A stretch of 32,000 nucleotides of DNA from Candidatus Brocadia sp. (lineage in GTDB: Bacteria; Planctomycetota; Brocadiia; Brocadiales; Brocadiaceae): positions 1,500,001 to 1,532,000 of the forward strand of contig CP091279.1 of the NCBI GenBank assembly GCA_021650915.1, written 5' to 3'. Both the position numbers and the translations under genes were made by a program. Positions within the stretch are counted from its first letter, which is position 1, and each line of letters opens with the position of its first letter. This document shows positions 1 to 32,000 of this stretch, piece by piece. The notes beneath the pieces were generated by a model, which saw only the letters and a list, made by a program, of their open reading frames with translations, was not told where the DNA came from and made no database searches.

Positions 1-2188
1 CAAAAATTTTGGGCATCATATCCTCAGCTATTCCCGTACCGGTGTCTTTGAAACTGATATGCACGGTACGCTTATCTTTTTGAGTTGTTGTTATTGCAAT
101 CGTATCCCCGTTAATGGTAGCATCATCCGCATTAATCAAGAGATTCATAAATACCTGCTGCAACTGCTCAGCAAAGCCATTGATTTTTGGCAGACGGGGA
201 GATAGTTTTACCCTGATATTTTTATTTTTTGCAGCAAATTGCTCCACAATGAGGGAAACCGTATCTTTGATCAGCTCGTTAATGTTCACTGGTTTTGGTT
301 GTTCATTTCCCTCAAAATGAGATAGTTCCAGCAAAGAATCAACGGTTTTTTCAATACGTTTTGTTACCTTTTGCATCGTCTTGAATTCTTTCAGCGTCTC
401 GCTGGCAAAGGAACCGTTCCGCTCCAGAAAGCCCTGTATCATGCCGGAAAGAATCGCCAGGGGGGTATTGATCTCATGAGCGACTCCGGCCGCAAGCCGC
501 CCAATTGAAATCAAGCGGTCGGAATGCACCAGTTGCTGCTGGAGTCGTTGCTGTTTTTCCTCCTCCTGCTTTCGCTCGGTAATATCCTGAATTAACTCCA
601 GCACCTGCACCACCTTGCCCTCCTTGTCGAAGATGGGAGAACTCATTACATTGCAGTATTTCTTTTTGTGGTTATGATAAATCACCCGTTCCGTCTGGCT
701 TATTCTTCCCGTCTCAAATACCCGGACAGACGGGCAATCCGCGGGAACCGACGGAAGGTAACAATACGTCTCAAAGCAGGTTTGGTTCAGAATCTGATTG
801 CCTGACGGATGATGCTCGATCAATCGCTTATTCGCCCAGCATATTTTATTATGTCGGTCGATAACCAGCAGGTCAGCGCCAATTTCTCTTACAATGTTAT
901 CCAGTTTTTTCTTTTCCTCAATGAGCTCCGATTCCAGGTTCTTTCTTCTCGTTATGTCCCGGAAATGTATCAGCAGGTATAAAATATTTCCTCCTTCTTT
1001 TACCACGGTAACATCCAGTTCCATAACCAGGACCTGTTGGTTCTTGCTGATAACCTCAATCTCCGTTGTTTGGACATTTTTCTGAACCGCCATGACAAGA
1101 AGCTCTGAAACAAATCGTTTTGATGATTCCGGTAAAAAATCATAAATATACCTGCCTAAAAGCTCCTCCATCGTGTAACCAATAATCTTTTCTTCCCGCT
1201 GATTTACCGTAAGAATCTTGCCGTTCAGGTCAATCATCATCATGGAATCCGCGGCGTGGTTAAACAGCATTTTATACCGTTCTTCCGACGCCTTGATGCG
1301 GTTGAACAGCTTGGTGTTTTCCATGGCAATGGCGAGTTGTGGCGCTATCTGCCAGAGGTAATAATAGCACTGCTCGTGAAAACTATTCGGTTTTTCGCTT
1401 CCAAAAGTAAAAGCGCCGAGCACCTTCCCTTTATACGTGAGGGGAAACCCAAGCCGTGAGTGTATCCGCTCTTTCAACAACACCCTGTCAGTCCAGAATC
1501 TGCCATTTTGGGTGTTGTTGACAATCACGGGCTCACCGGTTTTGATAATTTCCTCGAGGAGACTGCCGGCCAGGGGAAAAGATTCGCCTTCATTGATCTC
1601 GCTGAAAGTATACGTTTTTGCAAGCGCAAACACCTGAAACCATTGTCCCTGTTCATTCGAGGTAATGAGGCATGCGCGATCAAAGGGTATGACCTTCTTT
1701 AACTCACTGCATACCTGGGAAAAACCCTCCCGGATATCCAGACTGGCGGCAATGATTTTATTGGTGTTGCTGATGATTTCTTTTTCCGTGAGCGTCCTCT
1801 TCAGGCTGGCTTCGAGCTGTTGCTTGTAAAGGGCTTTTTCTATGGCCTTCTTTAAATAATCCGGATCGAATGGTTTCAGGACATAATCAACTGTGTCCAG
1901 ACACAGGGAGCTCATAGCGCTCTTTATTTTGTCCTGATCAACCATCACGAGAATGATTGTGTCCGGAGAAACCTCTTTGATTCTGTTCACGAGGGAAAGC
2001 TCAGCAATATCATGAAATCTCAGGTCGAGGAGGATTAAATCGACACCCTGTTTCATGAGCACCTGAACAGCTTCATCATGATGAGATGCGGCATAAACAT
2101 GATACCCGTTTTCCTCAAGCAGACCCTTGAGTGATACACACATCATGGTATCATCGTCGACGATAAGTATCTTGTGACTCGCTTGCAT
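1..2188 (-). CDS. Hybrid sensor histidine kinase (REC-GAF-PAS-PAS-HisKA-HATPase); C-terminal end runs off the window
   Basis: Absent from the ORF track because it has no stop inside the window. Hand translation of the minus strand from the ATG (complement of 2186-2188) gives MQASHKILIVDDDTMMCVSLKGLLEENGYHV...DLILLDL (receiver). Later it gives QQQLVHSDRLISIGRLAAGVAHEINTPL (H-box), QQVFMNLLINADDA (N-box) and FKDTGTGIAEDMMPKIF (G1 box). The frame stays open to position 2. There is an in-frame alternative ATG at 2215. Confidence 0.85.
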   Translation of the reverse strand, partial: MQASHKILIVDDDTMMCVSLKGLLEENGYHVYAASHHDEAVQVLMKQGVDLILLDLRFHDIAELSLVNRIKEVSPDTIILVMVDQDKIKSAMSSLCLDTVDYVLKPFDPDYLKKAIEKALYKQQLEASLKRTLTEKEIISNTNKIIAASLDIREGFSQVCSELKKVIPFDRACLITSNEQGQWFQVFALAKTYTFSEINEGESFPLAGSLLEEIIKTGEPVIVNNTQNGRFWTDRVLLKERIHSRLGFPLTYKGKVLGAFTFGSEKPNSFHEQCYYYLWQIAPQLAIAMENTKLFNRIKASEERYKMLFNHAADSMMMIDLNGKILTVNQREEKIIGYTMEELLGRYIYDFLPESSKRFVSELLVMAVQKNVQTTEIEVISKNQQVLVMELDVTVVKEGGNILYLLIHFRDITRRKNLESELIEEKKKLDNIVREIGADLLVIDRHNKICWANKRLIEHHPSGNQILNQTCFETYCYLPSVPADCPSVRVFETGRISQTERVIYHNHKKKYCNVMSSPIFDKEGKVVQVLELIQDITERKQEEEKQQRLQQQLVHSDRLISIGRLAAGVAHEINTPLAILSGMIQGFLERNGSFASETLKEFKTMQKVTKRIEKTVDSLLELSHFEGNEQPKPVNINELIKDTVSLIVEQFAAKNKNIRVKLSPRLPKINGFAEQLQQVFMNLLINADDATINGDTIAITTTQKDKRTVHISFKDTGTGIAEDMMPKIF

Positions 2189-2398
2189 GGACACGGTTCG
2201 TCCACTCTCTTTCATCGGAAATAGCGGATATCTCACATGGTATTCCTAGCCACAATATTAATATTATGAGAAATTTATGTCAAGTTTAAAGCTTGGTATT
2301 GACTGCGGAAGTAAAATCAAACGACTCTTTATCTCTCCGCAAAATTCCAGCGGACAAGATCTTCTCTTGACCAGGAAGAGAATTGTAAATAAGTTTGC

Positions 2399-2427
2399 TT
2401 GACTTCTTGAACCCTTATTGATATGTT
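2399..2427 (+). promoter_or_regulatory. Candidate sigma70-type promoter for the nqr/rnf-like operon
   Basis: TTGACT (2399-2404), 17-nt spacer, TATGTT (2422-2427), about 155 nt upstream of the 2582 start. Motif match only. Confidence 0.3.
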
Positions 2428-2474
2428 ATCGCAAATCTTCTTATTTTAATGTACAGGAACTTCAAAGTTGCGAT

Positions 2475-2503
2475 TGTAGAGCGACGAGGCTCGTCGCTCT
2501 ACA
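2475..2503. repeat. REP-like perfect palindrome, copy 1 (TGTAGAGCGACGAG-G-CTCGTCGCTCTACA)
   Basis: Two perfectly complementary 14-nt arms read directly. It sits in the 5' leader of the nqr/rnf-like operon. The core AGAGCGAC[G/C]AGGCT[C/G]GTCG[C/T]TCT recurs at 4733-4755 and 27850-27876. Confidence 0.8.
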
Positions 2504-2581
2504 GCGAGAAAGTCGCCGAAGGCCTAATTAACTCACAACGAATGTGCCTTGTAATTCTCTTACCAGGATTAAGACATACCA

Positions 2582-3616
2582 ATGAGGAAAGAAACCATAG
2601 GGTTTAAAGGCGGGTTTCATCTGCTGGATGCTTACCCCGTGTCATTTTGCAATATTATCGATGAGATCTCCTCTGACGGTGCCCTGGAAACGTTTCAATT
2701 ACCGGTCCCCGCCAAAAAGGTAGAACAGGTCATTGTGAACCTGTGCCCCACCGAACCCTGGGCATTGCCCAACTGGGTAATCCTGAAACACAAGACGGCT
2801 GCATTCCTTGCTATGGTAAAAGAGATGCAAACAAGGTATTTTCCCGATGCCCGGTTTTCTCTGGCGATCAACGAAAAAGAAGAGAGGGTTGTTGAAGATG
2901 CGAAGCTTTTTGCCGGCAGCGAAGACTGGATAAGGGCCGTCCCGCTTGCTGCAAAGTATCCTCAGGACGACCCCATCGTCCTGATAAAGGTACTTTTGGG
3001 CATGGATGTAACTTTTGGTCAGGATACGATGCCGCTGGGAATAGTGACCCTGGATGCCCAAACTGTTTCAGCCATCTATGAGCAGGGTATCAGGGGAAAG
3101 AACGTAAATTCACGCTACCTTGTCCTCTCGGGCACGGGTTTACGGGAGAACGAAATTATTCACGTTGAACTGGGGACGTCTGTGAAAAAGATTCTGAAAA
3201 ATAAGGTGCGAGACGCAGACGCGTTCCGTGTGTTTATAAACGGCCCCTTACGGGGCAAAGAAATAACCGATTTTTCATACACGATTGACTGGTCTGTCAA
3301 CAATATCGTGGTTTTAGAGGAAAAGAACCGGAAGGTACTGTTTCCCATGTTCAAGGCTGACGAACTGGCATTCACGACAAACATGCTCGGTGAATCGCGG
3401 CGGTGCGTCTATTGTAATTTCTGTGATGATATTTGCCCGGTTGGCTTAGAGCCTGCACTCTATTATCACCATTATGTGCGCGGGGAAAAGCACAAGGCAA
3501 GGTTGTATCATTTGGGAAAATGCATCGAATGCGGACTGTGCAGTTTCATCTGTCCATCAAAGTTAGAACTCCTGAAAATAATTCTGGAATGCAAAGCGCC
3601 GGGTAAAAACGAATGA
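2582..3616 (+). CDS. RnfC/NqrA-family subunit with two 4Fe-4S motifs and no recognisable flavin/NADH module
   Basis: 344-aa ORF. CVYCNFCDDICP and CIECGLCSFICP are two CxxCxxCxxxCP ferredoxin motifs at the C-terminus, as in RnfC. The central part (VIVNLCPTEPW..., YPQDDPIVL...) resembles the RnfC/NqrA core. I see no GxGGAGFP-like motif. ATGA overlap with the next gene. Confidence 0.75.
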   Translation: MRKETIGFKGGFHLLDAYPVSFCNIIDEISSDGALETFQLPVPAKKVEQVIVNLCPTEPWALPNWVILKHKTAAFLAMVKEMQTRYFPDARFSLAINEKEERVVEDAKLFAGSEDWIRAVPLAAKYPQDDPIVLIKVLLGMDVTFGQDTMPLGIVTLDAQTVSAIYEQGIRGKNVNSRYLVLSGTGLRENEIIHVELGTSVKKILKNKVRDADAFRVFINGPLRGKEITDFSYTIDWSVNNIVVLEEKNRKVLFPMFKADELAFTTNMLGESRRCVYCNFCDDICPVGLEPALYYHHYVRGEKHKARLYHLGKCIECGLCSFICPSKLELLKIILECKAPGKNE

Positions 3617-4716
3617 AAAAATTTCTGAAACCTCTGGAACCACTCCTGGATAAGGGCCTCAACACGACTGAGTCTTTTATTCATTCTCACCGGAACGTTC
3701 ATTTTCTCTTTGGATCCCTCTTTGGGGCAATTGACGGACTGCTCCGCAGCCCAAAGGAAACGGCACAGGCGCCTCCCTTTATCAGGAGCAATTATGACGT
3801 AAAACGGTTTATGGGCGCCATCCTGGTGGCATTGACAACCGGATGGGTATTGCCGGCGATGTACTTGTTTGGCTGGCAATGCGTCGTCTTCAAATTGCTC
3901 ATTTCTTTTGTTATAGGCGTTTTTATTGTCGATGTCCTATGGGCAATCCTTGCACGGGAGGAACATATCAACGAAGGTGGTTTTGTTACCTGCCTGTTTA
4001 TTCCGGCTATCCTGCCGCCTCAGGCGCCACTTTGGCTGGTTGGTTTGGGGGCAGCGTTAGCCATTATTTTTAGAAATATCCTGGGCGGGGTTGGGAATAA
4101 TCTCGTAAATCCAGCCCTCTTCAGCCGTTTGTTTTTGACGATCTGTTTCCCTGCATTTCTGGTGACCGGTTATCAAACGCCCCTTGTTGGCATCCAGGAT
4201 ATTCATGCTGTGCATCAGGGATTGGATGCTGTTACCCATGCCACCCCGTTTACGGCATTTAAGACGAGTGGAGAGGTTGCATCGTATCTTTCCCTGTTAT
4301 TAGGCACGGCGACTGGCTCTCTCGGTGAGACGTGCCGCGTGGCATTGATCGTATCCGGACTGTGGCTGATTAAGATAAAGGTTGCTAACTGGAGAATACC
4401 AGCGTCCTATCTGGGCAGCGTGTTTGTCTTTTCCGTCTTTTTTTCCCTGATTTTGGGCAAGGCTGTTGCGCCACCCTTCTTCCAACTCCTGAGCGGTGGG
4501 TTGATTTTAGGGGCATTTTTTATGGCTACTGACCCGATAACCACAACGTATAATCAAACTGCGAAATGGATCTTTGGGGCGGGATGTGGATTTATTACCG
4601 TGCTGATACGCGATTTTACCACCTTGCCTGAAGGGGTAATGTATTCCATTTTGCTTATGAACCTTCTGGCCATTCCGATTCAAGCGCTTATGGTAAAAAT
4701 ACGCTATCGTTTATAA
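3613..4716 (+). CDS. NqrB/RnfD-family polytopic membrane subunit
   Basis: 367 aa and very hydrophobic. Family landmarks: GNNLVNPALFSRLFL, GSLGETCRVALIVSGLWLI and GAFFMATDPITTTYN. The PPFIRSNYDVKRFMGAILVAL N-terminal segment resembles the NqrB-type extension. Confidence 0.9.
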   Translation: MKKFLKPLEPLLDKGLNTTESFIHSHRNVHFLFGSLFGAIDGLLRSPKETAQAPPFIRSNYDVKRFMGAILVALTTGWVLPAMYLFGWQCVVFKLLISFVIGVFIVDVLWAILAREEHINEGGFVTCLFIPAILPPQAPLWLVGLGAALAIIFRNILGGVGNNLVNPALFSRLFLTICFPAFLVTGYQTPLVGIQDIHAVHQGLDAVTHATPFTAFKTSGEVASYLSLLLGTATGSLGETCRVALIVSGLWLIKIKVANWRIPASYLGSVFVFSVFFSLILGKAVAPPFFQLLSGGLILGAFFMATDPITTTYNQTAKWIFGAGCGFITVLIRDFTTLPEGVMYSILLMNLLAIPIQALMVKIRYRL

Positions 4717-4732
4717 GAATAGAGTTCAATGA

Positions 4733-4755
4733 AGAGCGACGAGGCTCGTCGTTCT
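4733..4755. repeat. REP-like palindrome, copy 2 (AGAGCGACGAG-G-CTCGTCGTTCT)
   Basis: 11-nt arms with one G:T (wobble-compatible) mismatch, between nqrB-like and nqrC-like genes. It accounts for the first ~15 codons (MKSDEARRSANRIDK) of the track ORF that starts at 4729. Confidence 0.75.
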
Positions 4756-4773
4756 GCAAACCGCATAGATAAA

Positions 4774-5523
4774 ATGAAAATTCCTCTATCATCAAAATAC
4801 CTGACAGAGTTAAAACTAATTCTTTCACGAATTGCGGCAATCCTCTTCATCACTTTTTTGCCCTGCATTGGGCTGCTAATGGTATATGTTTTTACTGCCC
4901 CAAGAATTGCCGAATACTATGACATAAAGGAAAAAAGGGCCGTGTTGGATATCTTTCACATACCGTATCGTACCACGGAGCGCCATATCGCTGGTTTTGC
5001 CTTCACGAGTATTGATAAAAAAGACCTCAAGGACGTTTTTCGTAACAACATAACCGTTGAAGAGCCAAAGGTAGCATGGGAAATCCAGGCGACAGGAACA
5101 CAGACGGCTGGGGGAAAACCGAAAGGCGAGCAGAGAAAAAAACTCTACAAATATGTGAAAGACGGAAAACTTCAGGGTATTGGTTTTGTCGAATCCAGGA
5201 TGGGATATGGTTATAACAAGTCGAGCACCATGTCACTTTTCATCTGCGTTGAGCCTGATCTGGAAACGCTAAAAGGACTCGAAGTGCTGGATCACAGTGA
5301 AACTCCCGGTCTGGGCGGAAGGATCGTTGAGGAATCGTTTAAAAAACAATTCGTCGGCAAAAAGGTGCGTCCCAGGATATTCGTCGTAAAGGGAAAGAAG
5401 GCTGAAGGCGCCAATGAAGTGGATGCGATTACGGGCGCTACGAATACCAGCAAGGGGATAGAGCAATTTATTAATGACGCCATGAAAGAATTTTGGGAAG
5501 AGCAAGGGGACATCAAATGGTAG
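4774..5523 (+). CDS. NqrC/RnfG-family FMN-binding subunit
   Basis: SETPGLGGRI and VDAITGATNTSKG (S/TGAT flavinylation motif), with an N-terminal membrane anchor ILSRIAAILFITFLPCIGLLMVYVF. I moved the start to the ATG at 4774 (MKIPLSS...) because the upstream codons lie in the palindromic repeat. Confidence 0.85.
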   Translation: MKIPLSSKYLTELKLILSRIAAILFITFLPCIGLLMVYVFTAPRIAEYYDIKEKRAVLDIFHIPYRTTERHIAGFAFTSIDKKDLKDVFRNNITVEEPKVAWEIQATGTQTAGGKPKGEQRKKLYKYVKDGKLQGIGFVESRMGYGYNKSSTMSLFICVEPDLETLKGLEVLDHSETPGLGGRIVEESFKKQFVGKKVRPRIFVVKGKKAEGANEVDAITGATNTSKGIEQFINDAMKEFWEEQGDIKW

Positions 5524-6932
5524 GGTTGAGGAGAAGCGTACGAAAGGTTTCCAAATATTTTATGAGAGATAATCTCATCCTGACTGCCGGCGCCGGTCTC
5601 GGATTTTGTTCCTCCCTTGCGGTTACCAATAAACTGGAAAATTCCCTGACCATGGGAATCGGCGTAACCCTGGTAACGGCAGGCAGTTTTTGCGTGGTCT
5701 ATCCTTTCAAGCGGTTGATATCGACCGCCGGCACACATCATAAAATTTCCCTTTTAATGATTATTGTGTCCGTCTTTGTGGCGATCTTTGGATTTTTTGC
5801 GCAGGCCTTTGTCCCTGCAATTACGGCAAATATCAAGGCATATATCGATCTGATTACCACAAATTGCATTGTACTTGCGGTAATCTCCGAGGGACTGACC
5901 GTTGGCTTTTGGGATGCCCAAAAAAAGATCTTAAAGGCATGTTTCGGTTATTCGGCCGCCCTGATCTTGCTTGCATTTCTCCGTGAGCCTTTGGGTTTTG
6001 GAACGGTTATGGGCTTTTCCGTGCTGCCGGATACCTTCCCAAAGGTGGTTCTTATGGTTACCCCGGTGGGTGGCTTCTTTGCCCTTGCCGCATTCAGGCT
6101 CTTATTGCGCCCTTTTCTCCTTAAGACGGGGATCGTATGCCAGGAATCGTCCGCCTGCGGGTGCGCATCCGCTGCCCATGGTGGAGTTCCGCTTGTCGTT
6201 TCCCACCCAAAACGGGGAATTTCCAGAACAACATTGATCGCGATAGGATTGGGTGCTGCTCTGTTTGTCAGTCTCATCGTCCATATACAGACAATACCCA
6301 CCTTGCATCAGCATTTTCTCATTCTTTTCCCGGTACTGCTCAATGCCCTCTTCTTTGACGGGATTGTGCTAAGCAAGCTTTTGGGGTTATGCCCCCTGAT
6401 CAATAAATCGCGCCAAATAGATGCGGCGTGGAAGATGGGGGTTGCGGTAATTATTGTAACGACGTTATCCACCGCATTAAATTGGGTCGTATATCAGCAT
6501 ATCCTGGTACGGTGCAGCGACTTTTTGTCACAGTACTCACCTATCCCCCTCCGGTTGGAAAATATCTTCTATTTAACCGTTTTTATTGTTACCATTGCCG
6601 TGTTTGTGCAAATCCTGAGTGTCCTCCTAAGAAAATTTGCAAAAGCTGTATATGAACAGATGGGGCAGTTCCTGGAACTTATCACGGTCAATTGCATTGT
6701 CCTGGCCAGTGCCACGTTTACGATACCCACAGGGGCGAAATTCCTGGTTACAACCGTTACAGCGTTTGGATACGGACTTCATTGGATGATGGTTGTCGTG
6801 TGGCTTGCTATACTCAGACGTCAGCGGCTCTTTGTCCCCACGACTGCATGGGATGAAGATACCATCGCCATCCTGCTCCTCGGTATCATGGCGGCCATCT
6901 TTACGGGGATCGGGATGATTCAGCTTTTTTAA
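5517..6932 (+). CDS. Fused NqrD-NqrE (RnfE-RnfA) membrane subunit
   Basis: The first half has GLGFCSSLAVT and DLITTNCIVLAV. The second half has LLGLCPLINKS and ELITVNCIVLAS, so the paired conserved Cys motifs of both paralogs are on one polypeptide. Start chosen at ATG 5517 (AAGGGGA 7 nt upstream, 7-nt overlap with the previous gene); the track ORF starts at 5493. Confidence 0.85.
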   Translation: MVGLRRSVRKVSKYFMRDNLILTAGAGLGFCSSLAVTNKLENSLTMGIGVTLVTAGSFCVVYPFKRLISTAGTHHKISLLMIIVSVFVAIFGFFAQAFVPAITANIKAYIDLITTNCIVLAVISEGLTVGFWDAQKKILKACFGYSAALILLAFLREPLGFGTVMGFSVLPDTFPKVVLMVTPVGGFFALAAFRLLLRPFLLKTGIVCQESSACGCASAAHGGVPLVVSHPKRGISRTTLIAIGLGAALFVSLIVHIQTIPTLHQHFLILFPVLLNALFFDGIVLSKLLGLCPLINKSRQIDAAWKMGVAVIIVTTLSTALNWVVYQHILVRCSDFLSQYSPIPLRLENIFYLTVFIVTIAVFVQILSVLLRKFAKAVYEQMGQFLELITVNCIVLASATFTIPTGAKFLVTTVTAFGYGLHWMMVVVWLAILRRQRLFVPTTAWDEDTIAILLLGIMAAIFTGIGMIQLF

Positions 6933-6946
6933 AATGGATTACAGAA

Positions 6947-7225
6947 ATGAAGACCGTCGGCATAGATAAAAGTGAAATTATTAATTTCCTGAGGTTAGAC
7001 CTGATATCTGAAATTCAGGCCACAAAAAAATCCTTAGAACTTTTTGAGAAAAAATATAACAAGTCATTTAAAGAGTTTGAAAAGGAAGTATTAGAAGGGG
7101 AGGAGGAATTTGTAAAATGGGATGATTATCTGGAGTGGAGGGCATACCGTGATACCTATAAAGATCGAATGAAGGATCTGAAAAACTTAAAAGATGAGAA
7201 AAACATTAAGGTTATTATAAGGTAG
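6947..7225 (+). CDS. Small charged coiled-coil protein, possible partner of the downstream DUF6516-like gene
   Basis: 92 aa. LELFEKKYNKSFKEFEKEVLEGEEEFVKWDDYLEWRAY resembles small helical antitoxin-like proteins I recall (pattern FE.KYG.S.EEF....E..F..W). The region is AT-rich compared with its flanks. Confidence 0.55.
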   Translation: MKTVGIDKSEIINFLRLDLISEIQATKKSLELFEKKYNKSFKEFEKEVLEGEEEFVKWDDYLEWRAYRDTYKDRMKDLKNLKDEKNIKVIIR

Positions 7226-7283
7226 CGCTATAATCAAGAAGTACGAGACGCTGGATGTTAAATTAGGAAAAGATTTTTATTAT

Positions 7284-7544
7284 TTGAAAATAAGGGCTGA
7301 TATTAAAAATAACACAGAGCTATATTTAAGAGAGTATATGCGTATTGGAGATGAAAAATATTCCTATCACTGGCAGGAAAAGGAAGGAAAATTAATTACC
7401 AGATGGGATAACGCGCCACACCAAAAGGTAAAAACGTTTCCCCATCATAAGCATCTTTCAGATGGAACCGTGGTTGAATCATACGAGATTACGCTGGAAA
7501 AAGTATTAAAAAGCATTGAAACGAAGCTCGGAGTAAAACAATGA
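7284..7544 (+). CDS. DUF6516 / TumE-family toxin-like protein; N-terminus uncertain
   Basis: YSYHWQEKEGKLITRWDNAPHQKVKTFPHHKHL matches the remembered family signature Y.YHWQ...G.L..RWDNAPHH....FPHH.H. The frame is open back to 7221 (..IIKKYETLDVKLGKDFYYLKIRADI) with no ATG or GTG, so the TTG at 7284 is the only conventional start. ATGA overlap with the nqrF-like start. Confidence 0.7.
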   Translation: MKIRADIKNNTELYLREYMRIGDEKYSYHWQEKEGKLITRWDNAPHQKVKTFPHHKHLSDGTVVESYEITLEKVLKSIETKLGVKQ

Positions 7545-9169
7545 CCATATCCCTCTTCCTTGGTGCGGGCATTCTGGCCTTATTGGTATTGCTGCTGAGC
7601 ATCTTCAGCGAGGTTATTTATCAATTTTTCGGACGCGGTGAAAAACGTAAGCTCACCATCGTAAGCGATGATGAATACAAAAAGGAACTCGATATCGAAG
7701 GCGGTGAAAAACTGCTTTCACTCCTTCAGAACCGGGGCTTTAACATTCCTGCCGCCTGCGGCGGTATGGCGACCTGCGGCCAATGCAAGGTAAAACTCCG
7801 CACCGATGTCGGTACGTATAACGCGGTAGAAATCCCGCATTTTGACCTGCGTACAAGAGAGGCATCGAGAAAATTCTTAGAGGAGGGGGCGGGCGATGGA
7901 TATATACGGCTGGCATGCCAGGTCCGGGTTGACAAGGATGTAAGCCTGTATCTGCCAAAGGACACATTACACGTCAGAAAATACACCGCCCGGGTAATTA
8001 AGAAACGGGCGATTACCAGCGATAAAATGGAGATGTGGCTACAGCCATCAAGGCCGATTCAGTACAAACCAGGCCAATACATCCAGCTGGCAATCCCGGA
8101 AGATTTTGTGGAAGAGCATTATAAAAAATACGGGAATTTCATTAAAGAGGCATGTAAGACTCTGGGAAAAGAATTTATTCCCTATGTGCCCGGGACAACG
8201 TTGTACCGGGGCTACTCACTTGCATCCACGGAACCAGACATCCTGAAGCTCATCGTTCGCATGGCCCCTGCTCATCCGAGCATGTCAATAGAAAAAGGTG
8301 GACCTCCCTGCATAGGGCCTGCTTGTGTGCATACCTACCTTTTAGAAAGGAGTCTGTGGAATTTTTTCCGCGGTGAAAAGATACGTTTTACGGGACCGTA
8401 TGGCCATTTTACGCTGAAAGAAGAACCGCATACCGCGGTCTTTGTTGCCGGTGGCGCAGGCTTAGCGCCTATTTTAGCCCTTCTGGAACAATGGTTCCAG
8501 GAAGGCCGGCAGGATACAGCCATCTTTTTCCTGGGGGAAAGGCGATTCCAGGATATTCCCATGGTCTATTTGCCCAAGTGGCTGACCTGGCAGCAAAAAA
8601 ATCCTCAGTTTAAACTTGTGCCGGTACTTTCCGGCGCATTTCGCGGCGACAACCCCGCTGAATTGAATGATCTTGACAAGAACTGTCTTTCTTCGCTTTC
8701 CGTGGAGGCCAAACGCCTCGTGAAAGAACAGGGGTTTGTGGATGAGCAGGAAAATCATTGGAAGGGCGAAGTCGGTTTTATTGGACCCCTCCTGAGAAAG
8801 TATCTCTCGGCGGATCAGAATATTGTATTTTACCTCTGCGGGCCGTCACCCATGACCGTCACCGTCATCGATTCAGCAGCGAACCAGTTGAATCTGAAAA
8901 AAGAAGATGCCCTCTTTGACGATTTTACCGGCACGCTCACCCCTTCAGTCGATCTGATCTATCAAAAGCTTGAAATTAAAGAACTGCTGTATCGTGCATC
9001 TCTACCCAACGCCGATAAGCTCATTGAAAAGATTGGCCAAATCCTCATTATTCAACTGATACTCAAAGACAAGATCGAAGAAGGCTACCGCTTCCTTGAC
9101 CAGGTAAGGGAATCCCTGGGAAAGTCTGCACAGGAACTTGAATTGATGCTCTCCGCCTATAAGAGTTGA
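7541..9169 (+). CDS. nqrF: NqrF-like subunit (TM anchor, 2Fe-2S ferredoxin, FAD/NAD(P)H reductase) with a C-terminal extension
   Basis: N-terminal TM ISLFLGAGILALLVLLLSIF. CGGMATCGQCKV...LACQV (plant-type 2Fe-2S), YRGYSLAS (RxYS FAD motif), VFVAGGAGLAPILALL and YLCGPSPM (NAD-binding). 542 aa against roughly 400 aa that I recall for typical NqrF. Confidence 0.9.
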   Translation: MTISLFLGAGILALLVLLLSIFSEVIYQFFGRGEKRKLTIVSDDEYKKELDIEGGEKLLSLLQNRGFNIPAACGGMATCGQCKVKLRTDVGTYNAVEIPHFDLRTREASRKFLEEGAGDGYIRLACQVRVDKDVSLYLPKDTLHVRKYTARVIKKRAITSDKMEMWLQPSRPIQYKPGQYIQLAIPEDFVEEHYKKYGNFIKEACKTLGKEFIPYVPGTTLYRGYSLASTEPDILKLIVRMAPAHPSMSIEKGGPPCIGPACVHTYLLERSLWNFFRGEKIRFTGPYGHFTLKEEPHTAVFVAGGAGLAPILALLEQWFQEGRQDTAIFFLGERRFQDIPMVYLPKWLTWQQKNPQFKLVPVLSGAFRGDNPAELNDLDKNCLSSLSVEAKRLVKEQGFVDEQENHWKGEVGFIGPLLRKYLSADQNIVFYLCGPSPMTVTVIDSAANQLNLKKEDALFDDFTGTLTPSVDLIYQKLEIKELLYRASLPNADKLIEKIGQILIIQLILKDKIEEGYRFLDQVRESLGKSAQELELMLSAYKS

Positions 9170-9257
9170 TGTTAGGAGCAAACAGTTCCGATCATGCCCA
9201 ACCAGGAGCATCTTGCCTTGCTCATGCAAGGCAAGGGATACATGGAATGCCTGGTGA

Positions 9258-9440
9258 AAAGCGAATCCAGACACTGTTTCCATCCTCCGTAGTGTCCGAT
9301 TGGAAGGCCGCGATCTCTGCGGCTACGGCCTGCATGACGCCTACCTGCAATGCGCCCATCTTAGGAATGCAATCCTTGTTAATACCGACCTTCAAAACGC
9401 AACGCCCAATGGTGCTCAGGTCTTTGAGATTTCTGCCTGA
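9258..9440 (+). pseudogene. Pentapeptide-repeat protein remnant
   Basis: Hand translation of the frame from 9294 gives VRLEG RDLCG YGLHD AYLQC AHLRN AILVN TDLQN ATPNG AQVFE ISA*. That is 7-8 consecutive A(D/N)LXX-type pentads with the central Leu in register. An in-frame TGA at 9255-9257 lies upstream. There is no ATG or GTG and no SD; the only start is TTG at 9300. Confidence 0.5.
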
Positions 9441-9498
9441 GAAGTGAGGTTTCGAACCAACGGATGCTGTTTCGCTGGTCAGCCGCTGGTATATCACT

Positions 9499-12400
9499 AT
9501 GATAAAACCTATTGATAATGAATCGAGAGAAATTGCAGTATCCGAACGGGAGAGAAATATCGTTGTTATTGCCGGGGCCGGAACGGGGAAGACGACCCTC
9601 CTGGTAAATCGGGTGCTGCATGTGCTTCTGGGTCACAAACGGCTGCAGAAAGAAGAAAGCCCCATCCTCAGAATCGTAGCCATGACCTTTACGGAAAAAG
9701 CCGCCAGTGATATGAAGGTAAGGCTGATGGGCGAGTTGGAAAAGATTGTTGCCGTTATCAAGGGAAATGCCTCGCCAGAAGAACAGATAAAGAGAGAGAA
9801 ATTTCTCGCGCATATCCGCGATACATACCATACGACCCTTGCAGAGATTGAACGCCGCGCAAAAAAGTCTCTGGAGGATATGGACAAGGCACTGATCGGG
9901 ACGATTCACAGTTTTGCCGCCCATCTGTTGCGTCTCTATCCCCTCGAATCGGGCGTAGTGCCAGGATTTATCGTGGATGAAGGCGATGTATTTGAGGAAA
10001 TGTTTGACAAAGAATGGAGCAGATGGATTGCAGGCGAACTTACGCTGGATTCTTCCCGCGCGCACCTCTGGAAGGACGTATTGCGGCGATTAGACCTTGA
10101 ATGCATGAAGGAACTGGCAAAGAAGCTGTCTGCGTTTACCATTCCCCCGGATTCCCTTACGTCACCGGCAAACGATGCATCCATCGTCCAACCCCTGATC
10201 GATTTTCTTGCCCATAGAATTACGAAGATCGTGGCTTCCTGCGGGAAGCAGAAAAACAATCTTGTCCTGCAATTGAATGAGTTATCAAACATTTTCGATG
10301 GTATCAGGAAGCACGGTATTGACTACGTGAATACCCTGACATACGACCTTGACAAAGACCCCTCTAAGGCAAAAAAAGATTGGACGGAGGAAGGGTTTGC
10401 GGCAGCACAAAGACTCGTAAAGGAAAGTCATGGGATGTTAAAGAAACTCAGGGCCGTTGATCATGCCTTTCTTACCGCAGCGACAGACCTCATCCTGCCG
10501 TTTGCGAAGACCTTTCGGCAAACGTATCTGTCGCAGGGCTATGTCTCGTTTGACGGGCTTCTTACCCTTACCAGGGATTTATTGCAAAAGAAAGAGTGTC
10601 GCCACGTTCGTGAAAAGCTAAAGGACGATTTTCGGGTAATCCTTGTCGATGAGTTCCAGGATACCGACCCCGTCCAGTATGAAATCGTCCTCTTTCTTTC
10701 TGAGTCGCTGGAATACTACAGCACGGATGCACGGAAGGTTATCCTTGAGGAAGGCAAACTTTTCATCGTGGGCGATCCCAAGCAGTCTATTTATGCCTTT
10801 CGCAGGGCGGATATTGAGGCGTATGAATATGTGGTGAAGCAGGTGTGCGGACAGGATGAGCCATTGAAATTGCAGGAAAATTTCAGAAGTCATTCCGGTA
10901 TCATCGAGGTGGTAAATCAGCTCTTTGACGGAAGAATCATGGTGGAGCAGCCGGGCTTACAACCACGCTATATCCCGATCCATGCACAGAGACAAAAGAG
11001 ACACTCCTCTCAGAAAGTTGAGCTTGTGCTGGTTTCTGATATAGAAGGAAACGAACTGAGTGCAAATGAGGCCAGAGAGGCAGAGGCAGAGTGGATTGCA
11101 CGCTGGATTGCAAACCACGTGAACCGGGAAACCATGGAAGATCCCCTGGCTGCAAACGGGGTTCGTACGCTTGTTTTCCGGGACGTTGCCCTGCTGTTGC
11201 GCGCATTTACTCAGGTGAGGCCGTATGTTGAGGCGTTCAAACGATACGGCATCCCGTACATCGTGGAAGGGGAAAAATACTTCTATACCACCCAGGAAAT
11301 CCTCGATTTTATCAATCTTCTGCGCGTCATCGGAAATCCTCACGATCTGGTTGCGCTGGTGGGCGTACTACGCTCACCTCTCGCAGGCTTAACCGATCGT
11401 GAAATCTATGAACTTCGGGTACATCATTCACTGGATTACCGCAAAGGCGTCTTGGAAAAAATCCCTGAAGATTACGGAATAAAAGATACGGATTGTCATC
11501 CTCTTCAAACTCACAAGCAAGAAAAGGAAAAGCCAAATCTATCTGCTGAAGCAAAGGAAATCGCAGAATCTTTCTATGCTTTTTTACGAGAAATCCATGC
11601 CCGTGCCGGCATCATTCCCGTCTCTCAGCTAATCGCAGAGATCCTGGACAGCGCCCATATTGCCGAGATTACCGCAAGCGCCTGGCATGGCGAACAGAAG
11701 CTGGCCAACCTCTGGAAGCTCCATCGGATGGCTTGCGATATGGAAGAGTCGGCAGGTATTTCACTGCAAACCTTCGTTGGCCGTATCAAGACGCACATCA
11801 GGGAGGGGCGGGAAGAAGGTGAGAGCCCGCTTTCGGATGAGACGCTGGATGTCGTGAAAATCCTTACCATCCATAAGTCGAAGGGGCTGGAATTTCCCGT
11901 TATTATCCTCGGCAATCTGCACGGTGAAGTACGAAATGACCACGAGGTTTTGGACGGAGCGGTATTTGATTGGTCTACGTCTACAACCGGCATTGTGGTT
12001 GGACGGGGGAATCAACAGGTAAGGAATCTGCAAAGCATGGTGATCGAAAAGAAACTGAATGACCGGTCGTGGGAAGAAGAGAAACGCGTCCTGTATGTGG
12101 CCATGACCAGGGCCAGGGAACGGTTGATCCTTACGGGATCAGAAAAGGGAGATGATAAATCGTATATGGGAATGATCACCCAATCGGTGAAGGATGCCAC
12201 AGGCATGGAGCCTGGCAATGAAGATAAAACAGCAGATAAGGAAAAATCCCCCCTCCCCTTGCAGGAAAAGGCTGGGGTAATGGGCGTTTCTCAAGGAAAA
12301 TTCCCTTTAGGAAACGCAGAGATCTTTGTTGAGCATTTCAGATTTGATGGAATACGTCATCCACAAAAGGCAGTTAAGGAAAAGTTTTTGAATGCCGACT

Positions 12401-13299
12401 GGACGGCCTTTGTTGAAACATGGAAGAAGAGAGAAGCAGAAATGGCTGAGGCGCTGAAGAGGCCGCTCTTTGTCTCTCCAACGACAATAGCTGACGAAGA
12501 AGCAATGGAAAAAGACGGACCCATAGCACAGAGGAGCACCAGGAAAATTTCTCATTTTCAGCCTGGTACGTCCGAACAACCTCGACCGGAAAATTATCCG
12601 CTATCTCCTCCCAACGGCGGAGGGGATAGCGGAACGGTTATGGCAAAGAAAATTCAACCTGATACTGGGCAACCGTATCCAGGGCAATCAGCGGTAATCG
12701 GTTCCCTTTGCCACCGGGTACTGGAGGGATGGGATTTTCGCGGAGATTCCCAGAAACTGCAAAGCTCCGTCGAATCAGCCGTAGCATGGGCCATTGCCGT
12801 TCAGAAAAATGAGCTAAGGTCGCCTGATCAACCTTTCGGGCAAGACCTTCACTATCAAAAGGAAGGGGCTATGTCTTCTGAAGGCGAGGAAAGAGGGAAG
12901 ATTCCAGGGTTTCATAAAACGTCCTCTGGAGCGACGGTATTTCAGGATGCGGAATTGATAAAAGCAGAGGTAATAAAAATCTTGTCAGCCTTTCTTGCCT
13001 CAGAGACATACCGGGAGTTGCAGGCCGCACAAATCCTTGGACGTGAGATACCCATCCTGCTTCATTGGGATGGGCAGGTTATGAGGGGTACTATTGATAT
13101 CCTTTACAAGATGGGCGACCGTGTCATCATTGCTGATTATAAGACAGATCGCGTCACCATGACTGATCTGACTGCAAGGGCAGAAAAATACCGCTATCAG
13201 AAAGAAGTCTACGCGGAAGCCGTCAAACGCTGTCTAAAAGTAGACAATCCTGAGTTTAAAGTTATCTTCCTGAGAATTGGCATGGCGGTGTCGGTTTGA
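9499..13299 (+). CDS. UvrD/AddA-type superfamily-1 helicase fused to a PD-(D/E)XK (RecB-type) nuclease
   Basis: AGAGTGKTT (Walker A), VDEFQDTDPVQ (motif II), VGDPKQSIYAFRRAD (III), ENFRSHSGI (IV), IHKSKGLEFPVIIL (V), LYVAMTRARERLILTG (VI). C-terminal nuclease motif GTIDILYKMGDRVIIADYKTD plus YRYQKEVYAEAV. Confidence 0.9.
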   Translation: MIKPIDNESREIAVSERERNIVVIAGAGTGKTTLLVNRVLHVLLGHKRLQKEESPILRIVAMTFTEKAASDMKVRLMGELEKIVAVIKGNASPEEQIKREKFLAHIRDTYHTTLAEIERRAKKSLEDMDKALIGTIHSFAAHLLRLYPLESGVVPGFIVDEGDVFEEMFDKEWSRWIAGELTLDSSRAHLWKDVLRRLDLECMKELAKKLSAFTIPPDSLTSPANDASIVQPLIDFLAHRITKIVASCGKQKNNLVLQLNELSNIFDGIRKHGIDYVNTLTYDLDKDPSKAKKDWTEEGFAAAQRLVKESHGMLKKLRAVDHAFLTAATDLILPFAKTFRQTYLSQGYVSFDGLLTLTRDLLQKKECRHVREKLKDDFRVILVDEFQDTDPVQYEIVLFLSESLEYYSTDARKVILEEGKLFIVGDPKQSIYAFRRADIEAYEYVVKQVCGQDEPLKLQENFRSHSGIIEVVNQLFDGRIMVEQPGLQPRYIPIHAQRQKRHSSQKVELVLVSDIEGNELSANEAREAEAEWIARWIANHVNRETMEDPLAANGVRTLVFRDVALLLRAFTQVRPYVEAFKRYGIPYIVEGEKYFYTTQEILDFINLLRVIGNPHDLVALVGVLRSPLAGLTDREIYELRVHHSLDYRKGVLEKIPEDYGIKDTDCHPLQTHKQEKEKPNLSAEAKEIAESFYAFLREIHARAGIIPVSQLIAEILDSAHIAEITASAWHGEQKLANLWKLHRMACDMEESAGISLQTFVGRIKTHIREGREEGESPLSDETLDVVKILTIHKSKGLEFPVIILGNLHGEVRNDHEVLDGAVFDWSTSTTGIVVGRGNQQVRNLQSMVIEKKLNDRSWEEEKRVLYVAMTRARERLILTGSEKGDDKSYMGMITQSVKDATGMEPGNEDKTADKEKSPLPLQEKAGVMGVSQGKFPLGNAEIFVEHFRFDGIRHPQKAVKEKFLNADWTAFVETWKKREAEMAEALKRPLFVSPTTIADEEAMEKDGPIAQRSTRKISHFQPGTSEQPRPENYPLSPPNGGGDSGTVMAKKIQPDTGQPYPGQSAVIGSLCHRVLEGWDFRGDSQKLQSSVESAVAWAIAVQKNELRSPDQPFGQDLHYQKEGAMSSEGEERGKIPGFHKTSSGATVFQDAELIKAEVIKILSAFLASETYRELQAAQILGREIPILLHWDGQVMRGTIDILYKMGDRVIIADYKTDRVTMTDLTARAEKYRYQKEVYAEAVKRCLKVDNPEFKVIFLRIGMAVSV

Positions 13300-13388
13300 T
13301 TAATTTTCAATTCAGGATCTTCCCGTTTATCCTGTCTGGCCATAGGCAATTCTGCGCCTTAGCTCTGTAGAATTTATGTGCGGCGATA

Positions 13389-15905
13389 TCATTTTGTTGC
13401 GGTCTCTTCCAGTTTCTTTAAGCGCCGCAATTTCACCGCCTCGTCCTGGATACGGGTCAGGTTCCCCATCGTTTTGGCGGTGCCCCACCACCAGCTGATG
13501 TCCTGCTGGGCATGGGCGGTGCCTTTGTACCCCTGCAAATGGTTCCAGAACCACATCTCGACATACTCCTGTTCTACGCCGCTGGGATTCCCATCGTTTT
13601 GGCCAAATATGGCGTAGGCGCCCAGTACCGGCCCGATAACCGGGAGGTGGCCACTGGTCTTTTTGAAAAGGCTATACACTTCAGGACCCAATTCCTTCGG
13701 GCTCAACAGTTGAACAATTAAATCGCTTAAGGGAAACGGCGACCTTTGTTCCGGAGAGGGTGTAATCATATCTTTTGCAAAGAGCTCTTCTACCATGAGC
13801 TGCGCGTCATCGATGCGCCTCCATGATTCAAACATGTACTGATCCAGGGAATCAAGCCACATGCTGGCAAACCGGTTGCTATGGCATTTGGTGCACATTT
13901 CCACCCAAGAGCGGCGTTTTGCCTTGCTTTCCGGGGAATAGATTTCCAGTTTCTTGTCCATGGGCGGTATCGTTATTCCGTAGGGGAAATCTTTGATTCC
14001 CGATTTGAATTCAACTTCCTTCGGCGGAATAACGCCCATCCGCCATATCCCTTTCGTCTCGACATTCATCTCCCAGCGGCCATCCCCAACATACATGTGG
14101 CAGTACTGGCATGTTGGAGCAGGATAATCAACCCCGGGAATGACCTCAGAGAGTTTCTTGTCCCAATTCCATTTCTCCCCGGAGATTTGATAAATAATCC
14201 CCCACCGGGAATGTTGATAGCTTTCCCAATCCGGGTGGTCTGGTCCCATATGGCATCCGGAACACACCTCCGGGCGGCGGGCTTCGGCCACGGAAAAGAG
14301 ATGTTTGCCGTGACAGTCGTCACACGATGACATATTCTGGTGGCATTGGTCGCATCCGATCATCGAATACCGTTCACCGCGCCGGTAGTTTTCCACATAC
14401 CAGGGAACGGATACCGTAGCCTCCCAATTCTGGGGATGACTGGGTCTGCCATGATCTCTCCCCTTTGCGAATTCTTTCGCCTGCTGAGGATGGCACACTC
14501 CACAGGCATTATCAACGGTAGGCATGAATAATTTTTCATGATTATCCCCATGACAGTAGGAACAGTATACCCCATTCATTGTCCCCGGCTCCCAGTTGTT
14601 GAGCTCTTTGCCAATTAATTCCTCAATCTCCTGGGTCTCTGCTGATACTTCCCGGTTTTTTTTCGGATTGGCATGATTTGAGATCTTCCACTGAGCCACA
14701 ATTCCCGGCGTGGACTCTTCGTGACATTCGACACACTGCTCTGGCCGATATTTGCTCAGGAGTTCTTTATAAGTCACACTATCAGGCGGGATATAATGTC
14801 TCGCTGGATTAAAGTACATATAAAACGGTATCGGTTTATAAAATTCTCCCCACGGACCATCACCTTGCGCCAGACCAACAAAATCCTCATACATTTTCTT
14901 GAGGGATGCATCGGGGTATTCATATGAGCCTGGGGGTGCATTAAGGGTTGGAGCGCTCTTTACGTCAGAAGACATCCTGGGGTTCTCTTCTTTTTTTTCC
15001 ACAACAAAAATGCCAAACATACCATTCACCATGTGGTCATGAAAGTGGCAGTGGAACGCCCAATTTCCCGGCCCAACCCCTTCCCCTGCGGTAAAGTCAG
15101 CAATATGCGACGTAAACGGAGCCAATGAAACGTTGTCAATCAACGCTCCGCTTGCCTTGTCGACCCACCGGTGTCCGTGCGTATGAAAGGTATGCATCTC
15201 CTCAGAGGTATTAACCACATGAAACCGCACCTTTTCCCCTGCGGTTACCCTCCATACCAATCCGGGGAATGCGGAACGGTCACCGTTCATAAACTCAATA
15301 TCACCGGATTTATCATTAAACGCTTCATACTCAACGCCATTCACCCTGTATGAGTGCATGAAGACAACAAATTCCTTATCAGGAGGGCTTGGGTCGCCTT
15401 CTTTTGGCTCAATAATCAATGCGCCCCAGAGTCCGCGGGAAAGACCTTCATCTCCGCCCATCTCCAGGGCATGGGTGTGATAAAACCATGTGCCAGGCGT
15501 GCCGATGGTATCCCATACATACGTCATCGATTGTCCGGGTTCAACCGTGCTGGTAGGATTGCCTGCTATATGAGCGCCATCATTCGCAGCGGTATATTTC
15601 ACTCCATGAGGATGAAGCGAGGCGGGAACGGACAGCTTATTGGTAAAGTATACCCGTACCTTTGTCCCTTCCCGTACTTTTATGGTAGGCCCAGGCACCG
15701 TGGGATTTTCGCCTTTTCTGCAATACCCCCAGGCATCAAAAAATACGCCTGGTCTCAGCTCCAGCGCAACCGGACGCGCTTCCATTTCCAGGTGAACAAC
15801 GCCATCTCTTTCTGACAAACAGGGGATTTCGGCATCCACCCTGCATACCTGTAAGAAAAAGCTTGCCATGATTACCATGCCAAATGCTACCCGCTTGGCA
15901 ACCAT
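13389..15905 (-). CDS. Exported fusion: two-domain multicopper oxidase (NirK-related cupredoxin pair) plus octaheme hydroxylamine-oxidoreductase-like cytochrome c; putative encapsulin cargo
   Basis: Signal peptide MVAKRVAFGMVIMASFFLQVCRVDA. Cu motifs HPHG, YHTH, HTFHTHGH and HCHFHDHMVNGM. Eight CxxCH motifs follow: CVECH, CSYCH, CGVCH, CDQCH, CDDCH, CSGCH, CQYCH, CTKCH. The start lies 3 nt after the encapsulin stop, with GGAG 7 nt upstream. Confidence 0.95.
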   Translation of the reverse strand: MVAKRVAFGMVIMASFFLQVCRVDAEIPCLSERDGVVHLEMEARPVALELRPGVFFDAWGYCRKGENPTVPGPTIKVREGTKVRVYFTNKLSVPASLHPHGVKYTAANDGAHIAGNPTSTVEPGQSMTYVWDTIGTPGTWFYHTHALEMGGDEGLSRGLWGALIIEPKEGDPSPPDKEFVVFMHSYRVNGVEYEAFNDKSGDIEFMNGDRSAFPGLVWRVTAGEKVRFHVVNTSEEMHTFHTHGHRWVDKASGALIDNVSLAPFTSHIADFTAGEGVGPGNWAFHCHFHDHMVNGMFGIFVVEKKEENPRMSSDVKSAPTLNAPPGSYEYPDASLKKMYEDFVGLAQGDGPWGEFYKPIPFYMYFNPARHYIPPDSVTYKELLSKYRPEQCVECHEESTPGIVAQWKISNHANPKKNREVSAETQEIEELIGKELNNWEPGTMNGVYCSYCHGDNHEKLFMPTVDNACGVCHPQQAKEFAKGRDHGRPSHPQNWEATVSVPWYVENYRRGERYSMIGCDQCHQNMSSCDDCHGKHLFSVAEARRPEVCSGCHMGPDHPDWESYQHSRWGIIYQISGEKWNWDKKLSEVIPGVDYPAPTCQYCHMYVGDGRWEMNVETKGIWRMGVIPPKEVEFKSGIKDFPYGITIPPMDKKLEIYSPESKAKRRSWVEMCTKCHSNRFASMWLDSLDQYMFESWRRIDDAQLMVEELFAKDMITPSPEQRSPFPLSDLIVQLLSPKELGPEVYSLFKKTSGHLPVIGPVLGAYAIFGQNDGNPSGVEQEYVEMWFWNHLQGYKGTAHAQQDISWWWGTAKTMGNLTRIQDEAVKLRRLKKLEETATK

Positions 15906-15908
15906 GTC

Positions 15909-17027
15909 TTACTCCAGAGTACAAATCGCTTGCGGGCATTTAATCCTGAGCACCGAACTGCCAACGACCCGGAACCGATGATTCAGGTTTTCCGGACCGC
16001 AGTACTCGACCTTAAAATTCCCCCCCACCGCCAAATCCGCATTTTGCCTGCCGGCTGCCATAACAAGGGCAACGTCTTTTTTCAGCACGGGGCTCTGGTA
16101 CACACCACCCTTCACCATCTCTTTTACCGCATCGATCTCTAACTTTCCCGTGCGTTCATACACCTTATGGAGCAATGCATAAAGCCGCGGACTCACCACA
16201 AGGGTATACGGCGGGAAAAATCCGGTATTCCTTAACTTCTCAACCGCAGCCACCACGTCCTGAAACCCGTTGCCAATGGCCGACCAGTCGCTAAGCTTCA
16301 TGATATTGCGTCCATTCACATTCAATAGTCCCGCCATGTTCATGTCCGGCAACCCGTTAAACACCAGGTCGTCTTCACGGGCGGCAGTGGCCACAGCTGC
16401 TCCGATTGCGGCGCTGGTATCGAGGGGAATTTCACCCTTCTTGCTCGCTTCGAGATCTCTCCAGAAGAGCCAGAAATCTTTGTAAATGACCGGTATATGC
16501 GCAACATCCCGCTTGAGTGAATGAATGGCATTGTCAGCCTCTCCAAGCATATCGACCGTCGCCCACGACGGAAGTCCAAACGTATCGATGGACACACACT
16601 GGCTTCCCACACCGAGGGGGCCATACGTTTCCAGAAACTTTCTGCCTACAAGACATTTTTCAATTGTTTCATGGACATGCCGCTGTAACTTTTCCCAGTC
16701 TTCGCGTCCCATTTCTCTTTCAGAAGAACCGCCTTTACCACCGCCCCCTTTTTCTTCCCCACAGGAACCCTTGCCACTACAGGAATCATTGGATGATGCC
16801 GCCAGATTTTTGGGGACCGCATGACAAGCAAGACAGCCCTGATTCAGATACTGACAATCTTTATGGACATTCCTCAATTCCTGGGAAGAATGACATGAAA
16901 AACAATCGTTTTCCTTCGTGCATTTTGCGTAAACAGGAGAAGCATTTTGCGGCAGGTAGAAAAGGGCAGATAGAGTAAAAATCCCGATAAACTGATATTT
17001 TTTGCAAAAATTCTTATAAATCTTCAT
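15909..17027 (-). CDS. Signal peptide + diheme cytochrome c + family-1 encapsulin shell protein fusion
   Basis: [34 protein letters not shown], then CFSCH and CLACH, then a Gly/Ser linker ([18 protein letters not shown]). The remaining ~270 aa align by eye to the remembered T. maritima encapsulin ([47 protein letters not shown]...FKVEY). Start set at ATG 17027 (GAGGAGG 8 nt upstream) rather than the track start at 17051. Confidence 0.9.
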   Translation of the reverse strand: [372 protein letters not shown]

Positions 17028-17181
17028 AAATATTGCCTCCTCATGGTTCAAATAATGTCTCAGAAATCGAATACCACTCCCCTTGTATTCTGCACTTCAC
17101 CTCGCTTTCTCCTCATCAGGCAGCAATAATTCTTAGATCTTTATGTTCATCAGATAACATCTTTTTTTTCATTATTCCAGC

Positions 17182-17209
17182 ATTATACTCCTTAATTTAG
17201 AAATTTCCA
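17182..17209 (-). promoter_or_regulatory. Candidate sigma70-type promoter upstream of the encapsulin gene
   Basis: The minus strand reads TGGAAA (17209-17204), a 16-nt spacer, then a perfect TATAAT (17187-17182), about 150 nt upstream of the 17027 start. Motif match only. Confidence 0.35.
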
Positions 17210-17267
17210 GCATTTATTCTTTTGTGATGTGACTCTCTTGCCCTCCCGTACGGCAGCTTTATCACCG

Positions 17268-17789
17268 TCATCTTGATGGCATACTTGCGTCCTTTTTAGG
17301 CGGCTCAGAGCCTTGCAAACAACTGCGCAGATCCTCTTCAATATGTTGCGGATCCGTGTAGCCTTCCTCTCTGTGTTCGAGCTCCCCATCTTTATAATAG
17401 CAGATCAGGGGAATTTTCTTTACCTGGTAAACATAACTCATTTCCTCTTTGTCCCTTGCCATGAGAACCGGAAAGGTAATTCCTTTTTTTTCAATAAACT
17501 GCTGCACCGCTTTCGGCTTATCATCAAGCGAGACGCCTATGATTTCCACGTTCTTGTTCTTGTATTTTTCGTAAAGGGTGCTGAGTTCCGGGAGATGCTC
17601 CACACAGATACTGCACCACGTTGCCCAGAACGTTACCGCCACGATTTTATCCTTATTTGACCGGATAACCTCTTTCAAATCCGTAGACGTAACCACCTCC
17701 ACATCCCTTGCAAAGCCGACTCCTGGTAAAGACAGCATCGCAAACAACGTTAACAATAATGCCCTTCTGAATTGACCTACCATAGACAT
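17268..17789 (-). CDS. Exported TlpA/ResA-like thioredoxin-fold thiol:disulfide oxidoreductase
   Basis: Signal peptide MSMVGQFRRALLLTLFAMLSLPGVGFA. Active site FWATWCSICVEHLPEL (WCxxC), followed by IIGVSLDD. Strong SD AAAGGAGGGGGGGAG upstream. Confidence 0.85.
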   Translation of the reverse strand: MSMVGQFRRALLLTLFAMLSLPGVGFARDVEVVTSTDLKEVIRSNKDKIVAVTFWATWCSICVEHLPELSTLYEKYKNKNVEIIGVSLDDKPKAVQQFIEKKGITFPVLMARDKEEMSYVYQVKKIPLICYYKDGELEHREEGYTDPQHIEEDLRSCLQGSEPPKKDASMPSR

Positions 17790-17829
17790 AACTCCCCCCC
17801 TCCTTTATTTTTTATCAGATCATTGTGCA

Positions 17830-19470
17830 TTATGGGCTGAAGGAACATCCTGCGCCCCTGCCATACTTGAAACTCTTTTCTTCTCCCCGCATGAACCTTT
17901 TCATCATACCCGGGGACCCATCAAAGACTAAACTATTCTGAGGCTTATCCGAAACAACCAACCACTCGGCGCCCGGAAAAACCGTTGCGAGTTTTTCTCT
18001 TTCCTTTGTGTCTTTCATAAAAAGAACGGTTGCTGCAACTCCCGCCTCTTCCGCAGTGGGCGCTCCCACTATCACGGCAAGATTTTCATTCGCTGACGGC
18101 CTTCCCGTTCTCGGATCCACGAGGTGCATCGAAAATTTATCCTGTATCGCAGGATACTTCGAATAATCGCCAAGGAATGCCACCCCTTGATTCACCAGAT
18201 GGAGAGCGCCTACGATAGTATCTTCCCTAACGGGGTGAGGAATCCCCACCTTCCACGCATCTTTCCCGGAAGGGGCATTAAACATACGACTCATGCTTCC
18301 ATAGTTCATGCAGACATTCGTGACCCCGGAATTACGAAATATCTCCAATGCCTTGTCTATTGCATATCCCTTTATTACCGGCCCCAGGTCGATTTGTGTC
18401 TTTTTATGAGCGAAAGAAATTGTCCTATCATCGTCAAGCGCCTTTATATTTTTATAAGAGACCGCGGGAATGATGGCCTCAAGTTTATCTGCTTTTACCT
18501 CTTTTGGTTTACCCCGGTATATTCCCCACTGCTCCAATAGCGGAGCAACCGTTACATCAAACCCCCCTTCCGTAATCACCCCATAGTGATAACACCGTTT
18601 CATTACCGCGAATACCTCTTCGTTGCAGGCAAAGGCGGTCTTCGCCGCAACCTTATTCATCGTCTGTAATTCCTTCCTGAAAAGCCATTCAATGCGCTCT
18701 ATCTCATTGAATGCCTTCGTTGCCAGCGAAAAGAACTGCCGTTCGCTGTCAGCTTCCGCAGCAATGACGGCTTTCACTCCCTCGATAACCCTTGCCGTGG
18801 TGAAGAGTTGCCGGTGCGTTATTCTCGCAGCCCTGACTTCATCAGGGGACATGCGATGAGCCAGGGATGCAGAGTCGGGATTTTTATTGATGTAAAATTC
18901 ATGAATAAACGCAAGCATCTTTTTCACGCCACGGCAAACTGCCTGCACCGAAGTCGTAGCGCCCGTAATCTTAATAATGTCCTTATTCGTCGAAAAGGGG
19001 TCTTTCAGGGACTTGCCTTCGAACTGCTTCAGAAATCTCTTCCGGCTGACCTCCTGTCCGCGGCTTTCTCTATAGATCATCACCGCAACATCAAGAACCT
19101 TTCCCTCAGTATTGGCGCTGAGAATCCATGTAATTGGATGAAAACAGCCCATTTCCTCGGTAATAATGGCATACCGGTCTGTCACCGGACCCTTTTTGCC
19201 TATAAAGACCTCAAAGGTTGATTCAATATCCGGTCTTTTCAAGAATCTCTTGAAATATTCCAGCCCTTCAGGGGTAAGGGTAAGAACCTCAGATTCGATC
19301 TGATCGCACCCATCAAACACCTTTGCAATGGCCTCATCTTCCTCCATGAAGACCTGAAGCTGGTAGTTTTCCGGGGGCTCCCCTTCTTCAAGGAAGGACT
19401 GCCCCGAAGACAATCTCGAAAAAAGAAGAATGCTCCACAGTAAGAGCAGAGAAAACAGATACCTTTTCAT
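17830..19470 (-). CDS. apbE: Exported FMN-binding domain fused to an ApbE-type flavin transferase
   Basis: Start reset to MKRYLFSLLLLWSILLFSRLSSG (ATG 19470). FMN_bind-like FLKQFEGKSL...IKITGATTSVQAV. ApbE landmarks GGFDVTVAPLLEQWG, QIDLGPVIKGYAIDKAL and HLVDPRTGRP. The 56 upstream codons of the track ORF cover the promoter-like repeat and carry no signal peptide. Confidence 0.85.
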   Translation of the reverse strand: MKRYLFSLLLLWSILLFSRLSSGQSFLEEGEPPENYQLQVFMEEDEAIAKVFDGCDQIESEVLTLTPEGLEYFKRFLKRPDIESTFEVFIGKKGPVTDRYAIITEEMGCFHPITWILSANTEGKVLDVAVMIYRESRGQEVSRKRFLKQFEGKSLKDPFSTNKDIIKITGATTSVQAVCRGVKKMLAFIHEFYINKNPDSASLAHRMSPDEVRAARITHRQLFTTARVIEGVKAVIAAEADSERQFFSLATKAFNEIERIEWLFRKELQTMNKVAAKTAFACNEEVFAVMKRCYHYGVITEGGFDVTVAPLLEQWGIYRGKPKEVKADKLEAIIPAVSYKNIKALDDDRTISFAHKKTQIDLGPVIKGYAIDKALEIFRNSGVTNVCMNYGSMSRMFNAPSGKDAWKVGIPHPVREDTIVGALHLVNQGVAFLGDYSKYPAIQDKFSMHLVDPRTGRPSANENLAVIVGAPTAEEAGVAATVLFMKDTKEREKLATVFPGAEWLVVSDKPQNSLVFDGSPGMMKRFMRGEEKSFKYGRGAGCSFSP

Positions 19471-19486
19471 AGTCACAGCTTTTAAA

Positions 19487-19540
19487 AACTCCTCAGATTT
19501 TATAAGAGATAGAATGTCGTTAAGCCAGGAGATGCCTCTT
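19487..19540 (-). repeat. Promoter-like repeat, copy A (upstream of apbE fusion)
   Basis: 33 of 39 core positions are identical to 23494-23549 by hand alignment. The minus strand reads CTGGCT, 17 nt, TTATAA, then GAGGAG. Confidence 0.5.
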
Positions 19541-19561
19541 GTACAGAATCTGCGATGCTCT

Positions 19562-19717
19562 TTAGAAAAGACAGAAAATAAGCGATAAAGAGAGCAATGA
19601 CGTCCCTCTTTGAGCCGCAACAGATATAGCAAAAACATCCCTTCGTCTTTGCCTCTCCGGCGACATTGTAAACTTTCCTTCTGCCGGTTTTTTTACCATT
19701 TGTATAATCTTCTCCAT
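19562..19717 (-). CDS. Small 51-aa ORF below the track cutoff, unknown function
   Basis: Hand translation gives MEKIIQMVKKPAEGKFTMSPERQRRRDVFAISVAAQRGTSLLSLSLIFCLF*. It is preceded by GAGAGGAGG with a 7-nt spacer. It lies between the ATPase stop and the apbE promoter-like repeat. No homology recognised. Confidence 0.3.
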   Translation of the reverse strand: MEKIIQMVKKPAEGKFTMSPERQRRRDVFAISVAAQRGTSLLSLSLIFCLF

Positions 19718-19812
19718 ATCTTTTCCTCCTCTCAAAATCTTTGCGTTATATGCTCTGGGCTAAAAACAATACGCATCAAAGTTGAAATGCTGCGGAATTT
19801 CCTGTCTCTATT

Positions 19813-21909
19813 TCAGGCCATTATCCTCTCTTCCCCTGCAAGGGGAATGCGATATGGCTTCAGTGAATTTGCGGATACGAGAATTGTTGTTGCATTATGT
19901 ATGAGGGCTGATGTTACCGGAGTTATCATCCCCAAGATACCGAGGCCTATTAAGGCACTGTTAATTCCAATTATATATCTGAAATTCTGTTTAATGCGGA
20001 ACATGGCATCCTGGGCAATCCACCGGGCATCAACAATGCCTTCAAGCCCCTTGTCCAGGAGCAAGATATCGCAGGCTTCTCTTGCGATATCTGCACCATG
20101 TTTCATAGATATGCCCACATCTGCGCAAGAGAGAGCAGGGGAGTCATTAATACCGTCACCAACCATTGCAACTACATAACCTTTGCTTTTTAAATCTTTA
20201 ATTATTCCGGCCTTTCTTTCCGGAAGAGCCTGGGCGTAAAATTCCTCTATCCCAAGTCTTTGCGCTACATTACGCGCCGTAGCATAGTTGTCGCCAGTAA
20301 GCATGATGGTTCGATTCACGCCAGAATCCTTCAGCATCTTGAGAAATATTTGCAAATCATCCCTTACCCGATCTTCAATGGCTATAACACCGGCAAGATT
20401 GTTTTCCACAGCCACGTAAAGCACCGAATAGCCCCTGTCCATAAAATCTTTTATCACAGACTCCTTACCTTCCACGTCAATCCCATTGTCGTCAGAGATA
20501 AAGTGCTTACTCCCTACCAGCATTCTTTTCCCTTCAATCCTTGACACAATGCCATGGGCAAGAACATACTCAATCTCTGCATGGTTCTCTTCATGAACCA
20601 GCCCTTCATCTTCTGCCTTTTTAACCACGGCAGTTGCCACCGGATGTGGAAAATGTTCTTCCACACATGCAACGTTTTTTAACAACTCTTCCCGATTAAA
20701 ACCGTCGAAGGTAAGAATATCAAAAACCTTTGGCTGCGCCTCTGTAAGCGTTCCTGTCTTGTCAAAAACAAAGACGTTTGCCTCCGCCAGTTTTTCCATA
20801 AACTTACCACCTTTTACGAAAATATTTTGTCTTGCTGCGGCTATCATTGCGGACATAATCATGAGTGGAGTTGATAATTTCAAGGCACATGAATAATCTA
20901 CCAGCAAGATTGAGGTGGCCTTTATCGAACTGCCGGTAAAAAGATAGATTAGTCCGCTTAGGATAAAACTATAGGGCACAATCCTATTTGCGAGCATTTC
21001 TGCATGGTTCTGCACATCCGCCTTTAGGCCTTCCGATCCTTCAATTACTTTGATTATTTTGGAGACCCTTGTTTTATCACCTACTTTGATTGATTTTATT
21101 GTTAAGAGGCCTTCTTCCAGGACCGTGCCAGCATAAACCATTAATCCCGCCCGTTTAGGCACAGAAAATGGCTCACCCGTGATTGAAGACTGATTGACCA
21201 GCGCCGCACCATCAGCTACAATACCATCCACAGGAATGCTGGAACCCGTTCTTACCACCACAAGATCGCCCACCACTACTTCCTTTATATTGATCTGCAT
21301 TTCACAGCCGTTCCGTCTTACCCACGCCCACCCATTCTGATTCAGGAACATCTTTGAAATGCTTTCCCTTGATTTTTGACGTATCCGTTCCTCGAGGTAA
21401 TCGCCAACCTTCAGAAAAAATGTAATGAAACCCACCGTGAGATAATCACTTCTCAGCAATGAAATACCTACCGCCGTGGAGTCGAGGACATCAACGTTCA
21501 GACGTTTGTTCAGGATTGCGCTAAAGCCTTTTTTCAGGACAGGCATAGCGCCATAGAGAGAGAGGAATGGCGCCATTGCCACGGGTATCATTGATCGCGC
21601 AATCAAGAGCGCCCCCGATAGCATTGCAGCCTTCTTTTTCTGTTTAAGTTTATCTTGTTTAAACGTTTCTTTTTTTACAAAAATCAATGACGTCTCATGC
21701 AGTATCTTTAATAAGACCACTTTCACAGCGCCGTCGCCGTTGTATATGACCAGGATATTCCTGGTTCGGCGATTAAAGGATACCTTCTGAACCCCATCGA
21801 CAGCCAAAAACAATCTTTCAAGCTGGGAATTCTCCGGGGTATGCCTTTTCGGTAAGGCGAGACTAATCCTTATCCTTTGAGGGAGATCGTGAACAATGTC
21901 ATACTTCAT
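19813..21909 (-). CDS. P1B-type heavy-metal ATPase with a non-canonical transmembrane metal motif (YSCA in place of CPC)
   Basis: ITGEP (A-domain), FDKTGTLT (phosphorylation site), FPHPVA (HP motif), MLTGDN and MVGDGINDSPAL. The TM motif VDYSCALKLSTPL aligns to CPCALGLATP. The last TM reads IHNATTILVSANSLK instead of MxxSS. The N-terminal HMA-like fold has no CxxC (LPQRIRISL...GVQKVSFNRRTRNILVIY). Confidence 0.95.
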   Translation of the reverse strand: MKYDIVHDLPQRIRISLALPKRHTPENSQLERLFLAVDGVQKVSFNRRTRNILVIYNGDGAVKVVLLKILHETSLIFVKKETFKQDKLKQKKKAAMLSGALLIARSMIPVAMAPFLSLYGAMPVLKKGFSAILNKRLNVDVLDSTAVGISLLRSDYLTVGFITFFLKVGDYLEERIRQKSRESISKMFLNQNGWAWVRRNGCEMQINIKEVVVGDLVVVRTGSSIPVDGIVADGAALVNQSSITGEPFSVPKRAGLMVYAGTVLEEGLLTIKSIKVGDKTRVSKIIKVIEGSEGLKADVQNHAEMLANRIVPYSFILSGLIYLFTGSSIKATSILLVDYSCALKLSTPLMIMSAMIAAARQNIFVKGGKFMEKLAEANVFVFDKTGTLTEAQPKVFDILTFDGFNREELLKNVACVEEHFPHPVATAVVKKAEDEGLVHEENHAEIEYVLAHGIVSRIEGKRMLVGSKHFISDDNGIDVEGKESVIKDFMDRGYSVLYVAVENNLAGVIAIEDRVRDDLQIFLKMLKDSGVNRTIMLTGDNYATARNVAQRLGIEEFYAQALPERKAGIIKDLKSKGYVVAMVGDGINDSPALSCADVGISMKHGADIAREACDILLLDKGLEGIVDARWIAQDAMFRIKQNFRYIIGINSALIGLGILGMITPVTSALIHNATTILVSANSLKPYRIPLAGEERIMA

Positions 21910-22094
21910 TCCTCCTTTTCCATCTCCTCGGTCAGCTTTTGTAGTATTTGCTCTATTCTCTCAAGCCGCGCTTCCTTTTCATGCTTTTCCCTGATTCGGG
22001 AAAATATATATGCCCCGGCCATGATTGCGCCGGCACCGCCGGCAACGGTTAACAGTGAACCAAGATACGTCCTTGTCTTATTGATAATACTCAT
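21906..22094 (-). CDS. Small single-pass membrane protein with a charged helical tail
   Basis: 62 aa. Gly-zipper TM LLTVAGGAGAIMAGAYIF, then REKHEKEARLERIEQILQKLTEEMEKEE. SD GGAGGAGG upstream; ATGA overlap with the ATPase start. Confidence 0.6.
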   Translation of the reverse strand: MSIINKTRTYLGSLLTVAGGAGAIMAGAYIFSRIREKHEKEARLERIEQILQKLTEEMEKEE

Positions 22095-22096
22095 CG

Positions 22097-22498
22097 TTAA
22101 GCCTCCTCCTTTTTGTACCTCTGCCTTAAAACCTCTTCTACCATCTGCTCCACCTTCTTCAGGAGATCTTCCTCCTTTTTTTCTGTCTTTACCGTTGTCT
22201 CAAGGTCTTTCTGATGTACATATTTTGCCTCAGCAACGATGTCTTCTATGTTCTCTTTCGTTTTTTCATAATTTGCAACCAACCACTCTTTGAATGCAAG
22301 GCCTTCCTTTGTAACGCCAACCGCAGCAGGCCTCATCTTCTTTGACAACTTACTAATTCCAATAGCGGCAAGAACACCCGCTGCACCTCCTGCCACCAAC
22401 CAGAGACTGCGTTTGCTTATAAAAAAACCATTCATATGTTCTCCTCTCTCCGTTTCATTGTTTTTGCCTTCTCCCTTATCCTCGACCTTTTCTTCCAC
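22097..22498 (-). CDS. Small single-pass membrane protein, DUF1490/PacL-like pattern
   Basis: 133 aa. GTG start with AAAGGAGG 6 nt upstream. TM LWLVAGGAAGVLAAIGI, then RPAAVGVTKEGLAFKEWLVANYEKTKENIEDIVAEAKY. This resembles, from memory, mycobacterial DUF1490 proteins encoded next to P-type ATPases. Confidence 0.6.
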   Translation of the reverse strand: MEEKVEDKGEGKNNETERGEHMNGFFISKRSLWLVAGGAAGVLAAIGISKLSKKMRPAAVGVTKEGLAFKEWLVANYEKTKENIEDIVAEAKYVHQKDLETTVKTEKKEEDLLKKVEQMVEEVLRQRYKKEEA

Positions 22499-22588
22499 AA
22501 GTACCTCCTTTTGTATCCCAAGTAAACCTATAATACGACAAACACCTCATCACATCGTATCAGATTAAACGTACAACATCAGGAAGAA

Positions 22589-22987
22589 CTACCTTCCAGT
22601 TGCCACTTTTATTGCCATTGGAATCAGGGCATTCAAAGGCATTGGTAATATCGCATGGGTAATTACATCCGCCAAGGCATGCCAGGCATGCCTTGCAACG
22701 GGTGGCTTTGAATTCTTTTCCTCCGTCAGAAACTGCCAGTTATTGGCAGCCCTCTCCGCACCCTCTTTCATGACCTGATTGATATATTGCGTTAAGGCCT
22801 GCCGGTCAATCTGGCGCTCATCAAAACGAACCAGTATCCTCCCTGTTTTGTGATTTGCAGTTACCTCCGTCACTCCTCCGAAATAATTCACGATGCTTTC
22901 CTTTAAATACCCGCAAATATGCGGTTTTCCAATAAGATATTGGCTTTCAAACCTTATTCTGCCCGGCAAAATACTTAATGGAGCCAT
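22589..22987 (-). CDS. HMA-like (HMA2-type) domain protein lacking CxxC
   Basis: Start reset to MAPLSILPGRIRFES (ATG 22987, GAGGAGG upstream). The motif LPGRIRF...GGVTEVTANHKTGRILVRFD parallels the ATPase N-terminus (LPQRIRI...GVQKVSFNRRTRNILVIY). The C-terminus is His-rich and hydrophobic: ARHAWHALADVITHAILPMPL. Confidence 0.7.
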   Translation of the reverse strand: MAPLSILPGRIRFESQYLIGKPHICGYLKESIVNYFGGVTEVTANHKTGRILVRFDERQIDRQALTQYINQVMKEGAERAANNWQFLTEEKNSKPPVARHAWHALADVITHAILPMPLNALIPMAIKVATGR

Positions 22988-23276
22988 GGTTTTTTCCTCC
23001 TCACCAAAGTTCTTTTTGACAAAACATTGAAATGGTCGCCTCGTACATTGGGGCGTCTTTCTAAAAGGACATAAATTGCACTTAAGATTTTTACTCATTG
23101 AATTATGAAAATTTTATCCGTGTCGGTACAATTTCTTTTCTGTCGTTATCTGTCTGTGTTCCGGAACGGAAAATACTAATCCGTTGTTTGGAACAAACGG
23201 TTTGTTTTCTGTATAACAATATCGTTTATACCATAGCGCGGCACTGCCGCAACCAATTCTCCGTTGTGAAAGCGGG

Positions 23277-23367
23277 AGATTGCTTCGGACAAGACCCTCG
23301 CAATGACACGGGCTATGTCTTTGATGACAGACGGTACGTTGTCATTGCGAGCACATTCGTTGTGCTC
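23277..23367. repeat. Inverted pair of GTCATTGCGAG...CGAAGCAATCT-type short repeats plus a 7-bp hairpin
   Basis: The reverse complement of 23277-23307 is GTCATTGCGAGGGTCTTGTCCGAAGCAATCT. A second GTCATTGCGAG sits at 23341-23351 in the opposite orientation, giving perfect 11-bp inverted arms (23297-23307 and 23341-23351). Hairpin GAGCACA-ttcgt-TGTGCTC at 23349-23367. Confidence 0.6.
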
Positions 23368-23493
23368 AGTGTAAACTCCGCAAAACAATCCTTCTCTTAT
23401 AAATAAATAGCACCTTCTGATAAGGGGTAAATAGGGTTGCAAAAAAACTTGCAAAAAAAGAAAGATTGGCTTTTTCTCAGCCCTCATCAGGAT

Positions 23494-23549
23494 AACCTCC
23501 TGACATTTTTATAAGGGATAGAATATCGTCAGGCCAAGAGTTGCCTCTT
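23494..23549 (-). repeat. Promoter-like repeat, copy B
   Basis: The minus strand reads TTGGCC, 17 nt, TTATAA, then AGGAGG. About 85% identical over the 39-nt core to copy A at 19487-19540. Confidence 0.5.
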
Positions 23550-23717
23550 TCATATACTCCACGACTATCTTCAAAAAATACACGAGATAGCCAACCGTTA
23601 AGACAACAATACCACCTATAAATACCTTCCAAAGATGATCCTGCATAAGGAATTCTCCTTTTCTCCCGATTACAAGCAGAAATGGGGGTTACGTACGACA
23701 GCGCTGCACCAGGGTAT

Positions 23718-23996
23718 TTAACCATTATTGCTTTTTACTGCGGTGATACGCTCTTCCGGTAAAACGGGTATTTGCCGCAGGTGCGCCTCCGTAATTATGT
23801 GTTTGAGATACGGCAGGCGATGGGCGTCTTCCCCTACGATCACGTAATCAACAAACGGTACCAGTGCAACTACGGACAGGTCTAAATTAGCCGTGCCTTT
23901 TGCATAGCAAAGGTGTATGTTTGTCACCCCGGAACTTTCCAGTTTTTTTGCCATGCCAATGAATCGATCCAGACTACTGATTACCATCGCAGACAT
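23718..23996 (-). CDS. Small hypothetical protein (93 aa), faint DUF2325-like pattern
   Basis: Start reset to MSAMVISS (AAAGGAG 7 nt upstream). FVDYVIVGEDAHRLPYLKHIITEAHLRQIPVL weakly recalls D.V.V.....H........K..A....IPV. No confident family assignment. Confidence 0.45.
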   Translation of the reverse strand: MSAMVISSLDRFIGMAKKLESSGVTNIHLCYAKGTANLDLSVVALVPFVDYVIVGEDAHRLPYLKHIITEAHLRQIPVLPEERITAVKSNNG

Positions 23997-24182
23997 AATT
24001 TTTCTCCTTTCTGCCCTCTTCCTTGTGTTAATTCTGTAATTCACTCTCCATGTTACCGCAAACGACGTAATAAAAGTTGACGCAGAATATTCGTTATAGC
24101 AAGCCGTTCATTGAAATCTCAGAATCTCACAGTCGTCATGCTCCTTCGAGAGGACAACGCCCTCTTGTCAAAGACTATAGTT

Positions 24183-24304
24183 AACAGGCTGTCCAAGAAT
24201 TCAATGTCAATCTCAAACATACACCGTATACTGCCTGATATTGATGTTACAGATCAATATATCGTATAGCCGCGGCGCTTAAAGCAATTCTCAGACAGCC
24301 TGTT
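24183..24304. repeat. 11-bp perfect inverted repeat pair flanking a 100-bp spacer
   Basis: AACAGGCTGTC at 24183-24193 and GACAGCCTGTT at 24294-24304, between the MCO stop and the 93-aa gene start. Confidence 0.5.
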
Positions 24305-24312
24305 ATGAACCG

Positions 24313-26295
24313 TTACTTTCCTCCGTGCTTCATCGGGATAGGAAGATCAGCTGGATCGCCTATGAAATACGGACGCATCATCTCGTTGTCCTCATGCTCC
24401 AGGATGTGGCAATGCCACACAAACAGACCCGCGGAGCTATACAGGGCCTTAACGCGGGTGATCTCATTTGGATAGGCAATGACGGTGTCCTTTCGTCCCA
24501 TCTCAGCGGGCAGCGGAGTATTTTGCCCGGCAACGCTCGTACCGCCACCTATCGGTTTGCGACCAACAACCTTGAACTGAACATGGTGGATGTGGATGGG
24601 GTGGGCATCCTCGGTAAAATTGTATATTTCCCAGATTTCAACGTCGCCTTTTGCCGGGTTTTCCGTGATGTGCTCATCCCACATCAGCGGCACTCCTATA
24701 GGGTGAAAAGGATGATGGGAATTTACCGTTCCCTGCAAAGCGGCGATTGGCCCGCCAAAGGACAGCGAAGAGGTTAACTCGTTCAGGCTTACCTGACGAG
24801 TGTTGCTTACCTCACCCAGAAACGGAGATTTGGGTAGATTAGTGGGAATAATGCCTGTATCCGTTCCAGTAATTGAATTCCCAACCACGATCTTAATTAC
24901 CTGACCGGTAGTGCCGGGGTCGGCTGCAGGGAAATCCGCATTTGGCGCACCGCCACCGAATGGCTCGTCAGGCCCCTCGTTGATAAGGTAGAAAGTTTCG
25001 TTATTTTTACCCGTAAGGTCTATGATGACATCAGCTCGCTCCGCCGGACTCATGAGTAATTGACCCTGGGTCACCGTTTCAGGCAGAAAACCTCCTTCCG
25101 CACCGATCTGCACAAAACTCAGATCCGCGGTTGCGGGTCTGGCGGCAAGAGGGTCCTTTACCAGTTTGAGGATCAGGAACCGGGAGTTGCAACCATTCAA
25201 AAACCGGATGCGGTAGCGTCTTGGCTCCACGTTGAGCACGGGCCAGGTTTTGCCATTTACTACCATGGTGTTAAAAAATGCCTCGGGGTTCCACCGTGGC
25301 GGGACGTCGCTGGCCGGAATAAACGGACCATTAAAGCCATCGAAAAACTTCCGGCGCGCCGGATAGAACAGAGAGCCGTTTTTGTTGAATGACCGATCCT
25401 GAATCGCGATAGGAATTTCCGTGATTACGTCCGCGCCTGATCCCGGTGGGTTGTACCCCAGATTGACATCGAAGTTACCGCCCCGTAAGAGATAGAAACC
25501 CGCCGGTCCGGCATAGACGTTCAAACGGGTCATACCCAGGGTGTGATCGTGGAACCATAAGGTCGTGGCCGCCTGCTGATTGTCATATTCATAGGTGGCA
25601 GCCCCGCCGCCCCATTCACTCCCCAGGGTATTGGAAGGCAGATTTTTGAAATGGTCAAAGAATGACCCTTTGGTAGCGAAGCCGGCCGGAATGTTCTTGG
25701 CATCGGGGAGATACCAAGCCCCAGGGTATCCATCGAACTGCTGCTGATTTATCCCGCCGTGCAGGTGGACAACCATAGGAACCGGGCCTTTGTATTTGAC
25801 GGCGGTCTTGCCGCGGCTGTCCTGGTTGCCCTCTCCGGCCTCGGGGTTTGCCCAGTGAAGATGCTGGTCAATCGGAAGCAGGTGGGGTAAGAAATTACCC
25901 TGTTCATCCACCAGACCATTGATCCACTTGACCCTGACGGGCTTGCCGACTTGAGCCTCTATCGTGAAAGCAGGGTAATTCAGCGTACCTGCCAGGTTTG
26001 ACTCTGAGCCATAGCTCCATACCGTTGTGCTCGGCATGCCTGTGGGCAGAATCTGCTGTTTAAACTGCCGCACGGATATCTCATAGTAATCGCCTGCGAA
26101 GCTCGCGGGTGAGGGAGACTTGGGCATCGGCGGCGGGATGACCAGCGGTTCCACATACTTGGGAATTTTCAGTGGATCCAGGGTTCCTCCCGGAAGTGGT
26201 TGGGCTATCAAGCCTGAGACTCTCACGAGCGCAAGCAACCCTATAACTGCGACAATCAAGAGCCGCATAGGTGAAAATTTTTTTCTGTAACTCAT
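24313..26295 (-). CDS. Exported three-domain multicopper oxidase (CotA/bilirubin-oxidase/CueO class)
   Basis: Signal peptide MSYRKKFSPMRLLIVAVIGLLALVRVSG. Cu motifs VVHLHGG, WFHDHTLGMT, HPIHIHHVQF and WHCHILEHEDNEMM. SD GAGGAGGAG upstream. Confidence 0.95.
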   Translation of the reverse strand: MSYRKKFSPMRLLIVAVIGLLALVRVSGLIAQPLPGGTLDPLKIPKYVEPLVIPPPMPKSPSPASFAGDYYEISVRQFKQQILPTGMPSTTVWSYGSESNLAGTLNYPAFTIEAQVGKPVRVKWINGLVDEQGNFLPHLLPIDQHLHWANPEAGEGNQDSRGKTAVKYKGPVPMVVHLHGGINQQQFDGYPGAWYLPDAKNIPAGFATKGSFFDHFKNLPSNTLGSEWGGGAATYEYDNQQAATTLWFHDHTLGMTRLNVYAGPAGFYLLRGGNFDVNLGYNPPGSGADVITEIPIAIQDRSFNKNGSLFYPARRKFFDGFNGPFIPASDVPPRWNPEAFFNTMVVNGKTWPVLNVEPRRYRIRFLNGCNSRFLILKLVKDPLAARPATADLSFVQIGAEGGFLPETVTQGQLLMSPAERADVIIDLTGKNNETFYLINEGPDEPFGGGAPNADFPAADPGTTGQVIKIVVGNSITGTDTGIIPTNLPKSPFLGEVSNTRQVSLNELTSSLSFGGPIAALQGTVNSHHPFHPIGVPLMWDEHITENPAKGDVEIWEIYNFTEDAHPIHIHHVQFKVVGRKPIGGGTSVAGQNTPLPAEMGRKDTVIAYPNEITRVKALYSSAGLFVWHCHILEHEDNEMMRPYFIGDPADLPIPMKHGGK

Positions 26296-26500
26296 TTCTG
26301 CTCCTCCTCATTTCATAAAAAACATGATTCTGATAAACCTTTAAAACGTGCTCATCCTAAGTATTTTCAATGATTTCGTTTCTCCTCCTTCCCCACATCC
26401 TTGCGAATTCATCTCCTTAGTCCTGCGTCTACCTCTCTGTCGAGAATCGGTATCAGACAGGACACCGGTTAATCCGGACTGATGTCAACCCGGCGCCCAT

Positions 26501-26524
26501 GGCCATTAAGGCCATTAAGGCCAT
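26501..26524. repeat. Short tandem repeat (GGCCATTAA x 2.7)
   Basis: ggccattaa ggccattaa ggccat read directly, in the nirK-MCO intergenic region. Confidence 0.7.
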
Positions 26525-26656
26525 CACAGATCCTCATCGTTCGGACATCATAATAAAGAATAACTTAGGATCATTTTCCAAAGTGAATGACGACGACGAG
26601 GCTTGTTTCCCCGCGTCTTGCGAACGAATTATCATAACGGGTAATTTTACCAACCC

Positions 26657-27775
26657 TTAATGCCCCGATCCCGTTGCCTCCGGACTGTAAATGTTATGAG
26701 GCCACTTTTTTGATTTATTTACGTGCAGATATCCTTCAGCGCCTTTGACCACCCGAAAAAGGGCATGATCGACCAGCGGATACTGTCCGGGCACCAATGC
26801 CTCAAATTCAAATATAGCGGCTGATCCCGGTGGAATGTACGCCGTCTCCTCGTTCCTTATAACACTCCGGTAGTGACCCGGATAAAATTTATCGAAGATT
26901 TGACCAATGATGTGGAAGTTGGAACCAATGTTCGGTCCGCCGTTAACAAAGAAAATGCGAACCATATCACCCTGATTTACCATCATGGTATTGCCGTGTA
27001 TTGATGGATCTGTAAGGGCTTTTGTATGTCCGTTAAAGGTAAAATAGTCGGGGCGCTCGGACAAAGCCTTCTCCTCATCAAGGGAATACCCGTCCATATC
27101 CGGATGGTGTTCAACGCCTGATTTTATATACCACTCCCCCTGCCCGACGTAGAATTCTTTAACCTCTCTTCCCTCCTTTTCGTCCGAGTTTTTGAGCGCC
27201 TTGTACGCGTTCTTAAGTCCTCCCTTTGGCTCCACCATAATCAGGCCGTACATACCGTAGGCTACATGTTCCCACGGCATTCCTTCACCAGCGCAGTGAT
27301 AAATATAAGCGCCAGTCCTCATTGCCTTGAATTGTAAGGTCTTGGTTTCTCCTGGCTCAACGTCTGTAACTGCGGCGCCACCGCCAGGACCAATAACCGC
27401 ATGGAGATCTATGTTGTGAGGTTCCACATTATTCGAATCGTTGGTCAGGTTGATCACTACGGTATCGCCCTCCATGACCCGTATCATAGGGCCTGGCACG
27501 GTGCATGGCCCGACAACATCCCCCTTTTTTTCCGCAAAACACCAAAACCAGAATTGCTTCCCGGGCGCTAATTCGGCAATAACCTCTTTAATAACCAAAT
27601 TTACGGTAACTGTCGTGGGGTTGCTCCGTGTAATAGGCGGTGGAATTTCAGCCGGGTTTTTTGCAACGGTATCAAGTATTTCAACGGCTGATACGCTCCT
27701 GACCGGAGCCACCGCTATTACGCCGGTCATCAATGCACCCGTTAACAATCCATACCATACTTTTATTCCTGTCAT
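26657..27775 (-). CDS. nirK: Copper-containing nitrite reductase NirK
   Basis: EPHNIDLHAV, YIYHCAGEGMPWEHVAYGMYG (T1/T2 Cu ligands) and NFHIIGQIFD. Signal or anchor MTGIKVWYGLLTGALMTGVIAVAPVRSVSA. Start reset to ATG 27775 (AAGGAGAGGG upstream); the track start at 27805 is a TTG. Confidence 0.95.
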   Translation of the reverse strand: MTGIKVWYGLLTGALMTGVIAVAPVRSVSAVEILDTVAKNPAEIPPPITRSNPTTVTVNLVIKEVIAELAPGKQFWFWCFAEKKGDVVGPCTVPGPMIRVMEGDTVVINLTNDSNNVEPHNIDLHAVIGPGGGAAVTDVEPGETKTLQFKAMRTGAYIYHCAGEGMPWEHVAYGMYGLIMVEPKGGLKNAYKALKNSDEKEGREVKEFYVGQGEWYIKSGVEHHPDMDGYSLDEEKALSERPDYFTFNGHTKALTDPSIHGNTMMVNQGDMVRIFFVNGGPNIGSNFHIIGQIFDKFYPGHYRSVIRNEETAYIPPGSAAIFEFEALVPGQYPLVDHALFRVVKGAEGYLHVNKSKKWPHNIYSPEATGSGH

Positions 27776-27849
27776 CACTTCCCTCTCCTTAAAAATAGAC
27801 TTCAATGAATTAGGCTGCCTTTGGCAGCGGCTTTTAATTTCCCCTCAGT

Positions 27850-27876
27850 GCAGAGCGACCAGGCTGGTCGCTCTGC
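27850..27876. repeat. REP-like palindrome, copy 3 (GCAGAGCGACCAG-G-CTGGTCGCTCTGC)
   Basis: 13-nt perfect arms. Relative to copy 1, the arm position G...C has become C...G on both arms, which preserves pairing. Located between the FAD-oxidoreductase stop and the nirK start. Confidence 0.8.
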
Positions 27877-28022
27877 CTGGGGCGGTGGGTGTATTCCCGC
27901 AAACACAACACACCCCTGACCCTCTCTCCAGAGACGATTTACAAAAGACTGAAATCCCTAAGCAAAGAACGGCCTCTTCGATGCGAATGAGACTTGCTCT
28001 CAGTATATTCATAAAAATTTTT

Positions 28023-29462
28023 TTACCTTGATACCGATATAAAATCTTTCTCCAACAACCCGGCCCCTGAACGCATATCCTGTATTTGTCCTTTTTCATA
28101 ATGCCTTTCAGACACAATATGCCGAGCTGCTGCAATGCCCATCTCCATAGCTGTATCCATAAAAATATACCGGAACGCACCCTGCCTGCCGCAGGTAATC
28201 AGGTTGTCAAACTGATCAAGAAAATTTAAAAGTCTTCCCTGGTGACTGCGATAATCAAGGGAATATACCGGATAGCCGTGCGTTACCCGGGACGTAAAAT
28301 ATCCGGTAACGTCGTCCCGCACATTGATTCCCAATTCACACAAGTCAGTAAGACACCGTGCAAGCAACTCCTCGTCACCATAATTCCACAGATCATCATT
28401 CACATCACACGGCATCTCCAGCATCAGCGACGTCTTGCCATCAGGGGCATTAAAAGGGCTGCGCCGTCTGGGTTCCTGAATACGGGTCATGACATATTTC
28501 TTTTCAGCAACATACATCCAGGTATTGTCACTAATATCAGAACGGCCTACTAACATGTTCATAAACCGGATTGCACGATACCTGAGTCCGCGCGCATCCG
28601 GCAGGATATCCCGCACAAGATGCTCCGGAAGGGCATGGATCAGGTCAGGCAATGGCATGGTAGAAATAACGCCATCGCAATCAATTTCCCTGAGGAAACC
28701 ATGGTGCATATACCGTATTTTTTTTACCGTGCCGCCACAAACTTCCACGCCGGAAACGTCTGCATGCGTCACGATCCGCCCGCCGTTTTGCCGCACTACC
28801 TTTGCCATGACCTCAAAGATCTGCCCGATCCCCTTTCTGGGATAAAAATAGGTGCGGGCGTACGTGCGCGGCGTATCCTCTTTCAGACCGGACAGCCGCA
28901 GGCATACATCACTGAGATTCAGAAGCGCGATTCTCTGAGACGCCCAGTCTGACGAGATGAGTTTTGGGGAAATACCCCACACCTTTTCAGTGTAGGGACC
29001 AAAAAACAGATCATAGAGAATGCGTCCGAAACGATGCGTCACCCAGTCATAAAAGGAAACCTCTTTTTTCCTTAGAAATACTGCGATAACCGCTTCTTTC
29101 ATAAAGGAAAAAAAGGCCATGATGCCCGTCCGAAAACCAATCTTTGCAAAAAGATCTCGCGCGCTGAGCGGATATTGAAAGGTTTTCCCGTTTAGCAGAA
29201 TAACACTCTTTCTCTCCGCAGTAAGGAGTTCATCACCCATCATCCGGCAAACGCGGTCCACGAACCCCTTATTCGGTGAAACAAAACGATGCCCGCCGAG
29301 GTCAAAGCGATAACCCTGATATTCATGGGTTATGCACAATCCCCCGACCCCGGAATCCTTTTCGAGAACGGTAACATCATAGCCGTTCTCCGACAGCTCC
29401 CATGCTGCAGATAATCCGCAGGGACCGCCACCAAGGACAACGATATTTCTCATTTTTGTCAC
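28023..29462 (-). CDS. FAD-dependent oxidoreductase (protoporphyrinogen/amine-oxidase-like Rossmann family)
   Basis: MRNIVVLGGGPCGLSAAWELSENGYDVTVLEKDSGVGGL (GxGxxG dinucleotide fold), then FDLGGHRF. The start is ambiguous: GTG 29462 (AAGGGAG 7 nt upstream) or ATG 29453. The track start at 29498 is unlikely. Confidence 0.8.
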   Translation of the reverse strand: MTKMRNIVVLGGGPCGLSAAWELSENGYDVTVLEKDSGVGGLCITHEYQGYRFDLGGHRFVSPNKGFVDRVCRMMGDELLTAERKSVILLNGKTFQYPLSARDLFAKIGFRTGIMAFFSFMKEAVIAVFLRKKEVSFYDWVTHRFGRILYDLFFGPYTEKVWGISPKLISSDWASQRIALLNLSDVCLRLSGLKEDTPRTYARTYFYPRKGIGQIFEVMAKVVRQNGGRIVTHADVSGVEVCGGTVKKIRYMHHGFLREIDCDGVISTMPLPDLIHALPEHLVRDILPDARGLRYRAIRFMNMLVGRSDISDNTWMYVAEKKYVMTRIQEPRRRSPFNAPDGKTSLMLEMPCDVNDDLWNYGDEELLARCLTDLCELGINVRDDVTGYFTSRVTHGYPVYSLDYRSHQGRLLNFLDQFDNLITCGRQGAFRYIFMDTAMEMGIAAARHIVSERHYEKGQIQDMRSGAGLLEKDFISVSR

Positions 29463-29585
29463 GACAGCGCTCCCTTCGCCGCACATACACAAGGGCACTA
29501 TGACAGGAAAAGAAGAGTGTTTTTATGTTAAGGGATAAAAACAGGTTAGTGCCCTTGCATATATGCAGCAAAATCCATGCGTTCG

Positions 29586-29645
29586 AACAAAATACCGCGG
29601 AGCAAACCGCGCCGCCACAATCCCCTCCCGCCGGGAGGGGATTGT
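29586..29645 (-). terminator. Probable intrinsic terminator downstream of the porin gene
   Basis: Perfect 13-bp GC-rich hairpin ACAATCCCCTCCC-gcc-GGGAGGGGATTGT (29617-29645). On the minus strand a second 5-bp hairpin (29596-29611) and GTATTTTGTT follow. Confidence 0.55.
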
Positions 29646-29674
29646 CATGCAGCGCTTCAGATACAGCAACATCA

Positions 29675-31147
29675 TTAGAAATAGGTCGCAACGGAAAATA
29701 CGAATGCGTTGTTACCACGATCAGCAAGGTCTTTCTCTTCCATATTGATCTGATAATCAAACTTAAAGACCGTATCTTCAGTATAGCGATAGTTTATACC
29801 AGGGGTAACCCTGTTCCTCAGATAGTCGATCCTTCCATCAGTAGCATCAAGCTCTGACGTTTTCACCTGATCCCATCTCAAGACACCCGTAAAGGTTGAG
29901 TTCTCGGTAAAGATCTTTGGCGCCCAGGATCTTAAACATGAGGGCATAAAGTGGTACCTGCCTTCCAGGTAATATCCCCACATAGAATCAGCGATACCCG
30001 CGTCTTCTGCAAAATCGTTTGTTTCTATAAAGGCATAAGCGCCTTCGCCAACCAATTCAAATGGCCCCTTTTGATATGCAAAATCCAACGCCGGAATGGT
30101 TATCTGATTCTCGTTTTTGTCATCATACCGCTGCGTATAGGTAGAACCGCCAAATTCCAAACCGATAAATGGGCTATACGCAATGCGTCCGACAACACCA
30201 GGGCTCTGATTCTCGTTATCAAACTCAAATCCCCCCCGGGAGGCTCTCAAACCTCTGTTGGCCGTAAAATCTGAGTCGCCAGCATCATCTAAACCATGAA
30301 ATACACCATTGGTAACGTAAACTTCATAATCAAGCTTGCCCAACTCTGTCGGATAAAGACTGCCAAAGAACCCCATCCCAGCATCCGTAAGGGTCGTTGG
30401 GATGATATATTGACTTATTAAGGGACGATCCGTAAGGTCTTGCAGAGGGGAATCATGAACCAGATTAAACTTTCCCAGAGGGGTAAGAATGAAACCAGCC
30501 CGGTAGTTAATCCAGTCCGTTATTAAAAAATCCATGGTTGCAAATTCCAGAATCACCTCACCGTCCCTGCCCCCTTCAACGCCGCCATGCTCAAATTCAA
30601 TTTCTGCCGCAAGCTTTACACGATCCGAGATGTCAGAATATATGAAGGGTATGAACCTGTGCTGGTCAAAACCGTGATTTCCGCTATCGGATTCAGACGC
30701 CCAGTATTCAAAATCCATATAACCGCCGACATAAGTATTTCTCCCGAACCTGCGCAAAAATGGCTTCGTGTAAGGGTCACGAAAGGCGGGGCCAAGGTGC
30801 TTTTTTTCAACGTCATCATATTTCTTGGCAAAATATGCCTCGCCACCGATTGACCCCTCTTCGCTGGGAACAACCTGAGTCTCCGCTACTTCTTTCTTTA
30901 ACGAAGCGATCTCCTTATCCTTCTTTGCGTCCTTCTCCCGTAATTCAGCAATTTCCTGCCCCTTCTTCATGTCTCTTTCAAGCTGCTGCTTGAGGAGGTC
31001 CTTTACCTCGGACAACTCCTTTTCCATCTTATCGACCTTGCTCCTCAACATCTCCGTTTCAGAAGACTCTGCAAATGCATTCGAAATGAAAAACACCGGC
31101 ACCAGGCATAATGCAACTATCAGTGCCCCATACCACATAAACCGCAT
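29675..31147 (-). CDS. Outer-membrane beta-barrel porin-like protein with an N-terminal coiled coil
   Basis: Signal peptide MRFMWYGALIVALCLVPVFFISNAFA. About 70 aa of heptad-like charged sequence (KVDKMEKELSEVKDLLKQQLERDMKK...). A long Gly/Tyr/Asp-rich region with alternating pattern ends in the typical terminal aromatic ...FVFSVATYF. SD GAAAGGAGG upstream. Confidence 0.7.
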   Translation of the reverse strand: MRFMWYGALIVALCLVPVFFISNAFAESSETEMLRSKVDKMEKELSEVKDLLKQQLERDMKKGQEIAELREKDAKKDKEIASLKKEVAETQVVPSEEGSIGGEAYFAKKYDDVEKKHLGPAFRDPYTKPFLRRFGRNTYVGGYMDFEYWASESDSGNHGFDQHRFIPFIYSDISDRVKLAAEIEFEHGGVEGGRDGEVILEFATMDFLITDWINYRAGFILTPLGKFNLVHDSPLQDLTDRPLISQYIIPTTLTDAGMGFFGSLYPTELGKLDYEVYVTNGVFHGLDDAGDSDFTANRGLRASRGGFEFDNENQSPGVVGRIAYSPFIGLEFGGSTYTQRYDDKNENQITIPALDFAYQKGPFELVGEGAYAFIETNDFAEDAGIADSMWGYYLEGRYHFMPSCLRSWAPKIFTENSTFTGVLRWDQVKTSELDATDGRIDYLRNRVTPGINYRYTEDTVFKFDYQINMEEKDLADRGNNAFVFSVATYF

Positions 31148-31491
31148 TTTTTCCTCCTTTCAAAAATCACATAAAAATTGAATGAGACTCACTCTCAACC
31201 AAAGACAGGCCAAATTATATTCATTCTCTCACGATTGTCAAGAGTAATTTTAAATAAAATGAATGCTCAAAGAAGAAGCATGTTCCGGCTTAGGTTTGAA
31301 CGGAGGTCTGCCGGTCATGTCACATGCCGCGCCCCTGCACGGCAACGGATGTTGTTATTGGATTTTTCCAAAAAACTCCTGTATTGCATTTTAAAAACAT
31401 TTGCATAATTTGATCCGGTTTGTTATTATTCTTCAGGATAAAAGAGGGATGGTAAACCACTTTTTGTATTGACATTTTGAGGAAAGAACGT

Positions 31492-32000
31492 ATGGCAAAG
31501 AAGGCTGCGGGGACTAAAAAGAGCTGTTCTTTTTGTGGGAGAAACTATGATGCGGTGAGCCGTTTGATTCAGGGCGATGCAGATACCTACATCTGCAATG
31601 AATGCGTTGATGCATGCCACCTGCTGCTGAAAAAAGACCAAAAGCACATCCCGTCAAAACCTATCGGGAAAATACCCACCCCGCCACAAATCAAAGAACA
31701 TCTGGATGAATACATCATAGGTCAGGAGAAGGCAAAAAAAACGCTTGCCGTTGCAGTATACAACCATTATAAGCGGTTAATTACGAGGACCAGCAGTGAG
31801 GGTGTTGAAATAGAAAAAAGCAATATTTTGCTTATCGGCCCCACGGGTTCCGGGAAGACACTTCTTGCACGCACCCTCGCCAAAATCCTTGATGTTCCTT
31901 TTACTATTGCAGACGCCACCACCCTTACCGAGGCAGGCTACGTGGGAGAAGACGTGGAAAATGTGCTCTTAGGCCTGTTAAGAAATGCCGATTTCAATCT
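31492..32000 (+). CDS. clpX: ATP-dependent Clp protease ATP-binding subunit ClpX (N-terminal part; continues off the window)
   Basis: Hand translation gives [39 protein letters not shown] (C4 zinc finger), then [29 protein letters not shown] and [45 protein letters not shown]. Confidence 0.95.

Follow-up and report, generated by a model that had tools for sequence, protein, structure and literature searches.

The closest described systems are NQR, encoded as NqrABCDEF (Vibrio cholerae, PDB 7XK3/8A1U; Prevotella/Segatella bryantii), and RNF, encoded as RnfCDGEAB (Clostridium tetanomorphum 7ZC6, Acetobacterium woodii 9ERI, Azotobacter vinelandii 8AHX). The accepted model derives NQR from RNF through loss of RnfB, decay of RnfC to a cofactor-free NqrA, and recruitment of NqrF (PMC4014512). 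Classical NqrA is cofactor-free (PMC12174285), a description that the anammox subunit A does not fit. The anammox operon has already been annotated as Na-NQR (PMC6828613), and the portions of that source available to us handle it as an ordinary Na-NQR, making no mention of Fe-S sites in A, a barrel deletion, or an altered ion path. The literature searched, with Kartal 2013 and de Almeida 2016 outside its coverage, yielded no published description of an Fe-S NqrA or of these features of the anammox operon.

Gene Content and Genomic Context

The operon lies at positions 2582-9169 on the + strand of the window, i.e., the whole 32,000-nucleotide stretch of Candidatus Brocadia sp. DNA that was analysed, and encodes, in order, subunits A, B, C, D-E (a fusion), and F, the last two genes being separated by a toxin-antitoxin pair:

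2475..2503, no strand: GTAG-type REP-like palindrome, a dispersed repeat upstream of the operon and not part of the enzyme
2582..3616, +: subunit A, a 344-aa NqrA, shortened and Fe-S-bearing, from which the barrel domain and glycine-rich loop of RnfC are deleted
2708..3082, +: residues 43-167 of A, a degenerate FMN domain of the Nuo51 type (PF01512 E=4.6e-5, under cut-off)
3404..3553, +: 2x[4Fe-4S] ferredoxin domain of A, C275-C324, eight Cys
3613..4716, +: subunit B, of NqrB type, carrying the xEG motif, FMN-Thr211, riboflavin ligands N166 and D307, and an amphipathic quinone-pocket extension at its N terminus
4729..5523, +: subunit C, NqrC/RnfG-type FMN shuttle, TGAT flavinylation motif with T238 (PF04205 E=3e-15)
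5517..6932, +: NqrD-NqrE fusion of 471 aa, counted from the ATG at 5517, two PF02508 stretches
6228..6287, +: additional hydrophobic helix linking the D and E halves, hydropathy peaking at 2.33 on residue 239
6947..7225, +: 92-aa ORF, a passenger insertion that probably encodes the antitoxin to TumE
7284..7544, +: TumE-family toxin (PF20126 E=2.4e-24), overlapping the nqrF start codon, passenger insertion
7541..9169, +: subunit F, NqrF-type, 542 aa, with a TM helix, [2Fe-2S] ligands C73/79/82/126, and an FAD/NAD(P)H domain
8927..9166, +: C-terminal four-helix extension of F, residues 463-542 (80 residues), helical in the model

The order A-B-C-D-E-F recurs in every anammox locus long enough to judge, so the arrangement is not a product of chance, and the operon has orthologs in Brocadia, Kuenenia, Jettenia, and Scalindua, with 46-80% identity between the A subunits. 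As had been predicted, the operon encodes no RnfB-like polyferredoxin; the rnfB of this genome maps to C1:2.124 Mb, 0.6 Mb away. A complete separate RNF with R67/E115/E88 intact is encoded elsewhere in the genome, as are a pair of menaquinone genes of the MqnA/D family and two ApbE domains. Comparison of related loci showed no conserved partner gene next to the anammox operon.

The palindrome has dozens of genomic copies by blastn, its 10-mer core occurring 74 times. An Rfam scan of 2150-9600 gave no credible match, a promoter scan returned 13 promoter-like sites against 9.9 expected, and a terminator scan found none that was clear within the operon. Assembled contigs from RNA runs of six studies contain the stretch, but the flanks are likewise covered, so these contigs are no proof of transcription, or of co-transcription across the toxin-antitoxin insert.

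Neither the D-E fusion, nor the TumE-type pair, nor the 542-aa length of F with its C-terminal extension was part of the original prediction. The 92-aa ORF has no Pfam match, but adjoins TumE and co-occurs with it in five related loci. Kuenenia lacks TumE, and the gap from D-E to F there is 12 bp.

Subunit A Retains Two [4Fe-4S] Motifs and Has Lost the RnfC Flavin Site

The two predicted RnfC-type motifs (CxxCxxCxxxC) were located at C275/278/281/285 and C314/317/320/324. The eight cysteines are invariant in the A1 alignment, and both motifs are kept in 118 of 120 short and 118 of 118 long homologs of A, against none in classical NqrA (n=13). The ferredoxin domain is preceded by a shortened insertion ending TTxxxGExR, which is common to NqrA and absent in RnfC. 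This conservation of the cysteines goes beyond a vestige's needs and suggests a real electron-transfer role, one that may not end at quinone.

The absence of a flavin module, as originally predicted, holds for the binding residues and the barrel but not for the fold. The glycine-rich GxGGxxFP loop is found in none of the 120 short homologs, the NxxExEPY and YPxG motifs and the N of the VxN motif are gone as well, and nine positions invariant in 22/22 RnfC are retained in 0/15 anammox A. That these residues form the RnfC flavin site is judged by their invariance in RnfC and by homology to NuoF of complex I rather than by coordinates. The FMN-domain fold is nonetheless recognisable from the sub-threshold PF01512 match, and the model of A superposes on both RnfC and NqrA (TM 0.55-0.59), with the ferredoxin domain unreliable in the AlphaFold model (pLDDT under 50 for 249-333). 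Judged by residue content, A has no working FMN/NADH site, and the FMN-domain fold persists. The prediction thus stood for most of the gene content and motifs and fell on the absence of a flavin domain as a fold.

A also lacks an N-terminal barrel domain of about 100 residues that its non-anammox relatives retain. As the N-terminal KGG motif is kept, the loss is an internal deletion. Readings of A as a pseudogene or as the product of a mis-called start were rejected, the short form being full-length and conserved at 316-384 aa across 120 clusters.

Subunits B and F Are of the NQR Type

The N-terminal amphipathic segment of B is present in all anammox (15/15), other Fe-S-clade (35/35), and NQR (14/14) sequences, and is missing in 17/21 RnfD, the remaining RnfD being long-start ORFs. 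This segment has been tied to quinone binding, and RnfD is without it (PMC12174285). Positions E157 and G140 match NqrB and not RnfD, E157 being retained throughout the Fe-S clade, and the N156-E157-G158 quinone-pocket motif of NqrB is present as xEG. At the quinone tail, G140 is kept, with a one-residue insertion nearby in the same set of residues, and the pocket appears reshaped, since G141 is now V and F159 is now G. The menaquinone-using Prevotella NQR also has a bulky residue (Leu) at 141 (PMC10739449).

That the last subunit is an NqrF (2Fe-2S plus FAD plus NAD(P)H) was borne out by NCBIfam (top TIGR01941, E=8e-45), PDB sequence search, and Foldseek; F scores under the TIGR01941 cut-off (153 vs 295 bits), yet this is its top match by sequence and fold. 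Its FAD/NAD(P)H motifs are RxYS 223-226, GGxG 304-307, CGP 433, and F462. The C-terminal extension occurs in 19/19 anammox F and in 0/10 non-anammox Fe-S-clade F, and is thus anammox-specific. An ESM Atlas search with F 462-542 returned no usable match, and modelling A together with F 143-542 as a complex gave a score of 0.00, which speaks neither for nor against the extension replacing the barrel of A.

The Fused D-E Subunit Has a Remodelled Ion Path

All NQR cofactor ligands are present, i.e., the covalent-FMN threonines in B and C, the riboflavin ligands, and the four [2Fe-2S] cysteines of D-E (31, 117, 292, 393). We infer that the linker helix is what joining two oppositely oriented D/E halves would require. 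The ion path is remodelled, the residues concerned being K76, D111, VISE 122-125, S368, and E387. In 15/15 anammox sequences NqrE-E95 is S or G, NqrD-R71 is K, the NqrD-E119 motif (GRAE) is replaced, and NqrB-D397 is Q (Q357 in B), with the R71-E95 salt bridge lost. Outside anammox these residues are conserved: E95 in 63/63 and D397 in 67/70 (both alignment column counts), and R71 and E119 each in 58/58. New TM4 carboxylates, D111 and E387, stand one beside each gate leucine in 21/21 sequences (Brocadia, Kuenenia, Scalindua). T110 and D133 are kept, as are the gate leucines and the four cysteines, and the D133 and E144 equivalents are still acidic.

Mutation of NqrE-E95 abolishes Na+ pumping in Vibrio (PMC10643135), and changes at R67 and E115 impair the A. 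woodii RNF (PMC11889175). Because the cytoplasmic Na+ entry network has been swapped for two new carboxylates, H+ may have taken the place of Na+ as the coupling ion, at roughly even odds, and the complex is possibly not the sodium pump of its annotation.

The Operon Belongs to a Grade of NQR Operons with Fe-S-Bearing NqrA

The original prediction described the operon as an NQR/RNF chimera. Profile searches and phylogenies answered unevenly: F is closest to NqrF and the trees fall on the NQR side, but A scores best with the rnfC model (127 bits), and B alone among the NCBIfam Nqr/Rnf comparisons rises above cut-off, weakly, as RnfD. Trees of A and of B+D+E each split RNF from the anammox lineage at 100/100 (the latter leaves out locus L185, which is RNF; locus L191, with fused genes, was excluded, the single-gene B tree was run in quick mode, and the F tree, having no outgroup, leaves the origin of F unrooted). 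An AU test rejects grouping of the core with planctomycete-type RNF (p=4e-11). With A, B, D, and E all on the NQR side, the operon is no patchwork, and the chimeric label is not supported.

The operon falls among NQR operons whose A bears Fe-S sites, a widespread grade in which classical NQR is nested (AU p=0.025, an optimistic value, as this test was chosen after the first tree was viewed). The anammox branch is very long (1.98 changes per column in the B+D+E tree), which makes its exact placement tentative. In 35 non-anammox loci whose A has the ferredoxin motifs and no GxGGxxFP, an NADH-entry module takes the sixth place (28 NqrF; 7 TM-[2Fe-2S] plus NuoE/NuoF-like) and RnfB occurs in 0/35; one related locus has a rubrerythrin gene within the operon. 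The operons with a full-length Fe-S NqrA belong to uncultured anaerobes, by source names Omnitrophota, Phycisphaerales, Poribacteria, Spirochaetes, and Endomicrobiia. The anammox operon has the features of the grade, namely an eight-Cys A with the NqrA-type insertion and a degenerate FMN loop, an NqrB-type B, and a sixth-place NADH entry. Unlike it, these operons have an A of 450-520 aa with the barrel, separate D and E, an F of about 360 aa, and intact E95/R71/E119/D397.

Compared with NqrABCDEF, to which identity is only 25-31%, the operon is alike in gene order, NqrF entry module, B quinone helices with E157 and G140, cofactor ligands, the insertion ahead of the ferredoxin domain, and a dead FMN site in A. 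It differs in the eight cysteines and missing barrel of A, the D-E fusion through an extra helix, the insertions and extension of F, and the ion-path changes. With RNF it shares the membrane core and, in the first subunit, the C-terminal 2x[4Fe-4S] and Nuo51-type fold; against RNF stand the absent RnfB, the lost RnfC FMN/NAD residues, the NqrB-type B, the 100/100 separation, and the genome's own RNF. Read on the phylogeny, the Fe-S sites of A are an ancestral trait retained from RnfC, and the anammox NQR is a surviving RNF-to-NQR intermediate.

Proposed Mechanism and Alternatives

The predicted pairing of an NqrF entry module with a first subunit keeping two 4Fe-4S sites and no working FMN/NADH site is supported. 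We think it probable that the operon encodes an NQR-type, ion-coupled NADH:menaquinone oxidoreductase in which the [4Fe-4S] clusters of A act as a relay or buffer at the acceptor end. In the assembled complex, electrons from NADH would enter at the FAD and [2Fe-2S] of F and pass through the membrane [2Fe-2S] of fused D-E to the FMN on C, the FMN and riboflavin in B, and then menaquinone in a pocket made by the B N-terminal helices, while alternating access in D-E would carry a cation outward. The two RnfC-inherited clusters of A, if occupied, would lie next to the riboflavin, in a subunit no longer reactive with NAD. The chain would be reversible, menaquinol reducing NAD+ at the expense of the ion gradient. 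This reading rests on the full set of NQR cofactor ligands, the B quinone helices, the menaquinone and ApbE genes, the separate RNF, and the trees; the ion-path losses, reshaped pocket, NCBIfam scores, strong cysteine conservation, and long branch count against it.

The cysteine conservation, in both short and long homologs, would also fit a [4Fe-4S] arm that is the true electron exit (or entry). A soluble protein whose potential exceeds that of NADH, perhaps a high-potential Fe-S protein, a flavoprotein, or a rubrerythrin-type protein, would then dock in the old FMN cleft opened by barrel loss. The riboflavin-to-cluster distance of 11.7 A in RNF (PMC9588780), the anammox loss of a barrel that relatives retain, the rubrerythrin gene inside one related operon, and the altered G141 and F159 point the same way. 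We nevertheless consider this unlikely, given the lack of a conserved partner gene beside the operon and the clade-wide retention of the quinone-pocket helices and E157. A bolder form, a third RNF/NQR pump type with NqrF entry, exit through A to a dedicated soluble partner that replaces or supplements quinone, and a proton-coupled D-E with a carboxylate at each gate, appears quite unlikely. The losses of E95, E119, D397, and the salt bridge, together with the A. woodii R67 and E115 results (PMC11889175), could also mean that the redox chain is whole and the ion path decayed, leaving an uncoupled or weakly coupled enzyme that merely balances NADH and menaquinone. This is quite improbable, as the replacements are invariant across three genera and look like new function rather than decay, and T110, the gate leucines, D133, and the four cysteines are all kept.

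The original prediction went further, suggesting that the Fe-S arm might serve a ferredoxin-type partner, which we read as electrons passing from NADH at F through the arm to a low-potential ferredoxin. A ferredoxin-type domain with no NAD site, the altered ion path, and the need of the anammox Wood-Ljungdahl pathway for reduced ferredoxin (bioRxiv 10.1101/855817) agree with it. However, NqrF is the donor end and the clusters of A the acceptor end (PMC9588780, PMC11889175), which makes a direct reduction of ferredoxin unlikely, and ions are exported when electrons run from F/RnfB towards A/RnfC (PMC11889175). Electrons would travel from -320 mV (NADH) to -420 to -500 mV (ferredoxin) and must also fund ion export, i.e., uphill twice over, and the genome has a canonical RNF for that task. 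We therefore hold this route to be highly unlikely; any contribution to low-potential reductant would be indirect, through energising the separate RNF. Lastly, the rnfC and rnfD scores of A and B would suit an ordinary RnfC, truncated or mis-called, in a degraded RNF beside an unrelated reductase. The conservation of short A, the internal nature of the barrel deletion, and trees that exclude RNF refute this, and we give it next to no credence.

Significance

On this placement, the anammox lineage orders the steps from RNF to NQR: gain of NqrF and the quinone pocket and death of the FMN site preceded loss of the clusters, which happened last and only once, on the branch leading to classical NQR. 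Anammox models assume that a Na+ gradient made by the 'Na-NQR' drives ferredoxin reduction by RNF. This assumption is now testable, and doubtful, because residues needed for Na+ pumping in mutagenesis work are lost. The anammox D-E is also a natural variant with which to decide which residues set ion selectivity in RNF and NQR, a matter currently debated (PMC11889175, PMC12901251, PMC10643135). Were the complex a proton-coupled pump with a soluble partner, the NAD pool would be tied directly to the anammoxosome proton gradient, e.g., for reverse electron transport.

The operon and its gene content

The operon, at 2582-9169 on the forward strand, is filled by seven ORFs, all on one strand and in this order:

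Subunit A, at the operon start, 344 aa; shortened NqrA/RnfC-like protein with two CxxCxxCxxxC motifs at its C-terminal end
Subunit B, 367 aa; NqrB-type
Subunit C, 264 aa; NqrC/RnfG-type
Fused subunit D-E, ATG at 5517, 471 aa; two Rnf-Nqr domains
ORF of 92 aa, between the fused D-E and the TumE-family toxin
TumE-family toxin, 86 aa, between the 92-aa ORF and subunit F
Subunit F, last ORF, 542 aa; NqrF-type, with a TM helix, four [2Fe-2S] cysteines, and RxYS, GGxG and CGP motifs

The original prediction had described a first subunit with two RnfC-type 4Fe-4S motifs, an NqrF as the last subunit and no RnfB-like polyferredoxin, and all three points are borne out: both motifs are present at the end of A, the best match of F by both sequence and fold is V. 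cholerae NqrF, and no polyferredoxin is found among the operon's seven ORFs. A separate canonical RNF is encoded elsewhere on the genome's contig, with rnfCDG at 1.896-1.899 Mb, rnfEA at 3.531 Mb and rnfB at 2.124 Mb.

The TumE-family toxin-antitoxin pair (6947-7544), which lies between nqrDE and nqrF and overlaps the start of nqrF, is a passenger, because the gap between D-E and F, an insertion hotspot in Brocadiaceae, varies from 12 to 745 bp. A GTAG-type REP-like palindrome at 2475-2503, inside a longer dispersed repeat, has dozens of copies in the genome; at 4737-4751 a related hairpin overlaps the beginning of subunit C, whose true start may therefore lie further downstream. Directly after its FAD-stacking Phe, NqrF carries an anammox-specific four-helix C-terminal extension (8927-9166), for which a search for a family match found none.

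Directly downstream of nqrF lies a gene for a 1266-aa AddA/UvrD-like helicase-nuclease (9499-13299, forward strand), not found beside the operon in related loci. On the reverse strand, 13389-17051 holds an encapsulin gene (Linocin_M18) and, after it, a gene for an 838-aa protein in which multicopper-oxidase domains are fused to an HAO-type multiheme domain, which we take to be the known anammox encapsulin with its NirK-HAO cargo, and a cluster at 19813-27805, probably for copper handling, encodes a P-type ATPase, an HMA_2 protein and two multicopper-oxidase or cupredoxin proteins.

Subunit A has lost the flavin site and kept the fold

The first subunit had been said to lack a flavin module, which is correct for the flavin site but not for the fold. 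Residues 43-167 of A match the Nuo51 FMN domain, below the cut-off, its model superposes on both RnfC (TM 0.56-0.59) and NqrA (TM 0.55), and A still has RnfC's N-terminal KGG motif. What has been deleted is the barrel domain after KGG (~100 residues), together with the glycine-rich loop; the GxGGxxFP loop was found in none of 120 A homologs, 118 of which have all eight cysteines. Nine positions invariant in 22/22 RnfC sequences (G144, G146, G147, F150, E173, D181, G245, E247 and N274, numbered as in the RnfC of this genome) are conserved in 0/15 anammox A sequences, and the YPQG of RnfC has become YPxD. Judging from their invariance and from homology to complex I NuoF, these nine positions presumably form the FMN/NAD site. 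Ahead of its ferredoxin domain, A carries a shortened form of an insertion that NqrA also has and RnfC lacks.

Outside anammox, the closest relatives of A are 450-520 aa long and have the barrel domain, the NqrA-type insertion at full length, all eight cysteines and an FMN loop that has degenerated. Among the best 118 matches to a profile of these long relatives, whose source names include Omnitrophota, Phycisphaerales, Poribacteria, Spirochaetes and Endomicrobiia, both motifs occur in every one and the GxGGxxFP loop in none. Where a sixth gene could be seen (35 long-A loci), it was NqrF in 28 and RnfB in none, and the other 7 had a TM-[2Fe-2S] protein with NuoE/NuoF-like genes after it; these counts include kin, are not independent and are to be read as a pattern, not a statistic. 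Loci with an intact loop in the first gene carry an RnfB-type polyferredoxin instead.

The seven loci of the second kind (L034:8609-13116; L039, L056, L058, L071, L078 and L081), in which the sixth gene encodes only a TM helix and [2Fe-2S] domain and is followed by NuoE-like and NuoF/HydB-like genes, look as if they had a HydABC-type NADH module, possibly bifurcating, plugged into the NQR core. Their rows fall in two places among the NqrF-bearing operons in a tree of B, D and E.

Origin and distribution

That B+D+E tree (42 rows, 740 columns, rooted on 8 RNF; sampled, like the A-only tree, without Chlorobi and Chlamydiae) sets RNF apart from all other rows at 100/100 and places classical NQR (planctomycete, proteobacterial and Bacteroidota) as one clade nested among the operons whose A keeps the clusters, at 100/100 and 98/94. 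The A-only tree is concordant, with RNF apart at 100/100 and NQR nested at 99/98. With RNF as the root, possession of the clusters is the ancestral state and their loss falls on the branch leading to classical NQR. A recent chimeric origin of the operon is thereby rejected; the original prediction had called it chimeric. An earlier proposal has RnfC decaying after the loss of RnfB and before the arrival of NqrF (PMC4014512); the present trees, in contrast, place cluster loss last.

Two other topologies were rejected, namely monophyly of the Fe-S-A operons (AU p=0.025, a hypothesis named after the first tree had been seen) and a grouping of the anammox rows with planctomycete-type RNF (p=4e-11). 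The anammox rows sit on a long branch (1.98) at a poorly resolved basal fork, which gives them no definite sister.

A has orthologs with 46-80% identity in records of Brocadia, Kuenenia, Jettenia and Scalindua, and gene order is identical across these operons. Within the order, two large families have matches in 43/46 and 27/28 genomes and one family in 0/14; nqrA is reported to be missing from MAGs of one anammox family (PMC9325076), which may or may not be the one without matches here. Three genomes from other families of the order (loci L152, L153 and L154 of G001, G002 and G091) carry a long form, i.e., an A of 490-545 aa with the barrel, separate D and E, an NqrF of 360 aa and canonical Na+ residues. 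This form is a candidate for the ancestral state of the anammox operon; the tree leaves the sisterhood of the two open.

Ion path

Published work describes a salt bridge between NqrE-E95 and NqrD-R71, with mutation of E95 abolishing Na+ pumping (PMC10643135), a matching entry network of RnfE-R67, RnfE-E115 and RnfA-E88 in A. woodii (PMC11889175), and NqrB-D397 as a further critical residue (PMC12901251). In our alignments, the E95 position holds E in 63/63 non-anammox sequences, against S or G in 15/15 anammox ones, R71 is R in 58/58 and K in 15 anammox sequences, and D397 is D in 67/70 and Q in 15. Where 58/58 non-anammox sequences keep the RxE of GRAE, the anammox ones have VISE or AISE; with no gaps allowed, the Glu of VISE falls one residue off the E119 position, for which it may be a partial substitute. 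Two acids are new, D111 and E387. They are present in 21/21 anammox copies and in none of the other sequences, each immediately before a leucine matching a proposed gate (NqrD-L107, NqrE-L115), which would put the two acids on opposite sides of the [2Fe-2S] cluster. The anammox sequences still have the four cysteines, T110 and D133, and the cell's own RnfE and RnfA retain the canonical residues. From these sequence comparisons, we read the anammox ion channel as altered yet working, and would give H+ and Na+ about equal chances as the coupling ion; P. aeruginosa has an NQR that pumps H+.

Quinone acceptor, electron direction and reductant supply

The quinone site of NqrB comprises two N-terminal amphipathic helices absent from RnfD (PMC12174285, PMC10643135). 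Subunit B, like all Fe-S-clade and NQR sequences, has the N-terminal amphipathic segment, E157 and G140; in anammox B, position 141 is V and position 159 is G, and the NQR of Prevotella, a menaquinone user, has Leu at 141 (PMC10739449). The genome holds two MqnA/D-family genes and two ApbE domains, and we infer menaquinone as the likeliest acceptor. A 602-aa protein 9 kb from the operon (17830-19638, reverse strand), in which an FMN-binding domain is fused to an ApbE flavin transferase, is a possible flavinylating enzyme for subunits B and C.

The complex probably works like an NQR. Compared with NQR, it departs in two membership features, the cofactor-free A and the canonical Na+ residues, and compared with RNF, in most; the operon is already known under the name Na-NQR (PMC6828613). 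In RNF, electrons start at RnfB and travel by way of the A/E cluster, RnfG and RnfD before reaching the clusters of RnfC, with Na+ exported and 11.7 Å from riboflavin to cluster. Here NqrF stands in RnfB's place, so NADH is the donor and the clusters of A lie at the acceptor end. The suggestion of an Fe-S arm for a ferredoxin-type partner is thus unlikely to hold, since transfer from NADH to a ferredoxin at -420 to -500 mV would be uphill and would also have to bear the cost of ion export; if A has a soluble partner, its potential should lie above that of NADH. The one way for the complex to supply low-potential reductant is via the gradient that drives the separate RNF, a route that existing anammox models already assume.

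Follow-up and report, generated by a model that had tools for sequence, protein, structure and literature searches.

A cytochrome-fused encapsulin and its multicopper oxidase-octaheme partner in Candidatus Brocadia, almost certainly an orthologue of the anammox cEnc/NIR-HAO system

The shell gene and its partner

A first-pass annotation of a 32,000-nucleotide stretch of Candidatus Brocadia DNA (the window) proposed a shell gene followed by a cargo gene at 13389-17027. We found these positions to be the exact outer ends of two minus-strand genes, and what the annotation stated about both genes from the sequence (coordinates, motifs, junction) was confirmed. The features of the locus are listed below; stop codons are included in the two gene entries.

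13389..15905 (-): MCO-HAO, 838-aa putative cargo, an ORF starting 3 nt past the cEnc stop
13392..14906 (-): octaheme HAO-like, reductase-type domain, aa 334-838; eight CxxCH, Trp805 replaces the cross-linking Tyr
14988..15830 (-): two-domain multicopper oxidase (small-laccase type B), aa 26-306; complete T1 and trinuclear-cluster ligands
15831..15905 (-): cargo signal peptide, aa 1-25, putative cleavage after VDA, from the sequence
15909..17027 (-): cEnc, 372-aa cytochrome-encapsulin fusion shell protein, from ORF, Shine-Dalgarno sequence and HMMs
15912..16712 (-): HK97-fold family 1 encapsulin domain, aa 106-372; AF2 pLDDT mostly >90
16713..16820 (-): flexible Gly/Ser/Lys linker with two Cys, aa 70-105; pLDDT <50
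16821..16925 (-): diheme c module, aa 35-69, C-x4-D-CFSCH ... E-x4-H-xx-C-x-Y-x4-CLACH
16926..17027 (-): Sec-type signal peptide, aa 1-34, putative cleavage after VYA; basic n-region, hydrophobic core, AxA-like end
17028..17111 (-): conserved leader of ~85 nt abutting the cEnc start codon, with Shine-Dalgarno GAGGAGG
17182..17209 (-): promoter-like TGGAAA-16 nt-TATAAT in the 240 nt that separate cEnc from its upstream neighbour; top site in the scan, 10/12
17268..17789 (-): ResA/CcmG-like secreted thioredoxin, recurring context gene; Pfam AhpC-TSA, Redoxin, Thioredoxin
17830..19638 (-): ApbE flavin transferase and FMN_bind fusion, recurring context gene; Pfam ApbE 2e-43, FMN_bind 4.6e-5
19813..21909 (-): P1B heavy-metal ATPase with N-terminal HMA_2 domain; TIGR01525 6e-152, above cut-off

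The cEnc gene runs from an ATG at 17027, preceded at 8 nt by GAGGAGG (17036-17042), to a TAA at 15909-15911, and its product is 81-88% identical to Brocadia cEnc proteins. The leader is conserved in six Brocadia loci, and the sequence farther upstream diverges; comparison of these six loci gave no consensus RNA structure in the leader (-0.6 kcal/mol), and its Rfam search matched no family. The promoter-like site is weak evidence, because shuffled sequence is expected to contain just as many such sites as this region does.

Judged from sequence, the cEnc N-terminus is probably a Sec-type signal peptide, with the same architecture in all relatives; one has been predicted for Kuenenia cEnc (10.1101/085266; 10.64898/2026.06.22.733830). 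The two heme c motifs noticed in the shell protein lie at aa 42 (CFSCH) and aa 65 (CLACH), and the module matches both published cEnc motifs exactly (10.1101/085266), with the spacing of the doubled-CxxCH unit of multiheme cytochromes. Its invariant residues are K38, D41, C42, C45, H46, E50, H55, K56, Y60, C65, C68, and H69; since this gives three invariant His for two hemes, one heme has no obvious distal ligand. The linker differs in length and composition among relatives. Scalindua-type shells carry a His-rich insertion.

The assignment of cEnc to the family 1 encapsulins is far beyond chance. The Linocin_M18 profile search that the annotation recommended gave a Pfam match at 9.2e-59 (199 bits, cut-off 24.3), and NCBIfam encap_f1 matched at 9.8e-71 (238 bits, cut-off 100). 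A fold prediction was also recommended: the AF2 model after the linker is an HK97 fold, which Foldseek matched along the entire domain to Myxococcus xanthus EncA (T=3 shells; TM 0.91-0.94, rmsd 1.3-1.8 Å), compared with TM 0.79, 20% identity and rmsd 6.7 Å for Thermotoga maritima. The annotation's hand alignment to the T. maritima encapsulin agrees with a real but weak match (3dkt, 1.4e-7, aa 108-369 against 13-261). Shell size, which it had left open, is not fully so, as the nearest solved shells belong to the T=3/T=4 class (EncA) and the T=1 shell of T. maritima is farther; the cEnc shell fold is near-certainly T=3/T=4-class HK97.

The cargo gene extends from an ATG at 15905 to a stop at 13389-13391. 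As annotated, the shell stop lies 3 nt from this start and the Shine-Dalgarno sequence in the last shell codons (CTGGAG-TAA-GAC-ATG, GGAG intragenic). For the B. pituitae orthologue, SignalP 6 predicted a 25-aa signal peptide (10.64898/2026.07.28.741245). Pfam detected Cu-oxidase_3, Cu-oxidase_2, and Multi-haem_cyto in MCO-HAO. The four Cu-ligand motifs reported earlier are H98-x-H100, H143-x-H145, H238-xx-H241-x-H243, and H285-C286-H287-x3-H291-x4-M296, so that all 12 Cu ligands are present, and a PDB search with this domain retrieved two-domain laccases at ~3e-33. "Laccase-like" is therefore a more accurate description than the literature label "NIR". Against the NirK model the domain scores far below the threshold (64.8 bits, cut-off 296.3).

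Likewise, the eight CxxCH motifs were found at aa 391, 448, 468, 518, 528, 548, 599, and 671, catalytic heme 4 being C518-C521-H522. The HAO domain matches Kustc0458 (6h5l_A) at 1.3e-164, with an identical QQD(I/V)SWWWG motif, and a conserved C-terminal helix, LTRIQDEAxKLRRLK, also occurs in free-standing Kustc0458-type HAOs. W805 stands where the cross-linking Tyr would be and maps onto W782 of the B. pituitae protein BpMHAO; because the cross-link is absent, we regard the domain as reductase-type. The partner is thus near-certainly a complete two-domain multicopper oxidase joined to a cross-link-free, reductase-type octaheme HAO, and the earlier count of 24 hemes and 12 Cu per cargo trimer is arithmetically correct. 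Among 27 sequences the eight heme motifs and W805 are invariant, whereas the Cu ligands vary: outside Brocadia-type sequences, Scalindua-like fusions have lost the T1 Cys, and Kuenenia has lost two His of the cluster.

Identity, relatives, and gene neighbourhood

Based on the HMM and PDB matches, the fold model and fold search, the match to both published diheme motifs, and the identities to Brocadia proteins, the locus is almost certainly the Brocadia-type orthologue of an anammox nanocompartment already described as cEnc/MCO-HAO ("NIR-HAO"). The correct reading is not new: it corresponds to the cEnc/NIR-HAO system that Giessen & Silver described (2016/17), also listed in PMC8346489. HMMs, solved-structure matches and fold prediction back the proposed fusion of Sec signal, diheme module and family 1 encapsulin next to a laccase-like/octaheme-HAO protein, and equivalence to the Kuenenia kuste2478/2479-type system is supported. 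Two of the annotation's statements did not hold. It knew of no characterization, but both Kuenenia cEnc (10.1101/085266) and the B. pituitae cargo (10.64898/2026.07.28.741245) have been studied; and it called shell-then-cargo the classic layout, whereas core cargo genes are usually found ahead of the gene for the shell, an order from which the anammox loci were reported to diverge (10.1101/085266). Our analysis adds the strict adjacency of the pair, the patchy diheme module, the contrast between invariant hemes and eroding Cu sites, and the metal-gene flanks.

The Kuenenia stuttgartiensis system has the same signal peptide, diheme motifs (CxxxxDCxxCH and ExxxxHxxCxYxxxxCxxCH), flexible linker and T=3-class family 1 encapsulin, and an MCO-HAO fusion without targeting peptide directly downstream, as here; identities are ~64% for the shell (P0022) and 70% for the cargo (P0132). 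It differs in its Pro/Ala/Gly-rich linker (Gly/Ser/Lys-rich here), in the replacement of two trinuclear-cluster His (H145 to Y, H287 to Q) that are kept here, and in its upstream Feo or CDF genes, where the window has the P1B ATPase, ApbE, and thioredoxin genes. Kuenenia cEnc formed 33-nm T=3 particles with a c-type heme spectrum, and each 180-mer co-purified with ~30 Cu-domain copies when the cytochrome module was present and with ~15 when it was absent; this was shown for the isolated Cu domain only, in the E. coli cytoplasm (10.1101/085266).

BpMHAO (bpit_14680) of Ca. Brocadia pituitae is 84% identical to the cargo over its full length, with the same Cu ligands, heme motifs, and Trp for the cross-link Tyr. 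Its gene also directly follows a cEnc gene (locus L003), with a gap of 336 nt instead of 3 nt, although its study (July 2026) treated it as a free enzyme, in contrast to the encapsulin reading here. EPR revealed T1, T2, and T3 Cu; extracts containing the HAO domain had robust NH2OH reductase activity and nitrite reductase activity not above controls, and hydrazine was proposed as product from the 2:1 methyl viologen:NH2OH stoichiometry in cell extracts (10.64898/2026.07.28.741245). Kustc0458, a 58%-identical paralogue, reduces nitrite, NO, and NH2OH and oxidizes neither NH2OH nor N2H4 (PMC8042395). The Kustc0458/Kustc0457 HAOr complex (PDB 6h5l) shares the eight hemes, the SWWWG that replaces Tyr, the C-terminal helix, and the pairing of an octaheme reductase with a diheme cytochrome, but Kustc0458 has neither Cu domain nor shell, and we detected no sequence similarity between Kustc0457 and the cEnc diheme module. 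Two-domain (type B) small laccases, e.g. Streptomyces SLAC (PDB 3cg8, 3tas), have the same four Cu motifs in the same order and a T1 site in the second cupredoxin domain (~3e-33 over aa 60-306); the cargo differs in its fusion to an octaheme cytochrome, in coming from an anaerobe, and in the weak laccase activity of its orthologue.

Shell and MCO-HAO genes were adjacent in all 18 related loci (L numbers), which span Brocadia, Jettenia-like, Kuenenia, Loosdrechtia, Avalokitesvara, Hypogeohydataceae, and Scalindua-like lineages. The stop-to-start gap is 3 nt in eight loci (the window, L004, L007, L008, L011, L012, L013, L015) and ~90-340 nt in several Brocadia genomes; Scalindua-like loci keep the adjacency in reversed order. 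Six loci (L008, L009, L012, L013, L015, L016) lack the diheme module and retain the cargo, so neither loading nor electron supply can depend on this module.

Upstream, the thioredoxin gene (NCBIfam ResA 2e-23, under cut-off) adjoins the shell gene in L001, L003, L004, L006, L011, L013, and L017 and lies nearby in L014 and L018, and the ApbE/FMN_bind gene recurs in L001, L003, L004, L011, L013, L014, L017, and L018. The P1B ATPase, with an SCA membrane motif at aa 340 and DKTGT at aa 383, scores below the cut-off of the Cu subfamily model and is conserved in B. pituitae. In seven lineages, genes for iron transport or regulation lie no more than 8 kb from the pair, variously arranged: FeoB, DtxR-like, and CDF genes directly upstream (L009/L010); FeoAB, FeoA-GGDEF, and CDF (L013); CDF upstream and VIT1/rubrerythrin directly downstream (L011); a DtxR-like gene (L012, L014); FeoAB (L017); and DtxR-like, FeoB, and a faint VIT1 match (L018). 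No Feo, CDF, or VIT1 gene was found near the operon in the window or in B. pituitae, where only the P1B ATPase is present, nor any iron gene near the pair in L008, L015, and L016. Together, the neighbourhoods suggest metal, probably iron, handling.

Proposed function and alternatives

The most likely cellular job is reductive nitrogen chemistry inside a sealed shell, possibly iron-coupled. Given the N-terminal signal-peptide-like sequences on both proteins, they would be exported unfolded, presumably to the anammoxosome lumen, where c-type hemes would be attached. cEnc would close into a ~33-nm, 180-subunit particle whose flexible N-termini may line its interior with as many as 180 diheme modules (360 hemes). 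MCO-HAO trimers would be trapped inside without a classical targeting peptide, held through Cu-domain contacts with the shell and assisted by the diheme module. Because encapsulin pores are impassable to protein electron carriers, donor and acceptor should both be small molecules. HAO heme 4 would then reduce hydroxylamine and/or nitrite or NO with electrons arriving along the heme wire; the diheme lining could relay electrons from trimer to trimer inside the shell or buffer them, and the Cu domain could be a second catalytic or docking site whose chemistry not every family member needs. Judging by the neighbouring genes, Fe(II) is a candidate for the small donor, unless the link to metal homeostasis is of another kind.

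Encapsulation of MCO-HAO by cEnc appears likely, and reductive nitrogen chemistry as the core reaction somewhat less so, though still probable; we hold their combination, as the best overall explanation, to be equally probable, and coupling to iron to be doubtful. The lack of a classical targeting peptide in the cargo, the loss of the diheme module from several lineages that retain the cargo, the presence of only three invariant His in this module, and the ~33 Å between the closest Cu and heme in the AlphaFold3 model of BpMHAO, beyond direct electron transfer (10.64898/2026.07.28.741245), count against this explanation.

An iron-oxidizing, iron-mineralizing compartment is the foremost alternative, although an improbable one. 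Fe(II) would enter through the pores and be oxidized at the MCO T1 site or the hemes, leaving Fe(III) mineral inside, with electrons passing under anoxic conditions along the heme wire to NH2OH, NO2-, or NO at heme 4 rather than to O2; the cEnc particles would be the iron-rich ~25-nm puncta of anammoxosomes. The BpMHAO MCO domain does oxidize Fe(II) (0.24 U/mg) and keeps ~40 Fe per protein soluble, but this ferroxidase activity is O2-dependent and its authors considered it non-physiological (10.64898/2026.07.28.741245). Loss of the T1 Cys in Scalindua-like fusions and of two cluster His in Kuenenia means that the Cu site cannot be a universal ferroxidase. The nearest solved shells (M. xanthus EncA, Q. 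thermotolerans, B. methanolicus) store iron, and the His-rich insertion of Scalindua-type shells would fit. EncA (PDB 4pt2, 7s20, 8vjo), a T=3 iron-storage family 1 shell, is the closest (4pt2, 1.9e-73, 45% identity); unlike cEnc, it is cytoplasmic, lacks signal peptide and cytochrome fusion, and loads ferritin-like cargo through C-terminal targeting peptides. The Feo/CDF/VIT1/DtxR-like genes of seven lineages also favour iron, but the loci without them do not, the conservation of the neighbourhoods partly reflects inherited synteny, and proximity may equally mirror the iron demand of a heme-rich system.

It is less probable still that MCO-HAO works outside any shell in the anammoxosome, as a hydroxylamine reductase that supplies the cycle with hydrazine (the role proposed for BpMHAO), and that the co-expressed cEnc forms a heme-lined particle that is empty or differently loaded. 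The missing targeting peptide and the wider gene gaps of several Brocadia genomes would agree with this, as would the insolubility of full-length NIR-HAO in E. coli (10.1101/085266) and a BpMHAO study that needs no shell and leaves the encapsulin unmentioned (10.64898/2026.07.28.741245). Against it stand co-purification of the Cu domain with the shell (10.1101/085266) and an adjacency maintained across deep Brocadiales lineages, even in reversed Scalindua-like order, with 3-nt coupling kept in eight loci. Moreover, the conserved neighbour enzyme is almost always the cargo in known family 1 encapsulin systems.

We consider an oxygen scavenger, in which the multicopper oxidase would reduce O2 to water or peroxide with electrons of the heme pool and so shield the O2-sensitive anammox machinery, to be quite unlikely: laccase-based O2 removal has been suggested before (PMC6934571), the ligand set is complete here, and BpMHAO has T1, T2, and T3 centres and O2-consuming activity, yet its laccase activity is weak and the domain unstable (10.64898/2026.07.28.741245), the Cu ligands are eroded in Kuenenia- and Scalindua-type members, the 33 Å distance intervenes, and the invariant reductase-type HAO is left without a reason. 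Least probable is detoxification of NO or nitrosative stress, the original proposal (10.1101/085266), since despite the NO-reducing capability of HAOr-type enzymes (PMC8042395), Kuenenia cEnc gave E. coli no protection against an NO donor, which is weak evidence as the shell was without cargo (10.64898/2026.06.22.733830).

For the encapsulated diheme lining of the preferred reading, a parallel exists in the Flp-fusion family 1 encapsulins (Pyrococcus furiosus, PDB 2e0z; structural match to cEnc 6.8e-23), which also bear a functional domain on the lumen-facing N-terminus; there the protein is cytoplasmic and the fused domain is ferritin-like, not a cytochrome.

The shell gene and its heme-bearing extension

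The first-pass annotation had placed a shell gene and its cargo gene side by side, and the positions that it gave match exactly two minus-strand genes, preceded by a short conserved leader:

13389-15905, minus strand: cargo gene, 838-aa MCO-HAO fusion (multicopper oxidase fused to octaheme HAO)
15909-17027, minus strand: cEnc shell gene, 372-aa cytochrome-encapsulin fusion, start ATG at 17027, stop TAA at 15909-15911
17028-17111, minus strand: conserved leader of ~85 nt before the cEnc start, kept in six Brocadia loci, with sequence further upstream diverging

The sequence GAGGAGG lies 8 nt upstream of the cEnc ATG; a TTG at 17051 is also open, and the starts of the homologues coincide with the ATG position. 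The junction between the two genes reads CTGGAG-TAA-GAC-ATG, such that the cargo gene begins 3 nt past the shell stop and a GGAG ahead of it is located within the last shell codons. This shell-then-cargo order had been called classic, a description that has to be dropped, as core cargo genes usually lie upstream of the shell gene and the anammox arrangement, with cargo after shell, is the divergent layout (10.1101/085266). The 85-nt leader yielded no consensus fold indicating a structured RNA and no Rfam match; a promoter and terminator scan gave counts no different from those expected by shuffling and detected no terminator downstream of the cargo gene. A direct repeat, TAATGCTGGAA, at 17175-17185 and 17205-17215 overlaps a promoter-like site and occurs in the window only.

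Residues 106-372 of cEnc match family 1 encapsulin models, namely NCBIfam NF041155 encap_f1 (238.2 bits, cut-off 100) and Pfam Linocin_M18 (9.2e-59, 199.2 bits, cut-off 24.3), which by curated sequence thresholds classifies cEnc as a family 1 (classical) encapsulin. The best solved relatives are the encapsulins of Myxococcus xanthus (EncA, 1.9e-73) and Q. thermotolerans (2.4e-68). The first-pass annotation had used the T. maritima encapsulin as its reference; that match is real but reaches only 1.4e-7, and EncA is far nearer. AlphaFold2, given 43 homologues, yields a model with pLDDT values mostly above 90 over residues 106-372 and under 50 for the first 100 residues; the predicted fold is HK97, with its A-domain, P-domain, and E-loop. 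When compared by Foldseek, the model superimposes on EncA chains from T=3 shells with TM 0.91-0.94 and rmsd 1.3-1.8 A, whereas T=1 shells give only TM ~0.78 and rmsd ~7 A. The encapsulin assignment, staked by the annotation on a profile match and an HK97-fold prediction, thus survives on both, and by sequence and structure the shell is of the T=3/T=4 class. A prophage capsid was rejected: the phage Major_capside model scored 19.6 bits (cut-off 26.8), all phage capsid models were sub-threshold, and there are no phage genes nearby.

In family 1 encapsulins the N-terminus faces the lumen, and it is nearly certain that cEnc has a T=3-class HK97 fold in this orientation. The Kuenenia orthologue forms closed shells by TEM, measuring 33 nm, or 29 nm if the cytochrome domain is missing, and shows a c-type heme spectrum (10.1101/085266). 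Scalindua-type shells (P0048, P0053, P0055) contain a His/Asp/Cys-rich insertion, e.g. HDHDSSENHNYPSHDRGHNHNHHGCIC, between the positions of residues 198 and 199 of cEnc, behind the helix that follows the E-loop; it could be a metal-binding loop.

Residues 1-34 of cEnc read as a Sec-like signal peptide, and residues 35-69 constitute a very compact diheme module with CFSCH at residue 42 and CLACH at residue 65. The module fits both published cEnc motifs, CxxxxDCxxCH and ExxxxHxxCxYxxxxCxxCH, and the protein thereby has the N-terminal signal peptide plus diheme module with both extended motifs that define the anammox cEnc. Only three histidines in the module are invariant among 12 orthologues for two hemes, leaving one heme without an obvious second His ligand; the invariant K38, K56, and Y60 are candidates for the missing ligand. 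The linker that follows (residues 70-105) is Gly/Ser/Lys-rich and disordered. Among the relatives P0002-P0020, linkers have conserved Cys patterns, which are G-x-C repeats in the Brocadia members and PCVCPQG in the Jettenia-like ones; the linker of the window is shorter, with two cysteines. Such cysteines could be metal ligands or form disulfides.

To trace where the diheme module comes from, we ran a 46-column profile against 1.84 billion representative proteins. The sole matches were the cEnc cluster (7e-23) and multiheme cytochromes in which doubled-CxxCH units are repeated; among these cytochromes, P0203 has the spacing CxxCH-x8-HK-x9-CxxCH, identical to that of cEnc; no free-standing orthologue was found in this set. 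Homology to Kustc0457, the diheme protein that partners the closest HAO paralogue in the Kuenenia HAOr complex (PDB 6h5l), was rejected at the sequence level, with no match to any 6h5l chain up to E 10 and NrfH (0.067) as the best match.

Six of the related loci described below (L008, L009, L012, L013, L015, and L016) encode heme-less shells that keep the signal peptide and linker, contain no CxxCH, and still have an MCO-HAO partner; relatives without the motif are found among proteins P0021-P0046. By this comparison the diheme module is optional and lineage-specific, in agreement with the published halving, rather than loss, of Cu-domain loading without the cytochrome domain: each Kuenenia 180-mer co-purifies with ~30 copies of the isolated Cu domain, and with ~15 if it lacks the cytochrome domain (10.1101/085266). 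Presence of the module followed no simple pattern with Cu-ligand completeness across the relatives. In locus L017, a 333-aa heme-less encapsulin gene (6723-7724) lies directly upstream of a 377-aa cEnc gene (8001-9134), followed by MCO-HAO, which suggests mixed two-component shells in that lineage. The encapsulin of Ca. Brocadia carolinensis was reported as not cytochrome-fused (PMC6934571); in its locus (L006, 3475-4608), both CxxCH motifs are encoded in frame upstream of the encapsulin core, and where the start normally lies the ORF has no ATG in frame. The gene call is therefore probably truncated or the start damaged.

Copper and heme domains of the cargo

The cargo has a putative signal peptide of 25 residues and, judging from the N-terminal signals of shell and cargo, export of both proteins is nearly certain. 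Its residues 60-306 match two-domain small laccases at ~3e-33 and hold four copper-ligand motifs, with all twelve type B ligands (10 His, 1 Cys, 1 Met) in place: H98, H100, H143, H145, H238, H241, H243, H285, C286, H287, H291, and M296. These T1 and T2/T3 ligands are those expected of a two-domain multicopper oxidase (small laccase, type B). A NirK identity was rejected, as TIGR02376 scored 64.8 bits against a cut-off of 296.3 and covered one domain only, and the H-C-H motif is of the oxidase type. Given this wide margin, "laccase-like", as the first-pass annotation put it, is the better name, and the "NIR" of the literature label NIR-HAO is misleading.

A preprint of July 2026 characterizes the B. 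pituitae orthologue BpMHAO (bpit_14680), which is 84% identical to the cargo of the window. EPR detected T1, T2, and T3 copper; the protein, modelled as a trimer, had weak laccase activity and, in the presence of O2, a ferroxidase activity by which ~40 Fe per protein stayed in solution, and its Cu domain showed no nitrite reductase activity (10.64898/2026.07.28.741245). Cell extracts with the HAO domain displayed robust hydroxylamine reductase activity (10.64898/2026.07.28.741245).

Residues 323-838 of the cargo match Kustc0458 (PDB 6h5l) at 1.3e-164 and share with it the local motif QQDISWWWG. CxxCH occurs eight times in the cargo; in the alignment to BpMHAO, H522 falls on the heme 4 ligand and W805 on W782, a residue that occupies the position of N. 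europaea Tyr467 (10.64898/2026.07.28.741245). With eight hemes, a predicted catalytic heme 4, and no cross-link Tyr, the domain belongs to the reductive, cross-link-free HAO subgroup. Kustc0458, which has no heme-tyrosine cross-link, reduces nitrite, NO, and hydroxylamine and cannot oxidize hydroxylamine or hydrazine (PMC8042395).

When 21 fusions are aligned with 6 free-standing relatives, the eight heme motifs and W805 are invariant in all 27 sequences, whereas the copper ligands vary. Kuenenia-type fusions have lost H145 and H287, and Scalindua-like fusions the T1 Cys; the cargo of the window is the fully intact version, and it is nearly certain that the partner of its shell is an intact multicopper oxidase joined to an octaheme HAO of the reductase type. 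Scalindua-like loci have a separate 334-aa cupredoxin/MCO gene after the shell gene (L014 9151-10155; L018 9141-10145), which may compensate for the loss of the T1 Cys in their fusions.

No GSL-type targeting motif was found in the cargo, and no convincing targeting-peptide motif in the cargo or the neighbouring Cu proteins; the C- or N-terminal targeting peptide of family 1 cargos thus seems to be missing, as published for the Kuenenia cargo (10.1101/085266). The conserved C-terminal helix of the cargo is common to non-encapsulated HAOs of the Kustc0458 type and, being inherited from free-standing HAOs, is not a shell-specific signal.

The pair and its neighbours across the Brocadiales

Full-length cEnc relatives, 81-88% identical, come from Ca. 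Brocadia genomes, and the genes flanking the window pair are syntenic with Brocadia contigs, which places the host among the anammox planctomycetes (Brocadiales). We retrieved 18 related loci covering Brocadia, Jettenia-like, Kuenenia, Loosdrechtia, Avalokitesvara, Hypogeohydataceae, and Scalindua-like lineages, and the shell and MCO-HAO genes adjoin in every one of them, in reversed order in the Scalindua-like loci. The 3-nt gap recurs in seven loci (L004, L007, L008, L011, L012, L013, and L015), and several Brocadia genomes have gaps of ~90-340 nt. With the 838-aa cupredoxin-HAO fusion gene directly adjacent to the shell gene, we have hardly any doubt that the window holds the known anammox cEnc/NIR-HAO system, and the observation and both assignments of the first-pass annotation hold.

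The genes surrounding the pair in the window are the following:

2582-9169, plus strand: Rnf/Nqr-type membrane complex operon (Rnf-Nqr subunit; Fer2 plus NAD_binding_1 protein), syntenic with Brocadia locus L005
9499-13299, plus strand: AddA-like UvrD/PD-(D/E)XK helicase-nuclease, 1266 aa, convergent with the cargo gene
17268-17789, minus strand: ResA-like secreted thioredoxin
17830-19638, minus strand: ApbE flavin transferase fused to FMN_bind
19813-21909, minus strand: P1B heavy-metal ATPase, N-terminal HMA_2, SCA at aa 340 where CPC, CPH, or SPC is expected
22589-23098, minus strand: separate HMA_2 protein
24313-26295, minus strand: 660-aa multicopper oxidase, PhsA/CueO-like
26657-27805, minus strand: NirK-like copper nitrite reductase, TIGR02376 275.6 bits, just below the 296.3 cut-off

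The thioredoxin and ApbE genes recur beside the pair in many Brocadiales lineages (both were seen also in L001, L003, L004, L011, L013, L014, L017, and L018); genes for myo-inositol-1-phosphate synthase and a DUF2325 protein recur around the pair as well. The NirK-like protein has a signal peptide and a visible T1/T2 ligand pattern. Its gene and that of the 660-aa oxidase lie ~7-10 kb upstream of the encapsulin operon on the same strand, and MCO and NirK genes also adjoin the encapsulin of S. rubra (PMC6934571).

Seven lineages have genes for iron transport or regulation within 8 kb of the pair, in differing arrangements (DtxR-like, Fe_dep_repr_C plus FeoA; CDF, Cation_efflux plus ZT_dimer):

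L009/L010: FeoB, DtxR-like gene, and CDF gene directly upstream of the pair
L011: CDF upstream, VIT1/rubrerythrin directly downstream
L012 and L014: DtxR-like gene
L013: FeoAB, FeoA-GGDEF, CDF
L017: FeoAB
L018: DtxR-like, FeoB, faint VIT1 match

No iron genes were found within 8 kb of the shell gene in L008, L015, L016, or the window. The corresponding position in the window and in B. pituitae (L003) is occupied by the P1B heavy-metal ATPase, kept upstream of cEnc in both, and small HMA_2 proteins; the Cu-subfamily model scored below its cut-off against the ATPase. We regard the iron-gene neighbourhoods as a lead that points to metal handling, for which inherited synteny may account in part.

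Possible chemistry of the compartment

To our knowledge, cEnc is the only known encapsulin that is both exported across a membrane and lined with hemes, and its hosts, the anammox bacteria, take a large share of fixed nitrogen out of oceans and wastewater. The locus itself is already known: Giessen and Silver described the system in four anammox genomes (10.1101/085266), a 2021 survey counted nine such genes, called them T=3, and named detoxification or iron storage as possible roles, and a 2024 review had AlphaFold models only. The statement of the first-pass annotation that no structural or biochemical characterization exists is therefore out of date, since the Kuenenia shell and BpMHAO have been studied and both components are partly characterized; it stands insofar as there is no high-resolution structure or native-particle analysis. 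Protection from NO was tested with the shell alone in E. coli and not found (June 2026 preprint, 10.64898/2026.06.22.733830), and the cargo enzyme has just been assayed in a preprint that never mentions the encapsulin (10.64898/2026.07.28.741245). The window adds nothing categorically new: it is a clean example of the Brocadia type, in which the copper site is fully intact and the pair is tightly coupled in translation. The interest that remains lies in the function of cEnc/MCO-HAO and in the neighbourhood-based pointer to metal handling.

We propose a closed 180-mer whose interior would be lined by up to 360 hemes and would hold ~10 MCO-HAO trimers, a number that follows from the ~30 Cu-domain copies published per shell; that MCO-HAO is truly encapsulated is probable. 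Protein electron carriers would be unable to pass encapsulin pores, in which case reductant and oxidant of the sealed compartment would both be small molecules. Because the HAO heme system is the invariant element, we place the core reaction at heme 4, which would convert hydroxylamine and/or nitrite or NO reductively, and we lean towards such reductive nitrogen chemistry with some reserve. The diheme lining could relay or buffer electrons internally and help in docking, and the copper domain could act as a second, lineage-dependent site. The comparison of loci sharpens the question of function: the core that never varies is the hemes, some lineages dispense with the copper site or the diheme module, genes for metal transport and iron regulation accompany the pair, and a sealed shell would force small-molecule substrates. 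Taken together, these points open a function centred on Fe(II) or NH2OH to direct tests.

As the donor, Fe(II) is an attractive candidate in view of the gene context, the ferroxidase activity measured for the orthologue, the relationship of the shell to encapsulins that store iron, and the puncta rich in iron in the anammoxosome, although coupling to iron is on balance doubtful. A further reading is an anaerobic ferroxidase organelle, in which Fe(II), delivered by Feo-, CDF-, VIT1-, or P1B-type transporters encoded nearby, would be oxidized within the shell at the MCO T1 site or the heme lining, HAO heme 4 would transfer the electrons to NH2OH, NO2-, or NO, and mineralization of Fe(III) would take place in the lumen. 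We consider this organelle improbable. The iron reading has against it that the orthologue needed O2 for its ferroxidase activity, that some lineages have eroded Cu ligands, that the window itself has no iron genes, and that the modelled Cu-heme distance is 33 A (10.64898/2026.07.28.741245). If true, it would supply the "so far unknown mechanism" for the iron-rich anammoxosome particles and join the encapsulin and BpMHAO literatures, which currently do not cite each other.

Follow-up and report, generated by a model that had tools for sequence, protein, structure and literature searches.

Within the window, the 32,000-nucleotide stretch of Candidatus Brocadia DNA analysed here, the gene for a putative encapsulin cargo adjoins an encapsulin shell gene on the reverse strand. 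The cargo is an 838-residue fusion protein, arranged in the order signal peptide, two cupredoxin domains, linker and octahaem HAO-like half. A separate NirK gene in the same window serves for comparison. The features are given below, all on the reverse (-) strand.

13389..15905 (-): fusion gene, putative encapsulin cargo; open reading frame of 838 aa, a two-domain multicopper oxidase (MCO) joined to an HAO-like octahaem protein
15831..15905 (-): signal peptide, about aa 1-25 (MVAKRVAFGMVIMASFFLQVCRVDA), read off the sequence
15396..15830 (-): cupredoxin domain 1, about aa 26-170, with trinuclear-cluster histidines H98, H100, H143 and H145 and with Y104; from Pfam, alignment and model
15603..15614 (-): HPHG, aa 98-101; H98 T2 ligand, H100 T3 ligand; aligned on HVHG of SLAC
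15471..15482 (-): YHTH, aa 142-145; H143 and H145 T3 ligands; aligned on YHDH of SLAC
14991..15395 (-): cupredoxin domain 2, about aa 171-305; T1 ligands H238, C286, H291 and axial M296; cluster histidines H241, H243, H285 and H287
15171..15194 (-): HTFHTHGH, aa 238-245; H238 T1, H241 T2, H243 T3; aligned on HTFHMHGH of SLAC
15018..15053 (-): HCHFHDHMVNGM, aa 285-296; H285 T3, C286 T1, H287 T3, H291 T1, M296 axial T1; aligned on HCHVQSHSDMGM of SLAC
14916..14990 (-): interdomain linker, about aa 306-330; from orthologue comparison and model pLDDT
13392..14915 (-): HAO-like octahaem half, aa 331-838; eight CxxCH motifs at aa 391, 448, 468, 518, 528, 548, 599 and 671
15909..17051 (-): family 1 encapsulin shell gene, the partner (Pfam Linocin_M18); signal peptide, N-terminal dihaem cytochrome c (CFSCH, CLACH) and Gly-rich linker
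26657..27805 (-): genuine NirK, the comparison gene; TTG-started open reading frame, with an ATG start at 27775 (codon 11)

The fusion protein is KKO18402.1 of Ca. Brocadia fulgida, with an exact match on contig LAQJ01000273 of assembly GCA_000987375.1. Pfam recognizes Cu-oxidase_3 (aa 67-169), Cu-oxidase_2 (aa 207-305) and Multi-haem_cyto in it. The span 14945-15905, to which the initial annotation referred, covers aa 1-320, with the codon boundary at 14946. No twin-arginine motif was seen when the signal peptide was read directly, and it is thus Sec-type in appearance; in the orthologue BpMHAO, described below, SignalP 6 predicts a signal peptide of 25 residues (bioRxiv 10.64898/2026.07.28.741245). 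The linker between the MCO and HAO-like modules is flexible. The segment equivalent to aa 303-321 varies between 15 and 69 residues among orthologues, and pLDDT drops to 62-68 at the C-terminal (linker) end of the AF2 model of the copper half.

The cupredoxin half had initially been read as packing a complete T1 and trinuclear ligand set into only two cupredoxin domains, as in small laccases (SLAC/2dMCO type). Alignment with solved SLAC-type laccases bears this out, with the HxH pairs placed on trinuclear-ligand positions. Matches to solved two-domain laccases have E-values of 2e-35 to 1e-32, each motif lies on its laccase counterpart, and phmmer alignments pair the ligand motifs residue for residue with 8aip, 4n8u and 9ix9. 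When the 325 N-terminal residues were shuffled, the ordered composite of the four motifs appeared in 0 of 20,000 shuffles. All 12 ligand columns are present in the fusion protein, as they are in 26 of 27 full-length free-standing 2dMCO relatives (the exception is C286W). Y104 corresponds to SLAC Tyr108 and is present in 20 of the 22 sequences. Cysteines within aa 26-325 are limited to C29, C62 and C286, the last alone lying in a ligand motif. Domain 1 has no T1 site, its T144 standing where NirK and type A/C 2dMCOs have Cys; the protein is assigned to type B 2dMCOs because T1 is in domain 2 only.

The fold and the phylogeny agree with this assignment. The AF2 model of the copper half (pLDDT 90.2, pTM 0.87) was compared with the PDB using Foldseek, and the best 50 matches are all SLAC-type two-domain laccases (TM 0.71-0.81). 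A neighbour-joining tree unites the anammox domains and a stand-alone 317-aa relative in a single clade next to the free-standing 2dMCOs; NirK branches outside. We therefore consider it highly probable that residues from about 26 to 305 form a type B two-domain multicopper oxidase of the SLAC kind, with the predicted T1/trinuclear copper chemistry, a degree of confidence that applies to identity and chemistry rather than to the physiological role.

The small laccases of Streptomyces (PDB 3CG8, 3TAS, 4N8U, 8AIP) share with the cargo two cupredoxin domains, the same order of the 12 ligands, a T1 site in domain 2 and the tyrosine four residues past the first HxH. Sequence identity is about 30-32% (32% in the preprint on BpMHAO). 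The cargo differs in having YHTH for YHDH and a Sec-type rather than a Tat-type signal. Unlike SLAC, it is fused to an octahaem protein, belongs to an anaerobe and is encoded next to an encapsulin gene.

Sequence and fold together assign the T1 copper ligands to H238, C286, H291 and axial M296 in domain 2. They assign the trinuclear-cluster ligands to H98, H100, H143 and H145 of domain 1 and to H241, H243, H285 and H287 of domain 2. Judging from SLAC structures and a published AF3 model, these eight ligands would be assembled only where adjacent subunits of a homotrimer meet. By analogy with the family, T1 would accept single electrons from a donor and pass them along the H285-C286-H287 bridge to the cluster, where O2 would be reduced.

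Proteins of this kind have been labelled "NIR-HAO", which would make the cupredoxin half a NirK-type nitrite reductase whose T1 and T2 coppers turn nitrite into NO. There are real similarities to NirK, as represented by the window gene and by PDB 5ZL1 and 1KBV: two cupredoxin domains, an expected trimer resembling the NirK trimer with its catalytic copper at the subunit interface, and a distant homology detectable in domain 1, where BLASTP finds 31% identity to the window NirK. A KEGG-style assignment also mapped orthologues to nirK (PMC4913261). In NirK, however, the T1 site (His, Cys, His, Met) belongs to domain 1, and one T2 copper is bound by three histidines, with a catalytic Asp/His pair alongside. 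The window NirK has all nine residues (T1: H130, C171, H180, M185; T2: H135, H170, H347; catalytic: D133, H298), and neither site is found in the cupredoxin half. In the aligned sequences, T144, T105 and K103 replace the T1 Cys, the first T2 His and the catalytic Asp, and the Met of NirK (GMYG) lies opposite a Leu (GLWG) in the BLASTP alignment. The other T2 and catalytic positions are His in the cupredoxin half as well, but they are part of the trinuclear set. Three NirK residues, the T1 Cys, a T2 His and the catalytic Asp, are missing from the cargo, which has in addition five His, a Cys and a Met that make up a domain-2 T1 site and a trinuclear cluster.

The profile scores separate the two proteins in the same way. 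On the NCBIfam equivalog TIGR02376 (cut-off 296.3 bits), the window NirK scores 275.6 bits over profile positions 5-311, which span the full model, just under the cut-off; the cupredoxin half reaches 64.8 bits, through domain 1 only (positions 26-179). The window NirK matches PDB 5zl1 at E = 1e-153 and AniA (1kbv) at E = 2e-67. The replaced residues and this score support the initial annotation in doubting the nitrite-reductase label. The NirK motifs that it quoted for comparison are real (HNIDLH, aa 130-135; YHCAGEGMPWEHVAYGM, aa 169-185; FHIIG, aa 297-301), but the FHIIG histidine is catalytic and not a ligand, the third T2 ligand being the histidine of VDHALF (aa 347). The coordinate 27775 that it gave for this gene is the codon-11 ATG within the TTG-started open reading frame. 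The ligands, profile score, fold (laccases throughout the best 50 matches) and orthologue assays come close to refuting a NirK identity for the cupredoxin half, and we regard it as extremely improbable.

These assays were performed on BpMHAO of Ca. Brocadia pituitae (BBO17176.1, bpit_14680; locus L019) rather than on the B. fulgida protein, and BpMHAO is also the source of all the spectroscopic and enzymatic data in this paragraph. BpMHAO, from another species, has 840 residues compared to 838; the two proteins are 84% identical as a whole and 86% identical within the copper domain. Its ligand numbering is identical (H98xH100, H143xH145, H238xxH241xH243, H285C286H287xxxH291), and it shares the eight haem motifs, the Trp in place of a cross-linking Tyr and the gene neighbourhood, including the dihaem-encapsulin gene. 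A July 2026 preprint assigns it as a type B 2dMCO (bioRxiv 10.64898/2026.07.28.741245). The initial annotation had proposed metal analysis and a nitrite assay as a test of the laccase reading; on this orthologue, EPR of the copper domain detects T1, T2 and mixed-valence T3 copper, and assays dependent on methyl viologen gave no nitrite reductase activity (bioRxiv 10.64898/2026.07.28.741245). The domain is atypical compared to SLAC in its purple spectrum and very low laccase activity: it contains 2.9 rather than 4 Cu per protein, and ABTS oxidation was measurable only at pH 3 (0.06 U/mg). Its oxidation of Fe2+ depends on O2 and reaches 40 Fe2+ per protein, with 2 Fe per O2, a ratio that suggests H2O2 rather than water as the product. 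This ferroxidase activity is low, and its authors view it as non-physiological (bioRxiv 10.64898/2026.07.28.741245).

The closest solved relative of the C-terminal half is Kustc0458 (HAOr, PDB 6H5L; E = 4e-165). Their alignment is full-length and takes in the C-terminal helix as well as the SWWWG motif; the match to NeHAO (1fgj) has E = 3e-51. The Cys, Cys and His of all eight haem motifs are invariant in every orthologue that covers them. W807, within SWWWG, lies opposite the Tyr of GWTYTEG in 1fgj, in a weak stretch of the alignment (4.6 bits), and SWWWG is identical in 6h5l, a structure without a cross-link. A Trp where oxidative HAOs have the cross-linking Tyr indicates a reductive-type HAO, closest to Kustc0458, which is a nitrite-reducing HAO of the reductive type without the Tyr cross-link (PMC8042395). 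The preprint likewise assigns an absent cross-linking Tyr to BpMHAO, whose HAO half in extracts reduced NH2OH and not nitrite (bioRxiv 10.64898/2026.07.28.741245). Kustc0458 is free-standing and partnered with a separate dihaem cytochrome, Kustc0457, whereas in the fusion the HAO module is joined to the MCO and a dihaem domain is carried by the encapsulin. No similarity is detectable between this dihaem domain and Kustc0457.

Both halves belong to homotrimer-forming families, and the T1 copper could be a point where electrons enter or leave, linked to the HAO haems in a rigid trimer-on-trimer so that copper and haem chemistry form one circuit. The T1 ligands (aa 238-296) lie immediately N-terminal to the linker, and Kuenenia keeps T1 and not the trinuclear cluster. 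The stacking that the initial annotation anticipated does match the AF3 trimer of BpMHAO, in which the MCO trimer sits on the HAO cone and each trinuclear cluster is formed by domain 1 of one chain together with domain 2 of its neighbour (bioRxiv 10.64898/2026.07.28.741245). However, the closest Cu-haem pair in that model, T2 to haem 2, is about 33 Å apart, beyond electron transfer, and the linker has pLDDT < 50 (bioRxiv 10.64898/2026.07.28.741245). The 15-69 residue range of the linker also argues against a fixed geometry, leaving the fixed T1-to-haem wire of the initial annotation unsupported, and Scalindua-type and Loosdrechtia proteins have no T1 site at all. Such wiring is improbable.

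The shell gene ends 3 nt from the start of the cargo gene. Its public gene call of 372 aa implies a start at the ATG at 17027, and the protein scores 238 bits on NCBIfam encap_f1 (cut-off 100). In 19 of 21 loci, an encapsulin gene adjoins the cargo gene; in the remaining two, the contig stops near the cargo gene. We found no canonical C-terminal targeting peptide in the cargo; its C-terminus (…RIQDEAVKLRRLKKLEETATK) is the HAO C-terminal helix common to free Kustc0458. Giessen and Silver likewise reported no targeting peptide, with cargo co-purification via the cupredoxin half instead. In K. stuttgartiensis, the "NIR" domain was recovered along with the purified shell, with about 30 copies for each 180-mer (10.1101/085266). 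The "NIR-HAO" cargo of that organism, Kuste2479 (CAJ73224.1), shares the two-module architecture and the adjoining dihaem-encapsulin gene. Kuenenia proteins, however, miss part of the trinuclear ligand set, while the window protein has all 12 ligands. The preprint notes His-to-Tyr and His-to-Gln changes in the Kuenenia set (bioRxiv 10.64898/2026.07.28.741245), and K. hertensis has H145L, H285Y and H287Q.

A ligand map covering 21 orthologues shows the full set of 12 in Brocadia/Jettenia and a decayed set in Kuenenia (3 of 12 lost), Loosdrechtia (2 lost) and Scalindua, while the domain and all eight haem motifs are always kept. Ca. Loosdrechtia aerotolerans has lost H287 and H291, three Scalindua-type genomes have lost 6-7 ligands, including a deletion of the His-Cys pair, and one Brocadiaceae MAG has C286S. 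T1 is retained in Kuenenia and gone in the Scalindua-type and Loosdrechtia proteins. The ratio of MCO to HAO identity falls from about 1.0 to 0.70-0.91 in the ligand-decayed lineages. Several anammox genera can do without the trinuclear cluster. In Scalindua-type loci, a ligand-complete NirK is encoded right after the shell gene.

The copper sites could be a relic, the domain working only as a trimeric platform and as the point of contact through which the HAO half is loaded into the shell. Retention of the domain throughout the decayed lineages, co-purification of the K. stuttgartiensis domain despite a trinuclear set that is incomplete according to the preprint, and a C-terminus that matches free Kustc0458 instead of a targeting peptide all fit such a role. 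However, 11 of the 12 ligand columns show no variation across the 17 orthologues of Brocadia/Jettenia type, compared to 139 of 276 columns overall (hypergeometric P = 0.003), so that the ligands are significantly more conserved than the remaining domain, and the MCO half of this group evolves no faster than the HAO half. The BpMHAO domain also contains T1, T2 and T3 copper and consumes O2 as it oxidizes Fe2+. A purely structural role for the domain is unlikely.

Iron oxidation deserves separate consideration. The domain could be the ferroxidase of an iron-mineralizing encapsulin, oxidizing Fe2+ at T1 so that iron oxide is laid down inside the shell; this would explain why anammoxosomes contain iron-rich particles of about 25 nm. 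These particles were proposed earlier to be encapsulins, many encapsulins combine a ferroxidase cargo with iron storage, and the BpMHAO domain does oxidize Fe2+. The preprint reporting that activity does not mention encapsulin anywhere (bioRxiv 10.64898/2026.07.28.741245); the ferroxidase result and the encapsulin context have been published apart and never joined so far. Against a ferroxidase role, the activity is low, requires O2 and is in its authors' view non-physiological, the T1 site is gone in Scalindua and Loosdrechtia, and the roughly 8-10 haems per subunit pair could themselves give an iron signal. We consider this role rather improbable. An extended version, to which we give a similarly small chance, makes the Brocadia/Jettenia encapsulin a redox nanoreactor, in which the small-laccase module oxidizes Fe2+ or another one-electron donor and deposits iron; the oxidant might come from trace O2 at the trinuclear cluster and also from the reduction of an N-oxide or hydroxylamine at the HAO haem. 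If true, it would explain the same 25 nm particles, and Kuenenia, Loosdrechtia and Scalindua would be lineages that dropped the function and kept the domain as a loading scaffold only.

Our own reading of the physiological role has two layers. The first, which has about an even chance of being correct, is a copper-independent role in all anammox lineages, with the domain as trimer platform and contact for encapsulin loading. It is based on the retention of the domain and the eight haem motifs in lineages with decayed ligands, on the fall of the MCO:HAO ratio in those lineages, and on the co-purification of the K. stuttgartiensis "NIR" domain with the shell. The second, more tentative and somewhat short of an even chance, is that in the Brocadia/Jettenia group, including the window protein, the domain is a working oxidase that clears trace O2, or oxidizes Fe2+, within the shell. 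The loss of H287 and H291 in Ca. Loosdrechtia aerotolerans, a species named for its aerotolerance, weakens a role in O2 protection. The host being an anaerobe, the natural acceptor may not be O2.

The laccase-type identity is already known: this exact protein has been named an HAO-copper oxidase fusion, and the 2026 preprint describes a close orthologue. The ligand map over 21 orthologues and the linker range of 15-69 residues are added here. The "NIR" label persists mainly in the encapsulin literature, where the cargo is called "NIR-HAO" and hypotheses on nitrite reduction and NO handling have been built on it, and transcriptome studies have counted the cargo gene as nirK (PMC4913261). Because the copper half is a laccase-type oxidase, these nitrite-reductase readings need correcting, and the means are already at hand in the public annotation and the preprint with its spectroscopy. 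It is puzzling that an anaerobe retains a full O2-reducing copper cluster, in a protein that also includes a reductive HAO and is enclosed in a shell, and the map across genera offers a natural experiment on this, with the full set in Brocadia, T1 only in Kuenenia and no copper site in Scalindua.

By exact sequence match, the window lies on contig LAQJ01000273 of assembly GCA_000987375.1; Ca. Brocadia fulgida as the species is our own assignment. The cargo protein (KKO18402.1) joins a copper domain to a multihaem domain and has the following features, with residue numbers (aa) counted along the cargo.

13389-15905, reverse strand: cargo gene, open reading frame of 838 aa, with the copper motifs in its 5' third
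N-terminus, reverse strand: hydrophobic signal peptide, no twin-arginine motif
aa 67-169, reverse strand: cupredoxin domain 1 (Pfam Cu-oxidase_3)
aa 98-101: HPHG
aa 142-145: YHTH
aa 207-305, reverse strand: cupredoxin domain 2 (Pfam Cu-oxidase_2)
aa 238-245: HTFHTHGH
aa 285-296: HCHFHDHMVNGM
between the copper and haem halves, reverse strand: short linker
C-terminal half, reverse strand: multihaem domain (Pfam Multi-haem_cyto) with eight CxxCH motifs

All four copper motifs lie where the initial annotation had placed them, and shuffling the first 325 residues 20,000 times did not once reproduce their ordered composite pattern. Homology is the stronger evidence for these motifs. The copper segment matches about 50 solved two-domain (small) laccases in the PDB (E = 2e-35 to 1e-32), and each motif aligns on its counterpart in these laccases (HVHG, YHDH, HTFHxHGH and HCHVQSHSDMGM), which in this order contribute the T2/T3, T3/T3, T1/T2/T3 and T3/T1/T3/T1/axial-Met copper ligands (SLAC structural literature; 10.64898/2026.07.28.741245). 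Among 29 aligned database relatives (27 full-length and free-standing, ~305-370 aa; one fragment), every full-length sequence but one has all 12 ligand columns intact; the exception carries a tryptophan at the cysteine column. The AF2 model of residues 26-320 (pLDDT 90.2, pTM 0.87) retrieved only SLAC-type two-domain laccases among the top 50 Foldseek matches in the PDB (TM 0.71-0.81). Of the cysteines downstream of the signal peptide, only C286 lies in a ligand motif; thus, the T1 site is confined to domain 2, as in type B two-domain multicopper oxidases (2dMCOs). In a neighbor-joining tree with NirK as the outgroup, the anammox copper domains form one clade with a stand-alone relative (P0004; 317 aa, 60% identical, all ligands present), beside the free-standing 2dMCOs, including the small laccases of the PDB. 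The alignment and tree that the initial annotation had proposed, against SLAC-type 2dMCOs and NirK, therefore side with the 2dMCOs, and its reading of the copper half as a small-laccase-type enzyme is upheld by motifs, fold and phylogeny alike. We consider it highly probable that the copper half is a small-laccase module in both identity and copper chemistry.

The T1 loop of the cargo (aa 288-292; 15030-15044) contains an additional histidine, H289, in HCHFHDH, and M292 directly follows the T1 histidine; small laccases (HCHVQSHSD) have no equivalents of either residue. Most Brocadia-type orthologues share H289, but Jettenia (HCHDNEH) does not. The extra histidine might bear on the atypical purple spectrum reported for the B. 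pituitae orthologue.

The NirK of the same stretch provides a direct comparison.

26657-27805, reverse strand: NirK (ATG at 27775)
H130, C171, H180, M185: T1 residues of this NirK
H135, H170, H347: T2 residues
D133, H298: catalytic residues
cargo T144: aligned with the NirK T1 cysteine
cargo T105: aligned with the first NirK T2 histidine
cargo K103: aligned with the NirK catalytic aspartate

All nine residues are present in this protein, whose PDB matches include the solved anammox-type enzyme 5ZL1 (E = 1e-153) and AniA (E = 2e-67). The NirK-type pattern described for it initially is thus real, but the histidine of its "HIIG" motif is the catalytic one, and the third T2 ligand is found in VDHALF. 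The NirK equivalog model TIGR02376 scores 64.8 bits on the cargo, against a cut-off of 296.3, and covers domain 1 only; on the window NirK it scores 275.6 bits over the whole model. Given this score and the replacement of the NirK residues by T144, T105 and K103, the objection raised earlier to a nitrite-reductase label was well founded. The label "NIR-HAO" originated in work on encapsulins (Giessen and Silver, 10.1101/085266; Tracey et al. 2019, PMC6934571). NirK chemistry in the copper half is extremely improbable; no nitrite reductase activity is reported for the B. pituitae orthologue (10.64898/2026.07.28.741245).

This orthologue, BpMHAO, was studied in a bioRxiv preprint of 29 July 2026 (10.64898/2026.07.28.741245) and corresponds to one of our loci (L019). 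It is 84% identical to the cargo overall and 86% in the copper domain, and its ligand numbering is exactly that of the cargo (10.64898/2026.07.28.741245). It is a type B 2dMCO by the preprint's classification, contains 2.9 Cu per protein, and gives EPR signals of T1, T2 and mixed-valence T3 copper (10.64898/2026.07.28.741245). ABTS oxidation is weak, Fe2+ oxidation is O2-dependent with 2 Fe per O2, and the HAO half has hydroxylamine reductase activity in cell extracts (10.64898/2026.07.28.741245). These experiments amount essentially to the tests proposed in the initial annotation, with the predicted outcome except for direct copper-to-haem wiring. The suggestion had been that a trimer-on-trimer arrangement could connect the T1 copper to the haem chain. 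The AF3 trimer of BpMHAO does place the MCO trimer atop the HAO cone, but the nearest copper-haem pair is ~33 Å apart (10.64898/2026.07.28.741245), and a rigid copper-haem wire is thus very unlikely.

The identity of the copper half is confirmed but was already known from the cargo's own annotation as a fusion of HAO and a copper oxidase, earlier remarks in the literature and the 2026 experimental preprint. Tracey et al. (PMC6934571) had noted a CD-search assignment of the Kuenenia domain to the "NiR-like two-domain laccases" and raised the possibility of a laccase function. A literature search on two-domain multicopper oxidases and anammox as a topic gave no match, and PMC10732223 names laccase in its reference list only.

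The T1 copper of domain 2 most likely passes electrons along the His-Cys-His bridge to the trinuclear cluster. SLAC and the published AF3 model suggest, by analogy, that this cluster is built between neighboring chains of a trimer and reduces O2. The HAO-like half is closest to Kustc0458 (PDB 6H5L; E = 4e-165, end-to-end alignment), an HAO without the tyrosine cross-link that works reductively (PMC8042395). Where Nitrosomonas HAO has its cross-linking tyrosine, the cargo has W807 (in SWWWG), in agreement with the preprint (10.64898/2026.07.28.741245). The cargo ends in the usual C-terminal helix of HAO rather than in an encapsulin targeting peptide. The cysteines and histidine of the eight haem motifs are invariant in every orthologue covering them.

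Conservation of the copper sites was analyzed across anammox genomes, with one genome scanned per species. The census was built from genome loci because the copper domain, used as a protein database query, retrieved nothing but fragments of anammox orthologues (P0001-P0006). It comprises 25 loci, 21 of which cover the copper domain; in 19 of the 21 the cargo gene has an encapsulin gene as its neighbor, and the contigs of the other two end near the cargo gene. The interdomain linker varies from 15 to 69 residues. Brocadia/Jettenia-type sequences and two deeper Brocadiia lineages retain the full set of 12 ligands, with the following exceptions.

Brocadiaceae MAG (L007): C286S
Kuenenia hertensis: H145L, H285Y, H287Q; T1 intact
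Ca. Loosdrechtia aerotolerans: H287N, H291R
three Scalindua-type genomes: loss of 6-7 ligands, among them the His-Cys pair through a two-residue deletion, which makes a T1 copper impossible

The ratio of copper-half to HAO-half identity to the cargo is 0.96-1.08 in the ligand-complete lineages, 0.92 in the C286S MAG, 0.91 in Kuenenia, 0.83 in Loosdrechtia and 0.70-0.76 in the Scalindua type. The ligand-decayed lineages do not form one group in the HAO-half tree; therefore, the copper sites decayed at least twice, and probably three times. The 17 Brocadia/Jettenia-type sequences show no variation in 11 of the 12 ligand columns, compared with 139 invariant columns out of 276 overall (P = 0.003). 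That the copper sites are relics in a domain serving as scaffold only is unlikely. The preprint describes Scalindua as lacking the fusion (10.64898/2026.07.28.741245); contrary to this, the Scalindua-type genomes of the census do carry it, with a decayed copper half, and one Scalindua fusion gene had already been seen by Tracey et al. (PMC6934571). This lineage-specific decay, documented by the census, is what our analysis adds.

In the C286S MAG, serine at the T1 cysteine is a candidate substitution, with an assembly error as the alternative. The same locus has two tandem encapsulin genes (6829-7836 and 8575-9774), only one of which includes the dihaem domain, and its cargo gene lies at 9778-12384. 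The three Scalindua-type loci (L013, L017, L021) have the gene order cargo, encapsulin, NirK. Their encapsulins have no CxxCH, and their NirK genes (13961-14962, 13897-14907 and 13745-14779, respectively) retain all nine ligand and catalytic residues beside a fused cupredoxin half that has lost 6-7 of 12 ligands. Tracey et al. (PMC6934571) treated the annotation of the Scalindua NirK as provisional.

A run of genes on one strand of the window ends with the shell and cargo genes.

15909-17051, reverse strand: family 1 encapsulin shell with signal peptide and N-terminal dihaem cytochrome c domain, immediately upstream of the cargo
17268-17789, reverse strand: ResA/TlpA-like thioredoxin
17830-19638, reverse strand: ApbE/FMN_bind fusion
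19813-21909, reverse strand: heavy-metal P-type ATPase
within the run, reverse strand: HMA_2 protein
24313-26295, reverse strand: three-domain MCO, 660 aa, full ligand set
26657-27805, reverse strand: the NirK described above

Synteny with Brocadia loci extends from HMA_2 to the cargo; with Jettenia loci, in which no ApbE homologue was detected, it is partial. A conserved string upstream of the encapsulin (17268-23098, reverse strand; L003, L005, L006, L012, L016 and L019) consists of HMA_2, orf133, the P-type ATPase, ApbE+FMN_bind and the thioredoxin; ApbE and the thioredoxin accompany the cargo system in Kuenenia and Scalindua loci as well. The ATPase matches TIGR01525 (507 bits) and has YSC at aa 339, with no CPC/SPC/CPH motif in its sequence. 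Both shell protein and cargo carry Sec-type signals, so insertion of copper and haem must follow export. We infer that the neighboring metal transporter and thiol-disulfide oxidoreductase may serve maturation of, and metal delivery to, these exported copper and haem proteins.

No CxxCH was found on the shell proteins of L001, L008, L009, L010 and L011, which include Kuenenia hertensis and Loosdrechtia. Since L001, L008 and L009 are ligand-complete, the dihaem domain and completeness of the copper sites are not strictly linked. Kinship of the dihaem domain with Kustc0457, the dihaem partner of Kustc0458, would suggest loading via an HAO-cytochrome contact; this was rejected, as a PDB search (E up to 10) gave only NrfH and c551 fragments, not 6H5L chain B.

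The three-domain MCO has a signal peptide and the motifs HLHG (aa 177), WFHDH (247), HPIHIH (565) and HCHILEHEDNEMM (628). Its NCBIfam matches are all sub-threshold (PhsA, 192 bits vs 950; CueO, 97 vs 525). With it and the fused domain, this anaerobe thus encodes two full copper sets for O2 reduction in a span of 11 kb. An origin of the fused domain as a local duplicate of this protein was rejected (BLASTP not significant, E = 0.11).

A 490-aa protein (29675-31147, reverse strand) combines a signal peptide with an N-terminal coiled coil, and its C-terminal part is beta-barrel-like, with ...ATYF at the end; searches of Pfam, NCBIfam and the PDB gave no match. Homologues with 46-51% identity occur less than ~7 kb from the cargo in all three Scalindua-type loci (L013, 3877-5298; L017, 17767-19251; L021, 3351-4787). 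An Rnf/Nqr-type membrane redox complex cluster (2582-9169, forward strand; Fer4 subunit, NQR2_RnfD_RnfE, FMN_bind and Rnf-Nqr, then a 542-aa Fer2/NAD_binding protein) is, as far as seen, unrelated to the copper domain. A 1266-aa, AddA-like UvrD-type helicase with a PD-(D/E)XK nuclease domain (9499-13299, forward strand) is convergent with the cargo gene, the stop codons being 90 nt apart.

The physiological role of the copper half is inferential and much less certain than its identity. A role in two layers is suggested by how the copper sites vary among genera and by the published finding that the Kuenenia cupredoxin half co-purifies with the encapsulin shell (10.1101/085266). The first would be structural, or concerned with loading, independent of copper and kept in all lineages. 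The second, in the Brocadia/Jettenia group, would be a still-selected oxidase, most simply removing trace O2 or oxidizing Fe2+ inside the shell. A pure O2-defence role is weakened because the copper sites were lost in several genera, one of the species affected being named for its aerotolerance, and because the activities of the orthologue are low. That the domain is the ferroxidase of the encapsulin, for which the Fe2+ oxidation by BpMHAO would be the relevant activity, is quite unlikely. The preprint nowhere mentions an encapsulin (10.64898/2026.07.28.741245), and the ferroxidase result and the encapsulin have so far been linked by nobody. The interest of this system lies in the physiological role of the copper half, the ferroxidase-encapsulin link and the lineage-specific decay of the copper sites.
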